This document shows, one piece after another, positions 1-64,000 of a stretch of DNA of 64,000 nt. The notes below the pieces were generated by a model. It saw only the letters and a program-made list of their open reading frames with translations. It did no database searches and was not told where the DNA came from. Position 1 is the first letter of the stretch. Every line of letters begins with the position of its first letter. The position numbers were made by a program, and so were the translations under genes. This DNA comes from Pirellulales bacterium (lineage in GTDB: Bacteria > Planctomycetota > Planctomycetia > Pirellulales > JACPPG01), in the NCBI GenBank assembly GCA_036499395.1, contig DASYDW010000020.1, positions 8,610 through 72,609 on the forward strand. The letters run 5' to 3'.

Positions 1-1521
1 GTCTTTCGGCGCCTCGGCGCCGAACCAGTGTTCCGAGATCACCTTCTTTCGCGTATAGAACGCGACGGCGTCAGCTTGCGCATCGAGATCGCCGTACAGC
101 GAATTTTTCCAGCCTCCGAATGGAAAGAAGGCCATTGGCGCCGGCACACCGACGTTGATGCCGAGCATCCCGACCTGGATGCGTTCGCGGAAGATGCGAG
201 CCGCGGCGCCGGATTGCGTGAAGAGAGAAACCGTATTTCCGTATCGACTCCGGTTCGTCAACGTGATTGCCGCGTCCAGGTCCGGCGCGCGCATCACGCT
301 CACCACCGGGCCGAAGATCTCCTCTCGGCCGATGAACATTTCTGGCATCACATCGTCGAAGACCGTCGGCCCGATGAAACAGCCGCGCGGCCTGTTGGGG
401 ACCGTTTGATTACGGCCGTCAAGGCGAAGTCGGGCCCCTTCCTCCAACCCGCGTTCGATCGTGGCCCGAATTCGCTTTTCCTCCCTCGGGTTGACCACGG
501 GACAGAGGGTCGCTGCATCGTCCAGTCCGTCTCCAAGCTTCAGTTCACTCGCCCAGCGGATGAAGGCGTCGACAACTGCGTCTTGTTGCGCCCGATCGCC
601 GACGGCCACTAGCACGCTTCCGGCAAGACAGCGCTGTCCGGCAGAGCCGAAGCACGATCCAATCAGCGCGGGCAGACTGCGCTCGAGTTCGGCGTCGGGC
701 AGGACGACCAGATGGTTCTTGGCTCCGCCGTGTGCCTGGACGCGCTTGCCGTGTGCCGCCGCCATTCCGTAGACCGATTCCGCTACGGCCGACGAGCCTA
801 CAAAGGAGACCGCCTGAACATGCGGGTTGGCGATGAGCCGTTCGCTCACTTCCTTGCTCCCCTGCACTACGCCGACGACACCCGGCGGCAAGCCGGCTTC
901 GGTGAACAGCTCGATCAGCCGTGTGCCGGTGAGCGGTGCCTTCTCAGCGGGTTTCAGGACGAACGTGTTCCCGCAGGCCACGGCGATCGACATCATCCAC
1001 AGCGGAATCAAAGCTGGGAAATTGAACGGTGGAATTCCGACGACCACACCCACAGGTTCGCGGATCGCGTGGCAGTCGACGTCCCGCGAGATGTTGGTCA
1101 GCGTCTGTCCCATAAGCTGGGAGAGAATGCCGCAGGCGAATTCAACGACGTCAAGTCCGCGCCGCAGCGAACCGTGCGCCTCGCTGAGTAGTTTGCCGTT
1201 TTCGCGGACAATGCTGTGTGCCAGATCCGAGTAGTTGTTTTCCAGCAACCCGCGAAACTTGAAGAGAACGTGAGCCCGATCCTGCGCCGGCGTTGCGCGC
1301 CAGCTAGGGAAGGCGCGGGCGGCGGCTGCGCATGCCTCGTCCACCTGCTCTGTCGAGGCCTCGCGCACCGGCGCCACCAATTCGGCCGAGTCCGCCGGAT
1401 TATAGATGTCGCGACTGGTGTTTCCACGCCCGTCAACCCAAGCTCCGCTGATCAGGTTGAGCGCGGAAGCCGAGCGTGAAGAAGTTGCCATAGACCAATC
1501 GGAGGCAGCACCGGTGTTCAT
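1..1521 (-). CDS. mmsA: CoA-acylating methylmalonate-semialdehyde dehydrogenase (ALDH superfamily); last few codons lie left of the window
   Basis: Absent from the ORF track because no stop lies in the window. My reverse-complement translation from ATG 1519-1521 (GGAGAGG just upstream; alternative ATG at 1491) stays open to base 1. It reads MNTGAASDWSMATSS...YNPADSAELVAPVREAS...GIPPFNFPALIPLWM...CFGSAGQRCLAGS (catalytic Cys block)...GINVGVPAPMAFFPFGGWKNSLYGDL...FYTRKKVISEHWF, a C-terminal signature typical of MMSDH. The + strand track ORFs 28..1479 are antisense shadows. Confidence 0.8.
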   Translation of the reverse strand, partial: MNTGAASDWSMATSSRSASALNLISGAWVDGRGNTSRDIYNPADSAELVAPVREASTEQVDEACAAAARAFPSWRATPAQDRAHVLFKFRGLLENNYSDLAHSIVRENGKLLSEAHGSLRRGLDVVEFACGILSQLMGQTLTNISRDVDCHAIREPVGVVVGIPPFNFPALIPLWMMSIAVACGNTFVLKPAEKAPLTGTRLIELFTEAGLPPGVVGVVQGSKEVSERLIANPHVQAVSFVGSSAVAESVYGMAAAHGKRVQAHGGAKNHLVVLPDAELERSLPALIGSCFGSAGQRCLAGSVLVAVGDRAQQDAVVDAFIRWASELKLGDGLDDAATLCPVVNPREEKRIRATIERGLEEGARLRLDGRNQTVPNRPRGCFIGPTVFDDVMPEMFIGREEIFGPVVSVMRAPDLDAAITLTNRSRYGNTVSLFTQSGAAARIFRERIQVGMLGINVGVPAPMAFFPFGGWKNSLYGDLDAQADAVAFYTRKKVISEHWFGAEAPKD

Positions 1522-1603
1522 GAACCTCTCCGAAAGCTAGGGACTATCTCTTCATGGACCACTGCCTAATGTGCGCGGAATCAGGTGGCGGAACATCCCG
1601 GCA

Positions 1604-2590
1604 TCATTTTCCTCTCGGAATGAATCCCGGAACGCCGGTCTCGACGACGGCATTGAACCTCACGCGCGATTTGATTCCTTCAGTAATCTCGCGCAGGGCG
1701 TCTTCGGGAATGGCAGATACATTGAAGTTCTCCTTGATGCGGCTGGGGGTCTTCGAGGTAGTCAGACATGCCGTCCCGCGTTGAATGGCCCATGCCAGCA
1801 GGACTTGCGCTGGAGTCTTGTTCACTCGCTTGGCGATCGACGTGATGACGGGATCTTTCAACAAACTGGGCTCGCTACTATGGCCTAAAGCAGCGAACGC
1901 TTGCAGCACAATGCCATTCTTCTTGCAGTAATCCAGCAATTCCCATTCCGGAAGATACGGATGGGATTCGACGTGAACAACCGCCGGCTTGATTCTCGCC
2001 GCCTCGAAAATTTCCCGGGTCTGCTCTAGGCCGACGTCGGATAAACCAATGGCCCTGCACCGGCCGTCGTCGACCAGACTCTCAAGAGCCCTCCACGTGT
2101 CCAACAGCGTTACGCTCTGGTCATAGATTACATTGCCGTTCGCATCCCTCGGATCTTGCTCTTCTCCCGGCTGAAACGCGAAGGGGGTGTGAATGAGATA
2201 GAGATCGACGAATTCAAGTTGGAGTTTCTCGAGGCTGGACTCGAAAGCGAGCCTGGCGCGGTCAGGACGGTGATTCGTGTTCCAAAGCTTCGTAATGACG
2301 AACACATCCTCGCGCTTGATGTCCCGTTTTTGGAACACCTCCTGCATCGCTTCGCCGACCTCCCTTTCCGTTTTGTAACGTTCGGCGGTATCGAGCAAGC
2401 GAAATCCTGCCTCCAGCGCTGCCCGGGTCGCGTTTCGGGTTATTACGGGATCGGGAATGAGAGTGCCGAAGCCGAGCGCAGGGATCGCGCCGGTTCCCGT
2501 GTTGAGGGGGATCTTAGTGCGACAAAGTTTGTCGTTGTCTACCATTGCTGCACCGCTTTGATATAACCCAAAGAATTTCCGAAACACCAC
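1604..2590 (-). CDS. aldo/keto reductase (2,5-diketo-D-gluconate reductase-like)
   Basis: 328-aa track ORF with AKR blocks: IPALGFGT, LLDTAERYKTE, LEKLQLEFVDLYLIHTP, IGLSDVG, ESHPYL, LQAFAALG. The GTG at 2590 has no obvious SD; ATG at 2545 (MVDNDKL) is an equally plausible start. Confidence 0.85.
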   Translation of the reverse strand: MVFRKFFGLYQSGAAMVDNDKLCRTKIPLNTGTGAIPALGFGTLIPDPVITRNATRAALEAGFRLLDTAERYKTEREVGEAMQEVFQKRDIKREDVFVITKLWNTNHRPDRARLAFESSLEKLQLEFVDLYLIHTPFAFQPGEEQDPRDANGNVIYDQSVTLLDTWRALESLVDDGRCRAIGLSDVGLEQTREIFEAARIKPAVVHVESHPYLPEWELLDYCKKNGIVLQAFAALGHSSEPSLLKDPVITSIAKRVNKTPAQVLLAWAIQRGTACLTTSKTPSRIKENFNVSAIPEDALREITEGIKSRVRFNAVVETGVPGFIPRGK

Positions 2591-2825
2591 AGTCGCAGGC
2601 GATTTCTAATGAGCCAGACTCCACTGTCAGTAGCGCAGGGCGCTGGTGATGGCGCGCAACATATTACGGTCCGTAGGGAGAATCAACGAGTGCCAGCGTA
2701 TATTGCGGACTTGTAAGAAGTCGTCGAGCGACGGCATTTGCAGCGTGACTAAGTTGGGCAGCGTTTAGCATGATTTGGCACGCCCGTCAGTTTGATTCAC
2801 TTTTGGATCACAAACGGGGGAGGAT

Positions 2826-4403
2826 ATGGAAACTGTAGATGACGGAGGATCCGCTCGCTCTGAAAGGAGCCAGGCGTCCCTATCCGACCCGGCGACAGCT
2901 ACCGAGAATCGGGGACAGCCCTCTGTGCATATGCGTGCGGCACCGGCCGAAGAAGTAACGCACGCAGACAACCCGGCGACTGCGGCCCCGACGTCGCCCG
3001 TGGCGGGCTCACCGTCGCGCTTCTCGCGCAAACGATTGATCCTGGCGGGAATTGTGGCGGGAGCGGCGGCCGCTGGATATGTCGTGGTTCCGATGGTGCG
3101 GACCGCGCTGAATACGGTTTCCACCGACGATGCGTATGTCAACGGTCATGTGACCTTCGTTGCGCCGCGGGTTGCCGGATACGTGACCGCGGTACTGGTG
3201 GATGACAACCAGCGCGTGAGAGCGGGGGACTTGTTGGCTCAGCTTGATAAGGAACCGTACCAGGTTCAGGTGAACATCAAGACGTCGGCGCTCATGGCGG
3301 CAAAACGGGAATTGGCGACGGCAATGGCGCAGGCGCAAGGCCTCGCCGGTCAGGCCCGCCGCAGTCGCTTCAAGCTCGATCATGTGATGGAGGATGTCCG
3401 GAATCAGATCGAACTGCTGAAGTCTAACGTCGCGCAACTGAAGGTCGAGGAAGCGAATCTAACGTTCGCGGAGAGCGATTACGAACGCGGCAACAATCTT
3501 GTCGTGAAGGGCGCGATCAGCCAGCAAGATTTTGATCGATACAAGGCCGCGCTGAAAGTGGCCATCAATCGGGTGAGCAGCGCTAAGCAATCGATTCAAC
3601 AAACGCGCGTCAGCCTCGGATTGCCGATCGATCACGAGAACCCCTTGGATATGCCGGAGGATTTGGATGAGACCTCATCGGTGGTGCAAGAAGCATTAGC
3701 GGAACTTTACGGCAACGCTACGCAGTTGGGTTTCAATCCGCCGACCTGGAGTGGGACGCCGAAACAATTCAAGGAGGCGTTTTACTCGCAGGATCCCGAC
3801 AAGAATTTGGACCGGATCTTCGAGCGGCTGATTCCCGAGTCGCCTGCCATTAAGCAAACCGAAGCCAAGGTCGCACAGGCCCAAGACGACCTCGCGCAAG
3901 CCGAGTTGAACCTTCGCTATTGCGACATCGTGAGCGAAATCGACGGTCAGGTCACCAGCCGCAACGTGAACCCTGGTAATTATGTCCAAATTGGTCAGAG
4001 TCTGATGGCCGTGCGCTCGCTCACCGAAATTTGGATCGATGCCAACTTCAAGGAAACACAACTGCGCGACCAACGCATCGGCCAGCGCGTGCGTTGCGAG
4101 GTCGACATGTATGGCCATCGACAGGAGTTCGAGGGCCGGATTACCGGATTCACGATGGGAACCGGCACAACGCTTGCGCTGCTTCCCCCTCAGAACGCGA
4201 CGGGCAATTTCGTGAAGATTGTCCAGCGTTTGCCCGTCCGCATCGAGCTGACGGACTACGATCCCGAAAAGGTCCCGTTATTCATCGGCCTGTCGGTCGT
4301 GCCTTACGTGTACGTCAAGGAGCCGGCCACGGGCCCGCACGCCGGGGAACTCTTGCAACCCTTTGCTACGCTTCCACAATCTCCGGTGGCACCGAAACCG
4401 TAA
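2826..4403 (+). CDS. emrA: HlyD/EmrA-family membrane fusion protein of an MFS efflux pump
   Basis: 525-aa ORF with GGAGG before the ATG. One N-terminal TM (LILAGIVAGAAAAGYVVV), then VSTDDAYVNGHVTFVAPRVAGYVTAVLVDDNQRVRAGDLLAQLD, a long coiled-coil region and GNFVKIVQRLPVRIEL near the C-terminus. The pump gene starts 37 nt downstream. Confidence 0.85.
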   Translation: METVDDGGSARSERSQASLSDPATATENRGQPSVHMRAAPAEEVTHADNPATAAPTSPVAGSPSRFSRKRLILAGIVAGAAAAGYVVVPMVRTALNTVSTDDAYVNGHVTFVAPRVAGYVTAVLVDDNQRVRAGDLLAQLDKEPYQVQVNIKTSALMAAKRELATAMAQAQGLAGQARRSRFKLDHVMEDVRNQIELLKSNVAQLKVEEANLTFAESDYERGNNLVVKGAISQQDFDRYKAALKVAINRVSSAKQSIQQTRVSLGLPIDHENPLDMPEDLDETSSVVQEALAELYGNATQLGFNPPTWSGTPKQFKEAFYSQDPDKNLDRIFERLIPESPAIKQTEAKVAQAQDDLAQAELNLRYCDIVSEIDGQVTSRNVNPGNYVQIGQSLMAVRSLTEIWIDANFKETQLRDQRIGQRVRCEVDMYGHRQEFEGRITGFTMGTGTTLALLPPQNATGNFVKIVQRLPVRIELTDYDPEKVPLFIGLSVVPYVYVKEPATGPHAGELLQPFATLPQSPVAPKP

Positions 4404-4440
4404 CTGGCATTAGTCGGCCATCGCAAAGGAAGCGGGGATC

Positions 4441-6051
4441 ATGAGCACCGTCGCAGTTGCATCGGTGGCAACTAGTCGCCCGGCCATCAATGGCTGGCTC
4501 GTCGCCGGTGCCGTGATCATTCCCACATTCATGGAAGTCCTGGACACGACGGTTGCGATTGTCTCACTGCGTTACATCGCGGGCGACCTGTCGGCGGCCG
4601 TGGTCGACGCCGAATGGGTGCTGACCTGCTATCTCGCCGCGAATGCCACGATTCTTCCGATTTCTGGCTGGCTCTCGGCTCGCCTGGGTCGTCGCAACTA
4701 TTTTCTCTTGTCGATCGCAGTCTTCACCATCGCCTCGGCTTTGTGCGGTATGGCCACCAGCCTATGGCAGATCATCGTGTTCCGCATCATCCAGGGTCTG
4801 GCCGGCGGCGGACTGCAGCCATCCAGCCAGGCCATCCTGATTGACAGTTTCCCGGCCGAGAAACAGGGGATGGCGATGACTATGTTCGGCATCGCGGCGT
4901 TAACGGCGCCAGTTGTCGGACCGACGCTCGGTGGCTACCTATCCGATTATCAAAGTTGGCGCTGGATCTTTTACATCAATATCCCGATCGGCTGTCTTGC
5001 CTTCGCAGTGACTTACCTCGTTGTCGAAGACCCGGACTATCTCCGTAAGGAGCGTGCCCGGCTGCTGCGAATGCCGCTCAACTTCGATTACATCGGCCTG
5101 GCACTACTGGCATTGGTTATGTCCGCATGGGAAGTGCTGATCACCAAGGGCCAGGAATGGGACTGGTTGGGGGACCCTTTCGGAAAGGTCCAGACGTTGT
5201 TGTTGATATTTGTGGTAGGCGGAGCGTGCCTGGTTTTCTGGGAAATGCGCAGAGAAAATCCTGTCGTCAATTTTCGGCCACTTGGCGAACGTAACTTTTG
5301 GGTCTGCTGCCTTATCATTTTCTTCGCATACGCGATCCTGTACGGCACGAGTACATCACTGCCGGGATTGCTCCAGTCATTATTTGGCTACGATGCCTTT
5401 CACTCGGGGCTGATCATGTCGCCGTCCGGCCTCGCGTCGGTCTCGATGCTGCTGATCTGTGGTGTTTTGCTCGGTCGTGGCGTTGACGCCCGCTGGTTGA
5501 TCGGCGGCGGAATGCTTGTCGTGGCGTTCGGCGGCTATTCAATGTCATTGATGAATCTAGAGATTACCCCCTGGCAAGCGATCTGGCCGCGTGTCGTCAC
5601 GATCGCCGGCCTGGGGATGGCCTTTGCCCCGCTCAACGTGGCCGCTTTTCTCTACACCCCCCGTCATTTGCGCGCCGCGGCCGTGGGCATGTTCGCACTG
5701 CTCCGCAACGAAGGGGGCAGTTTTGGTACGTCGATGGCCCGGACCGTGCAGGTGCGTCGCGACCAGTTACATTCTTCGCGCGTCGGAGAATTCCTCGATC
5801 CGTTCAATTCCGCTGTTAGCTCGTATCTGGACCGAACGCAGGCATTTTTCTTTCGGATAACAGGAGATGCCCCTCGATCGCAGCGGATGGCACTGCAAAG
5901 GTTGGCCGACCTTAGAGAGCAACAAGCGCAATCGATGTCCTATTTCGATGTCTTTTTCGTGGCAGGCGTCTTGGGAGTAGCGCTCGCACTTTTGGTGCTC
6001 CTCATGAAGCGATCGGTTGCCGAAAAGGGTGCCCATGTCGGTGCGGAATAG
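4441..6051 (+). CDS. emrB: DHA2-family (EmrB/QacA) MFS multidrug efflux transporter
   Basis: 536-aa, highly hydrophobic ORF with FMEVLDTTVAIVSLRYIAGDL, GWLSARLGRRN and FRIIQGLAGGGLQP motifs typical of 14-TMS EmrB-type transporters. Adjacent to the HlyD gene. Confidence 0.85.
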   Translation: MSTVAVASVATSRPAINGWLVAGAVIIPTFMEVLDTTVAIVSLRYIAGDLSAAVVDAEWVLTCYLAANATILPISGWLSARLGRRNYFLLSIAVFTIASALCGMATSLWQIIVFRIIQGLAGGGLQPSSQAILIDSFPAEKQGMAMTMFGIAALTAPVVGPTLGGYLSDYQSWRWIFYINIPIGCLAFAVTYLVVEDPDYLRKERARLLRMPLNFDYIGLALLALVMSAWEVLITKGQEWDWLGDPFGKVQTLLLIFVVGGACLVFWEMRRENPVVNFRPLGERNFWVCCLIIFFAYAILYGTSTSLPGLLQSLFGYDAFHSGLIMSPSGLASVSMLLICGVLLGRGVDARWLIGGGMLVVAFGGYSMSLMNLEITPWQAIWPRVVTIAGLGMAFAPLNVAAFLYTPRHLRAAAVGMFALLRNEGGSFGTSMARTVQVRRDQLHSSRVGEFLDPFNSAVSSYLDRTQAFFFRITGDAPRSQRMALQRLADLREQQAQSMSYFDVFFVAGVLGVALALLVLLMKRSVAEKGAHVGAE

Positions 6052-6071
6052 ATTTCAATGCCGACGGGATT

Positions 6072-6401
6072 TGACCTGCCCCCTTCAACCGAGTCGATCG
6101 ACGGAGCGATAATCCGTTGAACAGTACCCAAGCGAAGGAGGGCGACCGATGCCACGAGGTCAGAAGTTCCAAGCAGAGGCGTTCATCGCGAAGTTGCGTG
6201 AGGCGGAAGTAGAGCTTGCGCGGGGCAAGAGGGTGCCCGAGGTCGCGAAGAAGATCGGCGTTACGGAGCAGACATACTACCGCTGAAAGAAGGAGTACGG
6301 TGGTCTGCTCATAGATCAGGCGAAGCGGCTTAAGGAGTTGGAGAAGGAGAACGCCCGTCTGAAACGTCTGCTGGCCGACGCCGAGTTGGACTGACCGGCT
6401 C
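6072..6401 (+). mobile_element. Left-end remnant of an IS3-family element (IS407-group-like), truncated where the next IS begins
   Basis: Starts TGACCTGCCCCC at 6072, which resembles IS407-group terminal repeats as I recall them. It contains an orfA-like reading frame. No matching right end or orfB seen after 7674. Confidence 0.5.
6149..6394 (+). pseudogene. IS3-family transposase OrfA remnant with in-frame TGA replacing the conserved Trp
   Basis: AAGGAGG 7 nt upstream of ATG 6149. Translation: MPRGQKFQAEAFIAKLREAEVELARGKRVPEVAKKIGVTEQTYYR-TGA(6284..6286)-KKEYGGLLIDQAKRLKELEKENARLKRLLADAELD. The usual sequence is YYRW; TGG has become TGA. Too short for the ORF track. Confidence 0.65.
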
Positions 6402-6420
6402 TGAATTTCTGTACCAGGGG

Positions 6421-7348
6421 TTATGAAGGTATTGGTTGGGGAACAGGTACGGTCTCTTCTCTTCGCGTGTGCTGCTGTAGCGCAGGCTGAGGCGTAGCCG
6501 AAGCCGGAGTGGAAGCAGCACACGCGGCGAACTTACTGGGGGCTTGGTAGCCCAACGAGCTGTGGGGTCGGTGGTGGGTGTAGTCCTCTCGCCAGACTGC
6601 CGTCAGCGACCGGGCGGCCGATAGGTTCTCGAACTCCTCGACGGCCAAGAACTCGTCACGAACACGACTGTGGAAGCTTTCGGCATAGCCATTCTCCCAA
6701 GGGCTGCCTGGCTCCACGTACAGCGTTTCCACGCCGACCTGCTTCAGCCAACGTCGCATGGCTAGCGCGATAAACTTTTCCGTTGTCGCTGCGGACGTGT
6801 TGTGGCACGCCACGCATCGCGAACAACTCCGCCAGTGTGTCGATTACGTCTTCGCTCGTGATGCTGCGGTCCACCTTCAAGGTCAGGCACTCGCGCGTGT
6901 GCTCGTCGATGATCGACAGCCACTGCAGCGTGCTGCCGCTGGCGGTGCGATCGAACACGAAGTCCCAACTCCAGACGTGGTCTTTGTGCAAGGCGCGACG
7001 CCGGTCGCAGCCGTTGACGCTGCTCCCCAGGCGACGGCGTTTCCGCTTCTTGTTTGGCACTTTCAAGCCTTCCCGACGCCACAGTCGAAACAGGCGGCTC
7101 TGGCCAACACGCCGACCTTCGGCGGCCAATAGACGGCCGATCCGCCGATAGCCGAACCGCGGCCGCTCGCGAACCAACTCCAACATCCGTTTCACCACTG
7201 CCGCTTCGTCGCTGTGCGGTTGCGGTTGATAACGCTGACTGCTGCGCGGCTGACCCAAGGCAACGCACGCCCTTCGTTCGGAGACCGTGAACTGCGTTTG
7301 CAGCGCACAGACCGCCGCGCGCTTCCGCGAAGGGCTCACCAGTTTCCC
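6421..7348 (-). pseudogene. IS3-family transposase OrfB (DDE integrase core), disrupted by a frameshift
   Basis: Frame one (track ORF 6656..7483) reads VSERRACVALGQPRSSQRY...WSWDFVFDRT...IIDEHTRECL...HVRSDNGK. The homologous continuation EKFIALAMRRWLKQVGVETLYVEPGSPWENGYAESFHSRVRDE...HRPHSSLGYQAP lies in another frame (track ORF 6421..6813). The break is at the A-run around 6775..6783 (GACAACGGAAAAGTTTATC on the coding strand). Confidence 0.7.
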
Positions 7349-7614
7349 GAGGCGACATGCTTCAGCATCTGATTGTCGAGCGACAGATCCGCCACCAACT
7401 GCTTCAGCCGACGGTTCTCGTCTTCCAGCTCCTTCAGCCGCTTCGCCTCTTCGGCCTTCATGCCGCCGTACTGCGCACGCCAACGATCGTACGTCGATTG
7501 GCTCACTTCCAGGGATTGCAACACCAACGCCTTGCCGGCGTTCAGCATCCCCTCCGCGTCACGCAGCTTCTTGATAATCTGCTCGGGACTGTGCCGCTTA
7601 CGTCGCTTCGTCAT
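7336..7614 (-). CDS. IS3-family transposase OrfA (HTH)
   Basis: MTKRRKRHSPEQIIKKLRDAEGMLNAGK...STYDRWRAQYGGMKAEEAKRLKELEDENRRLKQLVADLSLDNQMLKHVASGNW. The track ORF extends to 7653; ATG 7614 fits family length. Confidence 0.8.
   Translation of the reverse strand: MTKRRKRHSPEQIIKKLRDAEGMLNAGKALVLQSLEVSQSTYDRWRAQYGGMKAEEAKRLKELEDENRRLKQLVADLSLDNQMLKHVASGNW
7342..7348 (-). promoter_or_regulatory. Candidate programmed -1 ribosomal frameshift heptamer G_GGA_AAC linking orfA to orfB
   Basis: Coding strand reads TCG GGA AAC TGG TGA (orfA end). A slip to GGG AAA continues as LVSPSRKRAAV, which is the orfB frame. The heptamer fits the X_XXY_YYZ rule. Confidence 0.55.
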
Positions 7615-8045
7615 CGAAAAGGTCTCCTTGCCCGAAGGGCTAAAGACCTTCATAACCGATGGATCAGATTTTCAATAGCAGGCCACTGTCGTGGGATCGG
7701 TCGCGCGCATTCGCGGCCCGAAAAGCACGATTCTTCGAAGCGAAGAGCTTCGCGAACACATCGCACTGCTCGGCGTCGCACGGTTTGGCGCGCCGAATCA
7801 CACATACACCGCGCCAGGATTCGCGGTAGCGACAGAGGTTAGAGAATCGCGACTGGCAAAGGACGCAACACCTGGGTGAATTATCGTCGAATCACATCGT
7901 GCTCGCACTTGCTGGTCGGCCGCATCGAAACAGTCCTATTGGCGAACACGCTCCCAGTGGCATGGACCCAACAACGGCGAAATCGATCGGGGGGCGCGGC
8001 CGCCCATTGAGCCAGCGATCGAGTGACGGCGGGTCCCACGGTTCG

Positions 8046-10289
8046 TCAATCGTTGACGAATCGTGGCGTGGCGCTGCGTACGCAGCGAAAGCCCAGGCCT
8101 GGGCGGACCGCTCCCTCGGAAACGACGACGGGCAATGTCGACTTATGAATCGTCGTCACCGAAGACTCGCCCATCGTCGATCGCATGTTCCCGCCACGTA
8201 CGATGCGCTCGCGCGGTTCAAGTATAAAAGCTGCCACTTCTGGCCTTGGCTTCGTGAACCGCGACACGGTCCACTCGGCGACATTGCTACAAAGACCGAC
8301 CACTTGCGGTTCTGTGTGAGTGCGGTCCACGGACGGAAAACCGACCGGCCCCACCCCGTTTTCGGGCTCTCCTTCGTCGGTGCTTGCCTCCGGATTCGGA
8401 GCTGGCGCGCGGTGTGATGCAGCGAGGACAAACTCGTTTTCCGTTGGCAGACGCTTGCCGCGACTTTCCGCTAGTGCCAGGGCAAGATCGAACGAGACCG
8501 TGACAGCATAATCGTCGGGAACTGGACGCCAGCGCTTGTCCATCGGGTCCTTGCCGTGCGAAAATTGTCGGTACTCTGCTACCGTGAACTCCTTGCAATC
8601 GATATAGAACGCGCCGTCGCTGCTATGCTTGCTGCTCTTGGGGTCGGCGCTAGGGGGCGCGGCGATCAATGCCATATTGCTAGTTACGTCCGCGTCGGGA
8701 ATGCGAATCTTCGGTAAATTGATCGATCCGTCGGCCGCCTGCTTCCAGCGTAGATGTGCGTATATGCCTGGAAGAGTCTCCGCCTCTCGCGGTACGCGGC
8801 GATACACTTCGTTAAATCGACCATCGTCAAGCACGGCGACGACAAGATACTCTCCGGCGGGCACCTCGAGCGAAAACGGGGAGCGTTGCCGCGGCCGAAT
8901 CGCCTTATCCGGCAGCGGCTCACCGAGATCGGCATCGAGTGGTACGAAGGTTACCTTTGCGCCTGCTGGCGAAGTTGTCATGGTAACGGTACGCAGGCCA
9001 AGCAAGGCATGATTTTCGGACGCTAATTGCGCGGCAATGCCCATCGCCGCTGCCAGTAGCGCAAACAACCCGACGACGGCAGCAGCCGCAGGGCGGCGAC
9101 GAATCCATCGCCAAGCTCGCTCCACGGGACTAGGACGGCGCGCGACGATGGGCCGGCCGTCCAGCACACGCCGCAAATCGACGGCCATCTCTTGCGCTGA
9201 CCAGTAGCGGTCGTCGGGCGACTTCGATATCGCCTTCAGGCAGATCGTCTCGAGGTCGCGTGGAATCGAGCGGTTAATGCGCCTGGGCGGAAGCGGATCC
9301 GCATGGACGACCTTTTGAAGCAGCGCCGCAGCGGGGCCATCGAAAGGGGGGCTGCCCGTCAGCATTTCATAAAGAATGACGCCGAGCGCAAAAATGTCGG
9401 TCCGCCGGTCGGCTGCGATCCCCTTGCCACTAGCCTGCTCCGGAGACATGTAGGCCGGCGTGCCCACAATCTCGCCGTCCAGCGTCATGTTGCGGCTGTC
9501 GTTCGCGCATTTTGCTAGACCAAAATCGGTGATGTGCGGATTGAGTGCCTCATCCAGGATGATGTTACTGGGCTTCAGGTCGCGATGAATCACGCCTCGC
9601 TCATGGGCGTGATCCAAAGCGTCAGCAAGCGATGCGCACATTCTCGCAGCCTCGCGCGCTATAGGCCGCGATCGATACAACCAATCTCGCAAGTTCTGTC
9701 CGAGCACATACGCCGAGACGATATATACGGAGCCCCCTTCCTTGCCCACCTCGTATACAGGCACGATGCGGGGATGACTAAGTTGTGCCGCGGCACGCCC
9801 CTCGCGCAAAAAGCGATTCAGGGCATTGTCCGTCAGCCGGTGCGCATGCGGGATCTTTAGTGCCACGGTTCGCTGCAACCGCGGATCAAAGGCTCTCCAG
9901 ACCTTGCCACTCGTTCCTTCGCCAATGCTTTCCAAAAGCAGAAAGTGGCCAAGACGCGAAGGGGCCAGTACGTTCGGCGGCGGAGCGGGCTCGCCGGAAT
10001 GTTTTAAACGAGCTTCCTCGATCTGCGACGCGTAATGCGGGAATCGGGTCATGTAGACGCGCCAATCCGACGCGTCTTTATCGTGACTGCGCAGCTCCCA
10101 GTCGACCAGCAACAGCTCGACAAACAATTGGCCGCGGTGTTCTTCTTCGACGTAGGAGAGGTAATCTGTTAGCTCAGGCTGGCTGCCGGCCCACAAATCC
10201 TTTTCGAAGCGATCGCAGATGGCGTCGATCTGCAGGTCGACACTCAATCCGACAAGTGCCTGACGAAGATTATGCTCTCTAGCTCGCAT
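8046..10289 (-). CDS. Membrane Ser/Thr protein kinase with extracytoplasmic FGE-sulfatase (SUMF1-like) domain
   Basis: 747 aa. Kinase motifs: VALKIP, HRDLKPSNIIL, DFGLAK, GTPAYMSPEQ. One TM (AAAAVVGLFALLAAAMGIAA). C-terminus FYIDCKEFTVAEYRQF...GKRLPTENEF...VAEWT...IVRGG...GFRCVRS is typical of the formylglycine-generating-enzyme fold. Confidence 0.85.
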   Translation of the reverse strand: MRAREHNLRQALVGLSVDLQIDAICDRFEKDLWAGSQPELTDYLSYVEEEHRGQLFVELLLVDWELRSHDKDASDWRVYMTRFPHYASQIEEARLKHSGEPAPPPNVLAPSRLGHFLLLESIGEGTSGKVWRAFDPRLQRTVALKIPHAHRLTDNALNRFLREGRAAAQLSHPRIVPVYEVGKEGGSVYIVSAYVLGQNLRDWLYRSRPIAREAARMCASLADALDHAHERGVIHRDLKPSNIILDEALNPHITDFGLAKCANDSRNMTLDGEIVGTPAYMSPEQASGKGIAADRRTDIFALGVILYEMLTGSPPFDGPAAALLQKVVHADPLPPRRINRSIPRDLETICLKAISKSPDDRYWSAQEMAVDLRRVLDGRPIVARRPSPVERAWRWIRRRPAAAAVVGLFALLAAAMGIAAQLASENHALLGLRTVTMTTSPAGAKVTFVPLDADLGEPLPDKAIRPRQRSPFSLEVPAGEYLVVAVLDDGRFNEVYRRVPREAETLPGIYAHLRWKQAADGSINLPKIRIPDADVTSNMALIAAPPSADPKSSKHSSDGAFYIDCKEFTVAEYRQFSHGKDPMDKRWRPVPDDYAVTVSFDLALALAESRGKRLPTENEFVLAASHRAPAPNPEASTDEGEPENGVGPVGFPSVDRTHTEPQVVGLCSNVAEWTVSRFTKPRPEVAAFILEPRERIVRGGNMRSTMGESSVTTIHKSTLPVVVSEGAVRPGLGFRCVRSATPRFVND

Positions 10290-10896
10290 GGATTAACTCC
10301 TGGCTCCACGCGTTACGAATCAAATGCAGCTTACGCTCGATGGCGCGTTTACTTACAGAAAGAATGTTAGCAATTTCAATTACAGAATAGCCTTCTACTC
10401 TAAGAGCTGCAATTTTAGCGAGCTCGGCATTCGGAAGCAAACCAAGCAAGCGCCGACTTTGCTCTTCGAGAATCGCGAGTGTTTCAGGCGTGGGGCAGTC
10501 GCTGACAAGTTGGTCGAACGAAAATTGCCCTGCCGCGGCGTTACTATCGGCTAATGCCGACTCGGCATACACACGGTTGCCTCCGCGTTTGGCTGTAACA
10601 TTGCGGCGAATCAGATCCACCGACTTTTGTTTGGTAATCGCTAACAACAGCCACCATAGCTCATCACGATCGTTTACATTGTCGAAGCGGCCGGCTAAGG
10701 CGCCCCGGCACAGACTAAAAAAGACGGCCTGCGCAACATCGTCCTCATCGGCGACCGCTTTGGGTTTGCCCGCAAGGCGTCGACTTGCGATTTCAACCAA
10801 CTGTTCCCGATACCGGTCCCAGAGATTCGCTACGTGCGCAACTTCCCCAGCTTTCAAGGAGCAAAGCCATTCGCTGACCGAGTTCTGAAGTGACAT
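10279..10896 (-). CDS. ECF-type RNA polymerase sigma factor of the kinase-associated (ECF43-like, Sigma70_ECF) group
   Basis: 205 aa. N-terminus WLCSLKAGEVAHVANLWDRYREQLVEIASRRL. Region 4 HTH: YSVIEIANILSVSKRAIERKL. Its 3' end overlaps the kinase start by 11 nt. Confidence 0.8.
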   Translation of the reverse strand: MSLQNSVSEWLCSLKAGEVAHVANLWDRYREQLVEIASRRLAGKPKAVADEDDVAQAVFFSLCRGALAGRFDNVNDRDELWWLLLAITKQKSVDLIRRNVTAKRGGNRVYAESALADSNAAAGQFSFDQLVSDCPTPETLAILEEQSRRLLGLLPNAELAKIAALRVEGYSVIEIANILSVSKRAIERKLHLIRNAWSQELIHAS

Positions 10897-11198
10897 GCAA
10901 CAAGATCCGGCGCAAGACGACTAAATAAATGACGCTAGTCCATCTTGTTTATCTTCGATCTCGCCAGGTGGCAATGGCTGTAACCCTTGATTTGCAAAGG
11001 TTTTCCGCGTCTGCCGGGGAAGGCGCATCCTTGACCTCGTTCGAAAAATGCCAGGTTGCAGCGAGATTGGCGGCTGGCCGTCGTTTTTTGCGATTCGCCA
11101 GAGGCGATAGCGCCGCCTGATCCCCCGTTCGTCAAGCAATCACGTTTGTAGCCTGTCGTCGATTTGGCCGGGGGCAGTTGCTGGTCGGTGTTGCTGGG

Positions 11199-11234
11199 GC
11201 CGAGGATTCACAAGGATTCTGAGCGATCCTCGGC
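11199..11234. repeat. Perfect 9-bp inverted repeat (GCCGAGGAT-N18-ATCCTCGGC) in a non-coding region
   Basis: Read directly. The loop carries a direct repeat, AGGATTC at 11204..11210 and 11214..11220. It lies about 180 nt downstream of the response-regulator stop on the minus strand. No U-tract. Confidence 0.4.
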
Positions 11235-11415
11235 AGACGTCCGACTCATTAACCCGGGAGACCGGGCTGCGTCGTGGTGTCGTCCCAGCAACACGAGCCT
11301 TATAGGCCACTCATTTTCACACAAAACTGCTAGCTGCGACGGCGAGATCCACGAAGATGATTGGAAAGTAACGCGCGGCGCCGTAGCGAGTTCGTCCTGA
11401 GTCACCTCCAGAAAG

Positions 11416-12096
11416 TCAGGCTGCCTCTGTGCGGCGCGCGTTAATTTTGCGAACGATATGTGCCTTATGGTTCTCCAGCGCGTTGGCACTGATCCCCAGT
11501 GCGAAAGCGCAGCAAGGCAGGGTCAGACCCGTGGCGAGAAGCCGGAGCACCTCAATTTCCCGTTCACTCAGAAAGGCGGGATTGCGCGTGCAGCGCTTAC
11601 CCCGGTGATTTGCCGTTAAGAGGCGGGATGACCCAACGTTCGTAGAGATAACGTCGAGAGCGGCTTCGAGCTTTTCGAGCGGATCCTGTTTGGTCAAATA
11701 GCCTTCTGCCCCGCAGGATAATGCGCGATTGAGTCCGTAATCTCGGAAAACGTCGTCCATGACCACAAACGCGACGCGCGGCGTCAGGGACCTGACTTTT
11801 CCAATGGCCTGCTGCACGTCCGGCAATCTTGCGTCGATGATCGCCAGCGACGGCGGACGCTGCGAAACGGCATTCAGGAACGGATCAAGGCTGGAAAAGG
11901 CTCCCACGACATTCATGCCGAATGACCGAATCACGCTGGCCATGAGGTCAGCAACCAATTGCTCCTTGTCGACGACCACGACCGTCACCTGCGATCGACT
12001 AGGTAGGACGCCTTCCTTGCTGGTCGGACGGGATTCGTCCCAGCCATAATTCTCAATAGGGAGGTGACTTGCGCCGTCTGCCTGATTCGATTGCAT
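11416..12096 (-). CDS. NarL/FixJ-family response regulator (REC + LuxR-type HTH), orphan, atypical receiver
   Basis: 226 aa. REC: VVVVDKEQ...LAIIDARLPD...FVVMDD...GYLTKQ. HTH: LSEREIEVLRLLATGLTLPCCAFALGISANALENHKAHIVRKI. No kinase gene adjacent. Confidence 0.8.
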   Translation of the reverse strand: MQSNQADGASHLPIENYGWDESRPTSKEGVLPSRSQVTVVVVDKEQLVADLMASVIRSFGMNVVGAFSSLDPFLNAVSQRPPSLAIIDARLPDVQQAIGKVRSLTPRVAFVVMDDVFRDYGLNRALSCGAEGYLTKQDPLEKLEAALDVISTNVGSSRLLTANHRGKRCTRNPAFLSEREIEVLRLLATGLTLPCCAFALGISANALENHKAHIVRKINARRTEAA

Positions 12097-12407
12097 ATTC
12101 GGACCGCTCGGAAAAGGGTAGGAAAACGAGGCATCGAGTCGCTCGGCCCCCCAAGCAACAAGACGCGTTCATCCTGTTAACCGAAAAGCCCGATCGTGGT
12201 CCGCCAATAATCCTGGGGAGCAGGCCAGAGCCGCCGATCTTGCCCGAGATATCGGCGCTTTTTATTTGACAGGAAACAGGCGATGGGTGAGACTATCGCT
12301 AATTCTGCACCCCTCGTCTCGTCCAGCGGGAGGGGGCTCTCCCTCCTCGGCGGCTAATGCAAATCACCTTCAAATCGGTGTAGTCCATTAGTAGCGAGGT
12401 TTCGCGC

Positions 12408-12425
12408 GCATCGATGATTCGATGC
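12408..12425. promoter_or_regulatory. Perfect palindrome GCATCGA-TGAT-TCGATGC in a divergent intergenic region
   Basis: Read directly. Located between the response-regulator start (12096) and the PEP-CTERM gene (12630/12669). Confidence 0.3.
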
Positions 12426-12465
12426 ATCTGCGCGACGACTATTCAGGTCAGATTGGTGTGTCGTT

Positions 12466-12480
12466 CCAGGAATTTCCTGG
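12466..12480. promoter_or_regulatory. Perfect palindrome CCAGGAA-T-TTCCTGG in a divergent intergenic region
   Basis: Read directly. About 150-190 nt upstream of the PEP-CTERM gene. Confidence 0.3.
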
Positions 12481-12629
12481 GCGCTTGGTTCAGGAACTAG
12501 CCCAGCCACGTCACCGACTGACCCACCATTCGCCCCTTACTACTTGGATGCTGGATTTCGTCGGTTGTCGCGCAGCGCCATGGATTGTCGCACCGCGCAA
12601 TGCATCGACGCCGTGCGTAACAGAGAATC

Positions 12630-13319
12630 TTGGCAACAACATTTCGAATCAATTGGCTTATCAATACTATGTTTGGACGATCGATATTCTTGGCAGTTGC
12701 GTTGGCGTTCGTTTCTCTTCAATCAACCTCAGTGTGGGCCACGCCGCTCACATATTCGTTTCAAGGCACGATGCTCTCGAAGCCACTTCAGCCCTACGGC
12801 TTGACGATCCCTGGAACCGTTATTGCCGGCCAATTCTCCTACGATCCCGATACCCCCGCTACGCGAACGCTCAACTCGGGTTTGGGGTATGACCAGCATA
12901 TTGTCGACGGATTTCATGCCACCATCGGTGGAGTAACGGTCAGTGCCAGCGACTACGTGGTGGAAATTGTCAATAATATTGTTCAGCCAGATCACACGGT
13001 CAAAGATGAGTTTTCGATCGTCTTCTCCAGCGCAATAACGCCGGCTCTCGATTCCTCGCTGGTCGTGAATGGCACGGCACGAAGCGCTGGGCTGTTTAAC
13101 GTCACGTTCATTGGCGACAGTAGTCTTTATCCCGCTACGACCCCTCTTCCGAACTTCAACTTCAGGTCATTTACGTCAGGACTCGGCTTGTTCAGCGACG
13201 CGCCCGTGGGGGTTGTCGATGTCTTCACCGTTACGCCGGAACCGACAGGGGTCGTGCTGCTCGCCATTGGCGCGGCGCTTTTCGGCGCGCGATATTTTCG
13301 TCAGCGGCCGAATCGTTGA
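12630..13319 (+). CDS. Secreted PEP-CTERM sorting-domain protein
   Basis: The C-terminus VTPEPTGVVLLAIGAALFGARYFRQRPNR has a PEP motif, a TM helix and a basic tail. Signal peptide MFGRSIFLAVALAFVSLQSTSVWA suggests the real start is ATG 12669. Confidence 0.75.
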   Translation: MATTFRINWLINTMFGRSIFLAVALAFVSLQSTSVWATPLTYSFQGTMLSKPLQPYGLTIPGTVIAGQFSYDPDTPATRTLNSGLGYDQHIVDGFHATIGGVTVSASDYVVEIVNNIVQPDHTVKDEFSIVFSSAITPALDSSLVVNGTARSAGLFNVTFIGDSSLYPATTPLPNFNFRSFTSGLGLFSDAPVGVVDVFTVTPEPTGVVLLAIGAALFGARYFRQRPNR

Positions 13320-13328
13320 GCTTGACGA

Positions 13329-14321
13329 ATGATCCAACAGCCCCTCGGCAATCAGCGATCGGCATTCACGCTCGTTGAATTACTGGCGTCGATAGCCATT
13401 ATTGGTTTGTTGATTGCGCTAATGCTTCCCGCGATTCAAACGGCGCGCGAAGCAAGTCGCCGCGCCACCTGCGCCAACAATCTCAAGCAGATCGGTTTAG
13501 CGCTGCTGAGCTATGAAAACGCGCAGCATGTTGGCCCGATCGGCGTCAGCGGGCAAGCGGGATGTGGAATGTCCTGGTGGGCGTCGACGTTGCCGTTCCT
13601 CGAGCAAGCAGCCGTTTCCGATCGCCTCGACTATTCTGGATCTTCCACCGGCTTCCTGCTTTTACATGCGGGCAATGCGCAAGTCGTCAATGGACTGCAA
13701 ATTCCTAGTTTGGCTTGCCCTTCGAGCACTTTGGACCAGATGTACCCGGTTGGAATTAGTTCAGTGCAAATGCCCTCTTACGTGGGAATCTCAGGTGCGT
13801 CTAACGATCTGGGGTTTCCCGAGACGCGCGTTAACACTTGTTGCGCCCCGGGCGGCAATCTGGGACAGATATCCGCTGGCGGAATGCTCGTCCCCAATCG
13901 CAGCATCGCTTATGCCGAGGTGACGGATGGGTTGTCGAACACCATCGCTGTCGGCGAATGTTCGGATAACGTGTACAACGCCAACGGAGTTGCCATGCGC
14001 ATCGACGGAGGTCTTCCGCTGGGATGGATTGCCGGAACCTTCGAGTTGGGCACACCGCCGAAGTATGCAGCGGATCCCGCAAAACCGAAGATGAGTTACA
14101 ATATTACGACAGTCCGCTACCGTCCAAATATGCGAGATTACACGCAACCGGGGATTATCAACGATCACGGGCCGAACAATCCCCTCGTGTCATCGCATCC
14201 AGGGGGTGTGCATGCGGCGGTCGCCGACGGCGCTGTCCACTTTCTCAACGACAACATGGATGTCACCGTGCTCAAGGCACTTTCAACTCGCGACGACGGA
14301 ATTCCGGCTTTGGTGCCCTAG
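13329..14321 (+). CDS. Prepilin-type N-terminal cleavage/methylation protein, DUF1559 / H-X9-DG family
   Basis: 330 aa. SAFTLVELLASIAIIGLLIALMLPAIQTAREASRRATCANNLKQIGLALLSYE at the N-terminus. HPGGVHAAVADG (H-X9-DG) near the C-terminus. Confidence 0.9.
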   Translation: MIQQPLGNQRSAFTLVELLASIAIIGLLIALMLPAIQTAREASRRATCANNLKQIGLALLSYENAQHVGPIGVSGQAGCGMSWWASTLPFLEQAAVSDRLDYSGSSTGFLLLHAGNAQVVNGLQIPSLACPSSTLDQMYPVGISSVQMPSYVGISGASNDLGFPETRVNTCCAPGGNLGQISAGGMLVPNRSIAYAEVTDGLSNTIAVGECSDNVYNANGVAMRIDGGLPLGWIAGTFELGTPPKYAADPAKPKMSYNITTVRYRPNMRDYTQPGIINDHGPNNPLVSSHPGGVHAAVADGAVHFLNDNMDVTVLKALSTRDDGIPALVP

Positions 14322-14458
14322 CTCATACCTTCTGTCGCTCTGGCAGCGCCCCGTATTGGGTGATACGCGTGCCATGCACTGTTCAGCGCCGCATGCGCTG
14401 ATTCGAACCACTTTCTCACTTCGCGTTTCTAGAAGTTGACAACGGCCTCGAAATGCTG

Positions 14459-14480
14459 TTCTACTAACCGGTCGGTAGAA
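14459..14480. promoter_or_regulatory. Candidate TetR operator: imperfect 22-bp palindrome TTCTAC-TAACCGGTCG-GTAGAA
   Basis: 18 of 22 positions are symmetric. It sits about 40 nt upstream of the TetR GTG (14518) and just downstream of a TTGACA hexamer (14436..14441). A related TTCTAGAA palindrome lies at 14427..14434. Confidence 0.35.
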
Positions 14481-14517
14481 TTCGAGATTCGATGATTCGG
14501 TTTGACGACGGACATAC

Positions 14518-15147
14518 GTGGCAACGTTAAAAACCAAAAAGCCGCCGGCGGCATCCGAACGCGATCGCGCGGTCGAAATCTACGGCAAGGCGGCCGAGAT
14601 TTTTCACGAGCGGGGCTTTGATGCCACCTCGATGAGCAGCATTGCCTCGGCCGTCGATCTCACTAAGGCCGGACTGTACTACTACGTAGAAAGCAAAGAA
14701 GACTTGCTCTACGCCATCATCAATTTCGCCATGGAACGACTCGAAACCACGGTGATCGAGCCTTCCCGCGAATTATCCGATCCCCAGCAGCGGCTACTGA
14801 GCATCGTCACCCGGCACGCACAATTGCTGACCGAGGGAAACAAGGCGATCACCCTGCTGACGGATGAAATCGACGGTTTGAAACCTAAGCATCGTAAGCA
14901 GATCCTGGACCGCAAACGGGCATATTTCGAGTTGGTGCGCGGCACGCTCGATGAGTTGAACGATCGTGGCCGATTGCGCGACGTCGATACGACCGTCGCC
15001 GCCTTCAGCTTGTTCGGCACGCTGCTTTGGCTGCCGCGATGGTTTCGCGTCGGAGGGACGCTCAGCAGCGAAGAGGTTGTTCAACAAATCGTCCGCCTGG
15101 TTACCGGCGGACTGTTGAAATCGAAAGGCAAAAGTACGCCAGCATGA
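14518..15147 (+). CDS. TetR/AcrR-family transcriptional regulator
   Basis: 209 aa, GTG start. HTH: AAEIFHERGFDATSMSSIASAVDLTKAGLYYYVESKEDLL. Its stop overlaps the etfB start (ATGA at 15144..15147). Confidence 0.9.
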   Translation: MATLKTKKPPAASERDRAVEIYGKAAEIFHERGFDATSMSSIASAVDLTKAGLYYYVESKEDLLYAIINFAMERLETTVIEPSRELSDPQQRLLSIVTRHAQLLTEGNKAITLLTDEIDGLKPKHRKQILDRKRAYFELVRGTLDELNDRGRLRDVDTTVAAFSLFGTLLWLPRWFRVGGTLSSEEVVQQIVRLVTGGLLKSKGKSTPA

Positions 15148-15941
15148 ACATCATCGTTTGTATCAAGCAGATTCTCGACCCCGAGATTCCTGCTCGCGAT
15201 TTTCGCGTCGATGGCGCAAAACGCCAAGCCGAACGCGGCAGCGCCAACTTGGTTACCAACATTTTCTGCGAAAACGCACTCGAGACGGCGCTGCAGGTTC
15301 GCGACGCCCACGGCGGCAAAATCACGGTCGTAACGTGCGGGGGCGTCGAGGCGGAAGAGGTGCTGCGAAAGGCACTCGCATTGAAGGCGGATGAGGCCGT
15401 ATTGCTCGAATCGCCGATCGAAAACCCCGATCCTCTTTTCGTCGCCCGCACGCTGGCCGCCGGCATTCGCAAGCTGGAGCCGTTCGACGTGGTGCTTGTC
15501 GGGCGCGAGGCGGGCGACTGGGGGGCAGGCCAAACAGGTGGACTCTTAGCCGAAGAATTAAGCACGCCCTGCATTGCGTTCGCCGAGTCGTTCGCGCCCG
15601 GCACCGAACCAGGCCGGCTGCAAGTCAAACGACAAACCGACAACGGCTGGGAAGGCTTCGAGTCGTCGACACCGCTCGTGATTACGATCACGAACCATGA
15701 TAAGAACGTGCCGCGCATTCCGAAAACGCGTGATGTGATGCAGTCGTACCGCAAGCCTTTGACGAAATGGCCGTTGGCTGAGCTAGGGATCGACGTCGAT
15801 TCGAACGGCGGTTATTCCCACATCGCCGACCTTTTTGTGCCCGTCAAGGAAACGCATTGCGAGTTCCTGTCCGGCGATACGCTGGAAGCTAAGGTCGACG
15901 CTCTCGCCGAGCGTTTAGCCGGGATCATCCGTTCGATTTAA
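15144..15941 (+). CDS. etfB: Electron transfer flavoprotein beta subunit
   Basis: MNIIVCIKQILDPEIP...KITVVTCGGVEAEEVLRKALALKADEAVLL...DVVLVGREAGD. The track ORF starts at 15027 but that extension overlaps TetR. ATG 15144 is in frame and coupled to the TetR stop. Confidence 0.85.
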   Translation: MNIIVCIKQILDPEIPARDFRVDGAKRQAERGSANLVTNIFCENALETALQVRDAHGGKITVVTCGGVEAEEVLRKALALKADEAVLLESPIENPDPLFVARTLAAGIRKLEPFDVVLVGREAGDWGAGQTGGLLAEELSTPCIAFAESFAPGTEPGRLQVKRQTDNGWEGFESSTPLVITITNHDKNVPRIPKTRDVMQSYRKPLTKWPLAELGIDVDSNGGYSHIADLFVPVKETHCEFLSGDTLEAKVDALAERLAGIIRSI

Positions 15942-15956
15942 TCACCACCCGAGATA

Positions 15957-16931
15957 GTGAGAGATACAGTGCCAGACGTTGTTGCATGTTTGTGGGGCCG
16001 CGCCGGCATGGACCGCGCGGCACAAGGACTGCTCGGAGCGGGCCGCCGATTGGCCGAAAGCCTCGGAGAGAAGCTACACGCCGTAGTTGTCGGGCCAGTC
16101 GACCCCGCGGCAGTCGAAGCCGCGCGAACCGCGGCCGACAAGGTCGTGCTGGTCGAAGATGAATTGCTGGCCGAGTACAACGCTGAAAATTATTTGGCAG
16201 CTCTGACCGCGGTGTGTGGACAGCTTGCGCCGCGGGCAGTGCTCTTGGGCAACGATGTTTATAGCCAGGAATTGACGGCGCGCCTTGCCCATCGTTTGGG
16301 CGGTAGCGCCGCGGGTGATGCCGTCGATGTTGCGATTGCCGACGGCCAGTTGCGGGCGACTCGCGGTGTCTATGGCGGAAAGGCCACGGCCGTGATTGCC
16401 TTGGCCAAGACGCCGGCCGTCGTGTGGATTCGCGCGCGGGCGATGGCGCCCGCCCCGGCGCGGGCACCCGGCGAAGTCGAGTTGCTAAGTTTGGGCCTGG
16501 CTCAGGATTCTCGCGTCAGCCTGATTTCGAGTCACGCCGATGCGAAGGAAGGCGTGCGACTCGAAGAGGCGCGTCTCATCGTATCGGGCGGGCGTGGCTT
16601 GGGGGGGCCCGGGCCGTTCGAGCAATTGCAGGCGCTGGCCGCGGCAATGGGCGCGCAAATGGCGGCCTCGCGCGCTGCGTGTGACGCCGGCTGGGTCCCG
16701 GCCTCTTGGCAAGTCGGACAAACCGGCAAAAAAGTGGCGCCCGAGCTATATCTGGCCGTCGCCATTTCGGGCGCCAGCCAGCACATTATGGGCATTGCCG
16801 ACTCGAAAGTGATTTGCGCGATTAATCGCGATCCCGACGCGCCAATCTTCAAGCATTGCCGCTTCGGCCTGGTCGAGGACTATCAAAAGGTTATCGGTCC
16901 CTTGACCGCCAAGCTCGGCCAACACGCATGA
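15957..16931 (+). CDS. etfA: Electron transfer flavoprotein alpha subunit
   Basis: 324 aa. C-terminal FAD block: IVSGGRGLGGPGPFEQLQALAAAMGAQMAASRAACDAGWVP...QVGQTGKKVAPELYLAVAISGASQHIMG...VICAINRDPDAPIF. Confidence 0.9.
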   Translation: MRDTVPDVVACLWGRAGMDRAAQGLLGAGRRLAESLGEKLHAVVVGPVDPAAVEAARTAADKVVLVEDELLAEYNAENYLAALTAVCGQLAPRAVLLGNDVYSQELTARLAHRLGGSAAGDAVDVAIADGQLRATRGVYGGKATAVIALAKTPAVVWIRARAMAPAPARAPGEVELLSLGLAQDSRVSLISSHADAKEGVRLEEARLIVSGGRGLGGPGPFEQLQALAAAMGAQMAASRAACDAGWVPASWQVGQTGKKVAPELYLAVAISGASQHIMGIADSKVICAINRDPDAPIFKHCRFGLVEDYQKVIGPLTAKLGQHA

Positions 16932-18937
16932 ATGACCCGCTCACCGCGACGCGCGAAGTCTTCTGGAACATCAGCCATGCGTGGTTGATGTACGCGCTGC
17001 TGCTGCCCACCGTGATCGTCGCCGCCTATGGCATATATCGCCGTGTGCGCGTGTGGCGCCGCGGGCGCGACGAAAACCGGTGGGACCAGCCATTGCGGCG
17101 TTTGGGGTTGGTCGCGAAGAACGCTCTCTTGCAGGTGCGTACCTGGCGCAAACTGTACCCCGGCGTCATGCACGCGATGATCTTCTGGGGATTTATCGTG
17201 CTCACGATTGCGACCACGGTCGTGATGCTCGATTACGACTTCGGCATCCCGATCATGCGTGGTTGGTTCTACCTGATCTTCCAATCGTTCATTACCGATG
17301 TCTTCGGTGCGCTGGCGATCATCGGCGTCGGCCTGGCGATGCTGCGCCGCTGGGTCGCGCGGCCGCGCGAGCTTGTCTATTCGACCGAGGCATCGCTGAT
17401 CCTGGCGGCTATTTTCGCCATCCTAACGACCGGATTCCTTGTCGAGGGATGGCGCATCGCAGCCACTAACGACCCATGGGCTGCATGGTCGCCATTCGGG
17501 AATCTGGTCGCACGAGGCTCGCGCCGTTTCATGTCGGATACGACGATCCAGGGCGCACACCTGGCGACGTGGTGGATGCACATGCTGCTCGTGTTCGGGT
17601 TTCTCGCTTGGGCCCCCTACACCAAGATGGTGCATGTTCTCACGTCGACCCTGAATATTTACACGGCGCGGCTGGCGCCGATCGGCGCTACTCTGCGAAA
17701 GGTTGATTTCGATTCCGAGGAAAAACTGGGTATTCACGCGCTCGCCGGTTTCACTTGGAAGGATCTGCTCGATTTCGATGCCTGCACCGAGTGTGGCCGC
17801 TGCACCGCGGCTTGTCCGGCCAACCGCGTTGGCAAGCAGCTTTCTCCGCGTGACATCATTCTCGATCTGCAACGGTTGACTCGTACGGAGAACGCCGATT
17901 TCGCGCAGACTTACATCGGCGTCACTCCGGCACTTTCCGCCGAGGCGATGTGGGAGTGTACGACCTGCGGCGCCTGCGTCGAGGCCTGCCCCGTGTCGAT
18001 CGAGCAAATGCCGAAGATCGTCGACACGCGTCGCTATCTGGTGATGGAAGAGGCCGAATTCCCGGAAACCATGCAGCAGGCGTTAACCTCGGTCGAGACG
18101 CGTGCTCATCCGTTTCGCGGCACCGCCTTTTCGCGCGTCGATTGGACGCAAGGTTTGCCGATCGCAACGATGGCCGAAGCGCGCGAGGCGCAGGTTCTAC
18201 TGTGGGTCGGTTGCGGCGGCGCACTGGTCGAGCGGAATCAGAAGATCGTTCGCGCCCTGGCCCAACTCTTAACGAAGGCAGGCGTATCGTTTGCCATCCT
18301 GGGACGCGAGGAGAAATGCACCGGCGATCCCGCCCGTCGCATCGGTAACGAGTTTCTATTTCAGCAGTTGGCCGAGGATAATATCGCCACGCTCGATCGG
18401 TACCAGGCGAAAACGATCGTTACTTCCTGCCCGCACTGCTTCAACACGTTGCGGAACGAATATCCACAATTCGGTGGGCATTACGAGGTGTTTCACCACA
18501 GCGAATACCTGGCCCGCCTGGTGCATGAAGGCAAGCTTACCGTTGACATGCCGCTGGATAAAAAGATCACCTTTCACGATCCTTGCTACCTGGGCCGACA
18601 CAACGGCGTGTACGACGCTCCACGCGAGTTGGTACAGCACTCTACGACCTACGCGCCCCTTGAAATGGCGCAAAGTCGTCAAAATGGCTTTTGTTGTGGA
18701 GGCGGGGGTGGCATGAGCTTTGTCGACGAACCGGCCGACAAGCGCGTCAACCAAGAACGCGCTCGCCAGGTACTGGAAACCGACGCCGATATCGTGGCCG
18801 TGGGATGCCCGTTCTGTACGACCATGCTCGAAGATGGCATCAACGCGAAAAAAGGGGCACGCGATATCCAGGTCCTGGACGTGGCGGAGTTGCTTTGGCA
18901 AGCCGTGGAACGCCCCACCCCCTCAGAACATTCGTAA
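16928..18937 (+). CDS. Membrane-bound Fe-S oxidoreductase (N-terminal polytopic domain + 2x[4Fe-4S] + two CCG cysteine-rich domains; DUF224/HdrD-like, candidate ETF:quinone oxidoreductase)
   Basis: ATG 16928 overlaps the etfA stop (ATGA); the track ORF starts at 16856. About 270 aa of TM helices, then CTECGRCTAACP and CTTCGACVEACP ferredoxin motifs, then CPHCFNTL, FCCGGGGG and GCPFCTTML CCG-type motifs. Confidence 0.8.
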   Translation: MNDPLTATREVFWNISHAWLMYALLLPTVIVAAYGIYRRVRVWRRGRDENRWDQPLRRLGLVAKNALLQVRTWRKLYPGVMHAMIFWGFIVLTIATTVVMLDYDFGIPIMRGWFYLIFQSFITDVFGALAIIGVGLAMLRRWVARPRELVYSTEASLILAAIFAILTTGFLVEGWRIAATNDPWAAWSPFGNLVARGSRRFMSDTTIQGAHLATWWMHMLLVFGFLAWAPYTKMVHVLTSTLNIYTARLAPIGATLRKVDFDSEEKLGIHALAGFTWKDLLDFDACTECGRCTAACPANRVGKQLSPRDIILDLQRLTRTENADFAQTYIGVTPALSAEAMWECTTCGACVEACPVSIEQMPKIVDTRRYLVMEEAEFPETMQQALTSVETRAHPFRGTAFSRVDWTQGLPIATMAEAREAQVLLWVGCGGALVERNQKIVRALAQLLTKAGVSFAILGREEKCTGDPARRIGNEFLFQQLAEDNIATLDRYQAKTIVTSCPHCFNTLRNEYPQFGGHYEVFHHSEYLARLVHEGKLTVDMPLDKKITFHDPCYLGRHNGVYDAPRELVQHSTTYAPLEMAQSRQNGFCCGGGGGMSFVDEPADKRVNQERARQVLETDADIVAVGCPFCTTMLEDGINAKKGARDIQVLDVAELLWQAVERPTPSEHS

Positions 18938-18973
18938 CAGCTACAGACCTCTGCATCTGGAGAGCCAACATTT

Positions 18974-20149
18974 ATGGATCTTAGTCTCACCGCCAGCGAA
19001 CTGAAGTTTCGCGACGAGTTGCGAGCCTGGCTGAAAAATAATCTGCCGCCGAAGGGCGCGCACGCATTGAATGCGGCGCATTCCGCGGCCGATTTCCACG
19101 GACAAATCAAGGATTGGCAGCGCAAGCTGTTCGAGGGAGGTTACGCAGGCATCGCTTGGCCGAAGGAATTCGGTGGTCGCGGCGCAACGTTCATCGAACA
19201 GGCCATATTTCAGGAAGAAATGGCGCTCGCCGATACGCCCGAGACGGCCACGATCGGCCAGAGCCTGGTCGGGCCGACGATCATCGCTGTCGGCAGCGAG
19301 GCACAGAAGAAGCGTTTCTTGCCCGGCATCCTCTCCGGCCAAGAGGTCTGGTGCCAAGGCTTTTCCGAGCCTAACGCCGGCAGCGACCTGGCGTCGCTAC
19401 AGACGAAGGCCACGCTCGACGGCGATCACTTCGTCATCAATGGTCAAAAGATCTGGACGAGCTTTGCTCACTTCGCCGACTTGTGCCTGCTGATCGTCCG
19501 CACCGACTCGGCCGCTGCCAAACACAAGGGCATCACGTGTCTGTTAGTGGATATGAAAAGCCCGGGTATCACCGTGCGCCCGCTGAAGATGATGTCTGGC
19601 GATTCCGAATTCAATGAGGTGTTCTTTTCCAATTTACGCGTGCCGGTCGACCGCATGCTGGGCAAAGTCAACGAAGGTTGGAACGTTGCCATAACGGCTC
19701 TGAGTAACGAGCGGGCCAACTTGGGAATTGGTCTGTATGTGGCGTTCAAACGCAATCTCGACGCCGTGGTCGAACAGGCACGCACGCTGCGCCGCCACGG
19801 CAGGCCCATCATTGAAGATCCGGTGCTTCGCCAGAAACTGGCCCAAGCCTACGTCGATCTAGAAGTGTTCCGTCTGAACACGGCGCGCGGCTTGAGCACG
19901 TTGAATAAAACCGGCGTCCCCGGGCCTGAGGGATCGATCCAGAAACTCTACTGGAGCGAACTGAATCAGCGCAACGCACAGATCGCGATGGAAGTACTTG
20001 GCCCTTACGGGCAATTGACGGACTTTGACGGCGGTCGCTGCGTCTACAACTACCTGCGGTCGCGCGGCAACACGATCGAAGCCGGCACGAGCGAAGTTCA
20101 ACGCAATATCATCGCGCAGCGCGTGTTGGGGCTCCCGCGCAGCTACTAA
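18974..20149 (+). CDS. Acyl-CoA dehydrogenase (FadE26/ChsE4-like large subunit type)
   Basis: 391 aa. WCQGFSEPNAGSDLASLQTKA...INGQKIWTSFAHFADLCLLIVRTD...GNTIEAGTSEVQRNIIAQRVLGLPR. Confidence 0.85.
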   Translation: MDLSLTASELKFRDELRAWLKNNLPPKGAHALNAAHSAADFHGQIKDWQRKLFEGGYAGIAWPKEFGGRGATFIEQAIFQEEMALADTPETATIGQSLVGPTIIAVGSEAQKKRFLPGILSGQEVWCQGFSEPNAGSDLASLQTKATLDGDHFVINGQKIWTSFAHFADLCLLIVRTDSAAAKHKGITCLLVDMKSPGITVRPLKMMSGDSEFNEVFFSNLRVPVDRMLGKVNEGWNVAITALSNERANLGIGLYVAFKRNLDAVVEQARTLRRHGRPIIEDPVLRQKLAQAYVDLEVFRLNTARGLSTLNKTGVPGPEGSIQKLYWSELNQRNAQIAMEVLGPYGQLTDFDGGRCVYNYLRSRGNTIEAGTSEVQRNIIAQRVLGLPRSY

Positions 20150-20229
20150 GCTCTCTTCGCGCTGCCGAAAGCTCGCCGTCCACTTCACAGAATCACATTT
20201 GGCATTCGACCTACAAAGGCATTCCGATC

Positions 20230-21342
20230 ATGGAATTTGAACTTTCCAAGCCTCAAAAGCTGCTGCAAAAGTCTGCGCGTGAGTTATTCGCCCGCGTGTG
20301 CCCGATGACGCGCATTCGCGAGTCGCTGGCAGACGACAAGGTACTGCATGCCGAGTTATGGTCCGAAGTGGCAGACCAAGGTTGGCCAGGTATTCATCTG
20401 CCCGAAGAAGCTGGCGGCTTGGGGTTGGGCGTTGTAGACCTTGTCGCTGTCGCTGAAGAAATGGGACGTGCCTGTTTTCCCGGATCGTTCCTCGGCCCGG
20501 TCTGGGCGGCAACCCTCGTCGCACAGGCAAAACCTGAATCAAAATTCCTGCAGTCGCTCACCGCCGGCGAGTTGCAAGGTGCCGTCGCTCTACTCGAAGC
20601 CGACGCCAGTTGGAATCCGGCTGATGTACAACTCGCGGCAGTAAAGAAGGACGCCGGCTTTACGATCAGTGGTCGCAAGTCGTTCGTCTCGGATGCCGGC
20701 GCAGCGGGACTACTGATTTGCGTGGCGCGGGTAGGGCAAGAGCTTATTCTGCTCGCGGTGCCGGCCAAGTCCGCAGGCGTTTCGATCACGCCGACCGTCG
20801 GGCTGGATGCCACCCGCAAACTCTACGACGTCACGTTCGAAAATGTCGCAGTAGATGCCGATCATGTGCTCGCTACCGGCGAAGCGGCCTGCGCGGCACT
20901 CGAACGCTCGATGCAAGTCGGCACGCTAGTCGTATGCGCCGACATGCTGGGCGGGATGCAATGGATTCTCGAAGACGCGGTCGAGTACGCTAAAACGCGC
21001 CAGCAGTTCGGCAAGGTGATCGGATCGTTCCAGGCCGTGCAGCACATGTGCGCGGACATGTTGCTGTGGACCGAAAGTGCGCGATCCGCGATCTATTTCG
21101 CCGCCTGGGCGCTCGATGCCGAACCGGCAAGTGCCGCACGCGCGGTCGCCACGGCCAAGGTCTATACGTCCGACGCCTCGCGCGAGGTGGCCAATCGCGG
21201 CGTCCAAGTCCACGGCGGCATCGGCTTCACCTGGGAGCACGACTTGCAATTCTATTACAAGCGCTCCAAGGCCTCGGAAATCCTCTTCGGCGACGCGAGT
21301 TTCCACCGAGCCCGCATGGCTGAGTTGGTCCTCGACGCCTGA
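20230..21342 (+). CDS. Acyl-CoA dehydrogenase family protein (FadE27/ChsE5-like partner-subunit type)
   Basis: 370 aa. ARQQFGKVIGSFQAVQHMCADM...VQVHGGIGFTWEHDLQFYYKRSKASEILFGDASFHRARMAE. At the position of the MCAD-type YEGT motif it reads LFGD, so there is no Glu. Confidence 0.8.
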   Translation: MEFELSKPQKLLQKSARELFARVCPMTRIRESLADDKVLHAELWSEVADQGWPGIHLPEEAGGLGLGVVDLVAVAEEMGRACFPGSFLGPVWAATLVAQAKPESKFLQSLTAGELQGAVALLEADASWNPADVQLAAVKKDAGFTISGRKSFVSDAGAAGLLICVARVGQELILLAVPAKSAGVSITPTVGLDATRKLYDVTFENVAVDADHVLATGEAACAALERSMQVGTLVVCADMLGGMQWILEDAVEYAKTRQQFGKVIGSFQAVQHMCADMLLWTESARSAIYFAAWALDAEPASAARAVATAKVYTSDASREVANRGVQVHGGIGFTWEHDLQFYYKRSKASEILFGDASFHRARMAELVLDA

Positions 21343-21389
21343 ACCGCTCTTTGTTTCTTTGAGGGTATTGTTGACCGCGGCTAATACAA

Positions 21390-22589
21390 CTAGCGCCGGG
21401 GCGCAATTCCTTCGAACTTGGCGATAATTCCGAGCATGATCTCGTCGGCGCCGGCGCCGATCGACATCAGGCGCGAATCGCGGAAGTAGCGCGCCATCGG
21501 ATATTCTTCCATGTAGCCCATGCCACCGTGGAACTGCATGCAGATATCCGCGACTTCGCGCACCAAGCGGCCGGCTTTCAGCTTGGCGATCGAAGCCTCG
21601 CGGGTGAAATCCAACCCGCGATCCAGCAGGCGTCCGCAGTGGTAACACATCTGTCGCAGGAATTCGACTTCCGCGATTAGCTCGGTCAGCTTGAAATAGA
21701 TCCACTGGTTTTCGATCAGCGGCTTGCCAAACGTCGATCGGCCGCGGCAGTACTCGATGGTCATCTTCAAGATCTTGTCGGCACCGGCCACTGCCCCCAA
21801 CGAGCCGATCAATCGCTCGTTCTGGAATTGCTGCATCTGATAGATGAAGCCCATTCCCTCTTCGCCGATGCAATTCGCAACCGGCACGCGGCAATTGTCG
21901 AAGACCAACTCGGCCGTGTCGCTGGCCCAGTTGCCCATCTTCTTCAGTTTCTTGCTGACCGAAAAACCTTTTGCGTCGGTCGGCACGACGATCAGCGACA
22001 TTCCCTTATAGCCTGTGCCCGGCGTGGTGCGGGCCAGCAGGCAGATCCAGTCAGCCTGCGCGCCGTTGGTGATATACATCTTGCTGCCATTGATGACATA
22101 GTCACCCCCGTCGCGTTCGGCCTTGGTGCGGATCGAAGCGACGTCGGAACCGCCGCTGGGCTCGGTCACCGCGATGCTGCACACCGCATCGCCCGTGATC
22201 GCGGGCTCGAGATATTGCTTCTTGAGTTCGTGCGTTCCATAACGGGCCAAGGCCGGGGTGGCCATATCCGATTGCACTCCCATCGCCATGGGAATTGCAC
22301 CGCAATTGCAGCGGGCCATCTCCTCGGCAAACGCGATGTTGTACCAGTAGTCGCCCCCGGATCCGCCATATTCGACCGGGTAGGAGAGCCCCAACAGGCC
22401 CAGGTCGCCGGCCTTCTTGAACAGGTCGTGGGCGGGAAAGATCTCGTCCTCCTCCCATTGGTCGATGTAGGGATTGACCTCTTCGTCGACAAAACGACGC
22501 ACCGTTTCGCGAAACAGTTGGTGAGCTTTCGTAAAGCCCGTGCCGGGGACCAATTCCTCAGCTTTGTTCTGAAGGAGTTCTGAGGCCAT
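21390..22589 (-). CDS. Acyl-CoA dehydrogenase (long-chain/isovaleryl-type)
   Basis: 399 aa. FRETVRRFVDEEVNPYIDQWEE...AVTEPSGGSDVASIRTKAERDG...INGSKMYITNG...QFHGGMGYMEEYPMARYFRDSRLMSIGAGADEIMLGIIAK. Convergent with the preceding ACAD. Confidence 0.9.
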   Translation of the reverse strand: MASELLQNKAEELVPGTGFTKAHQLFRETVRRFVDEEVNPYIDQWEEDEIFPAHDLFKKAGDLGLLGLSYPVEYGGSGGDYWYNIAFAEEMARCNCGAIPMAMGVQSDMATPALARYGTHELKKQYLEPAITGDAVCSIAVTEPSGGSDVASIRTKAERDGGDYVINGSKMYITNGAQADWICLLARTTPGTGYKGMSLIVVPTDAKGFSVSKKLKKMGNWASDTAELVFDNCRVPVANCIGEEGMGFIYQMQQFQNERLIGSLGAVAGADKILKMTIEYCRGRSTFGKPLIENQWIYFKLTELIAEVEFLRQMCYHCGRLLDRGLDFTREASIAKLKAGRLVREVADICMQFHGGMGYMEEYPMARYFRDSRLMSIGAGADEIMLGIIAKFEGIAPRR

Positions 22590-22907
22590 GTTGACACCAA
22601 TATCTGTTGGAAGGGATCGAGAGGGCGCACGACCGCTATGCTTCGTTCCGATTGTAGCAATACAGCTTCCGACTGCACGTAGGTTTTCAAGAATTGTGTG
22701 CGACTTCGACAGAAGCGATTGGGGTAGCGCCCGGAAGAAAACTCGTCACCGATTGGGGCCGATCGTTTCCGGAACTGAACGGTACGAATCTTCTGAGCAT
22801 GGTACACTTTTCCGAAATCGTCGGGCCATTCCGAAGTCGGCTCGGATAGGGCGAACTTCGACGATCGTCTTTGTTTGCCACGTTGATTTCAGAGAGTAGT
22901 ACTCATC

Positions 22908-23615
22908 ATGCTCCCGGCCAACTACCAGATTCGCCTCCTTGCACCGGGCGACTACACGGCGATCATCGAAATTTGCAAAACTGTCTACCCCACAGAGACG
23001 CCCTATACCGTTGAGGAGCTAGAGGATCATCACCGAGTCTTTCCCCAGGGGCAGTTCGTCGCCGCTGACGTGGACTTGAACCAAGTGGCAGGTGTGCATT
23101 TCACGCTTCGCCTGCGAATGTTCGATTTTCACATCGACGACCCGTGGGACGTTCTCACGTCGGGCGGTACGTTTCTCGATCACGACCCTGCCGGACCGAC
23201 CCTTTACGGCGCGGATATCATGGTGCATCCCGGTCATCAGCATCACGGGATTGCGCACGCGTTGACCGATCAGACGCGCTTTTTGGTGCAAGAAGAACGT
23301 CTCTGGCGAATGGTGGGGGCCAGCCGGTTGCCCGGCTATGCCATGCACAGCGCGACCATGAGCGTCGAGCGTTATGTTGATGCCGTCGCCAATGGCACGC
23401 AGTTTGATCCCGTGCTTAGTCTCCACCTAAAAGATGGCTGGACGATCGTAAGACCCATCCAGGGCTATCTTCAACACGACGAAGACAGCGCGGGTTGGGC
23501 CGTCGTCATTCAGTGGGTTAATCCTGATTGCCCACCACCGGCTGCATTCAGTCTGCGCAACCTACCTCCATCCTCCTCGGCAGATGCCATCAAGTCGGGG
23601 CGTTCAACGGCATAA
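22908..23615 (+). CDS. GNAT-family N-acetyltransferase (probable)
   Basis: 235 aa. IRLLAPGDYTAIIEICKTVY...GADIMVHPGHQHHGIAHALTD resembles GNAT motif A. Call rests on weak motif recognition only. Confidence 0.55.
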   Translation: MLPANYQIRLLAPGDYTAIIEICKTVYPTETPYTVEELEDHHRVFPQGQFVAADVDLNQVAGVHFTLRLRMFDFHIDDPWDVLTSGGTFLDHDPAGPTLYGADIMVHPGHQHHGIAHALTDQTRFLVQEERLWRMVGASRLPGYAMHSATMSVERYVDAVANGTQFDPVLSLHLKDGWTIVRPIQGYLQHDEDSAGWAVVIQWVNPDCPPPAAFSLRNLPPSSSADAIKSGRSTA

Positions 23616-23877
23616 GGCTCGATCCTGCTGGATGTGCTCTCGCTGTAGCCCGAGGTTAGGCGAACCGAGCATTGGCCATCTTAGAACTTGTTTGGACCGC
23701 CGCGACGTCTTGTCTCGAGAACGGACGACGGGCGGGAATGCGTCAGTTCACGCCTGGTTTTCCGCCGCCCCACGCATCTTCGCTCTATGCGAAGCGGTTG
23801 GAATTGGTCAGTGCCACCGACATAATCAGATTCGAGGCTTTCCTGTCTGCCAACTGAGTGAATAGTGGGGAACGTAC

Positions 23878-24756
23878 GTGAAATTCGGCAAGGTCGACAA
23901 TCCAAAGAAAATTGATTTTACAATCCCACGAGATCATCCAGATACCATGAAGGTACTGAAACGAGCCTCGAAAGCGAAGGCATTCAAGGTCTACGTCGGA
24001 TGTGCCAAGTGGAATAAGAAGGACCTCAAAGATCTCTATCCGAAGGGCGTGAAGGACGAACTCGCGTACTACTCGACGCAGTTCAATAGCATCGAACTGA
24101 ATGCCACATTTTATCGCTTATTTCCAGCAGCGACTTTCAAGAACTGGAATGCTACGGTGCCGGACGATTTCCGGTTCTTTCCCAAGCTCGAACAAACGAT
24201 CTCGCACTTTCGACGCTTGAAGAACGTCAAGCAACTCGTCAAACGCAACGTTACCAACATGTCGCATCTGCGGGAAAAGCTGGAGATGCCGTTCCTGCAG
24301 ATGCACAATAACTTTGGGCCGAAAGATTTCGAGCGTGTTGTGACGTTCGCCGAGAACTGGACACACGACGTTCCGCTGGCGATAGAGTTTCGCCATACCG
24401 ATTGGTACAACGATCCTGCCGTTTCAACCAAACTTTACGATTTGCTCGAGACACACGGCATTACGAATGTCCTCGTCGATACGGCGGGGCGTCGTGATCT
24501 GATGCATATGCGACTGACGACCCCGACGGCGTTCATACGCTGGGTAGGGGCGAACGATCCCAAATCGGATCGCGCCCGTCTCGATGATTGGATTGAGAGA
24601 ATCGCGAAATGGAAAAGGGCCGGATTGCAGAAGCTCTTTTTCTTCGTCCATCACAATTATGAAGTGGAATCTCCTGCACTCGCCGCGCACTTCATCAAGC
24701 GGCTCAACAAGAAGATCGGTGCCAGCCTGCCTGTCCCCAAGACTCTTAAGGCTTAG
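23878..24756 (+). CDS. DUF72 (UPF0759) family protein
   Basis: 292 aa, GTG start. YVGCAKWNKKDL...LAYYSTQFNSIELNATFYRLFPAATFKNW...VPDDFRFFPKLEQTISH. Visibly more AT- and Lys-rich than its neighbours. Confidence 0.8.
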   Translation: MKFGKVDNPKKIDFTIPRDHPDTMKVLKRASKAKAFKVYVGCAKWNKKDLKDLYPKGVKDELAYYSTQFNSIELNATFYRLFPAATFKNWNATVPDDFRFFPKLEQTISHFRRLKNVKQLVKRNVTNMSHLREKLEMPFLQMHNNFGPKDFERVVTFAENWTHDVPLAIEFRHTDWYNDPAVSTKLYDLLETHGITNVLVDTAGRRDLMHMRLTTPTAFIRWVGANDPKSDRARLDDWIERIAKWKRAGLQKLFFFVHHNYEVESPALAAHFIKRLNKKIGASLPVPKTLKA

Positions 24757-24861
24757 CGGCCGCATTGACCGTGTAGGCCACACTTCCGCCCGACTGCAAA
24801 GGGCTGTCGCTCGGCGTTTCTTGCTCGCTTCTTGAGCGTTTTGGCCTCATTCGCCTGCCGC

Positions 24862-24876
24862 TGCGAGTTTTTCGCA
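24862..24876. promoter_or_regulatory. Palindrome site A: TGCGAG-TTT-TTCGCA (one mismatch to TGCGAA-N3-TTCGCA)
   Basis: Read directly. 72-84 nt upstream of the GH5 start (24948/24960). Confidence 0.45.
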
Positions 24877-24947
24877 TGTTTTGACGGCGATTGGCGACCC
24901 ATGTTTGAGCATCACGGCGATGGGTGACCATGGCCGTTCACCTCTGA

Positions 24948-26108
24948 TTGTACGCAACCATGAATAGCGCAAATCAACTCACGCGGCGCGAGTTCGTCGC
25001 GGCCGCCGGCTGTGCATCTCTGTGGGCGAGCGAGGCCATCGCGACTGGCAGCGATCGACCAGCCGTGGCCTTACCGTTGCGTTTGTGTGGCGGTGTTTCG
25101 CTGGCCGGCGCCGAGTTTGCCGCCGAAGGGGCCGGCTTTTCCAATCAGAATCCCGGCATTTATGGGCGCGATTATCAATATCCTCAACGGTCGACAATTG
25201 AGTATTTTGCCGCCCGCGGGCTGGGATTACTGCGCATTCCGTTTCGTTGGGAGCGACTACAACCACGGCTCTTTGCACCGCTTGCCTCCCCAGAGTTGGC
25301 GCGGATGCGCGAGGTCATCGATCGGGCTCGCGCATCCGACGCCGCCGTTGTGCTCGACTTGCACAACTACGGCCGCTATCGCTTGAAACAGGGGAATCAA
25401 GCGCGCACGGTGATCATCGACGAGCAAATCGACGGTACCGTGCCGGTACCGCGCGCCGCGTTTGCCGACGTCTGGCGGCGCCTGGCCGCTGAATTCGCTA
25501 GCGATGCTACGGTCATGGGACTCGGCTTGATGAACGAGCCGCACGACATGAAATCTTCGGATTGGAAGGCTATTTCGCAGGCCGGCGTGGACGCCGTGCG
25601 TGAAGTGAATCGCACGGCCTGGGTCGTTGTCGCTGGCGATGGCTGGTCCAACGCCCATCGCTTCGAGGAAGTCAATGGTCCGCGTGCTTGGATCCGCGAT
25701 GCGGCGAACCGCGTGGTCTACGAAGCACACTGCTATTTCGATGCCGACGCCAGCGGCAAGTATCGCCACAGCTTCGTGGCCGAATTGCGCGACGATCCGC
25801 GACTTGCCGAGCGCGGCGTCGCGCGACTACGCGTCTTCCTCGATTGGTGCCGGCGGAATCAGGTCGCTGGTTTCCTTGGTGAGTTTGGCATACCGGGCGA
25901 TGACGCAGGCTGGCAAGAGGTACTGAGCCGCGCCCTCGCTTCGATCGAACACACGAAGGTTTCCGCATGTTACTGGGCCGCCGGCGAATGGTGGCACGAT
26001 TATCCCCTCTCGATTCAGCCGCGCAATGACATGCGCGATCCGGCTCCGCAGCAGCAAGTAGTGGCCCGGTTTCTAGCCAATCGCACAACTACGCCACGGC
26101 CGTTCTGA
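24948..26108 (+). CDS. Glycoside hydrolase family 5 endo-beta-1,4-glucanase-like, Tat/Sec exported
   Basis: 386 aa. TRREFVAAAGCASLWA signal. RIPFRWERLQP; LMNEPH (acid/base Glu); FLGEFG (nucleophile Glu). ATG 24960 is an alternative start. Confidence 0.8.
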   Translation: MYATMNSANQLTRREFVAAAGCASLWASEAIATGSDRPAVALPLRLCGGVSLAGAEFAAEGAGFSNQNPGIYGRDYQYPQRSTIEYFAARGLGLLRIPFRWERLQPRLFAPLASPELARMREVIDRARASDAAVVLDLHNYGRYRLKQGNQARTVIIDEQIDGTVPVPRAAFADVWRRLAAEFASDATVMGLGLMNEPHDMKSSDWKAISQAGVDAVREVNRTAWVVVAGDGWSNAHRFEEVNGPRAWIRDAANRVVYEAHCYFDADASGKYRHSFVAELRDDPRLAERGVARLRVFLDWCRRNQVAGFLGEFGIPGDDAGWQEVLSRALASIEHTKVSACYWAAGEWWHDYPLSIQPRNDMRDPAPQQQVVARFLANRTTTPRPF

Positions 26109-26112
26109 CGCC

Positions 26113-29100
26113 GTGCGCCACACTTCAACTTGGCGAATCATCATGGGCGAAGTATTTAACAAGCCGCTTGTGCGACGATCGGCAATGATCACCGCCACGG
26201 TGATGACCGTCGTGTATTTGACCTATCGCGGTCTGTACACGATGAACTTCTCGGGTCCTTACGCTACCGTCGCGTCGGTGGTGCTTTACGGCGCCGAGGC
26301 GTACGGCGGACTCTTGATGTTCCTGTTCTTCTTTCAGATTTGGGACATTTCGAATCCTGAACCGGCGCCGCCGCTGCCCGGCCGTACGGTCGATGTGATG
26401 ATTCCCACATACAACGAAGATCCCAGCCTGCTGCGCGGCACGATCGCGGCGTCGCTGCGCATCGCGTACCCGCATCGCACGCTGGTGCTGGACGACGGCA
26501 AGCGTCCGGAAGTGGCAGCGCTGTGCGAGGAACTCGGCGCCGAATATGTCACGCGCCCGTCGAATCTGCACGCCAAGGCCGGCAATCTTAATCACGCACT
26601 GGAAAAGACCGAGGGCGAATTCGTCGTCATCTTCGATGCCGATCACGTTGCCGAAACGCATTTTATCGACCGACTCATCGGTTACTTTGCCGACGACCGG
26701 TTAGGCTTCGTCCAAACTCCACACGCCTTCTACAACTTCGATGCCTACCAGGGAGTGCTCGACTACAAGCGCAAGGTGTACTGGGAAGAGGGGATGCTGT
26801 TCTACAACGTGACGCAGCCCGGCAAAAATCGCTGGAACGGCGTTACTTTTTGCGGTAGCGCCGCGATGTTCCGCCGCAAGTCGCTTGAAGAAGTCGGCCT
26901 GATCGCCACACAATCGATCACCGAGGACATGCATACCGGATTGCGGATGCATGCCAAGGGTTGGAAGAGCCTATTCGTCAACGAGCGGCTGATCGCCGCG
27001 ATTGCGGCCGATGACGTCACCAGCTTCAACACGCAGCGATTACGTTGGGGCGAAGGAAATCTCGGCATTTTTGCCTTCGACAATCCGATCACCATCCGTG
27101 GACTAACAATCCCCCAGCGGTTGTGCTATCTCGGCTCGATGCTCTCGTGGACCACCGGTGTACAGAAGTTGCTGATTTATGCAACACCGATCGCGATGTT
27201 GCTGACCGGCATCTCGCCGGTCCAACGCATGACGTGGCAATTGCTGGCCATCACAGTGCTTTATCTGATCGCGATCTGGTCAGCGGTAAAGGTCGCCTGC
27301 AACGGGTACGGCCGGTTGCTGGCCATCGAACTGACGCAAATGGCCTGCTATTGGACGCAGGTCCGTTCAACGTGGAGGGCGTTGTTCAAGCGCAAGCGGG
27401 CCACGTTCGTCGTGACGGCCAAACGCGGTCGTCAATCGAATGGCATTTTGAAGCACCTGGCGCCGCAAATCTATTTGATCGCGATTAGTGCATTCGCCGT
27501 TGCCTGGGCCGTGACAAAATATTGCCTGTCGATTTCGAACGATCCGGTGCAATTGGTTGTCGGTGGTGCGCTCGTGGGCGTGAACTGCTATATGGCCTGG
27601 CTGGTAGTTCAACGCGCCCTACGTTCGAAAGATCGCCGCACAGCCTGGCGACATCCGATTGCTCTGCACGTCGAGTATCGCGGCACCGATGAATTGGGCG
27701 TGGACTTCTCGGGACAATGCGTGACGCGCGACATTAACGAAGGGGGCGTGGGCCTGGTGGCTTACGAGCCGTTTCCGCCGTGTGGCGAAGTGGAAATGAC
27801 GATCCTTGCCGCGGGACGAGGCGTGACCTGCCGCGGCGCGATCCGGCATCGTCGCGAAGAGGTCAAGTTGCGCGCGGCACGCGGCGGCACGACGCAGGCA
27901 TACGCGTACGGCATCGAATTCATCGAGCCGACAAAGGAGCAGTTGGAAGTCCTGTGGTGGCTGGGAGCGCAATTCGCCGTCAGCTTTCATTACGAGCGGT
28001 TTCAGGGAGGGCAGTTTGGTCTCGGGTCTGCCGCGCCGCGACGATTGCCGACGCGCACGAATGAATTGCCCTTCGAGTTTCCCGTCCGCATTCATCATGG
28101 CGCCGAAGCGCCGGTTTACGGTGTCACGGAATGCTTGTCCACGGAATCGGTCGTCCTGCTGATGCCCGACGGTTTTCAGCCGACCGATCTGGTCCGCCTG
28201 GAATTTTCGACTCCGTTTGGCAATCTGGAAGCCTGGGCGGAAATCACCTGTGCCAAGTCGCGCACGATTGCTGGCGAACGCGTGCAGGAAACGCGTCTGG
28301 CGCTGCGCAAATTCTGTGGAGAGTCGCGTAGCCTGCTGCATTCCGTTCTAGGTCATCACGACTCGAAGGCTTTAGCCGGCGTGATCCGCTCGATACCGCG
28401 CCGCCGGGTGGTGAAAACAAAGCGGCCCATGGCCCTAGTCGTTGGCACAACCGGCGCCGCGGCAGCCGTGGCAGCCGGCTGCGTGCTCTATTTCCAGCAG
28501 GAGCAAGCGTTGCTTGCACGGGCTTACGCTGGCCGCAAGGTCTCGCCATTGCAGGTCGAGCAACTGTCACAGGCCGCGAATGCTCTGGAGTCTTTGGGCA
28601 CGACCGACGAAGAACGGCTGCTGCAGCTGCGAAAGGTAATGGTCGATCTCGACCGTGTCGAAGATGTCGCAAAGATCGACGACTACGTTTCAAGCATGAC
28701 TCCCAAGACACTTGAAGGCTTAGGCCTGAAGGCTGGCAGCTTGCAGCAGCTGCATCGCGAGGGCGAGGCCGAACTAGCGTTTGAAAAACTGCTGACGCAC
28801 CTCGACCAACTGCCTGACGAGGCGATGCAACGTGATGTGCTGCTGGCAGCGGCGCGGAACGCGGCTCAGCTCGAGAACTTTTCGGAATCGGTCGCGCGCT
28901 TCGAGCGATTGGAGAAATTAGCGCCGCTGGCGTGCGAGGCCAGGTTGGAGTTCGCCGGCGTGCTCTACCGTGACGGCCGCTTGGACGAAGCCGTCGCGAC
29001 ACTGCGCGGTGGGGATCAATCGACGAAGGAGCTGTTGTTCCTGGCGTCACTCTATTCGTCGGAAAAGCAGTTCGCACGGGCTGCGAACGTTTGCCGGGAA

Positions 29101-29733
29101 GCCCTTGATAAATCACCAGACGATTTGTCGGCCATGCGTGGCATAGCGGACAATTCATATTGGGGGCAGGATTGGCCCGCTGCCGCCGCAGCCTATCGAC
29201 AGGTGCTCAAGCACACGCCGCACGATGCCAAAGTGACAGAAACGCTTGCCGAGGTACTGCTCTCGGAACGAGAATTCGATGAAAGCCTCGCGCTGTATAG
29301 TCGTCTCATCACTCGCTTTCCTGAGCGTCGTGACTTGTGGAACGGATACTTGATCGCCGCGGCAAAATGCGAACGGCTCGATGGCCAGCAGCAAAAGCAG
29401 CTAATGGCGATCTACGATCAACGCTCCCAAAATGATGACAACAGGTTTCTTACAAACCTGCTGAATGCCGTCGCCAAACACGGTAGTCGGCAGGAAGCCA
29501 TACCGCTGATGCAATTCCTGGTGAACCGCGACCCACAAGATGCCGAGCTCCGTTTGCGGCTGGCCGACGGTCTGCACCAGGCCAAGCAATTCAAGGCCGC
29601 GGACATTCACTACCGATGGCTGTTGGCCCACGCTTCACCGCAGTCTTTGCCAAGCGAGCCAGCCTCACGCGTGGGGCGAGCGATGGGTAACCTCACGCGT
29701 TCGCCGATGTCGAAAACGGCGGCCAACCGCTAA
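26113..29733 (+). CDS. Cellulose-synthase-like processive GT2 glycosyltransferase fused to PilZ domain(s), an extra TM helix and a C-terminal TPR domain
   Basis: 1,206 aa. GT2 motifs: VMIPTYNEDP, LVLDDGKRPE, VIFDADHV, FVQTPHAF, TFCGSAAMFRR, ITEDMHTGLRMHAKGWKS, QRLRWGEGN (QxxRW). PilZ: RRTAWRH...DINEGGVGL, followed by a second PilZ-like segment. TM helix MALVVGTTGAAAAVAAGCVLYF, then about 400 aa of TPR-like repeats. ATG 26143 (MGEVFNK) is an alternative start. Confidence 0.85.
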   Translation: MRHTSTWRIIMGEVFNKPLVRRSAMITATVMTVVYLTYRGLYTMNFSGPYATVASVVLYGAEAYGGLLMFLFFFQIWDISNPEPAPPLPGRTVDVMIPTYNEDPSLLRGTIAASLRIAYPHRTLVLDDGKRPEVAALCEELGAEYVTRPSNLHAKAGNLNHALEKTEGEFVVIFDADHVAETHFIDRLIGYFADDRLGFVQTPHAFYNFDAYQGVLDYKRKVYWEEGMLFYNVTQPGKNRWNGVTFCGSAAMFRRKSLEEVGLIATQSITEDMHTGLRMHAKGWKSLFVNERLIAAIAADDVTSFNTQRLRWGEGNLGIFAFDNPITIRGLTIPQRLCYLGSMLSWTTGVQKLLIYATPIAMLLTGISPVQRMTWQLLAITVLYLIAIWSAVKVACNGYGRLLAIELTQMACYWTQVRSTWRALFKRKRATFVVTAKRGRQSNGILKHLAPQIYLIAISAFAVAWAVTKYCLSISNDPVQLVVGGALVGVNCYMAWLVVQRALRSKDRRTAWRHPIALHVEYRGTDELGVDFSGQCVTRDINEGGVGLVAYEPFPPCGEVEMTILAAGRGVTCRGAIRHRREEVKLRAARGGTTQAYAYGIEFIEPTKEQLEVLWWLGAQFAVSFHYERFQGGQFGLGSAAPRRLPTRTNELPFEFPVRIHHGAEAPVYGVTECLSTESVVLLMPDGFQPTDLVRLEFSTPFGNLEAWAEITCAKSRTIAGERVQETRLALRKFCGESRSLLHSVLGHHDSKALAGVIRSIPRRRVVKTKRPMALVVGTTGAAAAVAAGCVLYFQQEQALLARAYAGRKVSPLQVEQLSQAANALESLGTTDEERLLQLRKVMVDLDRVEDVAKIDDYVSSMTPKTLEGLGLKAGSLQQLHREGEAELAFEKLLTHLDQLPDEAMQRDVLLAAARNAAQLENFSESVARFERLEKLAPLACEARLEFAGVLYRDGRLDEAVATLRGGDQSTKELLFLASLYSSEKQFARAANVCREALDKSPDDLSAMRGIADNSYWGQDWPAAAAAYRQVLKHTPHDAKVTETLAEVLLSEREFDESLALYSRLITRFPERRDLWNGYLIAAAKCERLDGQQQKQLMAIYDQRSQNDDNRFLTNLLNAVAKHGSRQEAIPLMQFLVNRDPQDAELRLRLADGLHQAKQFKAADIHYRWLLAHASPQSLPSEPASRVGRAMGNLTRSPMSKTAANR

Positions 29734-29741
29734 CGGCGAAA

Positions 29742-32700
29742 CTACGGAATCCGAAAGACTGCGTAAGTTGCGACGCCGACGGCGTTATAGATCTCGTTCG
29801 CGGACCAGGTGAGGTTGCCGTCGGTCATCCAACTGACCCAGGGGGAGAAGTCATGCTGCCAGCGCCATTTCGAAAGAAAAAACCCGTCGCCGTTCGAGTC
29901 GACCGCGCCGCCAACGAATAGCGTGTACGAACGCTCGTTGCCCCCTTTAAACGTGTCACAGCTTAGCCATTGCTTCCACTCTAGCCCCGACGTCACGAAC
30001 GAATAGCCCGACGGTGACCAATAAGGGAACTGCGCGCCTACCAAGGAGTTTGGGTTCGGGCCGAAGATCGTCTGGTGGGCAAAAGAATAGAACGTGTAGT
30101 CGATGATGCCGCGTAGCTGCTTGCGCCCCTGCATGATCGTATGGGCCGAGTTGACATTAAACCAGTTGACCGAGTTGTGGTCCGAAAACGCCGCGACACG
30201 ATAGAAACCGCTCAGCGTCCATAGTCGCAATGGACGAAAAAGCGCATCGAATTGCACGCCACCCCAGTAGATGTCTTGCCGTATCGCCTCGCCGTTGGCG
30301 TAATAGTTCTTCAGAAAACCTGAGGCTGTGATCGTGCCGGCGTCGTTGTTGATCAGGTCGATGCCGGTATTGAACGTGGGGCGCGTTTTGATGCCGTATT
30401 GGTACTGCTCGACGGCCAGGTCCAGATAGATCGTCGAGTCGAGGTTGTACTTTTCCTGCCAATGCATGAACGGCACCTCGCCGACGTCGGGGCGATCGTC
30501 GGTCGGCTCGAGCACTCGCTCGCGGTAGCCCCACTCGAAGTACTCGTTTTCGTCTCCGAGCGGCTGCCGCTCGGAAAGCGAGTAATTCTGCCAGGTGATA
30601 TTTGCTAGCCCTTGACGTCCATGCTGGTACTGAAAGTCGAAGGATGGAATCACTTTGGGACGCAATTCCATCTCGTTGCGCGTGAGCGCCGTCATCGCGT
30701 CTGTGTGGCAAGGATTGACGTCCAATAGTTGCTGATAGGTTTGAATCGCGCACTGCGTGCGGTTGATCGCCGAATAGCTTTGCGCCAGATCGAACAGAGC
30801 CGCCTCGTTCGTCGGCTCCATCTCGAGCAGGCCCTTATACAGGGGAATGGCCTGCCGAAACTTCCAGCCACGCAGATACTTGGCGTTTAGCTCAGTGCTT
30901 AACAGAGCTGCAGGGGGGGCGCCGGTTGGCGATTCTAGTGTATCGGACCCCACGAGTGCGCCGACGCCGAAACCACCGGCTGCGGGATCCGTTTCTGGGC
31001 CGGGTAAATCACCCTGTTGTTGCGTTTGCTGGGCCGCCAGGTAGAAATTGCCCGAACGCTCGATCCCCTTCCAGCCTTCAACCATGCGTGCCGTTTCGCG
31101 GACGAGGTTGACATCCTGCGGCATGAACTTCAGCAACGTCTTATACTCGGCCAGCGCATGTTCGTATTCCAAACGTTTCTTCAATGTGCGCGCCACGCCC
31201 AACCGGGCGCGAATGTTCGTAGGTGATATGGCCACGGCCGGCTGAAAGAATGTCATCGCCGAGACGCATGCCGCCTGACAGCGTTCGAATTTGTGGAAGA
31301 TCTTTGGGAAAGTGTGGCGACAGTTGGGCGTGCCGCAACTGCAGTCGCAGAGCAGCGCCGCTTCGCCGCGCCGATTGAGCAGGCTCAGGTTCGCCGGCGC
31401 GACTTTCAAGGCGTCGTCGAGCACGGCCGCCGCAGAGCGACAGTCGCAATACGACAGGGCCCGATCCGCGAATCCGGCGCCCCAGCTTGCCGGCGGCGCC
31501 AAGGGCGACGGGCCTAGCCCGAGCGCCTCGCGCGCCAATTGTGGCTGTTTGAGCGTCGTTGCCGAGCGGTACAGGCCGTAGGCAATTTCGGGAAGCGCCG
31601 CGTTATGGTCGGCAGCCAGTGCGCGGAACGTCTCGGCCGCTTCGCCATCGCGCCCCTGTTCGAGAAAGATGTAGCCGAGCTGGCTTAAGAGGGCCACGTG
31701 TTCGCGTGGCGTTGCGTCCTTCAGTCCCTCGGTCGCCACCTGCAAGGCCGTGGGGCAATCATCGGACTTGATGAGCGTTTCGATCAACAGGATTCGGGCC
31801 GCCACGTCGGTTGGTTGTTGCTCGAGCAGCTCCTCCAACTCCTGCCGCGCGGCGTCAAATAGGCGTCGCCGCAGATAATTGCCGGCCAGCAGGCAGCGAA
31901 TCTCGCGACGCATTTCTTCGTCCGTCGCTGAGCACTCTTGCAAAGCCGCTTGAAACAACTCCTCGGCAATTTGCACCTGGCTCGAGGCTTGATAGGCATT
32001 CCCCAGCAAAATCATCGCCTGCACGTCATGCGGGTCTTCGACGAGACGCCGCTTGCCGATGCCGATGGCCTCGGAGTAGTCTCCGACCACGGTATGATAA
32101 TCCGCGAGTACCCCGAGAAAATCCTTGGTATCACGATCGCCCGAGAACGATCCCAGTAGTTGATGCGCCACATCGACTTCGTAGAGACGTAAATGCGTGC
32201 GAATCAGCAGTTGGGTCGCAGTTGCATGCGTCGGGTCTTGACCATGGATTTGTTGGGCCACGGCGCGCGCCTCGGGAAAAGCCTGCTCGCGATACAATTG
32301 CTCTGCCAACTTGAGCCAGGCACCACGATCGCTCGATGGCCGCGCGGCCGCCCCGCCAATCAGTTCCAAAGCTTCCAACCGCCGATTCGCGCGGACGTAC
32401 GCTTGCACCAAAGCAATCGCCAGGCCTTCGTCGTCGCGATGAACCTCATAAAGAGGTTGCAGCAGCGAAATCGCTTCCGCGGCGTGGTTCATGTCCACGA
32501 GCAGCAGCGCCATCAAACGCCGCTCGTCGATCGTCATATCCGTGGCATGCCGCAAGTAATCCTCGTATACCTTTTGGGCATCGGACTGCCGATGCTCGAG
32601 CAGGTACGATCGGGCCAGCATGACCGCGGCTTGCACGTCATAACGCGGATCTACCAGCAATCGGCGGAATTGCTCGCGCGACACGTCGTAATGTTTCAGT

Positions 32701-33707
32701 TGCAGCAGCAGGTCCGCCAGCAGCATTCGATACGTGCCGACCGCCGGTTGCTCCGCGATCAAACGTTCGAGTTGAGTTTGCGCCGCAGCGAACTGCCGCT
32801 GCTGAAGCAGTAATCCTGCGTATTCGTAGCGGGCTGCGTGATCGTCGGGTTGCAAACGCAAGTATTCGACAAATCGCGTTAGCGCTTCGGGCAGATTGCC
32901 CAGCGCGACCGAGTTGCGCGCGGCCCGCAAATGAACCTCGGCGGCAGGCGAGGGCTGGAAATTCTTCTCCGGAGCGGGAAGCTCAAGCGGAGGATCGATA
33001 AGCTGCGGCCCTCCGCCGCGTTTGTCATCGAACGGCAATTCGTCATCGGCAGGATACGGAGGCACCAGGCTTTCGGCCGTCCCCTCCATGGCGGACGGCG
33101 CGGAAATGCTTGGACCCGCGGCCGGCATTTGCGCTGCTGTCAGGCGTGGCATGCCGGCGAATAGAAAATCGCCAGGCTTTCCGGCCGCGGCGGAGGGGGG
33201 CAAACGAATCTGCAACTGGTTCGGCGCGGCGCCCCGTACGACGAGCGATTTCTCTTGCGACGTTACATGATGGGCCATATCTCGAATCTCGACTCGGGCA
33301 ATCAATTTGGCGGCATCGTGCTGCGACCAGACTACGATTCCTTCGAGTCCGCCGTTGGTCAACGACGTGCGAGTTTCTTGCGGGGGACAAGGGGTGCGCG
33401 AGCCGTCAGCCGCTTCGAGCCAACCCCAGCACTTCAGGCTCGGTACGTCCAGGTCGGAATCAACCGCGCGAAAAGTGAGCACCACGCGCGCGTCGGCCTG
33501 TTCGCGCACCTCGAGGCTTAACTGCGGAGATGTGCCGTTGACGGATGTGTCACGGGGCGTCGGTCCGTCAGCGGCAGAGATTTGACACAAGCCGAAGACA
33601 ATACACAGCGGCCAGACGACGCGCACGGCACCGCTCGCAATCGCTCTCGCGGCGAAAGTGGCAGCCCTCCGATGGCTGGAACAATGCATATTGCGGCCCG
33701 GGCGCAA
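29742..33707 (-). CDS. BcsC/PgaA-like exopolysaccharide export protein: signal peptide, long TPR array, C-terminal beta-barrel-like domain
   Basis: 1,321 aa. Numerous TPR-like repeats (e.g. ALTRFVEYLRLQPDDHAARYEYAGLLLQQ). The last ~450 aa are rich in alternating aromatic/hydrophobic residues (FDFQYQHG...YWGGVQFDALFRP...VATYAVFRIP). Convergent with the synthase gene, with stops 8 nt apart. Confidence 0.7.
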   Translation of the reverse strand: MRPGRNMHCSSHRRAATFAARAIASGAVRVVWPLCIVFGLCQISAADGPTPRDTSVNGTSPQLSLEVREQADARVVLTFRAVDSDLDVPSLKCWGWLEAADGSRTPCPPQETRTSLTNGGLEGIVVWSQHDAAKLIARVEIRDMAHHVTSQEKSLVVRGAAPNQLQIRLPPSAAAGKPGDFLFAGMPRLTAAQMPAAGPSISAPSAMEGTAESLVPPYPADDELPFDDKRGGGPQLIDPPLELPAPEKNFQPSPAAEVHLRAARNSVALGNLPEALTRFVEYLRLQPDDHAARYEYAGLLLQQRQFAAAQTQLERLIAEQPAVGTYRMLLADLLLQLKHYDVSREQFRRLLVDPRYDVQAAVMLARSYLLEHRQSDAQKVYEDYLRHATDMTIDERRLMALLLVDMNHAAEAISLLQPLYEVHRDDEGLAIALVQAYVRANRRLEALELIGGAAARPSSDRGAWLKLAEQLYREQAFPEARAVAQQIHGQDPTHATATQLLIRTHLRLYEVDVAHQLLGSFSGDRDTKDFLGVLADYHTVVGDYSEAIGIGKRRLVEDPHDVQAMILLGNAYQASSQVQIAEELFQAALQECSATDEEMRREIRCLLAGNYLRRRLFDAARQELEELLEQQPTDVAARILLIETLIKSDDCPTALQVATEGLKDATPREHVALLSQLGYIFLEQGRDGEAAETFRALAADHNAALPEIAYGLYRSATTLKQPQLAREALGLGPSPLAPPASWGAGFADRALSYCDCRSAAAVLDDALKVAPANLSLLNRRGEAALLCDCSCGTPNCRHTFPKIFHKFERCQAACVSAMTFFQPAVAISPTNIRARLGVARTLKKRLEYEHALAEYKTLLKFMPQDVNLVRETARMVEGWKGIERSGNFYLAAQQTQQQGDLPGPETDPAAGGFGVGALVGSDTLESPTGAPPAALLSTELNAKYLRGWKFRQAIPLYKGLLEMEPTNEAALFDLAQSYSAINRTQCAIQTYQQLLDVNPCHTDAMTALTRNEMELRPKVIPSFDFQYQHGRQGLANITWQNYSLSERQPLGDENEYFEWGYRERVLEPTDDRPDVGEVPFMHWQEKYNLDSTIYLDLAVEQYQYGIKTRPTFNTGIDLINNDAGTITASGFLKNYYANGEAIRQDIYWGGVQFDALFRPLRLWTLSGFYRVAAFSDHNSVNWFNVNSAHTIMQGRKQLRGIIDYTFYSFAHQTIFGPNPNSLVGAQFPYWSPSGYSFVTSGLEWKQWLSCDTFKGGNERSYTLFVGGAVDSNGDGFFLSKWRWQHDFSPWVSWMTDGNLTWSANEIYNAVGVATYAVFRIP

Positions 33708-33959
33708 TAATTACCAGTCACGCCACGACGGACGCGCAGAGCGCGGCACTCGTGGCGAGAATGGCAGGGAAAAGTTAGATCAAGGTAGAGTCGGGGCGGA
33801 AGCTACAAGCGGCCGCGCGCGTGGTCAATATCACGTCACGTGTACGCTCACCCTCGTCGCGCAGCACGCTTCGTACATCGCATGCGACCGAAGTTGGCTG
33901 CGCATCGGACTCTGCGCGTTGCATCGCATCGCGATCAACGAGCTGCGCTGCGCGGGACG

Positions 33960-33974
33960 TGCGAATTATTCGCA
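33960..33974. promoter_or_regulatory. Palindrome site B: TGCGAA-TTA-TTCGCA (arms extend to CGTGCGAA/TTCGCACG)
   Basis: Read directly. About 250 nt upstream of the BcsC-like gene start, downstream of the PilZ gene stop. Confidence 0.5.
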
Positions 33975-34040
33975 CGACAAATATGCACGCGCGGCGTCCA
34001 CGCCGTGCGATGCATTACGCGGCAGCGTCGATCGCAAGGC

Positions 34041-34388
34041 TTACGCGTCCGCCAAGTCCACGAACGCGCCGCCGCTGATATACCACCCCTCGCCGAGAGG
34101 CTTGCACCACTGGATCTGCGCCCGCAGCAAGATGTCGGTGTCTTCGCTGCGGATACAAACCTCGACCTCTTCCAGCGGCAGTTTCTCGGGATGCAACAGT
34201 CCGATGCCGGACTGCGAGATCTCGCGGCTCATACCGGGATAGCGGGTATCGCCCACGCGAATGGATACCAGCCTGCAGAACGAGTAGCGCATCTCGATAC
34301 GTGTCTCGGTTTCGTAGCTGTCGCGTGCCTCACGCAGAAGGTCGTAAAGGACCGCGCCGGGCGTCAGGGGGCTGTCGATGACTGTCAT
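34041..34388 (-). CDS. Stand-alone PilZ-domain protein (candidate c-di-GMP receptor)
   Basis: MTVIDSPL...RIEMRYSF...SREISQSGIGLL...RAQIQWCKPLGEGWYISG fits the RxxxR...(D/N)xSxxG PilZ pattern. The track ORF extends to a TTG at 34490; ATG 34388 gives a typical ~115-aa PilZ protein. Confidence 0.7.
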   Translation of the reverse strand: MTVIDSPLTPGAVLYDLLREARDSYETETRIEMRYSFCRLVSIRVGDTRYPGMSREISQSGIGLLHPEKLPLEEVEVCIRSEDTDILLRAQIQWCKPLGEGWYISGGAFVDLADA

Positions 34389-34451
34389 TTTGTTCCCGAA
34401 CTCGAGTTGGTTTTGTGAAAACGCTTGCGCAAACCTAGGACATGGCTGCGA

Positions 34452-34466
34452 TGCGAATGTTTCGCA
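34452..34466. promoter_or_regulatory. Palindrome site C: TGCGAA-TGT-TTCGCA
   Basis: Read directly. 64 nt upstream of the PilZ ATG at 34388 (minus strand). Confidence 0.5.
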
Positions 34467-34933
34467 CTTTCGAGAACGACTGCCCCCCAATCAGACGCGG
34501 TGCCGGGGCAGGCGGGTAGCATACTCCGCTGGCTGTTGTATTTGCGGTCCGTCCGATTAGGCTGAGAAATAGCGAACAGTAAGGCCCACGGCATTTCCAG
34601 CTAAAAAGGCGGGCAACGTGTCAATGATTCGCCACAGCGCGCAGAGGCTACTCTCACAGGCGATCCGTGCCTGCGAGCAATGGATCCTGGGCAATTCGCA
34701 TCCGGCCCAGGCCGTCGAATCGCGGCCACCGGCCACGCTGGCTCGGGCGGTTCGTTCCCCGGGAGACGTTAGCCGAGAGTACGACGAGTACATTCGCGCC
34801 AATGTAGGCGCCACCAGGCGGTAGGCGCAAGTTTCTCGGTAACGCGGGGGCCTTTTCTGATTCGTCGGATTGGGCGGGAAATTGCCGGCCGCCGCGTTCG
34901 TCCTGGTGCCCATTTGCGGCACCGGCAATGATA

Positions 34934-34948
34934 TGCGAATATTTCGCA
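34934..34948. promoter_or_regulatory. Palindrome site D: TGCGAA-TAT-TTCGCA (arms extend to ATGCGAA/TTCGCAT)
   Basis: Read directly. About 300 nt upstream of the PAS kinase gene. Confidence 0.5.
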
Positions 34949-35048
34949 TCGCGAATCTCGATTGAGCCAAGGCGTAGCTTGTAGTAGTACTAGCGCCAGG
35001 GCGAAGAAGATTGTTCGCCCCCCAACGGCTCATCAGCGGGCCGGACGT

Positions 35049-35061
35049 TTCGCAATGCGAA
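35049..35061. promoter_or_regulatory. Related palindrome site E with inverted half-site order: TTCGCA-A-TGCGAA
   Basis: Read directly. About 180-200 nt upstream of the PAS kinase gene. Confidence 0.35.
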
Positions 35062-35240
35062 CAGTTTCGACCTTGCCCGTGGATTACTGGCTCGACGTTA
35101 GTGTGGCCCCCCGACGGCAGCCATAGCGTCCGAGATTTGCCGCACGAGCCATGACACACGTCGACCGTAGTTTTTCCAAAGCTCGACCGTGAGCGACATC
35201 CGCAACGGCGCAGTACGGATCAAGAGGCAACAACGGGGAT

Positions 35241-36863
35241 GTGGGCTGCGTCCCGGGAATGCAAATGTCGAAGAGCCAGTCATTGACACCATTGCTCGGC
35301 GCCTTACGAACGGACCAGCCTGAGAGAGATGGAATACCGTCGCCTTGGTCGCAGGGATCTCCCGAGCGTGCATCCGCGTACGAGGCCGCGTTCGAACATG
35401 CCGCCATTGGCATGGCACTGGTCGGGCTGAATGGAAAGTTGCTGAGTGCGAATCGCGCGCTTTGCCAGATCCTCGGTTACCAACGGGACGAATTGGTGTC
35501 CCTACGCTTCGACGCTAACTTGCATCCTCAAGATATTCCCTTTGATTTTGGCCTGATCAGCGAATTGCTCGCCGGCAAACGCGAGCACTTCCATATCGAA
35601 AAGCGATACGTGCATAAGCAGGGACACGCGCTATGGATCTTGCTGAGCGTGTCACTGGTCTATGATGACGCGCAGCAGCCTTGCTACTTCATCGCGCAGT
35701 TGCAGGACATAACCGATCGCCGGCGTGCCGAAGCGACGTTCCATGCCCTGCTGGAGTCGGCTCCTGACGCGATGATTATCGCGAATCGGCAGGGCAGAAT
35801 TGTACTCGTGAATGCACAGGCGCAGGCTTACTTTGGCTACCACGCCGACGAAATGCTAGGTCAGCCAGTCGAGATGCTGCTACCCGAGCGCTTTCGAGGC
35901 GAACATCCGGCACATCGCGACCGTTATTTCGCCAGCCCCCGCGTGCGCGGCATGGGCGTGGGAACGAAGCTGTACGCGCGGCGTAAGGACGGCGGCGAAG
36001 TTCCCGTCGAGATTAGTCTCAGCCTGATCGAGGTCGATGAGGTACCACATGTCTGCTGTGCGATTCGCGACTTGACGCAATGGAACCATGCCGATGAAAC
36101 GCATCGACGGCTTACGGCGGTCGAGCACCTGGCAAGTCATCGTAATGAACTAGCGCAGATGCTGCGACTGAACACCATGTCCGAGATGGCCGCGGGCATT
36201 GCCCACGAATTGAATCAGCCATTATCCGCGATAGCCAATTACGCCCGGGGTGCAGCGCGAAGAATGAACCGCGGCGTGGCCAAAACGGACGAGTTGATGC
36301 CCGTCATCGATTCCATTGCCGAAGAAGCGGTGCGCGCCTCGGAGATTATTCGCAGCGTCAAGCGATTCGTCAGAAAGCAAGAACCGAAACGGGTGCCTGT
36401 CGACGTCAACGAAGTCGTCGAGAGCGCGCTACGAATCATCGCCGGCCAGGCACATGAACGTGGGGTGGAAGTCGTCTTTGATGGCTCCGGACATCGGCTG
36501 CAGGTCATGGGAGACGCGATACAGATCGAACAGGTAATGGTTAACTTGCTGACTAACGCCCTCGACGCCCTGGACGACGTGACGCACGCCAAACTACTGC
36601 TGATCGAGGCCAACAGGACGGAGAAAGGGCAGGTCGAAGTGCGGGTCATCGACAATGGTTGCGGTCTGCCCACCCTGGATGGCGTGGATGTCTTCGAGGC
36701 TTTCATGACCACGAAGATCGACGGCTTGGGAATGGGGCTGGCCATCAGTCGCTCGCTGATCGAAGCCCACGGCGGCCAGCTCACCGCCGAGACGAACGAG
36801 TGCGGTGGGGCCACATTCCGATTTCAATTGTCTTGTGAAGATGGTGGCAAACATGACGACTGA
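35241..36863 (+). CDS. Cytoplasmic PAS-PAS sensor histidine kinase (FixL-like architecture)
   Basis: 540 aa with no TM helix. Two PAS-like segments: FEHAAIGMALVGLNGKLLSANRA and LLESAPDAMIIANRQGRIVLVNAQA. H-box AGIAHELNQPLSAIANY. ATPase N/G boxes: LLTNALDAL, IDNGCGLP, GLGMGLAISRSLIEAHGG. Confidence 0.85.
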   Translation: MGCVPGMQMSKSQSLTPLLGALRTDQPERDGIPSPWSQGSPERASAYEAAFEHAAIGMALVGLNGKLLSANRALCQILGYQRDELVSLRFDANLHPQDIPFDFGLISELLAGKREHFHIEKRYVHKQGHALWILLSVSLVYDDAQQPCYFIAQLQDITDRRRAEATFHALLESAPDAMIIANRQGRIVLVNAQAQAYFGYHADEMLGQPVEMLLPERFRGEHPAHRDRYFASPRVRGMGVGTKLYARRKDGGEVPVEISLSLIEVDEVPHVCCAIRDLTQWNHADETHRRLTAVEHLASHRNELAQMLRLNTMSEMAAGIAHELNQPLSAIANYARGAARRMNRGVAKTDELMPVIDSIAEEAVRASEIIRSVKRFVRKQEPKRVPVDVNEVVESALRIIAGQAHERGVEVVFDGSGHRLQVMGDAIQIEQVMVNLLTNALDALDDVTHAKLLLIEANRTEKGQVEVRVIDNGCGLPTLDGVDVFEAFMTTKIDGLGMGLAISRSLIEAHGGQLTAETNECGGATFRFQLSCEDGGKHDD

Positions 36864-37473
36864 CGCGGTCGTTTATCTCGTGGACGACGACCCCGCCGTC
36901 CTCAAGTCGTTGCATTGGTTGGTCGAGTCGGCCAGCCTCGCTGCCAAACCTCTGAACTCGGCCGCTTCGTTTTTGGAAGCGTACGATCCACGGCGACCAG
37001 GCTGCCTGATCCTCGACGTGCGCATGCCGCAGATGACCGGTTTGCAATTGCAGAGCCTCTTAAAGGAGCGCAACATCGAATTGCCGATCATTATCATGAC
37101 CGGCCACTCGGACGTGCCGACCTGCACCGAGTCCTTCCGCAATGGAGCCTTCGACTTCATCGAGAAGCCAGCCGACGACGAATTCCTGATCGCCCGCGTC
37201 CAGCAGGCCATTGCCACCGACATTGAGCGCCGTCAACAAGAGGTGCATAGGACGGAAATCAGCAAACGATTGGCGACCCTCACCCCGCGCGAGCGGGAAG
37301 TCATGGATGCGATTGTCAGCGGAAAATCGCAGAAGCGTATCGCCTCGGAACTGGGAATCAGTTTTCAAACGGCCGCCAAGCATCGGGCCAAGGTGCTGAC
37401 GAAGCTGCAGGTTGGCAACGACGTAGAGGTCGTCCGAGCGCTGCTCGTCAACGAGACGAACTCCGCAACCTGA
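36853..37473 (+). CDS. FixJ/NarL-family response regulator (REC + LuxR-type HTH)
   Basis: MTTDAVVYLVDDDPAV...CLILDVRMPQMTG...IIIMTGHSD...LTPREREVMDAIVSGKSQKRIASELGISFQTAAKHRAKVLTKL. Overlaps the kinase 3' end. In-frame alternatives lie at 36841 and 36805. Confidence 0.85.
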   Translation: MTTDAVVYLVDDDPAVLKSLHWLVESASLAAKPLNSAASFLEAYDPRRPGCLILDVRMPQMTGLQLQSLLKERNIELPIIIMTGHSDVPTCTESFRNGAFDFIEKPADDEFLIARVQQAIATDIERRQQEVHRTEISKRLATLTPREREVMDAIVSGKSQKRIASELGISFQTAAKHRAKVLTKLQVGNDVEVVRALLVNETNSAT

Positions 37474-37763
37474 TTCAACTTCCATAGCGGCATGTCCGGG
37501 GAAGGAGCTCTCTCCTTGCCGCAGCGAAATTGCCGCCTATCTGGGGGAAACCCCGCCCCGCGATCCCGAGCGGATCGAAAAGACATTTTCCAAGGGGTCT
37601 TAAGCTTACTCAGCTAGCACTCGAAGTATAGTAAAGTTGCGGACCGACAGCGGGGGCACCACTTCCCGGTCGGCGCTGAGGCAATTTACCTCCTAATCAC
37701 CTGACGTTACGCGAACTGCCATGTTTCGTTGTTGTTGTAGCCCAGAAGTAGTCAACGCCTGCG

Positions 37764-39305
37764 TTGGTCATTTCCTCGGCTACCACGGTTACAACACACA
37801 TGCACCCGCGTATCTTGTTCTCTTTGCTGGTGATTCCAGCAATCGGTCAGCAGTCGGCAAGCGTTTTCGCGGCTGAATCCGTTTCTGGTCGCGCGGCGAA
37901 CGCCGCGCAAGTCGCTGAATCTCTTCAGCAATTGATCTCTGAAAACAATTTTCCGAAGTTGGACTCCGATACCGCGCTGCGCAATGCGGCACGACAGGCG
38001 TATCTTTGGGCGTGGCCCATGGTCTACGTGCGGAATTGCCACGCTGCACTATCGTGGCTGCGGACCAGCGGCATAAGCGGTGGCGCGCCCGTCGCGCCCC
38101 CGAATCGCCTCTGCATGCTGACGGATCGAGTGAAGTCCAGCATGACAGCGGTCGCCTGCCCGAATCCCGATGTGATCTATGGATTTGGGATATTGGACCT
38201 GCAAGAGGACCCTGTGATTCTGCAGGTTCCGGATTTCGGCGAGCGATTTTGGTTGTTTCAACTCGGCGACCAGCGCACCGACGGTTTTGCCCAGGTCGGC
38301 AAGATGTACGGAACCAAGCCCGGCTTTTACTTGATCGCCGGCCCCGATTGGCAAGGAGTCGCGCCGCCGAGTGTGACCGGAGTGCTGCGCTGCCCCACGA
38401 AAATCGGTTATGTGCTGCCGAGAGTTTTGCTTTCGGACGAATCCTCGAAGACGGATTCGCTGGACAAGACGCTCGGGCAGATCCAGATCTATCCTCTGAG
38501 CCAGTTTCGTGGCCGACTCGAATCGTGCGATTGGTCACGAAAGCGTTGGTTACCGAGCCTGTCCGGTGGCAAGCCGCGCGGTCGCGTCGTGCCGAAGAAC
38601 TTCTTCGAAGTCCTTCCCGAGGTGCTGGCAACAGTTCCTCCGCTGCCCGGCGAGGAATCACTCTATGCGTATTTCGGCGAGTTAATCGAGCGCGCCGCAG
38701 GCGATGAGCGGGTCCGACAGTTGCTAACCGACACGGCCGTGGTCGCGGAACAGGAGCTGATCGAGCCGTTGTTCGAATTTCGACGGCTTGGTCAACCGGC
38801 GAAGCACAATTGGACCACCACGGTCAACGGCGCCACGTTCGGCGCGGACTATCTGACGCGCGCCGCCGTCGCTAAGTCGAATATCTTCGTGAATCAGCCC
38901 ACGGAGACGAAGTATTTTTATCAGGATCTGGATTCCGAAGGGCAACGGCTAAGCGGAGACAATAGCTATCGGATCACGTTCCCGGCCGGGCAACTCCCCC
39001 CTACCAAAGGCCACTGGTCGCTCACACTCTACAACGAAAACCACACCTTGCATCCCAACATCTTGAACCGGCATTCGGTCGGGGTTGCAACACCGCAGAT
39101 TCAGTCAGAGCCCGATGGCTCGGTCACGATCCTGGTGCAGCAGAACGCGCCGCCCGACCAGTGGCAGGATAACTGGCTGCCCGCACCGGCGGGGAAGTTC
39201 TCGCTCTATTTGCGGGTCTATTGGCCGGAAGACGAAGTGGTCACCGGCCAGTGGTCTCCGCCCGAGGTCGTGAACACTGCGCCGGTGCAATACGCGGTGC
39301 GATAG
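37764..39305 (+). CDS. Secreted DUF1254/DUF1214 domain protein
   Basis: 513 aa. AYLWAWPMVY, DPVILQVPDFGERFWLFQLGD, KGHWSLTLYNE, NWLPAPAGKFSLYLRVYWP. Signal peptide begins at MHPRILFSLLVIPAIG (ATG 37800). Confidence 0.8.
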   Translation: MVISSATTVTTHMHPRILFSLLVIPAIGQQSASVFAAESVSGRAANAAQVAESLQQLISENNFPKLDSDTALRNAARQAYLWAWPMVYVRNCHAALSWLRTSGISGGAPVAPPNRLCMLTDRVKSSMTAVACPNPDVIYGFGILDLQEDPVILQVPDFGERFWLFQLGDQRTDGFAQVGKMYGTKPGFYLIAGPDWQGVAPPSVTGVLRCPTKIGYVLPRVLLSDESSKTDSLDKTLGQIQIYPLSQFRGRLESCDWSRKRWLPSLSGGKPRGRVVPKNFFEVLPEVLATVPPLPGEESLYAYFGELIERAAGDERVRQLLTDTAVVAEQELIEPLFEFRRLGQPAKHNWTTTVNGATFGADYLTRAAVAKSNIFVNQPTETKYFYQDLDSEGQRLSGDNSYRITFPAGQLPPTKGHWSLTLYNENHTLHPNILNRHSVGVATPQIQSEPDGSVTILVQQNAPPDQWQDNWLPAPAGKFSLYLRVYWPEDEVVTGQWSPPEVVNTAPVQYAVR

Positions 39306-39384
39306 GTGAGGGAAGGCTGCAGGTCATAGGTTCTGCTAAAGTCGATTAAATATCGCTCAAGCCGCGTCATCGAGTAACGCCAAA

Positions 39385-41739
39385 TTGGAGCATTCCCCGC
39401 GGCACGCGGCGAACTTGAACTGTCTTCCGAATAGGGAAGGTGCTGATTTGCGACGATACTTGTGCCCACTGTTGTTTGCCGTCCTGGTTTGCGGCCAATT
39501 GTTTGTTGTGATGCCGGCCAGCTCGGTTGTCGGCCAATTAGCCGAAGCAGAGCAAACAGCTGCGGATTTCTTTGTCGCCGCGGATGGCTCTGACCAATGG
39601 TCGGGCAAGTTGAACGCTCCCAATCCGGACCGCAGCGATGGCCCCTTCGCCACGCTCGTCAGGGCACGCGACGCTGTGCGAGCCTTAAAACAACTAGGCG
39701 ATAACAAGCAGATCCGAGTGCTGGTCCGTGGCGGCGTCTATCGTTTGGATAGCACCATCGTCTTTTCACTCGACGATTCGGCGCCGGCCGACGGCACAAT
39801 CACTTATGCGGCCTATGGGGACGAGACGCCAACTTTCACGTCGGGCGTTCCGATTGTCGGCTGGCACAAGCCAGAACGGCGGTCGCCGCTGCTGCCCCCG
39901 GTCGCTCGTGACGCCGTTTGGATTGCCGACGTTCCGGCACCGTTGTCGAACGTACTCACAATGTACGACGGGCAAAAGCGTCTTCGCCGAGCGTCGTCGA
40001 AACCTTTTGCGCCGGTCGCGTACGTGCCGCCGAACACGCCACCGAATCGATTCGCATTTCCCGCGGGGGCTATGAAGAAATGGCCCGACCTCAAGAATGC
40101 GGACCTTCGTATCATTCCCTCCTGTGATTATGAAATGTGCCTGCTTCCGCTGGCCGCAGTGGATGAAACGGCCGCCATAGCCACGACCGCGGTTCCGGCG
40201 TCGCGACCGATGGGGAGGGTAAAGTTCATGGACGAAACAGCCTGGGTCGAGAACGTCCTCGAGGTGCTGGACGAGCCCGGTGAATGGGTCATTGATGCAA
40301 CCGATCGGAAACTGTATCTCTGGCCTGTCGATGGAACGCCGTCCGAGGCAATCATCGCTCCCCTGCTCACCGAGTTGCTGCGAGTCGAAGGCGAAATTGA
40401 CTACGAAGGCCCTGCCGATAAGCCCGTCACCGGCCTCGTTTTCCAAGGCCTGACATTCACCGGTGCCGAGCGTTTGCCTTGGCATGGCGACACCAAGGGA
40501 GGGCTGCAGCACAAGTGGGAGCATTTTGATGCGCCGAGCGCCCTGCTGCGTCTGCGCGGCGCTCAACAATGTACCGTTCAGAGGTGCCGGTTCGTCGACA
40601 CCGGTGGAACCGGCCTGCGGCTGGATCTCACCTGCCAGGACAATCGTGTGATTGACAACGAGGTCGCCCATACCGGCGGGGTCGGAATCCTCGTCGCCGG
40701 TTACGGCCCGGGCACGAAGGATGTAAATCATCACAACGACGTGTCAAACAACTGGGTGCATCACATCGGTGAAATATACTGGGCCTCGCCGGCCATCATG
40801 GTGTGGCAAAGCGGCGAAAACCGGGTCACGCACAATCTGATTCACAACACGCCATACTCGGGCATCACGGTCAGCGGCCGGACCGGCTGGCCTGCTGAGT
40901 CGGACGCCACATTCCGCGCGCATGAAGTCGACCTGCCGGCTTACGACAGCTTGCCCAGCGCCGGCACTGGTTCGAATGCCGTCCACCGCGAGTGGTGGCA
41001 GGCCCGAGAGAAATACATGCACGGCCGCAAAAATCTCGTGGCCTGGAACGATATCCACGACGTGATGGAAACCATGGGGGACGGCAACGGGATTTATATC
41101 TCCGGCACCGGCAAAGAGAACCACATCTACCAGAATTATGTTCACCATCTTGACGGAGACGGCGTGGCCTCGGGCATCCGCTGCGACAACGACCAGTACG
41201 AGACGATCGTCGACGGCAACGTGTTGTACAAAGTCCGCAGCGCTCAGTCAGGCATTTCGACGACCGAGACGAATCACATCATCAACAACATCATCGTCGA
41301 TGTGATCCCCAGCCGCCGGCCAATCACAAAGCCGAACATCGTCCACGGGTATATTTCGATTCCAGACCCAACCTGGCCGATCGAGGGAGCTCGGATCAGT
41401 CGCAACATCATTTGGTCGCCGCGCGCGGATTATTGGCCGATCGTCGAGCATCGCAGTCTTTCCACGGGCGCCGGCGACCGTCTGAAGAACACCAGCACCG
41501 ATTACAACTTGTACTGGTGCCCTGCCGATCCTCAGTGGGGGCAAAGGCATATCGACGAACAACGCCCGAGCGGTGCCGAGCTTCACAGCTTGTCGGCGGA
41601 TCCGCTGTTTGTGGACGTCGATCACGGCGATCTACGTTTGCGGCCCGAATCGCCAGCGCGACAACTCGGCATTCCGATCTGGGACATCTCCACGGCTGGC
41701 TTGCTAAAAAGTCATCCGTATCGTCGCGCAGCCCCGTGA
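39385..41739 (+). CDS. Secreted right-handed parallel beta-helix repeat protein (pectate-lyase-fold)
   Basis: 784 aa. Signal-like RRYLCPLLFAVLVCGQLFVV. FFVAADGSDQWSGK...GPFATLVRARDAV entry motif, then repeated NxxIHxxxxxGI-type turns (NNWVHHIG, HNLIHNTPYSGITVSG, NGIYISG). Start codon uncertain (TTG 39385). Confidence 0.7.
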   Translation: MEHSPRHAANLNCLPNREGADLRRYLCPLLFAVLVCGQLFVVMPASSVVGQLAEAEQTAADFFVAADGSDQWSGKLNAPNPDRSDGPFATLVRARDAVRALKQLGDNKQIRVLVRGGVYRLDSTIVFSLDDSAPADGTITYAAYGDETPTFTSGVPIVGWHKPERRSPLLPPVARDAVWIADVPAPLSNVLTMYDGQKRLRRASSKPFAPVAYVPPNTPPNRFAFPAGAMKKWPDLKNADLRIIPSCDYEMCLLPLAAVDETAAIATTAVPASRPMGRVKFMDETAWVENVLEVLDEPGEWVIDATDRKLYLWPVDGTPSEAIIAPLLTELLRVEGEIDYEGPADKPVTGLVFQGLTFTGAERLPWHGDTKGGLQHKWEHFDAPSALLRLRGAQQCTVQRCRFVDTGGTGLRLDLTCQDNRVIDNEVAHTGGVGILVAGYGPGTKDVNHHNDVSNNWVHHIGEIYWASPAIMVWQSGENRVTHNLIHNTPYSGITVSGRTGWPAESDATFRAHEVDLPAYDSLPSAGTGSNAVHREWWQAREKYMHGRKNLVAWNDIHDVMETMGDGNGIYISGTGKENHIYQNYVHHLDGDGVASGIRCDNDQYETIVDGNVLYKVRSAQSGISTTETNHIINNIIVDVIPSRRPITKPNIVHGYISIPDPTWPIEGARISRNIIWSPRADYWPIVEHRSLSTGAGDRLKNTSTDYNLYWCPADPQWGQRHIDEQRPSGAELHSLSADPLFVDVDHGDLRLRPESPARQLGIPIWDISTAGLLKSHPYRRAAP

Positions 41740-41921
41740 TTGCGTGCCAGGTAACCCGGCGCGATTCACATTAAGTTCTGGCAATAAACGCCCGAACCAT
41801 GATCCGGTCGCCTGCTACTTCGGCTAGATAATGCGTCTCTGTAGCAGTGGCAGCGTCGCGTGTTGAGACGCCGCGAAACTTTCTAAGAATTTTCCTTGCA
41901 GGCTATCATCTTATTTGGTAA

Positions 41922-41937
41922 ATCTAGTCTACTAGAT
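41922..41937. promoter_or_regulatory. Candidate BlaI-type operator: perfect palindrome ATCTAGT-CT-ACTAGAT
   Basis: Read directly. 35 nt upstream of the repressor ATG (41973), which is preceded by AGGAGG. Confidence 0.45.
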
Positions 41938-41972
41938 GATGTAGCGGCGAGGGTATTTCAGGAGGGATTCTC

Positions 41973-42344
41973 ATGACTGTCAGGCTCGGGCGCGTGCAAT
42001 TGCGCATTATGCAGGTGCTCTGGAACCAGAGCCGTGCGACGGCGAAGGAAATTACCGACACCCTCAACGTCGATGAGCCAATCGCTCATAGCACGGTGCA
42101 GACGCTGCTGCGCGGTTTAGAGGTCAAGCAGGCCGTCGGCCATGACGTCGAGGGGCGAACCTTCATCTTCTTTCCTCTGGTGCGCGAAGGTCAGGTCGCC
42201 CGCAGTGTCACGCGCGAGTTGGTCGATCGCGTCTTCGGCGGCAGCGTCAGCGAAACGGTCGCCTATCTGCTTAAAAACGAAAAAGTTTCGCCTGAGGAAT
42301 TGAAGGAAATTCGTCGCCTGGTCAACGAACAGTCACGCAAATAA
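41973..42344 (+). CDS. BlaI/MecI/CopY-family winged-helix transcriptional repressor
   Basis: 123 aa. LGRVQLRIMQVLWNQSRATAKEITDTL...AHSTVQTLLRGLEVKQAV...SPEELKEIRRLV. 11 nt upstream of the M56 protease gene. Confidence 0.85.
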   Translation: MTVRLGRVQLRIMQVLWNQSRATAKEITDTLNVDEPIAHSTVQTLLRGLEVKQAVGHDVEGRTFIFFPLVREGQVARSVTRELVDRVFGGSVSETVAYLLKNEKVSPEELKEIRRLVNEQSRK

Positions 42345-42355
42345 GGGTCGCTGCG

Positions 42356-45300
42356 ATGATGCTTGCGTCCATGTGGATCGAGCTGCTCGAATCGGCCGCC
42401 ACAATCTGCGAGCTGGCCGGGCATTGGTTCGTACAATCCACACTGCTGATCGGTGTCGGTTTGCTTGCCGGACGGTGTTTCGCTAATCGCGGCGCCGCAT
42501 TTACATCGGTCATTTACCGCACGGCTCTCGTCGCGGCCGTGCTTTGTCCCCTCGCAACATGGCTGCTGATGCAATTTGGCCTGACGCTGGGCATCGCTTC
42601 GCTGCCCGCCTTGCGTGTGGCATCGATCCAACAGGTGGCCGTCTACCACCAGGCGGATCCAGTAAGCGTCGCGCAGTCGCCGCCGATTGAGCCCGGCAAT
42701 CCGTCTGAAACCTGGCCCTCGACAGCGCCGGATTTAGCGGGCTTGTCACGTACCGAGGATGAATCGCCTGATACAGAACGTCGCCCGACGACGGAGCAAG
42801 CTCAATCCTTTGGACTTTCACCCGAAAGCTCGCCATCGCCCGCACCGGGATCGATGCTCGAACCAACTCCGGCTGCCGTCCCGCCTATCGACACGCGACC
42901 CGCGGCCGAATCGGCCGACATGATTGTCGAAATGGTGCCAACATTGGTCATTAACCCGTCGATGGCCACGATCGTCGCTTCGGTTGCGCTTGTATGGCTT
43001 TTCGGCGCATTCCATTTGCTACTACGTCTGACTGCTGCCCACGTCGCCTTGTTGCGACTGCGTCGAGCAGCAGTGCCGGCAATCGCCGAGCAACAGCAGC
43101 TCTGTTGGGAACTCGCTGAAAAGATGGGCGTCTGGCCACCTGCCGTGCTGACGAGCCCCTTCGTACCGGGGCCGTGCCTGGCCGGCGTGCTGCACTCTAC
43201 GATCCTGCTGCCGGACGAACTACCTGACGTTCCGCTGGCGACGGTCTTCGTTCACGAGCTTGCGCACTTGCGGCGGCGCGATTGTTTTTGGAATGTCGCG
43301 CGTCAGGCGGTGTCGGCACTGTTATTCTTTCAGCCGCTCGTCTGGCGATTGTCGCGACGCATGGAAACCACGGCCGAAGAAGTGTGCGACGACTATGTCG
43401 TCCAGCACGGCGCGGACCGGACTGCCTATGCAGATATCCTGGTGAGTTTGGCCGAGCGCGCGTGGCTGCCGGCGTCGTCCGCCGTGGTGCCGCTGGTGAC
43501 GTTTCGTTCACTGTTGGGGCGGCGCGTGGCGCGGATTCTCGACGGCACGCGGCGGCTGTCACTTTCGGTCAGCTTGACCGCATTGGCGTTGATCGTCGGC
43601 GGCGGGCTGGCGGCGACCGTGGGTACCGGAGCATTGGGGCCGGCAGGAAGAGGGACTTCGTCTGAATCCACGAATGCCGAAGAGAGCATTCCGGCCCCTG
43701 AGACCGACGCCGAATCCGCGACCGCGCCCCTTAACGATGAGAATGCAGACGAAAAGAGTGTCGCGTCCGGCACGCCTCCCACGGCAGTCGCCGCCGTGCC
43801 CGACGCAAACCTAGTGCTGCACTATCGGGGGCGGGTGTTGGATCCTGACGGCAAGCCGCTGGCCGGGGCGGCGGTCTTCTTCACGTTCGACGATTGGGGG
43901 CGGCAGCTCGATCGCACCTCACGACGTATGGCGGCAACTGGCGCCGACGGCTGGTTCGATTTCCAAACCCGCCGCAGCGACTTCGAGCCTAATGTCGCGA
44001 CAAGCTGGCTTGCGCCCGGAGTCGTGATCACGGCCGACGGCTTTGGTTGCGCTCAGGCGGCGTCCCTGGCCTTCGAAACCACGGGCGAAGCGCGCAAGCG
44101 AATGTCAGATGTTGCGCGACGTCGGGTCGACGAGCAATTAGTCGAGCATGATCCGATCGTGCGATTGGTGCGCGACGACGCACCACTGACCGGAAGGTTA
44201 GTCTCGACCGAAGGTAAGCCCCTTGTCGGCGCACGCGTCGTCGCGAGGCGCGTCTACTACAATACCGAGGGAATCCTGGATGCTTGGGAGACGGGTGTCC
44301 GCCAGCCCAAGGCCGACGCGGATGCGCAGTATCGCGCCGTCCCGCGTGGCGGCTTTCCCAATGATATGGTATCGATTTTGCCAGCGGCTATTACGGATCG
44401 CGACGGACGTTTTACTCTGCATGGCGTGGGTCGCGAACGCTTGGCGGATATCGAAATCACGGGAGATGCGTTGGAAGCCACTCCATTGCACGTGCGCACG
44501 CGCAACGGAGATGCAGTTACGCTGCCGTATCGATGGGCGGCCACGCCGCGCGCTTTAGAACCGCGACAGGTTTATTTAGGAAATGATTTCCTGCAGGTTA
44601 TTCCCTACGCGCAGCCCGTTTCAGGGCGCGTGATTGATGCGCAAACGCGAAAGCCGATGGCCCAGGTCCTGGTCAGCGGTGGCAAGTTTGACCTTCGCCC
44701 GGGCGGAATTCAACCGCGCATCACGACGCAGACCGACGACCAAGGGCGTTACACGTTGCACGGCCTGATCGTCGGGCAGGAAGAGGTTTTGCACGTCACG
44801 CCGCCGGGCGGCGAGCCGTATGTACCGATCGGAGCCCGCGTCACCACGGCGCTCCAAAAGCCGGCGACGTGTGATTTTGCACTGCGACGCGGTGTCTGGC
44901 TGCGCGGCAAAGTCACTGAGAAGCAGTCCGGGCAACCGCTGGAGGGGGTCCTGACTTATCGCGCGTTCGCGAACAACCTCAGTTTGTCGCTGTATCCCGG
45001 ATTCATCTGGCTGAGCTCTGAACACCGATGCCACCCTGACGAAGCCGGCAATTATCAACTCGCGATTCCGCCGGGGCCGGGCGTTATTTCGTTTATGGCG
45101 ACCGATTACAAGCGCTTCCGCCGCGGCGCGGGAGTCGAAACGATCACGCGTCCGCCGCGCATGAGTCCTGGCAACCCGCCGACCTATGCCGCCGTGCCGA
45201 GCCTTTTTATGCCGGAAGACTGCACGATTCTCGCGCAGGTAAATCCCGCCGACGACGCAAAGAGCGTCGACGTAAACCTTCTGCCCGAGGCCGGCGCCAC

Positions 45301-48300
45301 GATATCCGTACGTCTTGTGGATCGTGAAGGGCGTGCGCTGTCGCAGGTTGAGTGCGGCAGCACGTATCGCGACGGATACTGGGAGACGGTCGATGGCAAA
45401 GGCTTCGATGTTCTGGCGTACTACCCAACCGAGCCTCGCGATCTATTCTTTTATGACTCGGACCGAGATCTGGCTGCCTACCATCGATTGGAAGGACCGG
45501 CTCCCAAGGAATTAACGGTCGTCTTGACGCCGGCCGCTAGCGTGCGCGGCCGCTTGTTCGACGAAAGCGGCGCCGCGCTGCCGCACGTGGGGCTCGGTTG
45601 GTTCGATATCCCTAAAGATCGACTGGGACAACTCGCCATCTCGACGGATGACGACGGTAGATTTCGCATCCGAGGTCTCGTTCCCGGCCGGCGGTACATG
45701 GCTCGTGCTGCGACGAACGTGATTTTCGGCGACCTGGTCTTTGATTCTCCAGTGGCCGCGGGCGAGGCGAAGGACCTAGGTGATGTCAGGCTTGAGGCCG
45801 TAGGCACGACCGAGCTGACGAAGGCTGCGGAAGAGGTTAATGACACAACCAAGGCGGCCGATTTCCCCGAAGCCGAGCTAGTGCTGCACTATCGGGGGCG
45901 GGTGTTGGACCCTGACGGTAAGCCGGTGACCGGGGCGAAAGTTTTCCTGCTTTCCTTCCACGATCAGGACAACCCGAATGACATGGCGCGGCCGCGCCCT
46001 GTCACGGGGGACGATGGCTGGTTCGACTTCAGCACCCGAAAGTCTGACTTCCCGCTGGATATCGGCAAGCAATGGCTTTCGCCGCGGCTGACTGTCGCGG
46101 CTAACGGTTTCGGCTGTGCCGCTGGCTCGTCGGCGGATTTTGAAACGACGGGCGAAGCGCAGAAGCGACTTTCCGATTACGACAAGAAGCTCGAAGAATT
46201 CGGAACGGAAAAACATGGCAACGTTCTGCAATTGGCGCGCGATGACGCGCCGCTGACGGGCCGATTAGTTTCGACGGAGGGCAAACCACTCGCGGACGTT
46301 ACCGTGGCCGTTCAAACGGTCTGGTATAACGCCGCGGGTGATTTAGCGCCATGGGATGCGGCCGCGAAAGAAGATCGCGCGGACTATTATTCACTCCGTA
46401 ATGTCGTGCCGCTGTTTGCGGGCGTGAGTCGGCTTCCCGTTGTCCTGCCCGCCACAACCGATGCGGAGGGACGCTTCACGCTGCATGGCATCGGCCGCGA
46501 GCGCGTCGTGGACCTGTTGATCGCCGGACCGGGGCTAGAGACGGTTTCGATTCACGCACGAACTCGGGCCGGACACACGGTCGAAGTTCCGCACCAGTGG
46601 CGGGAGTCGGAACGCAAAGGCTCGGCCAGCAGTCGCCCCGAGATCTACCTGGCCAATGACTTCCTGCAAGTCATTGCGCCGGCTCAACCCGTCGTCGGAC
46701 GCATCACCGATGTGGAAACCGGCGCACCGATCGCTGACGTAAAGGTTAGTGCCGGACATTTCGGCATGTTCCTTGGCAGTGGCAAGTCGTATATCTCGTC
46801 CACGACCGACGCAGAGGGACGATATTCGCTCGAAGGGCTGACGATTGGCGAAGAAACGAAGCTGTACATCACGCCTTCGAAGGCGACGGCCTACTTGCCA
46901 GCCGGCGATGATGTGACGACCAGCGGCACAGGACCGACCACGCGCGACTTTACGTTGCGACGCGGCATCTGGGTGCGCGGTCGCGTCAGCGAGGCCGGCA
47001 CTGGGCAGCCGCTCGATGGCGAGGTGGCCTATTACGCGTTCAGGGATAACCCGCATCTGTCGGACTATCGGGGCTTCTCGCGATTCCGCGGCGAATATGG
47101 TTGCCGGCCGGACGAGCAGGGCAACTTCCAGATCGCCGTTCCGCCTGGCGCCGGCATCCTGGGCTTTATGGCCCGCGAGCACGACCGATTTCGGCGCGGG
47201 GCTGGCGTCGAAAGCGTGACGCACGCGGCGGACTCGCAGCGCGAGATGATGCGATCCTACCCGGTCGTCCCGCATGGCCTGTTCTCACACAATAAGCATC
47301 TAGTAAAGCAGATCGACGTTGCCCCTGACGCGGCTGAGGTCGTTGCCAATCTTTCGCTTGTTCCCGGCGCCACATTCGCGGGACGAATCGTCGATCCCGC
47401 TGGCAAGCCCTTGCCGGGATGCGTAATGAACGGACAGGTCCTGAGTGGAGTGTGGCGAGAGGTCGAGAAAGACTCGTTCGAAGTCTCGGCCTACTATCCT
47501 GACGAGCCGCGCGACCTGTATTTCTTCCACCCCGAACGGAACCTGGCCGCGCACTATCACCTGGCGGGCGAGGCGCCGCACGATCTGACGATTCAATTAC
47601 AGCCCGCGGCCAGCGTCCAAGGTCGCTTGTTGAATGGCCAAGGGGAACCAGCGACCGGCATCTCTTTCGTCGGCGAGGGGATCTGCTCGTCGCGCTTCGA
47701 CGAGCGAGACTTCCGCGGCGGCACCGACGAGGAAGGCCGCTTCCATATTCAAGGTTTAGCGCCAGGCCGAAAGTACACCGTCGAAGCACGCGAAAACATA
47801 TACGATCTCGGCCGGGTCTTCGCCGATCTCAGCCTAACGGCCGGCGAGACGAAAGACCTGGGAGACATAACCCTCGTTCCGCCTGACGAAAAGTCGAAGC
47901 CGGTTGTAAAAGTAGCGGTAGGCGCATCGTCGGCGAACAAATCGAAGGATGCGGCCCCAGCAGCCGCTAGTGGCACTGCTGACAACGCTGATGCTGAGCC
48001 GGTGATACTCAATCCGCCACCGGCCGTGGAATTCAAGAAGCCAGCCGACGTTAATCCCAAATCAGCACCGAACGAAAACTCTACCGCAGCGCCGCCGATC
48101 GCGGCCGTCATCACGCCCGAGCCCGACCTCACGCTCCGCTATCGTGGCCGCGTGGTTGATCCCGACGGCCGACCCGCGGCGGGCGCCAAGATATTCTTTC
48201 ACTACTGGGTACAGGGAGCAGCGCCACGCGGCGATCTGGCCCCGCTGGCAGTTACAGACGCCGACGGTTGGTTCGATTTCACGACCAGGACGTCGGACTT

Positions 48301-51300
48301 TGACGCACTTGCCGAGAACTCTCGCTATTCGTGCGGTATCGTAGCCACGGCCCCAGGCAGTGGCTTTGCCCAGGGACGTTCGATCGACTTCGAAACCACG
48401 GGCGAAGCCATAAAACATCTGTCACCCGAAGTCGTCGAGAACGTTCGCGCCCGTCGGTCCGAACAAGGTCCATCCGTGCTGCAATTGGTGCGGGACGACG
48501 TTCCTCTGGTGGGGCAAGTGCTGACGATCGAAGGCAAGCCGGTCGCCGGCGCTCGGGTGCGCTTGCATGACGTGATGCTCAATAGCATCGCGAAGGGGGG
48601 CGGAACTCTCGACTCTTGGGAGCAGGCGGCCGTCGACAGCAAGGCAAACTTTTACACGCTGCGCAATCAACATCTTCCGGTCAATATCAACACCTGGCAA
48701 CTGCCGTCGATCGTGCCTGATGTCAAAACCGACGCCGAGGGACGATTCACCGTTCGCGGCATCGGACGGGAACGCGTCGCGAAATTGCTAATTCAGGGGC
48801 CCGACATTGAAGCCAGCCTGGTAAAAACGCGCACCCGCGCTGGCGAAATTCTCCGCTTCGGCGAATTCTCCGACCGTACCATGGGCGGGGCTGAGAGAAG
48901 CGACACGGTCTATCCCCACAAATTCACGTTTGCCGCCGGTCCCTCGAAGCCGGTCAGTGGGCGAATCACGGACGCGGACACCGGTGCACCCGTCGCTGGC
49001 GTAACAGTCACTGCGGGGCAGACGGGCACCTTCATGGGCTTCGGAAAGGTTTATGTTTCGGCGCAGACCGATGCCGACGGTCGCTACCGCCTTGAGGGGC
49101 TATCGATCGGCAAGCGCGAAGAAATTCTGGCATGGCCCCCAACCGCCTCGGGCTACGTGCCAGTGGGCGCTGGCGTAACGCTGGCCCTGGATCGCCCGGC
49201 GTCGGATCTTGATTTCCGGTTGAAACAGGGGATCTGGCTGCGCGGTCAGGCCATCGACAAAGTCACGGGCAAGCCGATCGTTGGACGCGTGCAGTACTTC
49301 TCGCGCTCCAAGAATCCTCAGTTGTCATCATATCCAGGCTTTGCCCGCGCCCGATTGGCCTACGAGCTGCGATCCGACGCGCAGGGGCGCTTCGAAATGC
49401 CAATACCGCCCGGCCCAGGCATCGTGACGTATATGGCGATGGATCACACGCACTATCGCAAGGGGCAGGGCGCAGAAAACGTGGCGGGCGGCTCGGGCGG
49501 TGAAATCAAAACCTACGACACCGTGCCGATGGGCCTGTTCGATCTGAACGAGCATGTGCTTCGCGAAATCAATCCGGCGTCCACGGACAAGTCGATCGAG
49601 CTGACGTTGCCGATCGAGGCTGGCCTCGAGGTCTACGGAAAAATCGTCGACCCGCAAGGCGCGCCGCTCCCCGGCGGCATCATGAGCAGCGCCGACTACA
49701 GTGACTTCTGGCGCACCCATGCGATCCGCGATAACACGTTCCACGTGCAAGGTTATTATCACGACGCGCCGCGCGAGCTGTTCTTCTTTAATGCCGAGCG
49801 CAACATGGCTGGGCATTATCACCTGGCCGGATCGCCGCCCGAGAACCTTGTCATAAAGCTCGCACCGGCCGGCAGCATTCGCGGACGACTGGTTGACAAG
49901 CAGGGGGCGGCGCTCGCACGCATCGAGCTTACGGGCGAAGGGATACCCAGTTCGCGGCACGAAGGTCCCGATTACATGCTGGCCACGGACGATGATGGCA
50001 ATTTCCTGATCCGTGGGCTGATTCCCGGCCGCAGATACACCGTCGAAGGACGTGGCGGCGAGCAGTACGGTCGCCTGCTCGAGGATGTCACAGTCGAAGC
50101 CGGTCCGCCGAAAGATGTCGGCGACGTCACGCTCGTGCGGCCCGAACCGAAGCAGAACGCGACGGCGAAGACACAGTCAGAGCTGCCCGTTACGACGAAC
50201 CCTATCGGGGTGCCCGCCATTAGATCGGCGTCGCCGGTTGACGTGCCTGAGCAGTCCGCGACGACGCCTGAAAAACCGATCGTCATTGTCGGACAGGTCC
50301 TTGATCCCGAGGGCCGCGCGGTCGCAGGAGCAGAAGTCGCGCTACAGGGGCATCGCTGGGAGTGGTTTCAATCACGCCCCGATCCGGATCGCACGAAAAC
50401 CGACGCCCAGGGCAATTTCCGCCTGGAAGTGAGCAAGTCGCAGTTCTCCGACGGTAAGCCGAAGAACTGGGCCAAGCTGGCGCGCCTGGTTGCGCGAGCG
50501 CCAGGTTACGGTATGGCGGGAATGCACTTCAGCGACCTTCAGCCTGGCATACCGGCCAAGATTCGCCTGGTGCCCGACCAACCGATCGAAGGACGCATCG
50601 TCGATCTCGAAGGGAATCCCGTCGCCGGCGCAAAGATTGACATCTTTAGCGTCACTACCAACGAGCAAAACGACCTTACCGCGTGGGTTGCGGCGCTCCG
50701 CCGTGGCGTGCCGTTTCACAGTTCGGAAGGAAACGGACGTCCTCATCTCGAACTAACGACAGGTGATAAGAAGCTCAGCGATCCGTCTTCGGCACCATGG
50801 ACGACAGACGCTGATGGTCGCTTTCGCATTACCGGCCTCGGCCAAAATCGCTTCGTCAATTTGAAGTTGGCAGGCGGCGGTGTCGTGGCCATCGACCTGC
50901 ACGTCATCACGCAACCCTTCAGCACATTCTCTATGAAATGGGATGCCAGCGCCAACGTGGGGGAAGTGCCCATTCACGGCGCGACATTTCAATACATCGC
51001 CGAACCGTCTCAACCGATCGAGGGCGTGGTGCGTGATGCGAAGAGCGGAGATCCGCTGCCGGGCGTGAGAGTTTGGAGCGAGCATCTTGCCGGGGCGAAA
51101 GTCTCCGGCGATTTCCGCCTGCAGACGACGGCGGACAAAAACGGTCATTATCGATTGGAAGGCATGCCGCGCGGCAAGGGCAACCGTATTTGTGCCCTAC
51201 CGCAGGATGATCAGCCGTACTTCATGCAAGAGTTCGATGTGCCGCAGGCCGATGGTCTTGCCGCGGTGCAGTTCGATCTGCCGTTGCATCGTGGTGTATT

Positions 51301-54300
51301 GATCACGGGCCACATCACGGCGCAGGGGACCGAAAAGGCGGCGCTTGGCGGGCGGTTGTTTTATGTGCCGCATCCCGACAATCCTCACATGGTGGACCTG
51401 CCGGAATTCAATTCACACCGCTTGCCAGGCCCGCAATGGCGCTACGAAGCCGATAGCGATGGAAATTATCGCATCGTCGGCTTGCCAGGGCGCGGCTATC
51501 TCGGCTTGTGGGTCATGAGAGACGAACCTTGCCCTGCCGGACAAGGGATCGATCAGATCAAAGATTTGCCCAAGGACGAAGCGTTCTACAAGACGACGTA
51601 TATGTTCTCGCCGCGTTCAAAAAGTGTCACCGCAGTTCGTGAATTGCAAATTGGCGATCAAGACGAGCAAGCGACGGCCGATTTCGTTAGCTCATCCGGC
51701 CAGCGCGTGACATTGAAGCTTGTCGATGTCCAGGACCTCCCCCTCGAAGGGGCGAAGATTTGGGGCCTCTGGCCGCGGCAGCAGCATCACATCGAAAAGA
51801 GAGCCGCCGCGCAGATCGACGTGGTTGGCCTTAGCGCCACTGAAAAGCGTCGAGTACTGCTGTACGACGAAAGTCGCAATCTCGGCAGTGCGGTTCTGGT
51901 CGGCAAGCAGGAAACCGGCGAGGTCGCGATCACGGCCAAATTGCAACCTTGTGCGACGGTCAACGGCCGTTTACTGGATAAAGAAGGCGAGCCGCTTGCC
52001 TCCGCGAAGGTCGAATTCCAGATCCCAGGCGAATACGACTACGCACTCGGCTTCCCCAGCGGGGACACCGACAAAGATGGCCGTTTCAGGGTCACAAACC
52101 TGCCGACCGGCTGCTCGTGGGATATTCTCTGCCGCGCGCCCAATATCGTCGGGGTCTCGATTGTTAGTGGCCTGACACCAGCGCCCGGCGAAACGATCGA
52201 CGTGGGCGAATTTGACATCACGGCCGATGAACGTCCAGTACTGATCCGCACGACGCGCACTGGCGCAGCGCCCGGCAATGCGCAAGCAAATGCCGATAAG
52301 ACCGAAGCTGCATCCCCAGCGATCGTGAAGACTTCGGATGGCGCGTCACCGTCAGACAATCCAGTGACGAAATCAGAATCGCCGGCTGAAAAGCAGGTCA
52401 TCGCTGGACGCGTGACGCAGCCTGATGGGCAACCGATCGCCGGGGCGCGGGTTTGGTTGATGCGTTACACGATCGCCGACATCTCTTGGGATAATAAGAA
52501 TATTACCCTCGCCGAGACAACCACCGATGCGCAAGGTGCCTTTCGTCTCGATCATCCGGCGGAGGTCGCACCGTTTTCCGATCGCGAGCGATTCTTGCGA
52601 ACAAGTCTTGTCGTTGCGGCCACGGCGCCGGGCTTCGGCCTGACGTGCAAACCACGCTCCGCCGAGGCCAAGAAGGATCTCGAGCTGACGTTGCCGCCTG
52701 CCACCGTGAAGGCGCAAGGGCAAGTCCTTAATCTGGAGGGGCGCCCGCTCGTCGGTGCCCAGCTGCGCGTCATCGGCATTAGCGATCCGCACGACGACAT
52801 GCCGGGTTGGATTGCCAAAGCGAAGCTGAATCCGCGTGAATCGGGCAACACGCTTCTCATGGAGGCGAAGGCCGACCGTCGGCGGTCCTCAAAGCGGGCG
52901 GCTGTCTATTTCCCTGAATTTCCGATGGGGGCGATCCCGCGCGAACTCACTGGCCCCTTCGTCACGGATGCGCAGGGAAGAGTTGACCTTGGTGTGTGGG
53001 GAGACAATCGTCTTTTGCAGGTCGAATTGTCCGGGCCTGGCATGGCCAAATCATGGGTCCATATCATTACGTATCCTATGCCTCCCATTTTTGAACCGAG
53101 CGGCGACCCTCGCTATGTGAACGCTTCATACTTTGGTGCGGATTTCCGTCTCACGGTTGAGCCCGAGCAGGTAATTCAAGGCACGATCGCCGACGCCGAG
53201 AAGGGAACGCCGATCGCCGGCGCCGAAGTGCGGCTCTTCCAGTTCGGCGACAGCTTACTAGGGGTGCATGGCTTTGTTTCGTCGACGACCGACGCGCAAG
53301 GCAAATACGTGCTGCACGGAGTCGCCAAGCCAAAGCAGCCAAATGCCCAGCACAGATTGGAAGTTCTTCCGGGCCCGAGCAGTCCCTACTTTCGCACGAC
53401 ATTCCGCGTACCTCGACAGGATGGATTAGCTCCGATCACACATGACGTGTCGCTGCGGCATGCTGCCTGGATCACGGGGCGTGCGACCGAAAAAGCCACC
53501 GGCAAACCGGTGCGCGGCGCGGTCAGCTACTACCCGTTTCTCGACAACGAGCAGGCGCGCAACTATTCGAACTTCACGCCAGGCATGACGTCCATGGGGT
53601 ACGACGATCACTATCCCACAGCCGAAGACGCCTCATTTCGCCTGCCAGCCATTGTAGGACGGGGCGTCCTGCTGTTTATCGCTGAAGACCAGGACGAATA
53701 TCCGGCGGCTGACGGCGTTGACCAAATCGCTGGGCTCAAGGGGGGCAAGGAACGGAACCTGAATCTCTATCATTTCGCTTCCGCGGATTTGGCCAATGCC
53801 CTGCGCGAAGTGAATATCATGCCCGAAGATACAGACGTCCGGTTGAATGTCGAGCTACCCTCGTTCGCCGGATATCCCATTCGCTTTGTCGACTCGCGAG
53901 GAAGTCCCGTAGCAGGCGTGATGGCTCGACGTTTGCGACCACCGCATGGCCGCCGCGAATACAACGGTTGGGGTGATGTGAAACCGGTCGGATCGGAAAC
54001 AATCTTGCGCGGCTTCGAAGAATTGGAAAGCATGCCGGTCATTGCTTTGGCGCGCGCGAAGGGCCTAGGCGCCGTTCATGAGTTTCGGAAGTCCGACTTT
54101 GACGGGGATAAAGCTTACGAACTGAAGCTCGAGCCCTGTGCCACTGTGAAGGGACGCCTGGTCGATAAGTCAGGCAAGCCGCTACGCGGCATCAGTGTCA
54201 CAGCCAAATGGAATCCCTTCACTGGTCAAAAAACCCGCTCGTGGCGTTCGTGGGAGCACAACATCAACTCACTGTTCTCGGACGCCGAAGGGCGGTTTTC

Positions 54301-56521
54301 GCTTCCTGAACTGCCGCCCGGAATCGCTTATGAGTTGTCAACTTACTCAAACGACTTGGGCCAAGTGGAATTTGGCAAGACGGATATCCTCGCGCCGGGC
54401 CAGGTCGTCGACCGCGGAGACCTGACGTGCAAGCCGGCCGAGGACGAGGCCGTCGCCGAGGCGGATGCGGATGCAAAGCCCGTAAAAACGAAGTTGATGT
54501 TCCGCATCGACTCAAAACCGGCAGCCCCGGCCGCAGGTGAAAAGCAAGACGTGAAGATAGTTTCTTCGCCTGGCACGAAGGAAGCCACGACCGCAGTTGT
54601 GCGAGGACGCGTTGTTAACGCCGATGGTCAGCCCATTGTCGGGGCTGATGTAGCGGTCATTGCGATGCGCACCGTCAACGAGCCGGGCGGTTTCCTCAGC
54701 GCACTCGGAGAAATTCCCGCCGAGGGGAAGACCGACGACGCGGGGCAATTCACGTTCACGTTTCCGAAGCTGTCCACGAAGACCCATCAATCGGCGTACG
54801 TCATTGCTCGGGCCACGGGCTTGGGCCTGGCCTTTGCAAAGCTAAATCTAAGCGACGGTGAATTCGACGTGACTTTCAAGGTGCTGCCGGAGGAATCAAT
54901 ACGCGTTCGCATCGTAAACGTTGATGGGCAGCCCGGTGTCGGTGTGCCGATGCGGATTCAGGCGATCACTCCTCAAGACGGCGGAGGGGACTGGCAGAAG
55001 TCCATTGCCTTTACTCAGACCAAGACATATCCCGCGGCGTGGTTAACGGCGCCAGTGCCTGATAAGGAGGGGCGATTCGTACTTCATGGCGTACCACCCG
55101 GGTACGGCGTTTCGCTCGACGTGCTGGGCGACGAGCAGTTCGCCCCACAGCAAGTGTCGCTGAATACTGGTTTACCGGAAGAGCGGACCGAACGGGATGC
55201 CACGTATCGCCCACTGGTCAAGAATGGAAAGCCCGGCGAAGAAGTCGTGTTGCCGCTGGCGCCGGCGCAATGGTTCGAAGGGATCGTTCGCGCCGCCGAC
55301 ACGAATGAACCCATTGCGCATGCCAAGGTGTCGGTATGGGCCAGTCAACAGCAATACGGCTCGATGTCGCGCGTTAAAGGCGAATCCGACGACGTGGGCC
55401 ATTACCGCATCAGTTCCCATCCGGGAATCCGCTTCGGCTTCAACGTGATTGCCCCGGACGGCACCCCGTATCTGAACTATAAGACGTCGTTGGACGAGCC
55501 CATCGACTGGCAGACAGGCGAGCATGTACGTAAGGCGGATATCCCGCTGTCGCGCGGCATTCTTGCTCGCGGCACGATCGTCGATGGAAAATCAGGCGAA
55601 CCGATCGCGGGGGCCTCGGTGCAATACATCCCTGAAAGCGACAATAATCCCAACGCAAAACAGGAAATTCTTACCGGTTGGCAAAACATGCGCCCTTCCG
55701 ACGAGCAGGGCCGATTCAATATCGTCGTATTGCCGGGTCCCGGACGGTTGCTGGTGCATGGTCCGAACGGCTCGTACATCCTGCGCGAGATCGGCAGTCG
55801 CGAGCTTTACGGATCGAAACGTGGTGGCGAGCGCAATTATGCCCATGCGATCGAGAAGGTTAATCCTGCGGCCGGGCAGGAACCGCTCGAATTGCGGATC
55901 GCCATCGAGCGCGGTGAGCGAATTCATGGCCGAATCGTCGACGAGCAAGGTTCAAGTGTTAATGAAGTGCTCGTGATTACTGGCTTGAGCATTCGCCCCT
56001 TTTGGCTCACATGGCACGGGGACACCGAACCCACGGAAAGAGATGAGTTCGAGCTGTCCGGCATGGAATCTGGAGTGGAATATCCAACGTTGTTCCTGGA
56101 GCCGAAGCGCCGCCTGGGCGCCGTCGTGAAGCTGAAATCCACTGACACCGAACCGACAATTGTGTTGCATCCGTGTGTCGACGCCAAAGCACGCTTCCTC
56201 GATACCGATGGCGCGCCCAAGGCCGCGATTCGCCCCAATTTCCACCTGGTCGTTAAGCCGGGAGGTTTTCGCTACAACAACCTGGCGCAGCGGATGGGGG
56301 AATTGGCCGCGGATGAAAACTTCGTGGCAAATATCGATCGTGTGAACTACAACGACGGACCAAAAACTGATGACGATGGCCGGGTCGTGTTTCCCGCGCT
56401 CATTCCCGGTGCAACCTACCGGCTGCTCGGAGCGCGCAAAGGCAATTTGACGATGGAACGCGACTTCGTCGTGCCGGCGGGCGAAACGCTCGACCTGGGC
56501 GACATCACGTACGACGATTAG
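42356..56521 (+). CDS. Giant (4,721 aa) BlaR1/MecR1-type M56 signal-transducing metalloprotease fused to six large paralogous extracytoplasmic modules
   Basis: Single uninterrupted track ORF. The N-terminal ~430 aa have hydrophobic helices, HELAH at 43253..43267 followed by RRRDCFWN and FFQPLVW. The remainder is repetitive beta-sandwich-like units of the form GRVxDPDGxPxxGAxV. Confidence 0.85.
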   Translation: MMLASMWIELLESAATICELAGHWFVQSTLLIGVGLLAGRCFANRGAAFTSVIYRTALVAAVLCPLATWLLMQFGLTLGIASLPALRVASIQQVAVYHQADPVSVAQSPPIEPGNPSETWPSTAPDLAGLSRTEDESPDTERRPTTEQAQSFGLSPESSPSPAPGSMLEPTPAAVPPIDTRPAAESADMIVEMVPTLVINPSMATIVASVALVWLFGAFHLLLRLTAAHVALLRLRRAAVPAIAEQQQLCWELAEKMGVWPPAVLTSPFVPGPCLAGVLHSTILLPDELPDVPLATVFVHELAHLRRRDCFWNVARQAVSALLFFQPLVWRLSRRMETTAEEVCDDYVVQHGADRTAYADILVSLAERAWLPASSAVVPLVTFRSLLGRRVARILDGTRRLSLSVSLTALALIVGGGLAATVGTGALGPAGRGTSSESTNAEESIPAPETDAESATAPLNDENADEKSVASGTPPTAVAAVPDANLVLHYRGRVLDPDGKPLAGAAVFFTFDDWGRQLDRTSRRMAATGADGWFDFQTRRSDFEPNVATSWLAPGVVITADGFGCAQAASLAFETTGEARKRMSDVARRRVDEQLVEHDPIVRLVRDDAPLTGRLVSTEGKPLVGARVVARRVYYNTEGILDAWETGVRQPKADADAQYRAVPRGGFPNDMVSILPAAITDRDGRFTLHGVGRERLADIEITGDALEATPLHVRTRNGDAVTLPYRWAATPRALEPRQVYLGNDFLQVIPYAQPVSGRVIDAQTRKPMAQVLVSGGKFDLRPGGIQPRITTQTDDQGRYTLHGLIVGQEEVLHVTPPGGEPYVPIGARVTTALQKPATCDFALRRGVWLRGKVTEKQSGQPLEGVLTYRAFANNLSLSLYPGFIWLSSEHRCHPDEAGNYQLAIPPGPGVISFMATDYKRFRRGAGVETITRPPRMSPGNPPTYAAVPSLFMPEDCTILAQVNPADDAKSVDVNLLPEAGATISVRLVDREGRALSQVECGSTYRDGYWETVDGKGFDVLAYYPTEPRDLFFYDSDRDLAAYHRLEGPAPKELTVVLTPAASVRGRLFDESGAALPHVGLGWFDIPKDRLGQLAISTDDDGRFRIRGLVPGRRYMARAATNVIFGDLVFDSPVAAGEAKDLGDVRLEAVGTTELTKAAEEVNDTTKAADFPEAELVLHYRGRVLDPDGKPVTGAKVFLLSFHDQDNPNDMARPRPVTGDDGWFDFSTRKSDFPLDIGKQWLSPRLTVAANGFGCAAGSSADFETTGEAQKRLSDYDKKLEEFGTEKHGNVLQLARDDAPLTGRLVSTEGKPLADVTVAVQTVWYNAAGDLAPWDAAAKEDRADYYSLRNVVPLFAGVSRLPVVLPATTDAEGRFTLHGIGRERVVDLLIAGPGLETVSIHARTRAGHTVEVPHQWRESERKGSASSRPEIYLANDFLQVIAPAQPVVGRITDVETGAPIADVKVSAGHFGMFLGSGKSYISSTTDAEGRYSLEGLTIGEETKLYITPSKATAYLPAGDDVTTSGTGPTTRDFTLRRGIWVRGRVSEAGTGQPLDGEVAYYAFRDNPHLSDYRGFSRFRGEYGCRPDEQGNFQIAVPPGAGILGFMAREHDRFRRGAGVESVTHAADSQREMMRSYPVVPHGLFSHNKHLVKQIDVAPDAAEVVANLSLVPGATFAGRIVDPAGKPLPGCVMNGQVLSGVWREVEKDSFEVSAYYPDEPRDLYFFHPERNLAAHYHLAGEAPHDLTIQLQPAASVQGRLLNGQGEPATGISFVGEGICSSRFDERDFRGGTDEEGRFHIQGLAPGRKYTVEARENIYDLGRVFADLSLTAGETKDLGDITLVPPDEKSKPVVKVAVGASSANKSKDAAPAAASGTADNADAEPVILNPPPAVEFKKPADVNPKSAPNENSTAAPPIAAVITPEPDLTLRYRGRVVDPDGRPAAGAKIFFHYWVQGAAPRGDLAPLAVTDADGWFDFTTRTSDFDALAENSRYSCGIVATAPGSGFAQGRSIDFETTGEAIKHLSPEVVENVRARRSEQGPSVLQLVRDDVPLVGQVLTIEGKPVAGARVRLHDVMLNSIAKGGGTLDSWEQAAVDSKANFYTLRNQHLPVNINTWQLPSIVPDVKTDAEGRFTVRGIGRERVAKLLIQGPDIEASLVKTRTRAGEILRFGEFSDRTMGGAERSDTVYPHKFTFAAGPSKPVSGRITDADTGAPVAGVTVTAGQTGTFMGFGKVYVSAQTDADGRYRLEGLSIGKREEILAWPPTASGYVPVGAGVTLALDRPASDLDFRLKQGIWLRGQAIDKVTGKPIVGRVQYFSRSKNPQLSSYPGFARARLAYELRSDAQGRFEMPIPPGPGIVTYMAMDHTHYRKGQGAENVAGGSGGEIKTYDTVPMGLFDLNEHVLREINPASTDKSIELTLPIEAGLEVYGKIVDPQGAPLPGGIMSSADYSDFWRTHAIRDNTFHVQGYYHDAPRELFFFNAERNMAGHYHLAGSPPENLVIKLAPAGSIRGRLVDKQGAALARIELTGEGIPSSRHEGPDYMLATDDDGNFLIRGLIPGRRYTVEGRGGEQYGRLLEDVTVEAGPPKDVGDVTLVRPEPKQNATAKTQSELPVTTNPIGVPAIRSASPVDVPEQSATTPEKPIVIVGQVLDPEGRAVAGAEVALQGHRWEWFQSRPDPDRTKTDAQGNFRLEVSKSQFSDGKPKNWAKLARLVARAPGYGMAGMHFSDLQPGIPAKIRLVPDQPIEGRIVDLEGNPVAGAKIDIFSVTTNEQNDLTAWVAALRRGVPFHSSEGNGRPHLELTTGDKKLSDPSSAPWTTDADGRFRITGLGQNRFVNLKLAGGGVVAIDLHVITQPFSTFSMKWDASANVGEVPIHGATFQYIAEPSQPIEGVVRDAKSGDPLPGVRVWSEHLAGAKVSGDFRLQTTADKNGHYRLEGMPRGKGNRICALPQDDQPYFMQEFDVPQADGLAAVQFDLPLHRGVLITGHITAQGTEKAALGGRLFYVPHPDNPHMVDLPEFNSHRLPGPQWRYEADSDGNYRIVGLPGRGYLGLWVMRDEPCPAGQGIDQIKDLPKDEAFYKTTYMFSPRSKSVTAVRELQIGDQDEQATADFVSSSGQRVTLKLVDVQDLPLEGAKIWGLWPRQQHHIEKRAAAQIDVVGLSATEKRRVLLYDESRNLGSAVLVGKQETGEVAITAKLQPCATVNGRLLDKEGEPLASAKVEFQIPGEYDYALGFPSGDTDKDGRFRVTNLPTGCSWDILCRAPNIVGVSIVSGLTPAPGETIDVGEFDITADERPVLIRTTRTGAAPGNAQANADKTEAASPAIVKTSDGASPSDNPVTKSESPAEKQVIAGRVTQPDGQPIAGARVWLMRYTIADISWDNKNITLAETTTDAQGAFRLDHPAEVAPFSDRERFLRTSLVVAATAPGFGLTCKPRSAEAKKDLELTLPPATVKAQGQVLNLEGRPLVGAQLRVIGISDPHDDMPGWIAKAKLNPRESGNTLLMEAKADRRRSSKRAAVYFPEFPMGAIPRELTGPFVTDAQGRVDLGVWGDNRLLQVELSGPGMAKSWVHIITYPMPPIFEPSGDPRYVNASYFGADFRLTVEPEQVIQGTIADAEKGTPIAGAEVRLFQFGDSLLGVHGFVSSTTDAQGKYVLHGVAKPKQPNAQHRLEVLPGPSSPYFRTTFRVPRQDGLAPITHDVSLRHAAWITGRATEKATGKPVRGAVSYYPFLDNEQARNYSNFTPGMTSMGYDDHYPTAEDASFRLPAIVGRGVLLFIAEDQDEYPAADGVDQIAGLKGGKERNLNLYHFASADLANALREVNIMPEDTDVRLNVELPSFAGYPIRFVDSRGSPVAGVMARRLRPPHGRREYNGWGDVKPVGSETILRGFEELESMPVIALARAKGLGAVHEFRKSDFDGDKAYELKLEPCATVKGRLVDKSGKPLRGISVTAKWNPFTGQKTRSWRSWEHNINSLFSDAEGRFSLPELPPGIAYELSTYSNDLGQVEFGKTDILAPGQVVDRGDLTCKPAEDEAVAEADADAKPVKTKLMFRIDSKPAAPAAGEKQDVKIVSSPGTKEATTAVVRGRVVNADGQPIVGADVAVIAMRTVNEPGGFLSALGEIPAEGKTDDAGQFTFTFPKLSTKTHQSAYVIARATGLGLAFAKLNLSDGEFDVTFKVLPEESIRVRIVNVDGQPGVGVPMRIQAITPQDGGGDWQKSIAFTQTKTYPAAWLTAPVPDKEGRFVLHGVPPGYGVSLDVLGDEQFAPQQVSLNTGLPEERTERDATYRPLVKNGKPGEEVVLPLAPAQWFEGIVRAADTNEPIAHAKVSVWASQQQYGSMSRVKGESDDVGHYRISSHPGIRFGFNVIAPDGTPYLNYKTSLDEPIDWQTGEHVRKADIPLSRGILARGTIVDGKSGEPIAGASVQYIPESDNNPNAKQEILTGWQNMRPSDEQGRFNIVVLPGPGRLLVHGPNGSYILREIGSRELYGSKRGGERNYAHAIEKVNPAAGQEPLELRIAIERGERIHGRIVDEQGSSVNEVLVITGLSIRPFWLTWHGDTEPTERDEFELSGMESGVEYPTLFLEPKRRLGAVVKLKSTDTEPTIVLHPCVDAKARFLDTDGAPKAAIRPNFHLVVKPGGFRYNNLAQRMGELAADENFVANIDRVNYNDGPKTDDDGRVVFPALIPGATYRLLGARKGNLTMERDFVVPAGETLDLGDITYDD
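43811..56518 (+). repeat. Six tandem paralogous coding modules (about 640-690 aa each) separated by low-complexity A/P/T/S/E/K linkers
   Basis: Approximate module spans: 43811..45793, 45878..47875, 48128..50135, 50281..52225, 52397..54430, 54593..56518. Opening motifs: LVLHYRGRVLDPDGKP (x2), LTLRYRGRVVDPDGRP, IVIVGQVLDPEGRA, VIAGRVTQPDGQP, VVRGRVVNADGQP. Closing motifs: AGEAKDLGDVR, AGETKDLGDIT, AGPPKDVGDVT, PGETIDVGEFDIT, PGQVVDRGDLT, AGETLDLGDIT. Modules 1-3 are clearly alignable by eye. Modules 4-6 are more diverged, and all boundaries are approximate. Confidence 0.7.
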
Positions 56522-56567
56522 CAGAAATGACGTGATCCCGATGACCGGAGTGTGAAAGGTACACGCT

Positions 56568-57959
56568 ATGCCGAAAGAGTCATCCGAGACTATCGCGTCG
56601 GCTTACTGGCCGCGCTACGAACCGTCGGAACAGGCGCCGTGGAATCTGCGCCGCGTCGTTCATCTGCATCGCCGCGCCGGTTTTGCCGGCACGTGGCAGG
56701 AATTGACACGCGACCTTTCCGATGGCCCGCAAGCTTCGATCGACCGCTTCTTGCATGGGAATGCTTATTCGACGGCGCTGCCCGACGATTTCGAGACGGT
56801 GTCGCAGGCCTTGTCCGACGCGGCCGTGTCGTCGAGCAATCCGCAGCGGCTGAAGGCGTGGTGGCTCTATCGCATGATCTTTTCGGCCAATCCGCTGGCC
56901 GAGCGTTTGACCCTGCTGTGGCACAATCATTTCGCAACCAGCAACGCCAAAGTCGACAGCGTCGAGATGATGCGCGACCAGAATGTGACACTGCGGGCCA
57001 GCGCCAGCAAATCGTTCAAAGAATTGCTGCCGGCCGTCGTCAAAGGGCCGGCCATGCTCGTCTGGCTTGACGCCGACAAGAATCGCGCCGGCCATGCCAA
57101 TGAGAATCTCGGGCGCGAATTGCTCGAACTGTTCACACTCGGCATCGGCCACTACACCGAGGACGACGTGCAGCAGGCGGCTCGCGCGCTGACGGGCTGG
57201 CGCGTCGTGGGACGTGCGTTTCGCAATGACGAGAAGATTCACGATGCGGGCGACAAGACGATACTCGGTCATACAGCAAGGTTTTCCGGAGACGACCTCC
57301 TCGCGATTGTGCTCGCGCAGCCGGCCACCGCTCATCGCATTGCGGCGCGCATTTGCCGAATGCTATTGGGCGAGGCGAGTGTCGAGCCAGGGGCCGTCGA
57401 CGCGCTGGGCGAGGGCCTGCGTGAACATGACCTGGACATTGGCTGGGCCGTGGAAACAGTGCTGCGCTCTGAGCAGTTCTTCGCCGAGAACGCGGTGGGG
57501 CAACGTTTCGTCGCCCCGCCGGAATATGTCGTTGGCGCCGTGCGAGCTCTGGAATGTCTCGCGCAACCTCCCAGCACGCTACTTTTGGCCGAGGCCGCTA
57601 CCCGGATCGGGCAAGATCTGTTTTATCCGCCGAACGTGGGTGGCTGGAACGAAGGCCGATCTTGGCTGAACACCTCCGCCGTCGTGGCTCGCACCGGTTT
57701 CGCATCAGCACTCGTCGAGGGGCGACTGATGCATGACAATACGCCTCCCGATTTCGCGGCGCTCGTCGAACGGCACGCCAGCACAGCGGATTTGTCTGGC
57801 GCGACGCGCTGGCTTGGTGAATTGTTGTTTGGCGGCTTGCCGTCAGAAACGATCGATCTGGTCGCGCGCGAGGCCGCACGGAATGCTGATCCACGACGCT
57901 CCCCCTTGGCCACGGCCGTGCTGTTCCTGCTTTCGCGTCCCGAAGCGTATTTGGGTTGA
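56568..57959 (+). CDS. DUF1800 domain protein
   Basis: 463 aa. WWLYRMIFSANPLAERLTLLWHNHFATS, ENLGRELLELFTLGIGHYTEDDV, PPNVGGW. Confidence 0.85.
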   Translation: MPKESSETIASAYWPRYEPSEQAPWNLRRVVHLHRRAGFAGTWQELTRDLSDGPQASIDRFLHGNAYSTALPDDFETVSQALSDAAVSSSNPQRLKAWWLYRMIFSANPLAERLTLLWHNHFATSNAKVDSVEMMRDQNVTLRASASKSFKELLPAVVKGPAMLVWLDADKNRAGHANENLGRELLELFTLGIGHYTEDDVQQAARALTGWRVVGRAFRNDEKIHDAGDKTILGHTARFSGDDLLAIVLAQPATAHRIAARICRMLLGEASVEPGAVDALGEGLREHDLDIGWAVETVLRSEQFFAENAVGQRFVAPPEYVVGAVRALECLAQPPSTLLLAEAATRIGQDLFYPPNVGGWNEGRSWLNTSAVVARTGFASALVEGRLMHDNTPPDFAALVERHASTADLSGATRWLGELLFGGLPSETIDLVAREAARNADPRRSPLATAVLFLLSRPEAYLG

Positions 57960-57992
57960 TTACATAGAAAGAGCCTCACCGGAGCCATCGCC

Positions 57993-59195
57993 ATGTTGAC
58001 GCGACGCGAGTTACTGAAGCACTCGGCTTTATTGTCGCTAGCCCCTTGTGTGCCGGCATTTCTTAGCCGGACCGTTCATGCCGCAGAGCGTGACCGCGAG
58101 GGGCGCGTCTTGGTCGTCATTCAGCTCGACGGCGGTAACGACGGTTTGAACACGGTGATCCCTTTCCGAGACGAGAATTACGCGCGCTTGCGGCCCAAGC
58201 TGGCGCTCAAGGATGATCGACGGATCAAGATCACCGACGACGTGGCACTGCATGCCTCGCTGAAGCCCGTCGCTGCGCTCTTTGAGGACAAAAGTCTGGC
58301 AATCGTGCAGGGGGTTGGCTACCCCAATCCCAACCGCTCGCACTTCCGCAGCATGGCCATCTGGCAATCGTCGCGCCTGGAAGACGCGGAGCACGGACAA
58401 TATGGCTGGCTAGGACGCACGCTCGACAAACGGGCCACGGCTGAAAGCAGCCCGGACGCGGTGTACGCCGGCACCGGCGCAGTGCCTGTCGCGCTGTGGG
58501 GACGTCGCAGCGTGACGGCGGCGATCTCTTCGCTCAATGACCTGTCGCTGTCGGTGCCCCCCGACATTCTGCGCAGTGCCATGGCCGAGACCGCCGACGC
58601 CGGTGAACTCGCGCGACTGGTCGCCCGCGCGAGTGACGACGCATTTACGACGGCCCAGCGGCTGACGGCCGTGACTCAAGCGCCGAAGTCGGGAGCAACC
58701 GGTTACGGCGATTCGCGCCTGGCCGAGCAGTTGCGAATCGTCTCGGCGTTGCTCAAATCCGGCAGCCCGACGCGCGTTTTTTACACATCGCAGAGTGGTT
58801 ATGACACGCATGCCGTGCAGGCGAACGAACATTCGCAGTTGCTGCGAACGCTATCAGGCGCGCTTAAGGGTTTTCTCAATGATCTCTCCGAGAGCGGTCT
58901 CGCGGATCGTGTGCTGGTGCTCGCCTTCAGCGAATTCGGCCGCCGCGTGGCAGAGAACGACTCGGCGGGCACCGATCACGGCGCGGCTGGTCCCGTTTTC
59001 CTGGCGGGAAACTGCCTGGCTGGCGGAGTAATCGGGAGCACGCCCAACCTGGCTGACCTGGTCGACGGAGACGTTCGTACGACTGTCGATTTCCGCCAGG
59101 TCTATGCGACAATCCTGGAAGAATGGCTCGACGTTCGGGCGGCCGAGGTTTTAGGCGGCGTCTTTGCGCCACTCCCTTTGTTCAAGTCAGCTTGA
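57993..59195 (+). CDS. DUF1501 domain protein (sulfatase/alkaline-phosphatase-like superfamily), Tat signal
   Basis: 400 aa. MLTRRELLKHSALLSLAP. LDGGNDGLNTVIPF, QSGYDTHA, FSEFGRRV, GTDHGAAGP. Confidence 0.85.
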   Translation: MLTRRELLKHSALLSLAPCVPAFLSRTVHAAERDREGRVLVVIQLDGGNDGLNTVIPFRDENYARLRPKLALKDDRRIKITDDVALHASLKPVAALFEDKSLAIVQGVGYPNPNRSHFRSMAIWQSSRLEDAEHGQYGWLGRTLDKRATAESSPDAVYAGTGAVPVALWGRRSVTAAISSLNDLSLSVPPDILRSAMAETADAGELARLVARASDDAFTTAQRLTAVTQAPKSGATGYGDSRLAEQLRIVSALLKSGSPTRVFYTSQSGYDTHAVQANEHSQLLRTLSGALKGFLNDLSESGLADRVLVLAFSEFGRRVAENDSAGTDHGAAGPVFLAGNCLAGGVIGSTPNLADLVDGDVRTTVDFRQVYATILEEWLDVRAAEVLGGVFAPLPLFKSA

Positions 59196-59214
59196 AACTC
59201 GACGAGAACGGGGG

Positions 59215-59231
59215 GCAGCGTGTACCGCTGC
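59215..59231. terminator. Small GC hairpin (GCAGCG-TGTAC-CGCTGC) between convergent genes
   Basis: Read directly, between the DUF1501 stop (59195) and the stop of the minus-strand lipoprotein gene (59231..59233). No U-tract, so only a weak terminator candidate. Confidence 0.25.
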
Positions 59232-60187
59232 TAGTTCAACAGGCCAGAGAGCCAGTGCATGATGTTGAGGGCCATTTGGCGGTTGTCGCACCCCGGCACG
59301 TTCATGCCCATCCTGCCTACCGGTTCGCTACCATAGATTTGTGCTGATAGCTCTGCAGCTTCACCCAGCACGACGACGCGTCCCTTGCCATGTTGGAATG
59401 CGATCCCTTGCGCGCGGCCACGGGCCGAGCGTTCTTGCCCCGGCCCGAGGGTATCGACCGCGGTGTCAGCGAACTTCACAAATGCGATGCTGTCCGGTGG
59501 TCCTATTAATGACTGGCCGGTGAAGGTCAAGACGCGGTTGACCTTTTCGGATTCGTCGCGGCCTAGTGTGACAGGATGATCGGCCACCAGACCCTTGTCG
59601 CGACCAAACAGCAGACCATCTTTCGTTTCGTTGGCCGTATCACTGGCGACGCCCTCGCTCATGTCTACGCCGAATCGGCCGGCCAGCGTCGCGGCGGCCG
59701 TACCAAAGGGCTGATGGTCTGTGATTAGCAGCAGCGATCCGCCCTGATCGACGAAGTCCTGGACCGCCTGACATTCAGCCTCGGTAAAGGCGGAATCTCG
59801 CATATCGCTCGCGTTTACGGCATTGGCAATCACCAGCACAGCAGCGTTTTGCAAGGTGTCGGCCGTGAAAGGCTGCTCGTTCGGCACGATGCGATAGCCG
59901 TCATACCTCATCAAGTCAGCGAATACCCGGTATCGGCCGAACGTGGTATGGAAGTTGTTGTGGGCTTCGTCAAAGAGAACGATCGGATGTGTATCCGGAT
60001 AGGCGGGGTGCGCAATCGTCGTATCGAACTGTGGATCCGCGCGCTGGCCGGTTTCCGCAGGTTTTGCGCTGCACGAAACGCCGGTTATCACGCCTGCGAC
60101 CAATGCCGCCAGCAGGAACAAGACCGTTCCCGTGGCCTGTCGGCGCGGTCTGACGCTAGCCGCCGACGATTTGCAAAGCGATGGCAT
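59231..60187 (-). CDS. Exported lipoprotein of unknown function (possibly DUF4350-like)
   Basis: 318 aa. Lipobox-like LVAGVITGVSC. IVLFDEAHNNFHTTFGRY...VLVIANAV...QGGSLLLITDHQPFG. The start is 3 nt after the stop of the upstream TPP-enzyme gene. Confidence 0.6.
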   Translation of the reverse strand: MPSLCKSSAASVRPRRQATGTVLFLLAALVAGVITGVSCSAKPAETGQRADPQFDTTIAHPAYPDTHPIVLFDEAHNNFHTTFGRYRVFADLMRYDGYRIVPNEQPFTADTLQNAAVLVIANAVNASDMRDSAFTEAECQAVQDFVDQGGSLLLITDHQPFGTAAATLAGRFGVDMSEGVASDTANETKDGLLFGRDKGLVADHPVTLGRDESEKVNRVLTFTGQSLIGPPDSIAFVKFADTAVDTLGPGQERSARGRAQGIAFQHGKGRVVVLGEAAELSAQIYGSEPVGRMGMNVPGCDNRQMALNIMHWLSGLLN

Positions 60188-60190
60188 GGT

Positions 60191-62158
60191 TTAATGCGCC
60201 ACAGCGCCGCAGCCTGGTTCGGGATTCAGCGAAACCCCCGGCGGATAGTTCTTCGCCGAAGTGAATTCCTTCATCCCTTGGCAGTTGATCAACGTGGACA
60301 AGTTCTCCTTCGTTGCCGAGGCATAGCTGCGATGCAACGCTTCGCGCAGCTCCTCGGGCGTCCGCACGTATTCGCCGCGCGCGCCCAGCCCTTCGGCCAT
60401 CTTGTCGTACCGCAAATGCTGCTGGAAAAGGTAGAGATGCATCGAGCGTGCCGATGAAACAGCACTGGGCCACATACCCCAGCAATCGTTGTTATAGATC
60501 ACGCCGATCACGGGCAGCTTATACTTGGCCGCGGTATCGAGCTCGAACAAGCTGTAGGCGATGCCGGCATCGCTGCTGACGCACACCGTCGGCGCACCTT
60601 TATACGGTGCTTGCGGCCCGACGCCGTGTTGCACCGCGGCGCTGGCGCCGATCATCATGGCCAGGTCCGGGCCGATGGCTCCGTATTGATAAGGACAGAC
60701 GATTCCCTGTCCCGGACGGTAAGCGCGTTGCCAGCGGCCGGCATGTACGCCGATCGTCCAACCGCCGCCCCCCAGCACCGTTTGCTTGGGATCGATATCA
60801 CCCTTATAGAAGAAATCGTGAACTTCCTTGCACAGCGCCGCAGGATGCAGGTAATTCGTATCGCGGCTGTACTTCACTCCCAGCTCGTACTGGTCGTTCA
60901 GCATCTTGTCGTATTTTTGCCGTGCCGAGGCCAGCTCGTTCACCCACGATTCGCGCTTGCGGGCCGGCAGCAAATCCGCGAGCGCTTCGAGAAACGGCTT
61001 TTCGCTGCTGACGATCCCCAGGTCTAACGGCCAGTTTCGCCCCAGGTCCTCTTGCACCGGATGAACGCGAATCGTCTTCACGTCAGGATTGCAACGATAC
61101 TCGCCCGGGCTGGGCATGCAGTACTGCCCGACGAAGATCACCAGGTCCGCACTCATTACCGCGTCCGGTGATAGCGCGGCGGATAGACGATGATCATCCG
61201 GAAAATGGCCGCGTGTCGGTCCGGACGTTACCACAGCGAGTTCGTTTTTCTCGGCCGCCTTCAGCAGTGGCTCCCAAGCCTTGTTTTGAAACACGCCTTG
61301 GCCGGCAATCAACAGGGGCCGCTCGGCGCGGGTGATCATGTCGAGAGCTTTTTCGACATCCTTGGCCGCGGGGCTGGGCCGAGACTCGGTCCGATACTTG
61401 TCTTTGCTGTAATAGTCCTTCAGTTTGGACGGATCAGTGAAGCGAGCGCGGGCGACCTCGCCAGGGAAGTCCAGATGCACCGGGCTGGGAACGCCCGACT
61501 TTAGATTTCTGAAGGCGTAAGCGCCGTATTCCCACACACGGTCGGGGGCGATCAAACGCTTGCCGTATTTCTTCATGCCGGTGGTCAGCGGTTGCTGATA
61601 GCCGGTTTGAATAAACGTTTCGCGATCGTCGCCGGCCATTTGCATATTGCTGGCCAGCACCAACAGCGGCGTCCGCGCTGCTGCGGCCGAGGCGATGTTC
61701 ATGATCATGTTGGTCAGGCCCGGCCCTTCGGTGCCCGAGCAAGCCGTGACCTCGCCCGTGGCGCGAGAAAAACCATCGGCAGCCGCGGCCATCGCTCCTT
61801 CGCAACGCCCACCGAAGGCTGGCACGCCGGCCGCCGCGATGGCGTTGATCACGGTGTAATTGCCAGGGCAGCAGAACAGCGCAGCCAGCTCTTCGTCTTT
61901 ACAGAGCTTCGCGAACACCTCGGCACCGGTCATGCCCTGCCCTTCGAACGTAGGGGGCTTCGGCGCCTCGCTGACCGATTCCAAAACTTCCTTGGGGATC
62001 GAAATCGACGGGATGCTCGCCGCGGGAACGCCGGCCTTGCTCTCCGTAACCATGCCAGCCACCAGCGCGCCGGCGCCGGCCGCTGAAGAAAGTAAAAACG
62101 ACCGGCGGGAGGAATCCACGGTCTGGTTCGTGCTGTCGTTCGTCTTCTGGGTTTTCAT
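60191..62158 (-). CDS. Thiamine-diphosphate-dependent enzyme (acetolactate-synthase/pyruvate-oxidase superfamily) with twin-arginine signal peptide
   Basis: 655 aa. SSRRSFLLSSAAGAGALVAG Tat motif. Pyr domain: GGRCEGAMAAAADGFSRATGEVTACSGTEGPGLTNMIMNIASAAAARTPLLVLASN. PP domain: SSDAGIAYSLFELDTAAKYKLPVIGVIYNND, a variant of the GDG...NN cofactor motif. Confidence 0.8.
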   Translation of the reverse strand: MKTQKTNDSTNQTVDSSRRSFLLSSAAGAGALVAGMVTESKAGVPAASIPSISIPKEVLESVSEAPKPPTFEGQGMTGAEVFAKLCKDEELAALFCCPGNYTVINAIAAAGVPAFGGRCEGAMAAAADGFSRATGEVTACSGTEGPGLTNMIMNIASAAAARTPLLVLASNMQMAGDDRETFIQTGYQQPLTTGMKKYGKRLIAPDRVWEYGAYAFRNLKSGVPSPVHLDFPGEVARARFTDPSKLKDYYSKDKYRTESRPSPAAKDVEKALDMITRAERPLLIAGQGVFQNKAWEPLLKAAEKNELAVVTSGPTRGHFPDDHRLSAALSPDAVMSADLVIFVGQYCMPSPGEYRCNPDVKTIRVHPVQEDLGRNWPLDLGIVSSEKPFLEALADLLPARKRESWVNELASARQKYDKMLNDQYELGVKYSRDTNYLHPAALCKEVHDFFYKGDIDPKQTVLGGGGWTIGVHAGRWQRAYRPGQGIVCPYQYGAIGPDLAMMIGASAAVQHGVGPQAPYKGAPTVCVSSDAGIAYSLFELDTAAKYKLPVIGVIYNNDCWGMWPSAVSSARSMHLYLFQQHLRYDKMAEGLGARGEYVRTPEELREALHRSYASATKENLSTLINCQGMKEFTSAKNYPPGVSLNPEPGCGAVAH

Positions 62159-62212
62159 GATGAAATTCCGAGGGCGCGGGGGTGAGATGCGATTTTCGGG
62201 CTTGAGAGCTAG

Positions 62213-62668
62213 CTATTCTTGCAGCTTCGGGCGCGCGTCTTCAGGCCACAGACTGCGCAGGTAGTTTGTCATGTGCCAAAGGTCTTCCTCTTTTTCCACT
62301 TTCTTGGAAAACGGCGGCATCGCCTCGCCGGCGCCATCGCGAATACTGCGAAACACTTCTCCTTCCGACGTGCCACTCTTCCAGTACTTGGGCTCAGTCA
62401 AATCCGTGGCATTGGCCACGACGTCCACGAGCGACTTTCCGTCCGCGCCGTGGCATTCCGTGCAATCGCGAGTGTAAAGGACCTTTCCGCGCGCGATCGA
62501 GGGTTTGCTGAACGCCACCGGCGATTTCAGCTTTTTCGCGGCCTCGATTGTTAGCCGGCCGTCGACGGCTGGTGTTTTATCATCCGAGTGCGCGGAAGTT
62601 GCCACGAATACTCCCAAAGCAATCGCGACCGTGGAGAGCATCGTGCCCGGAATGATTCGTTGCCACAT
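62213..62668 (-). CDS. Class I c-type cytochrome, secreted
   Basis: 151 aa. Signal MLSTVAIALGVFVATSAHS. Heme motif CTECH (62450..62464). Distal Met candidate in GEAMPPF. Confidence 0.85.
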   Translation of the reverse strand: MWQRIIPGTMLSTVAIALGVFVATSAHSDDKTPAVDGRLTIEAAKKLKSPVAFSKPSIARGKVLYTRDCTECHGADGKSLVDVVANATDLTEPKYWKSGTSEGEVFRSIRDGAGEAMPPFSKKVEKEEDLWHMTNYLRSLWPEDARPKLQE

Positions 62669-62735
62669 CAGCGGATGTCCTCAGTCGGTGTTACGTCAGG
62701 TATGCGTTGGATCTGCAATCATGAATATCTGAACT

Positions 62736-63224
62736 TCACATACGATCAGGGTCCAGATCGAACGTCTCGACAAGATAGTCGAAGTGCTCTCCTTCGGCTA
62801 AGAAGATCAGGTAAATCTCATTTACCAGATGCACAAGCTTGGTCACGGCATATTGGCAGTCGCCGCTTATGGCCGTCATCGAAAGCGATACACTCCCGGC
62901 CCGATGGCTGCTGCGAACCTCGACCCGCGCGCGATCGATACGGCGATGTTCGGGTAAGTCATCAGATTGCCGGGCCTCGATGAATGCTTTCAAATCCTTG
63001 TGCATCGGCGCCGAAACCTGGGGCAATAGTTCGGTCAGGCGCAATGTGCCACGTTTATTATCAAAGACAAGCTCGAAAGCACGGCCGCGATGCCAGACAA
63101 TTTGGAACGCAGTCTTCCCGCGGGCAGCAGACTGACGGCTGAACGATTGAAACACGCCACGCTCGGCGTATCTGGCCAGGGTTTCGGCGACCGCGTCGCT
63201 CGTAGACAGTGTTGCTTTGGTCAC
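62736..63224 (-). CDS. Hypothetical protein (no recognisable motif)
   Basis: 162-aa ORF, same orientation as and 67 nt upstream of the cytochrome c gene. Composition looks protein-like. No signal peptide seen. Confidence 0.5.
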   Translation of the reverse strand: MTKATLSTSDAVAETLARYAERGVFQSFSRQSAARGKTAFQIVWHRGRAFELVFDNKRGTLRLTELLPQVSAPMHKDLKAFIEARQSDDLPEHRRIDRARVEVRSSHRAGSVSLSMTAISGDCQYAVTKLVHLVNEIYLIFLAEGEHFDYLVETFDLDPDRM

Positions 63225-63521
63225 TTGCGGATTCCTGAACCGGAGTCGATACCGCGAGATGCTCTACCAGGCAATGAAGTTAATACCCGGCGAAACTGGC
63301 AGTCGACTTACCCCTCAGCGATAATATCGTGCGCCGCGCGTGAAATACAATGTTTTCGCCTGCGGTGATCTCGAGGGTGGCTGGATTCACAGATTTCCGA
63401 AAAATTCTCGTCGGCAGGTGTAACCAAACCGTTCGGGCGTCCTCAGTTACCTATAGCGGCTCCTGGACTCGCCGCCGGGGGGCCGCAGCGAAGTCGTGGC
63501 GGCGACCCAGCGAGTTGACGG

Positions 63522-64000
63522 TTGAGTGCCGATACCGAGCAAAGCGATCTGGCGCACAGTGCCGCGGGAGACGGGGAGGCGTACGCGCGGATCGTGCGTA
63601 AGTATCAATCCCAGGTCGCGCGGCGGATGCGGTCGTTCGCCCGGCAGCCCGCTGTGATCGAAGAATTGGTACAAGAGGTGTTCGTCGATGCCTATTATGG
63701 GCTACGCGGATACCGGGGGGATGGGGAGTTTGGGGCATGGCTGGCTCGAATCGCCACTCGGGTTGGTTATCGCTACTGGAAAAAGAACCGTCGTCGCGAG
63801 GAAGTCGGCCGGGACGATAGCTGGTGGAGGCACGTGGCTCAGCAAGAAGTCGAGGAGCTGGATCCCACAGCGGCCGGCCAATTCATTCACAACTTGCTCG
63901 ATCGCTTGCCACCCCGAGACCGCCTGGTGATGCTGCTAATACATGTCGAAGGTCTCAGTGTCGAGCAGGCGGCGCAACTTGCCGGTTGGTCCAAAACGAT
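63522..64000 (+). CDS. ECF-type sigma-70 family factor, 3' end beyond the window
   Basis: Not in the track because it has no stop in the window. An in-frame TGA at 63516..63518 limits the start to TTG 63522. Translation: SADTEQSDLAHSAAGDGEAYARIVRKYQSQVARRMRSF...ELVQEVFVDAYYGLRGYRGDGEFGAWLARIATRVGYRYWKK (region 2)...LPPRDRLVMLLIHVEGLSVEQAAQLAGWSKT (region 4). Confidence 0.7.
   Translation, partial: MSADTEQSDLAHSAAGDGEAYARIVRKYQSQVARRMRSFARQPAVIEELVQEVFVDAYYGLRGYRGDGEFGAWLARIATRVGYRYWKKNRRREEVGRDDSWWRHVAQQEVEELDPTAAGQFIHNLLDRLPPRDRLVMLLIHVEGLSVEQAAQLAGWSKT

Follow-up and report, generated by a model that had tools for sequence, protein, structure and literature searches.

The window, that is, the whole 64-kb stretch of DNA analyzed here, carries a cellulose-synthase-like cassette composed of a GH5 glycoside hydrolase gene, a GT2-PilZ-TPR synthase gene, a TPR/BcsC-like gene, a small PilZ gene, a small open reading frame (orfX) and the genes of a FixL-like kinase and a FixJ-like regulator (Table 1). 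The TPR/BcsC-like gene is syntenic in all lineages, and Pfam detects no porin domain in its product. In the PDB, FixL chimeras match the core of the kinase (E 1e-51), and its second PAS domain aligns with the heme-PAS domain of FixL, with the proximal His kept. The best PDB matches of the regulator are FixJ (5xso, E 2e-42) and StyR (1yio). orfX, which was missing from the gene map of a preliminary description of this DNA, lies between two of the palindromes considered below (34452 and 34934); it is open in nine lineages, encodes 61-77 aa outside the window, has no Pfam match and has only one or two relatives in databases.

Table 1. Genes and sequence elements of the cassette (window positions)
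Feature	Position	Strand	Basis or remark
Predicted operator copy, GH5/synthase side	24862..24876	.	TGCGAGTTTTTCGCA, 1 mismatch
Conserved block GACCCATGTTTG	24897..24908	+	20 nt downstream of the GH5-side palindrome
GH5 glycoside hydrolase gene	24961..26108	+	Pfam Cellulase PF00150, E 1e-38
Synthase gene, GT2 (cellulose-synthase-like) + PilZ + C-terminal TPR	26113..29733	+	Pfam
TPR-rich 1300-aa protein, BcsC-like by architecture	29742..33707	-	Pfam TPR families only
Promoter-like block TTGACC-N17-TAGCTT, upstream of BcsC-like gene	33800..33828	-	Conserved in 7 lineages
Predicted operator copy, between PilZ stop and BcsC-like gene	33960..33974	.	Arms over 33958-33976
Stand-alone PilZ-domain protein, 115 aa, acidic	34041..34388	-	Pfam PF07238; RxxxR and xSxxG motifs
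-10-like TAGGTT	34433..34438	-	Exactly 14 nt past the PilZ-side palindrome
Predicted operator copy, divergent PilZ/small-ORF region	34452..34466	.	Exact copy
orfX, conserved small ORF, 68 aa	34618..34824	+	Open frame, C-terminal LEYDxY[VI]RxN
Predicted operator copy, between orfX and kinase/regulator operon	34934..34948	.	Exact copy
Swapped half-sites TTCGCAATGCGAA (TTCGCA-A-TGCGAA)	35049..35061	.	Intact in the window, not conserved
FixL-like sensor kinase, PAS-PAS-HisKA-HATPase	35241..36863	+	Pfam
FixJ/NarL-type response regulator, REC + GerE HTH	36853..37473	+	Pfam; candidate binder

A palindrome conserved at four intergenic positions

The exact palindrome TGCGAANNNTTCGCA (TGCGAA-N3-TTCGCA, 15 bases) occurs three times in the window (33960-33974, 34452-34466 and 34934-34948), with arms that reach 8 bp at 33958-33976 and 7 bp at 34933-34949; dinucleotide-preserving shuffles of the window contain a mean of 0.01 exact copies, and none of 100 reached three. 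The one-mismatch copy TGCGAGTTTTTCGCA (24862-24876) is the only other match in the window with at most one mismatch. Four two-mismatch matches (7751, 10203, 20836 and 47344) bring the total at up to two mismatches to 8, against 5.6 expected, and are not themselves above chance. The preliminary description, which had reported three perfect copies that chance could not explain, their arm lengths, the one-mismatch copy and no further complete one, was thus accurate on each of these points.

All four sites lie in non-coding DNA. The 24862 site is located approximately 85 nt upstream of the GH5 ATG (24961), with its center approximately 92 nt from it; the 33960 site comes only 67 nt after the PilZ stop and approximately 255-270 nt ahead of the start of the TPR/BcsC-like gene; the 34452 site stands 64 nt from the PilZ ATG, as had been described (71 nt from center to ATG); and the 34934 site follows orfX at 110 nt and precedes the kinase start by approximately 300 nt. 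This placement agrees with the earlier proposal that the motif joins the two-component operon to the GH5/synthase operon and to the genes for the BcsC-like and PilZ proteins. Five non-coding sites had been claimed, of which these four stand. The fifth, the swapped form at 35049, is degenerate even in L006, a locus 97% related, and occurs in none of the other orthologous loci. For this reason it is not counted as a site; it is probably non-functional. The kinase operon, said to have two sites upstream, therefore has one.

In about ten lineages of uncultured planctomycetes, the palindrome recurs at the same four places of the cassette. The question, raised at the outset, of its conservation in orthologous loci thus has a positive answer. 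Across the orthologous loci examined (approximately 194 kb; PilZ proteins 54-97% identical to that of the window), nine further loci contain 22 perfect copies, in addition to copies with one or two mismatches, at these four intergenic positions. The position of the 24862 site is occupied by a perfect copy in L001 (19598), a two-mismatch copy in L002 (12571) and a three-mismatch remnant in L005. Orthologous copies of the 33960 site are present in 10 of 10 lineages. Those of the 34452 site are centered 70-73 nt from the PilZ ATG in 8 of 10, and L001 and L003 carry a 100-nt insertion. The sequence at 34934, ATGCGAAATATTCGCA, is invariant in six aligned lineages, with further copies in L138, L139, L141 and L144. 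In each of the ten lineages the PilZ gene has a palindrome on either side; in L004/L005 the PilZ-side site has one mismatch and the BcsC-side site is perfect. Column identity in the intergenic alignments is only 36-49% on average, so that the palindromes are kept amid divergent flanks. Thirty aligned sites give the consensus vTGCGAAwnwTTCGCAb, and their symmetrized logo reaches 2 bits at the T, G, G and A of each half-site and 1.8 bits at the C, and falls to at most 0.5 bit, about zero, beyond the core. Recurrence at the same four cassette positions therefore marks the palindrome as a probable DNA binding site.

The GACCCATGTTTG block, aligned in the window, L001, L002 (twice) and L005, is possibly a core-promoter element. 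The block upstream of the BcsC-like gene fails a strict sigma-70 scan. Additionally, TAnnnT is found at the same 14-nt distance from the PilZ-side site in all sequences read (window, L006, L001, L002, L008, L003, L004 and L144), and TAGGTT may represent the -10 element of the PilZ promoter; an operator 14 nt before it would therefore cover the -35 region. This geometry suggests either repression or activation that substitutes for -35 recognition.

DNA operator, dispersed repeat or RNA element

A dispersed repeat (REP/MITE-like) was considered and rejected, given that similarity between palindrome copies stops at 15-19 nt and that 1.37 Mb of related or control loci, like the remaining window sequence, contain no copies. 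Specifically, approximately 1.37 Mb of control loci contain no perfect copy, 722 kb around PilZ paralogues of Pirellulales genomes contain no match with up to one mismatch, and 645 kb around generic FixJ-like regulators contain one single-mismatch match. The remainder of the window and the DNA flanking the orthologous loci yielded no further sites. The view of the palindrome as locus-specific thus holds within these loci, its scope being the 64-kb window and approximately 130 kb of orthologous loci.

It is highly improbable that the palindromes function in RNA, whether as hairpins, as terminators or as processing sites. The 24862 site does score as terminator-like, with a T-rich tail, and the 33960 site lies just past the PilZ stop and can form a hairpin of -10.6 kcal/mol (z-score -3.7). 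However, the hairpins are weak overall (-6 to -10.6 kcal/mol), a T-tract is missing at three of the four sites, and the 34452 site, which lies in a divergent promoter region, has a minimum-energy fold other than the palindrome hairpin. Intrinsic termination was rejected on these grounds, the stems also being short and A/T-centered, and a structured RNA element was rejected because none of eight variant sites shows a compensatory change, each variant breaking the pairing, and Rfam returns no match. Taken together, site conservation, information limited to the core, the lack of compensatory changes and control loci devoid of perfect copies indicate that the palindrome is a predicted protein-bound DNA operator, and not an RNA hairpin, a terminator or a dispersed repeat.

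Candidate binding proteins

We consider it reasonably probable that this operator belongs to a dimeric transcription factor that coordinates the cassette, with the FixJ/NarL-type regulator as the likeliest binder. This regulator is the only transcription factor or DNA-binding protein in the conserved cassette, and one palindrome always lies upstream of its own operon. Its orthologues in the same cassette are 63-84% identical and have an identical recognition helix; every regulator of 63-100% identity is found in this cassette and has the helix ISFQTAAKHRAKVL. L002 encodes an additional GerE protein, a paralogue with an identical recognition helix, preceded by a duplicated perfect operator. Inverted-repeat operators are known for NarL/FixJ (GerE-HTH) proteins, including the 7-2-7 sites of NarL, the ComA box (TTGCGG-N4-CCGCAA) and the palindrome bound by StyR. 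The 6-3-6 layout found here, 9 bp from center to center, is compatible with a GerE-HTH dimer. In the mechanism that we propose, the adjacent FixL-like PAS kinase, possibly a heme-based O2 sensor, would phosphorylate the regulator, which would then dimerize, each GerE-type helix-turn-helix reading one TGCGA half-site at the 9-bp spacing of NarL 7-2-7 sites. The dimer would coordinately control the GH5/synthase operon, the TPR/BcsC-like gene, the PilZ receptor and the kinase/regulator operon.

A different, rather unlikely arrangement is that the operator is real and its binder is encoded elsewhere, e.g., a c-di-GMP-responsive or global factor that counts the FixLJ-like system among its targets. 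In all ten lineages the motif accompanies the PilZ and BcsC-like genes, whereas the REC-GerE regulator adjoins the sites in only nine. In L004/L005, an ECF sigma factor and a Ser/Thr kinase stand beside PilZ in place of orfX, kinase and regulator, and the regulator would therefore need to be encoded elsewhere in that genome. Also in favor of a distant binder, the motif is unlike known FixJ boxes, and L142, whose regulator is 56% identical, has the same recognition helix and lies in a non-polysaccharide context, yielded no full site, only a two-mismatch half-site 47 nt upstream of the kinase gene. Against it, the genes that flank the cassette vary by lineage and include no other conserved transcription factor, the GerE paralogue of L002 with its own operator copy points to the GerE HTH type, and the palindrome geometry suits GerE-type dimers.

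Two other cassette products can be weighed as binders. The small, positively charged orfX product (charge counted from the sequence) always lies between two of the sites, co-occurs with them in nine lineages and falls outside known families that would give it another role. It is nevertheless very unlikely to bind the palindrome: it has no recognizable DNA-binding fold, its AlphaFold model is of low confidence (pLDDT 66; two long helices and a disordered linker), it is missing from L004/L005, like the regulator, and it evolves quickly (38% identity between the window and L001) next to an invariant operator. The stand-alone PilZ protein, whose gene has sites on both sides in 10 of 10 lineages, could be a c-di-GMP-dependent factor with a precedent in MrkH, a PilZ-domain transcription factor. 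This is extremely unlikely for a single, strongly acidic 115-aa PilZ domain (by our count, about 20 Asp/Glu and 13 Lys/Arg) that lacks an additional DNA-binding domain.

Comparison with known systems and significance

Like NarL/FixJ-family operators, the palindrome is a short perfect inverted repeat (15-19 bp), shares with NarL 7-2-7 sites the 9-bp distance between half-site centers, occurs several times among the promoters of a small regulon that includes the regulator's own operon, and has a REC-GerE candidate binder whose closest solved relatives are FixJ and StyR. Unlike in those operators, its sequence is new and its protein binding predicted; a full-text literature search for both half-sites returned nothing relevant. 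FixJ recognition helices are of the PRTVEVHRANV type, whereas the helix here reads QTAAKHRAKV. FixJ has been reported to bind imperfect palindromes of 16-18 bp, the alphaproteobacterial FixJ box being TAAGTAATTTCCCTTA, an 18-bp imperfect palindrome, with SELEX classes GTAGTTTCCC and GTAMGTAG (PMC4999443). The operator resembles neither TAAGTAATTTCCCTTA nor GTAMGTAG, the latter being absent from the window, and the alphaproteobacterial box was rejected as its counterpart on account of this unrelated sequence. The likeness to FixL/FixJ thus lies in the kinase core with its heme-PAS-aligned domain (heme binding here is predicted), in the FixJ-like regulator and in a palindromic operator of similar length. 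Unlike FixLJ, which targets fixK and nifA, the candidate targets here are a polysaccharide synthase cassette and a PilZ protein.

As in bcs operons, where c-di-GMP acts through the PilZ domain of BcsA, a GT2-PilZ synthase, a glycoside hydrolase and a large TPR protein are clustered. In contrast to bcs, the hydrolase is GH5 and not GH8, the synthase has fused TPR repeats, Pfam detects neither BcsB nor the BcsC porin domain, and an additional stand-alone PilZ gene and a dedicated two-component system share the operator. The FixLJ system of Burkholderia, which controls biofilm and motility, has been linked to biofilm-related phenotypes and c-di-GMP genes, although exopolysaccharide genes were not differentially expressed (PMC8406202). 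The present locus shows a similar association of a FixLJ-type system, but here the operator lies directly at the synthase, export and PilZ genes.

To our knowledge, gene regulation in Planctomycetota is mostly uncharted, and experimentally usable regulator-operator pairs are scarce. The cassette offers a compact regulon of four operators and one candidate FixLJ-like system, with a polysaccharide synthase, an export protein and a c-di-GMP receptor as its output, and the invariant operator provides a precise sequence tag for finding the cassette in metagenomes. Tentatively, a heme-based O2 sensor of the FixL/FixJ type may have been rewired through a new operator to control directly a cellulose-like exopolysaccharide synthase, its export component and a stand-alone c-di-GMP receptor. 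If so, the locus would represent an "oxygen to matrix" module complete in itself, and its regulator and operator would be among the first such pairs to be defined in Planctomycetota; were the kinase a heme O2 sensor, oxygen availability would be tied to matrix production in soil and sediment planctomycetes.

Copies of the palindrome and their gene context

In agreement with the preliminary description, the window contains three exact matches to TGCGAANNNTTCGCA, at 33960, 34452 and 34934, the first with arms of 8 bp and the last with arms of 7 bp. Dinucleotide-preserving shuffles of the window give a mean of 0.01 by chance, and none of 100 reaches three. The one-mismatch copy described at 24862 (TGCGAGTTTTTCGCA) was recovered by a mismatch-tolerant scan as the only one in the window, and the four two-mismatch matches are at chance level (eight matches in total vs. 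5.6 expected). A longer repeat around the palindrome was ruled out, since similarity stops at 16-19 nt. A fifth copy had been proposed in the swapped form TTCGCA-A-TGCGAA at 35049; this sequence is present, but it is already degenerate in L006, a relative's cassette locus whose PilZ protein is 97% identical, and is missing in the other loci, so it was discarded as an operator copy.

All four remaining sites are non-coding, as had been claimed, whereas their assigned gene contexts needed amendment. The site at 33960 is upstream of the BcsC-like TPR gene and at the same time 67 nt past the stop of PilZ, which runs in the same direction. A conserved small ORF, orfX, separates the sites at 34452 and 34934: the former falls between the divergent PilZ and orfX genes, the latter 110 nt past orfX and about 300 nt ahead of the kinase gene. 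The orfX frame is open in nine lineages (61-77 aa; three divergent lineages have exactly 61 codons), always flanked by PilZ on one side and the kinase/regulator operon on the other, and has a C-terminal LEYDxY[VI]RxN motif. Its product matches no Pfam family and has only one or two relatives among the billions of proteins searched; it is basic and predicted, with low model confidence, to form two helices.

Genes of the cassette and other features by position (window genes other than orfX from Pfam and ORF reading; identities to the window are from tblastn local matches, the lowest stemming from the frameshifted assembly of locus L003)
Feature	Sequence	Position	Strand	Identity
DUF72	window	23878-24756	+	
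GH5 hydrolase	window	24961-26108	+	
GT2/cellulose-synthase-like, PilZ, TPR synthase	window	26113-29733	+	36-90%
1300-aa TPR protein (BcsC-like), convergent with synthase	window	29742-33707	-	40-89%
TTGACC-N17-TAGCTT block	window	33800-33828	-	
GCCAACTTC block	window	33890-33898		
115-aa PilZ protein	window	34041-34388	-	54-97%
orfX	window	34618-34824	+	
orfX	L001	9402-9587	-	
orfX	L008	3453-3638	-	
orfX	L003	6228-6413	-	
orfX	L144	9255-9488	+	
PAS-PAS-HisKA-HATPase kinase	window	35241-36863	+	
REC-GerE regulator, start overlapping kinase stop	window	36853-37473	+	56-84%
BlaI/MecI-type repressor gene and 4721-aa ORF	window	41973-56521		
IS-type integrase (rve) remnant	window	6656-7483	-	
Ser/Thr kinase-FGE-sulfatase, ECF sigma factor, second REC-GerE regulator	window	8046-12096	-	
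PilZ leader insertion	L001	~9880-9985		
PilZ leader insertion	L003	~6690-6795		
ECF sigma factor and Ser/Thr kinase-WD40	L004	2792-6710		
Extra GerE-type gene	L002	12786-13290	-	

Among solved structures, the kinase core is nearest to FixL (E 1e-51), and its second PAS domain (residues ~160-280) aligns with the haem-PAS domains of FixL and DosP, with the proximal histidine kept; it is a possible haem-based sensor of gases. The nearest solved structures to the regulator are FixJ (5xso, E 2e-42) and StyR. The window encodes further regulators (an ECF sigma factor, a second REC-GerE protein, a TetR protein and a BlaI-like repressor), none of which accompanies the cassette in other lineages. A 4721-aa ORF comes immediately after the BlaI/MecI-type gene (123 aa), and the integrase remnant has the Ser/Thr kinase-FGE-sulfatase, ECF sigma factor and second REC-GerE genes as neighbours; no operator copy lies at any gene of this latter group.

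Conservation and locus specificity

Database searches gave only eight relatives of the small PilZ protein and, for the regulator, a few close ones (63-84% identity). On the relatives' contigs the cassette recurs in about ten lineages; assemblies carrying it include ERZ25039454 (contig_14659), GCA_037975565.1 and JGI 3300063276 (Ga0556621_000244). Gene content, together with the nearest PilZ relatives in Pirellulales and Planctomycetaceae MAGs, assigns the window to Planctomycetota. Conservation in orthologous loci, on which the preliminary description had staked its regulon, is seen throughout: every cassette locus carries the palindrome at constant positions, namely in the interval from the PilZ stop to the BcsC-like gene, in the PilZ upstream region, and between PilZ and the kinase/regulator operon. 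Where the contig covers the region upstream of GH5, the site is perfect in L001 and reduced to remnants with 2-3 mismatches in L002 and L005. In the most divergent lineage (L004 and L005; runs SRR23095611 and SRR23095613), orfX, kinase and regulator are replaced by a pair of genes divergent from PilZ, for an ECF sigma factor and for a Ser/Thr kinase-WD40 protein, and operator copies are retained. The idea that sites roughly 500 bp apart are helically phased, as for looping, was dropped because spacings range from 443 to 639 bp across lineages without consistent phase.

Two controls address locus specificity. The first, 49 loci (722 kb) of Pirellulales genomes carrying PilZ paralogues outside the cassette (GTDB genome scan with the PilZ alignment), holds no match even when one mismatch is allowed. 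The second, 80 loci (645 kb) around generic FixJ-like regulators of at most 50% identity (metagenome scan with the regulator alignment), holds a single one-mismatch match, and the TAAKHR helix occurs in none of these regulators. All matches with up to one mismatch in the orthologous loci fall in cassette intergenic regions. These results argue against a repeat dispersed across the phylum, and within the window and the orthologous loci the claimed locus specificity holds; at the level of sequence comparison, its interpretation as a putative operator defining a regulon is strongly supported.

Sequence footprint and promoter-like elements

Mean column identity in the intergenic alignments is only 36-49%, and the palindrome columns are invariant. 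In a logo symmetrised over 30 sites, the T, both G and the A of each half-site carry 2.0 bits, the C 1.8 bits and the sixth base 1.35 bits, with a W-N-W spacer, a "not T" preference immediately outside the core and at most 0.3 bit further out (consensus vTGCGAAwnwTTCGCAb). Such palindromes could in principle act at the RNA level. However, compensatory Watson-Crick changes are absent from all eight variant sites, the hairpins have little stability (-6 to -10.6 kcal/mol; one site's fold is not even the palindrome hairpin), and an Rfam search of the window and four loci returned no match, making an RNA-level role highly improbable. Sequence rather than structure is conserved, an indication that the DNA site is bound by a protein.

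On the PilZ side, the operator centre lies 70-73 nt from the ATG in eight of ten lineages. L001 and L003 share an insertion of ~100 nt between the promoter-like block and the ATG, which matches no Rfam family and may represent either a small mobile insertion or an element of the leader. In all eight lineages read (window, L006, L001, L002, L008, L003, L004 and L144), a TAnnnT element (TAGGTT, TACGTT, TATCTT, TATTGT and similar) lies exactly 14 nt past the palindrome. If this is a -10 element, the operator would be centred near -33/-34 and cover the -35 region, a position that suggests either repression or activation substituting for -35 recognition. On the GH5 side, a conserved GACCCATGYTTG block lies 20 nt past the operator. 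Between the BcsC-like gene and its operator, seven lineages keep two blocks: a promoter-like TTGACC-N17-TAGCTT, ~125 nt downstream of the operator, and an invariant GCCAACTTC. A strict sigma-70 scan of the intergenic regions called no promoter, so all these promoter assignments are tentative and derive from conservation.

The candidate binder and its relation to known systems

The cassette's own regulator is a plausible binder, and we lean towards it. It is the sole DNA-binding protein within the conserved cassette; the PilZ protein seems a most improbable binder, and the orfX product hardly a likelier one. All placeable regulators of 63-100% identity lie in the cassette and have an identical HTH segment, ISFQTAAKHRAKVL, an invariance that parallels that of the operator, and the regulator's own operon is always preceded by one operator. 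Additionally, in L002 (a frameshifted assembly with operator sites at 13375 and 12571) a further GerE-type gene is inserted upstream of GH5; its recognition helix, IQTAAKHRAKVL, is that of the cassette regulator, and a duplicated perfect operator and the GACCCATGTTTG block precede it.

Some observations count against the regulator and would favour another, unlinked factor. L004 and L005 keep two sites, yet have the sigma factor and Ser/Thr kinase in place of orfX, kinase and regulator; L142, a 56%-identical regulator with an identical helix in a non-polysaccharide context, has a half-site only; and the motif is unlike published FixJ boxes. Set against these, the regulator's standing as the only conserved DNA-binding protein and the operator copy at the L002 gene with the same helix leave an unlinked factor unlikely.

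Geometry also speaks for the regulator: the 6-3-6 inverted repeat places half-site centres 9 bp apart, as do the 7-2-7 sites of NarL, and FixJ is reported to bind imperfect palindromes of 16-18 bp (PMC4999443). By sequence the palindrome falls outside the alphaproteobacterial FixJ box family, and the two half-sites, searched in full-text literature, led to no account of it. The operator sequence would be new and its kind familiar, a palindromic dimer site for a candidate binder of the NarL/FixJ type, and the regulon would be small and self-contained, including the regulator's own operon. FixLJ of Burkholderia affects biofilm, whereas the genes differentially expressed under it do not include those for exopolysaccharide (PMC8406202); it would be unusual for a FixLJ-like system, possibly one that senses oxygen, to control a cellulose-synthase-like cassette and a c-di-GMP receptor directly. 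Though not a new type of system, it would represent a well-delimited regulatory module that lends itself to testing, in a phylum that has received little study.

Follow-up and report, generated by a model that had tools for sequence, protein, structure and literature searches.

A three-gene locus of a soil planctomycete may encode a self-contained periplasmic redox module, made up of a Tat-exported thiamine-diphosphate (ThDP) enzyme, a 162-aa partner protein and an electron-accepting cytochrome c, a reading to which we give a probability of about 0.55. The locus lies near the end of the window, i.e., the whole stretch of 64,000 nucleotides that was analysed, and is part of a row of four minus-strand ORFs encoding, in the direction of transcription, the 162-aa protein, a mono-haem cytochrome c, the 655-aa ThDP enzyme and a 318-aa lipoprotein-like product, with intergenic gaps of 67, 54 and 3 nt (ORF list and coordinates); order and spacing are those given in the preliminary description of this DNA. 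The features, in window positions, are:

62736..63224, minus strand, 162-aa partner protein (ORF list)
62213..62668, minus strand, 151-aa class I mono-haem cytochrome c (ORF list, Pfam)
60191..62158, minus strand, 655-aa thiamine-diphosphate enzyme of the decarboxylase-like (ALS/POX/OXC) superfamily (Pfam, tree, fold model)
62033..62158, minus strand, twin-arginine signal peptide, enzyme residues 1-42 (TIGR01409, alignment)
61613..61933, minus strand, Pyr domain, residues 76-182, with the catalytic Glu120 in GGRCEGAM (Pfam)
60980..61357, minus strand, middle (Rossmann-like) domain, residues 268-393 (Pfam)
60323..60742, minus strand, PP domain, residues 473-612, with the Mg-ThDP motif (Pfam, alignment)
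60194..60280, minus strand, C-terminal extension of the enzyme, residues 627-655 (alignment of C-termini)
59231..60187, minus strand, 318-aa lipoprotein-like gene (ORF list; Pfam matches below cut-off)
63225..64000, plus strand, divergent intergenic region of 297 nt followed by the start of an ECF sigma factor gene (ORF list)

The ECF sigma factor gene begins at 63522, runs off the window (ORF list; Pfam Sigma70_r2 and r4_2) and is the head of a divergent operon with two haem-c/copper monooxygenase-like genes, located just beyond the window end on the same contig (C20). The lipoprotein-like gene, which begins 3 nt past the enzyme stop codon, is single-copy in the source genome and matches DUF4350 and IFT52_GIFT below cut-off only (Pfam). 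No relative of it turned up at the related loci, even at two from the same genus whose downstream flank extends over 1.5 kb; it is a passenger of this locus and lies outside the conserved unit, which corrects the preliminary description. The label “operon of exported proteins” holds for the Tat-type enzyme and the signal-bearing cytochrome c and fails for the 162-aa protein, in which no signal peptide is seen in the ORF sequence or in the family alignment.

Enzyme, small protein and cytochrome lie together on one strand in 46 of about 60 loci, which are related to one another and not independent, in the orders small protein-cytochrome-enzyme (23 loci), cytochrome-enzyme-small protein (14) and enzyme-small protein-cytochrome (9), and the carriers span at least four phyla (Planctomycetota, Acidobacteriota, Hydrogenedentota, Gammaproteobacteria). 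The cytochrome linkage, whose conservation the preliminary description proposed to check, is retained; both it and the Tat motif persist in orthologues, where their loss had been named as evidence against the original proposal. Enzyme and small protein occur with no detected cytochrome in six to eight loci with usable flanks (e.g., Bryobacterales F-183), and the enzyme alone in two (L036 and L063). The 151-aa cytochrome scores above cut-off with two Pfam models (Cytochrome_CBB3, 44.5 bits; Cytochrom_C, 40.4 bits) and has a hydrophobic signal at its N-terminus. Its haem motif is CTECH, with Met117 as the axial ligand, and among 48 distinct cytochromes neighbouring members of the enzyme family, C69, C72, H73 and M117 each reach a conservation of at least 90%. 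In the literature, no paper describing the trio was found.

The enzyme looks catalytically competent, judging from its three domains, Glu120 and the residues Asp530, Asn556 and Asn557. The HMM scan suggested in the preliminary description recovers TPP_enzyme_N, M and C in the 655-aa protein, all above cut-off (74, 70 and 65 bits; Pfam), and the motifs SRRSFLL, GGRCEGAM and SDAG...NN reported there are all present in the ORF, the last being a variant Mg-ThDP motif of the form SDAG-x24-NN. Glu120 is conserved at 90% or more across the family and the outgroup, and the fold model (AF2) reaches a pLDDT of 85. To this common frame the family adds features of its own: Asn100 and Tyr101 directly after the conserved PG motif, and Glu144, in the Pyr domain; a specific loop, residues 509-523, in the PP domain; and the C-terminal extension, KEFTSA..YPPG...EPGxGAxAH, with a nearly invariant terminal His (family-specific invariants P640 and H655), which is missing in cytoplasmic relatives. 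The protein reaches no curated family cut-off, the best NCBIfam score being 163 bits against cut-offs of 456-1083. Full-length cluster representatives of its clade reach 859, 646 and 415 bits; outside it, full-length proteins do not exceed 190 bits, with lengths of about 555 aa and identities of about 30%. The tree recovers the clade as monophyletic (SH-aLRT support 100%). By sequence, the enzyme belongs to a clade that is well separated and strongly conserved, with 20-30% identity to the closest relatives (HACL/OXC, BAL, GCL and BbmA); the firm grouping with a known cytoplasmic family that would have spoken against the earlier proposal is seen neither in curated-model scores nor in the homologue search nor in the tree.

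The Tat signal of the enzyme comprises SRRSFLL (residues 17-23, nt 62090-62110), then a hydrophobic stretch rich in Ala and Gly, and the motif SKA ahead of Gly43. The first 50 residues score 17.4 bits with the TAT signal model TIGR01409 (cut-off 16.7), while of four other family members three fall just below cut-off or give no match; the RR motif is kept in 21 of 22 aligned members and in most loci. Residues 1-48 are unstructured in the AF2 model (pLDDT <50), and TatC is encoded in the source genome. The whole N-terminal extension of about 75 residues, with RR, hydrophobic region and AxA-like site, is conserved over four subclades and several phyla and missing in the cytoplasmic relatives of about 555 aa. 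Because RR, hydrophobic region and mature N-terminal extension are conserved at the protein level across phyla, the start codon is placed upstream of the RR and not, as had been considered, downstream of it. The enzyme carries a Tat signal, from which we infer its export.

The 162-aa protein matches no Pfam or NCBIfam family, and its own family comprises 122 matches at E <= 0.001, with nine invariant residues (Y19, W44, H93, R94, R95 and E136 among them) and the motifs PEHRRID and, at the C-terminus, DLDPD. Its AF2 model (pLDDT 92.7) aligns with DR_1245, Spa15, SycN/YscB, SigE and InvB at Z 6-8 (VIA-align) and, against Atlas clusters, with YbjN at TM 0.60 and with CesT at 0.51-0.56, a middling match suggesting a YbjN/CesT-like, secretion-chaperone-like fold. 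Among 201 genomes of the window's order (Pirellulales), the 162-aa family was detected in 11, which include all 10 genomes positive for the enzyme; in genome content it is the tightest partner of the enzyme. The preliminary description had called it “hypothetical” and missed this partnership.

The two proteins are predicted to form a complex with an ipSAE of 0.76 (best control 0.00; 58 of 80 solved complexes reach that mark, as do 2 of 110 mismatched pairs), three runs sharing at least 83% of contacts with a partner pLDDT of at least 82. The predicted contact surface lies mostly in the enzyme middle domain (residues 280, 332, 335-336, 338, 351-352, 355, 357-359 and 377) and extends to residues 635-646 of the C-terminal extension; it includes the family-specific enzyme invariants S336, E353 and P640 and, on the partner, five of the nine invariants (Y19, H93, R94, E136 and, by adjacency, L142) and the nearly invariant R22, V24, H45 and P91. 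The 162-aa protein is thus predicted to bind the folded enzyme and not its signal peptide.

In the proposed mechanism, the enzyme would fold and take up Mg-ThDP in the cytoplasm and then leave via the Tat pathway. The signal-less 162-aa protein would grip the folded enzyme at its family-specific tail and at the underside of the middle domain; it would either travel out with the enzyme as a small subunit, a Tat “hitchhiker”, or act in the cytoplasm as an assembly or holding factor that lets go at export. Once in the periplasm, the enzyme would add its ThDP ylide to a small carbonyl compound, either an aldehyde or a 2-oxo acid, with roughly one to three carbons. Two successive one-electron oxidations of the enamine would follow, and hydrolysis of the acyl-ThDP would yield the acid. 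By conserved gene linkage and shared compartment, the dedicated cytochrome c would be the electron acceptor, the path from ThDP to haem, with or without a flavin in between, being conjectural, and would in turn feed the respiratory chain or periplasmic haem-c-containing enzymes encoded nearby. What we infer for the enzyme includes its oxidative function, its flavin content and its substrate.

With regard to the small partner, and competing with that step only, a purely cytoplasmic role comes close to even odds: the 162-aa protein would be an assembly, proofreading or inhibitory chaperone that keeps the cofactor-loaded enzyme inactive or export-competent and is left behind at export. The missing signal peptide, the secretion-chaperone-like fold and the predicted grip on the C-terminal tail, whose equivalent in OXC closes over the active site, all favour this role. 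However, the known Tat chaperones TorD, DmsD and NapD bind the Tat signal peptide, whereas the predicted contact here is with the folded middle domain; the fold match is middling, and signal-less partners of Tat substrates are often co-exported.

Weighing against the oxidative module as a whole, the nearest solved relatives of the enzyme (HACL/HACS, OXC, BAL, GCL and BbmA, also its best solved folds at 20-25% identity) are non-redox lyases or ligases. HACL/HACS and OXC (PDB 8VZA-8VZK, 6XN8, 7PT1-4, 7AYG, 2Q27) are the best sequence and fold matches (Foldseek E ~1e-33, TM 0.82-0.88 on target) and share with the enzyme the three-domain ThDP architecture and the catalytic Glu, but with the curated models the enzyme falls far short of the cut-offs (116 against 557 bits, 113 against 600 bits), and these relatives lack the Tat signal, the C-terminal His tail, the cytochrome and the small partner. 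Going by PDB entry titles and general background, they are cytoplasmic or peroxisomal, act on CoA thioesters and have ADP bound in the middle domain. Some of the nearest relatives use CoA thioesters, which the periplasm does not contain. BbmA (ThDP-dependent HKA synthase, PDB 8X3X), the top phmmer match (E 1.5e-38), benzaldehyde lyase/formolase and glyoxylate carboligase belong to the same superfamily branch and use ThDP to activate glyoxylate or small aldehydes, compounds of the type proposed as substrate for the module; unlike the proposed module, they are redox-neutral, cytoplasmic, single-protein enzymes. In a comparison with the 28 nearest cytoplasmic relatives, the family-specific residues Asn100, Tyr101, Tyr187, Gln189, Tyr490 and His574 of the enzyme were each shared by less than 10% of them.

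These relatives, none of them oxidative, leave room for an unlikely alternative, in which the exported enzyme acts as a redox-neutral lyase or carboligase that, much as benzaldehyde lyase, formolase or glyoxylate carboligase do, joins or splits small aldehydes made by periplasmic dehydrogenases, while the cytochrome c serves those dehydrogenases instead. PQQ dehydrogenases do recur beside the trio (five distinct loci), as does a quinohaemoprotein amine dehydrogenase operon, and both enzyme types use cytochrome c acceptors. Nevertheless, such genes are found in only about 6 of 47 long loci and in none of the flanks of the window's own locus, whereas the cytochrome stays with the enzyme in the 46 loci through three gene orders. 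Of 42 long loci, 7 encode haem-c/Cu2-monooxygenase-like proteins, in addition to the window's own contig. With roughly 15-20 members of this copper-protein family in each genome, chance adjacency to the trio is not negligible, and Pseudohalioglobus has the trio and no such gene. The recurrent periplasmic neighbours make carbonyl products or consume electrons, which speaks for the oxidative module, although their association with the trio is partial.

For the oxidative module, the working analogues are pyruvate oxidase/PoxB (pyruvate:quinone oxidoreductase) and two ThDP/[4Fe-4S] enzymes, PFOR and oxalate oxidoreductase, which oxidise the ThDP enamine and pass electrons to an external carrier. 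They do so via FAD or Fe-S clusters on the cytoplasmic side, and we know of no c-type cytochrome acceptor or periplasmic location for them; the enzyme scores 105 bits with the pyruvate oxidase model (cut-off 742). The operon logic resembles that of PQQ methanol/ethanol dehydrogenase with cytochrome cL/c550 and MxaJ/XoxJ, and of the Tat-exported aldehyde oxidoreductase PaoABC with PaoD, in which an exported cofactor enzyme is combined with a small cytochrome or electron subunit and a helper gene; the cytochrome of the trio also gives weak matches to the MoxG and PedF models. The trio differs in its cofactor (ThDP instead of PQQ or molybdenum) and in the YbjN/CesT-like fold of its helper. This helper matched no Pfam or NCBIfam model, and hence not the XdhC/PaoD family either. 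That the RR motif does not work and the enzyme is an ordinary cytoplasmic one merely adjoining a cytochrome gene is very improbable: nothing specific favours it beyond the narrow TIGR01409 scores, and both the conserved N-terminal extension and the fixed partnership with an exported cytochrome c oppose it.

New here are the fold of the 162-aa protein, its predicted binding to the enzyme and the recurrent periplasmic neighbours. In several phyla, a ThDP enzyme with a signal for export in the folded state is inherited together with its own cytochrome c and a predicted clamp-on helper, and the trio points to a so far undescribed route by which small carbonyl compounds may be oxidised outside the cytoplasm.

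The conserved core of this locus is a unit of three genes, not four, encoding a 655-aa thiamine diphosphate (ThDP) enzyme, a 151-aa mono-haem cytochrome c and a 162-aa partner protein. In the window they lie in one row with a lipoprotein-like gene, separated by gaps of 67, 54 and 3 nucleotides, at exactly the positions read in the preliminary description:

63224..62736, minus strand: 162-aa protein; ORF, no Pfam or NCBIfam match
62668..62213, minus strand: 151-aa cytochrome c with CTECH; ORF, Pfam Cytochrome_CBB3/Cytochrom_C above cut-off
62158..60191, minus strand: 655-aa ThDP enzyme; ORF, Pfam TPP_enzyme_N, M and C above cut-off
60187..59231, minus strand: 318-aa lipoprotein-like gene; ORF, DUF4350/GIFT below cut-off only

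Terminator-like sites between these genes do not exceed the level of shuffled sequence. Four sequencing runs contain this stretch, all of soil metagenome DNA, and no RNA run is listed among them. A DUF1800/DUF1501 gene pair (56568-59195, plus strand), whose DUF1501 protein carries a Tat-like RRELLK motif at its N-terminus, converges on the lipoprotein-like gene, and an ORF of 4,721 aa (42356-56521, plus strand) neighbours that pair.

The linkage between enzyme and cytochrome, first noticed in the window alone, extends well beyond it. Among about 60 loci collected for gene-neighbourhood counts, 46 carry genes for the enzyme, a 162-aa homologue and a small cytochrome c, all in the same direction, and the unit survives the shuffling of its gene order: small protein-cytochrome-enzyme in 23 loci, cytochrome-enzyme-small protein in 14 and enzyme-small protein-cytochrome in nine. 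Eight further loci hold the enzyme and the small protein only, among them that of Bryobacterales F-183, in which the two genes overlap, and in eight the enzyme stands alone, six of these at contig ends. The lipoprotein-like gene was considered as a fourth component and discarded, having no relative in any related locus. The genome profiles match as well: of 201 genomes in the window's order, 10 have the enzyme, and every one of these is among the 11 with the 162-aa family; in the window's own genome enzyme, cytochrome and 162-aa protein are each single-copy. The 151-aa protein is a class I c-type cytochrome, with CxxCH, a distal Met and an N-terminal hydrophobic signal read from the sequence; the neighbouring cytochromes keep CxxCH and the Met ligand (C69, C72, H73 and M117 are conserved). 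Apparent cytochrome-enzyme fusions, suggested by 860-950-aa frames at some acidobacterial loci, were rejected as stop-poor upstream high-GC sequence with no CxxCH. Two genomes of the window's order, G537 and G525, which carry the complete trio elsewhere, have extra enzyme copies (loci L035 and L036, respectively; 73-75% identity, RR motif kept) that branch together as a separate clade in the tree; next to them neither the small protein nor the cytochrome was detected, the upstream flank of L035 being only 367 nucleotides long.

The enzyme looks competent. The three Pfam domains TPP_enzyme_N, M and C are matched at 74, 70 and 65 bits, all above cut-off, and correspond to the Pyr, middle and PP domains; the catalytic Glu120 of the Pyr domain and Asn556 are at least 90% conserved, Asp530 is invariant and Asn557 conserved, the Mg-ThDP motif having the variant form SDAG...NN instead of the standard GDG-x(24-27)-NN. 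The family is less easily named. The top NCBIfam score, 163 bits for the acetolactate synthase model NF004516, compares with a cut-off of 587, and the same is seen with acetolactate synthase TIGR00118 (159 bits against 538), with the oxalyl-CoA decarboxylase (OXC)/2-hydroxyacyl-CoA lyase models NF006721 (115.7 against 557), TIGR03254 (101 against 739) and NF058623 (113 against 600), and with pyruvate oxidase/PoxB NF006377 (104.8 against 742); the models for glyoxylate carboligase (GCL), OXC, 2-hydroxyacyl-CoA lyase, sulfoacetaldehyde acetyltransferase and pyruvate oxidase are each missed by a factor of at least three. By these scores the protein is a ThDP enzyme of the decarboxylase-like (ALS/POX/OXC) superfamily that falls within no curated family.

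Against 1.8 billion cluster representatives, full-length family members score 859, 646 and 415 bits and the next full-length proteins, of about 555 aa and 30% identity, at most 190 bits. In a maximum-likelihood tree, 40 family members form one clade (100% SH-aLRT), parted from 20 of the nearest cytoplasmic relatives by a long branch with full support. A large number of residues that never vary in the family are found in less than 10% of the relatives compared, including Asn100/Tyr101 directly after the conserved PG motif of the Pyr domain, Glu144, Ser170/Asn171, Tyr187/Gln189, Tyr490, the loop 509-523 and His574, and the family has a C-terminal extension that is missing from the relatives and closes with a nearly invariant His.

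The export signal is conserved in the family. The first 50 residues of the enzyme reach 17.4 bits with the TAT signal model TIGR01409 (cut-off 16.7). A variable n-region opens the N-terminal extension; (S/T)RRxF(L/I), a hydrophobic stretch rich in Ala and Gly and an AxA-like site come next, followed by a conserved mature segment of the type IPSIxIPKE...PK..FEGxGM. Of 22 aligned members, drawn from several phyla, 21 have this extension, the sole exception having a start that looks truncated; most loci have it too, and it is absent from the cytoplasmic relatives. TatC is present in the window's genome (197 bits). By its signal and by the machinery of the genome the enzyme is a probable Tat substrate, which would place it in the periplasm. 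Tat export suits an enzyme that needs to take up ThDP in the cytoplasm, and since this uptake alone would account for the signal, the signal is explicable without a flavin.

Taken with the cytochrome gene, these features are best read, with a probability of about 0.55, as a periplasmic ThDP oxidoreductase whose substrate, a small aldehyde or 2-oxo acid, would be oxidised to the acid while two electrons go to the dedicated cytochrome c; export, oxidative chemistry, type of substrate and the acceptor role of the cytochrome are all inferred. To our knowledge, ThDP enzymes of this superfamily have been described only from the cytoplasm or from organelles, and the oxidative members that we know of give their electrons to flavin, lipoamide or iron-sulfur clusters. 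A bound flavin is neither supported nor contradicted by motifs and by alignments to solved structures; the Gly-rich loop IAGQG, present after the first strand of the middle domain, is of a kind common to FAD-binding, ADP-binding and empty homologues.

The main alternative, which we consider unlikely, is that the exported enzyme is a redox-neutral lyase or ligase. Its nearest relatives are enzymes of this sort: the solved proteins closest to it in sequence are BbmA, HACL/HACS, OXC and benzaldehyde lyase (BAL), with E-values from 1e-38 to 1e-27, and the AF2 model (pLDDT 85) superposes on HACL, OXC, GCL and BAL, the best solved folds having 20-25% identity. CoA is unavailable in the periplasm, which bears on a CoA-thioester substrate of the OXC/HACL type. 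Against this alternative stands the cytochrome c, which is kept beside the enzyme in three gene orders.

The 162-aa protein belongs to a conserved family with the invariants Y19, W44, H93, R94, R95 and E136, a PEHRRID motif and a DLDPD C-terminus, and it has no signal peptide, so that the earlier picture of an operon of exported proteins does not extend to this gene. Its AF2 model (pLDDT 92.7) aligns at VIA-align Z of 6-8.1 with more than a dozen chains, including DR_1245, Spa15, SycN/YscB, SigE, InvB and AmyR, and in the Atlas at TM 0.60 with YbjN clusters and 0.51-0.56 with CesT clusters; a Foldseek search against the PDB gave no match at E <= 0.001. These matches, which are of middling strength, suggest a fold like the YbjN/CesT secretion-chaperone class, an alpha-beta-alpha sandwich. 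As to TorD/DmsD and NapD, the protein has no Pfam or NCBIfam match to them, and none of them appears among the fold matches listed.

When modeled with the enzyme precursor, the 162-aa protein is predicted to form a complex at ipSAE 0.76 (best control, 0.00), a mark reached by 58 of 80 solved complexes and two of 110 mismatched pairs, counts that hold roughly, as alignments made for this analysis were used. Three runs share at least 83% of the contacts, and the partner has a pLDDT of at least 82. The predicted contacts on the enzyme lie in the middle domain (280, 332-338, 351-359 and 377), in a helix (404 and 408), at 565 and in the C-terminal tail (635-646); no confident contact (expected error < 8 Å) falls on residues 1-48, which include the signal peptide, residues not named here being uncertain and not shown to be free. 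The predicted interface brings together many invariant or nearly invariant residues of the small protein and the family-specific S336, E353 and P640 of the enzyme. The prediction supports, and does not show, binding of the 162-aa protein to the folded enzyme, as either a signal-less subunit co-exported with it or a cytoplasmic holding or assembly factor.

Three kinds of periplasmic redox enzyme recur near the trio, which are leads, not evidence. PQQ dehydrogenases occur at five distinct loci, that of a marine Porticoccaceae and four acidobacterial loci of the subclade with 50% identity to the window's enzyme. In Porticoccaceae the trio is flanked by two of them (L094/L095, 2810-17469, where an esterase gene and two genes for TonB-dependent receptors are also present; 23 contigs encode the identical enzyme protein). 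In one Blastocatellia genome a quinohaemoprotein amine dehydrogenase operon surrounds the trio. PQQ dehydrogenases and amine dehydrogenases release aldehydes into the periplasm. The third kind comprises haem-c proteins with a copper type II monooxygenase-like C-terminal domain, in which the motifs VVHHI, MPHMHLRGK and EMMIGW are found; the acidobacterial form reaches 27.2 bits with Pfam Cu2_monoox_C (cut-off 23), and a sequence search of the PDB with such a neighbour detected the redoxin domain alone. Their genes adjoin the trio, on one side or the other and in the same orientation, at three loci (L006, L076 and L078) and nearby at four (L010, L022, L026 and L079).

The two proteins of the window's genome that match this subfamily best are encoded outside the window, 1.7 and 4 kb beyond the 162-aa gene, in a divergent operon that faces the trio:

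contig positions 72131-77706 (L091, L090), first gene from window position 63522, plus strand: divergent operon, from ORFs and Pfam

It encodes an ECF sigma factor (199 aa), a putative anti-sigma factor (104 aa), an LTXXQ/Metal_resist-like protein (161 aa) and two proteins of about 700 aa with a redoxin domain, a haem-c motif and a copper type II monooxygenase-like region, which are the best matches in the genome to the copy beside the trio in L006. These associations are partial: the window's genome has about 19 paralogues of the redoxin/haem-c/copper protein, in a family of about 15-20 copies per genome, Pseudohalioglobus has the trio and none of the haem-c/copper genes, and the loci cannot be counted as independent. 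Besides the trio's own cytochrome, the window's genome has a single weak relative of it (contig C17, 98309-101723; 30% identity over 118 aa), 1.2 kb downstream of another such paralogue. Possible menaquinone genes of the futalosine pathway, found within a few kb of the trio at three acidobacterial-type loci (a radical SAM gene with a CofH_C domain at L001 and L002, and a 280-aa neighbour, MqnA/MqnD-like by eye, at L016), and a tatA gene (L040) were set aside as lineage synteny or coincidence, each occurring in one lineage only.

From the copper neighbours a more specific and rather improbable scheme can be drawn, in which the enzyme would be a flavin-free ThDP:cytochrome c oxidoreductase whose aldehyde or glyoxylate enamine reduces the c-haem directly, and the cytochrome would feed the periplasmic haem-c/PHM-DBH-like copper monooxygenases, whose genes lie nearby in several genomes, in place of ascorbate. 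Copper type II monooxygenases use two electrons per turnover, and their animal relatives can lead to glyoxylate. If the monooxygenases release glyoxylate or an aldehyde, the ThDP enzyme would recycle this by-product into the two electrons needed.

The enzyme family is patchy in distribution. In the window's order (201 genomes) it is restricted to two families, no further carrier was found among 400 other sampled Planctomycetota genomes (E <= 1e-100), and it occurs in 22 of 401 sampled Acidobacteriota as well as in Hydrogenedentota, Pseudohalioglobus lutimaris and marine Porticoccaceae and Pseudomonadales. More than 1,800 clusters at 90% identity (E <= 1e-150) come from soil and marine bacteria, and the source names listed in two homologue searches are only 'thiamine pyrophosphate-binding protein' or acetolactate-synthase-type labels. 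Relative to the window's enzyme, its subclades lie at about 57%, 50% and 40% identity, and two of them are present together in some genomes. Because the planctomycete enzymes nest within the acidobacterial ones in the maximum-likelihood tree, both in the main subclade and in the 50% subclade, and cross-phylum identity reaches 73-78%, horizontal transfer of the unit between phyla is suggested.

Full-text literature searches brought up no description of a ThDP enzyme that is exported or linked to a cytochrome. The present analysis adds where the helper is predicted to sit on the folded enzyme, the variation of the gene order in three forms, the co-occurrence across the window's order and the copper-monooxygenase neighbour; the predicted enzyme-helper complex names concrete residues for mutation, and two named carrier strains, Pseudohalioglobus lutimaris HF004 and Bryobacterales F-183, open a route to direct tests. 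Here a known enzyme superfamily is met in what would be a new compartment and with new partners. If the oxidoreductase reading is true, a Tat-exported ThDP enzyme wired to a c-type cytochrome would be new cofactor chemistry in periplasmic respiration, and would give these bacteria a new route to remove or harvest aldehydes and 2-oxo acids outside the cell.
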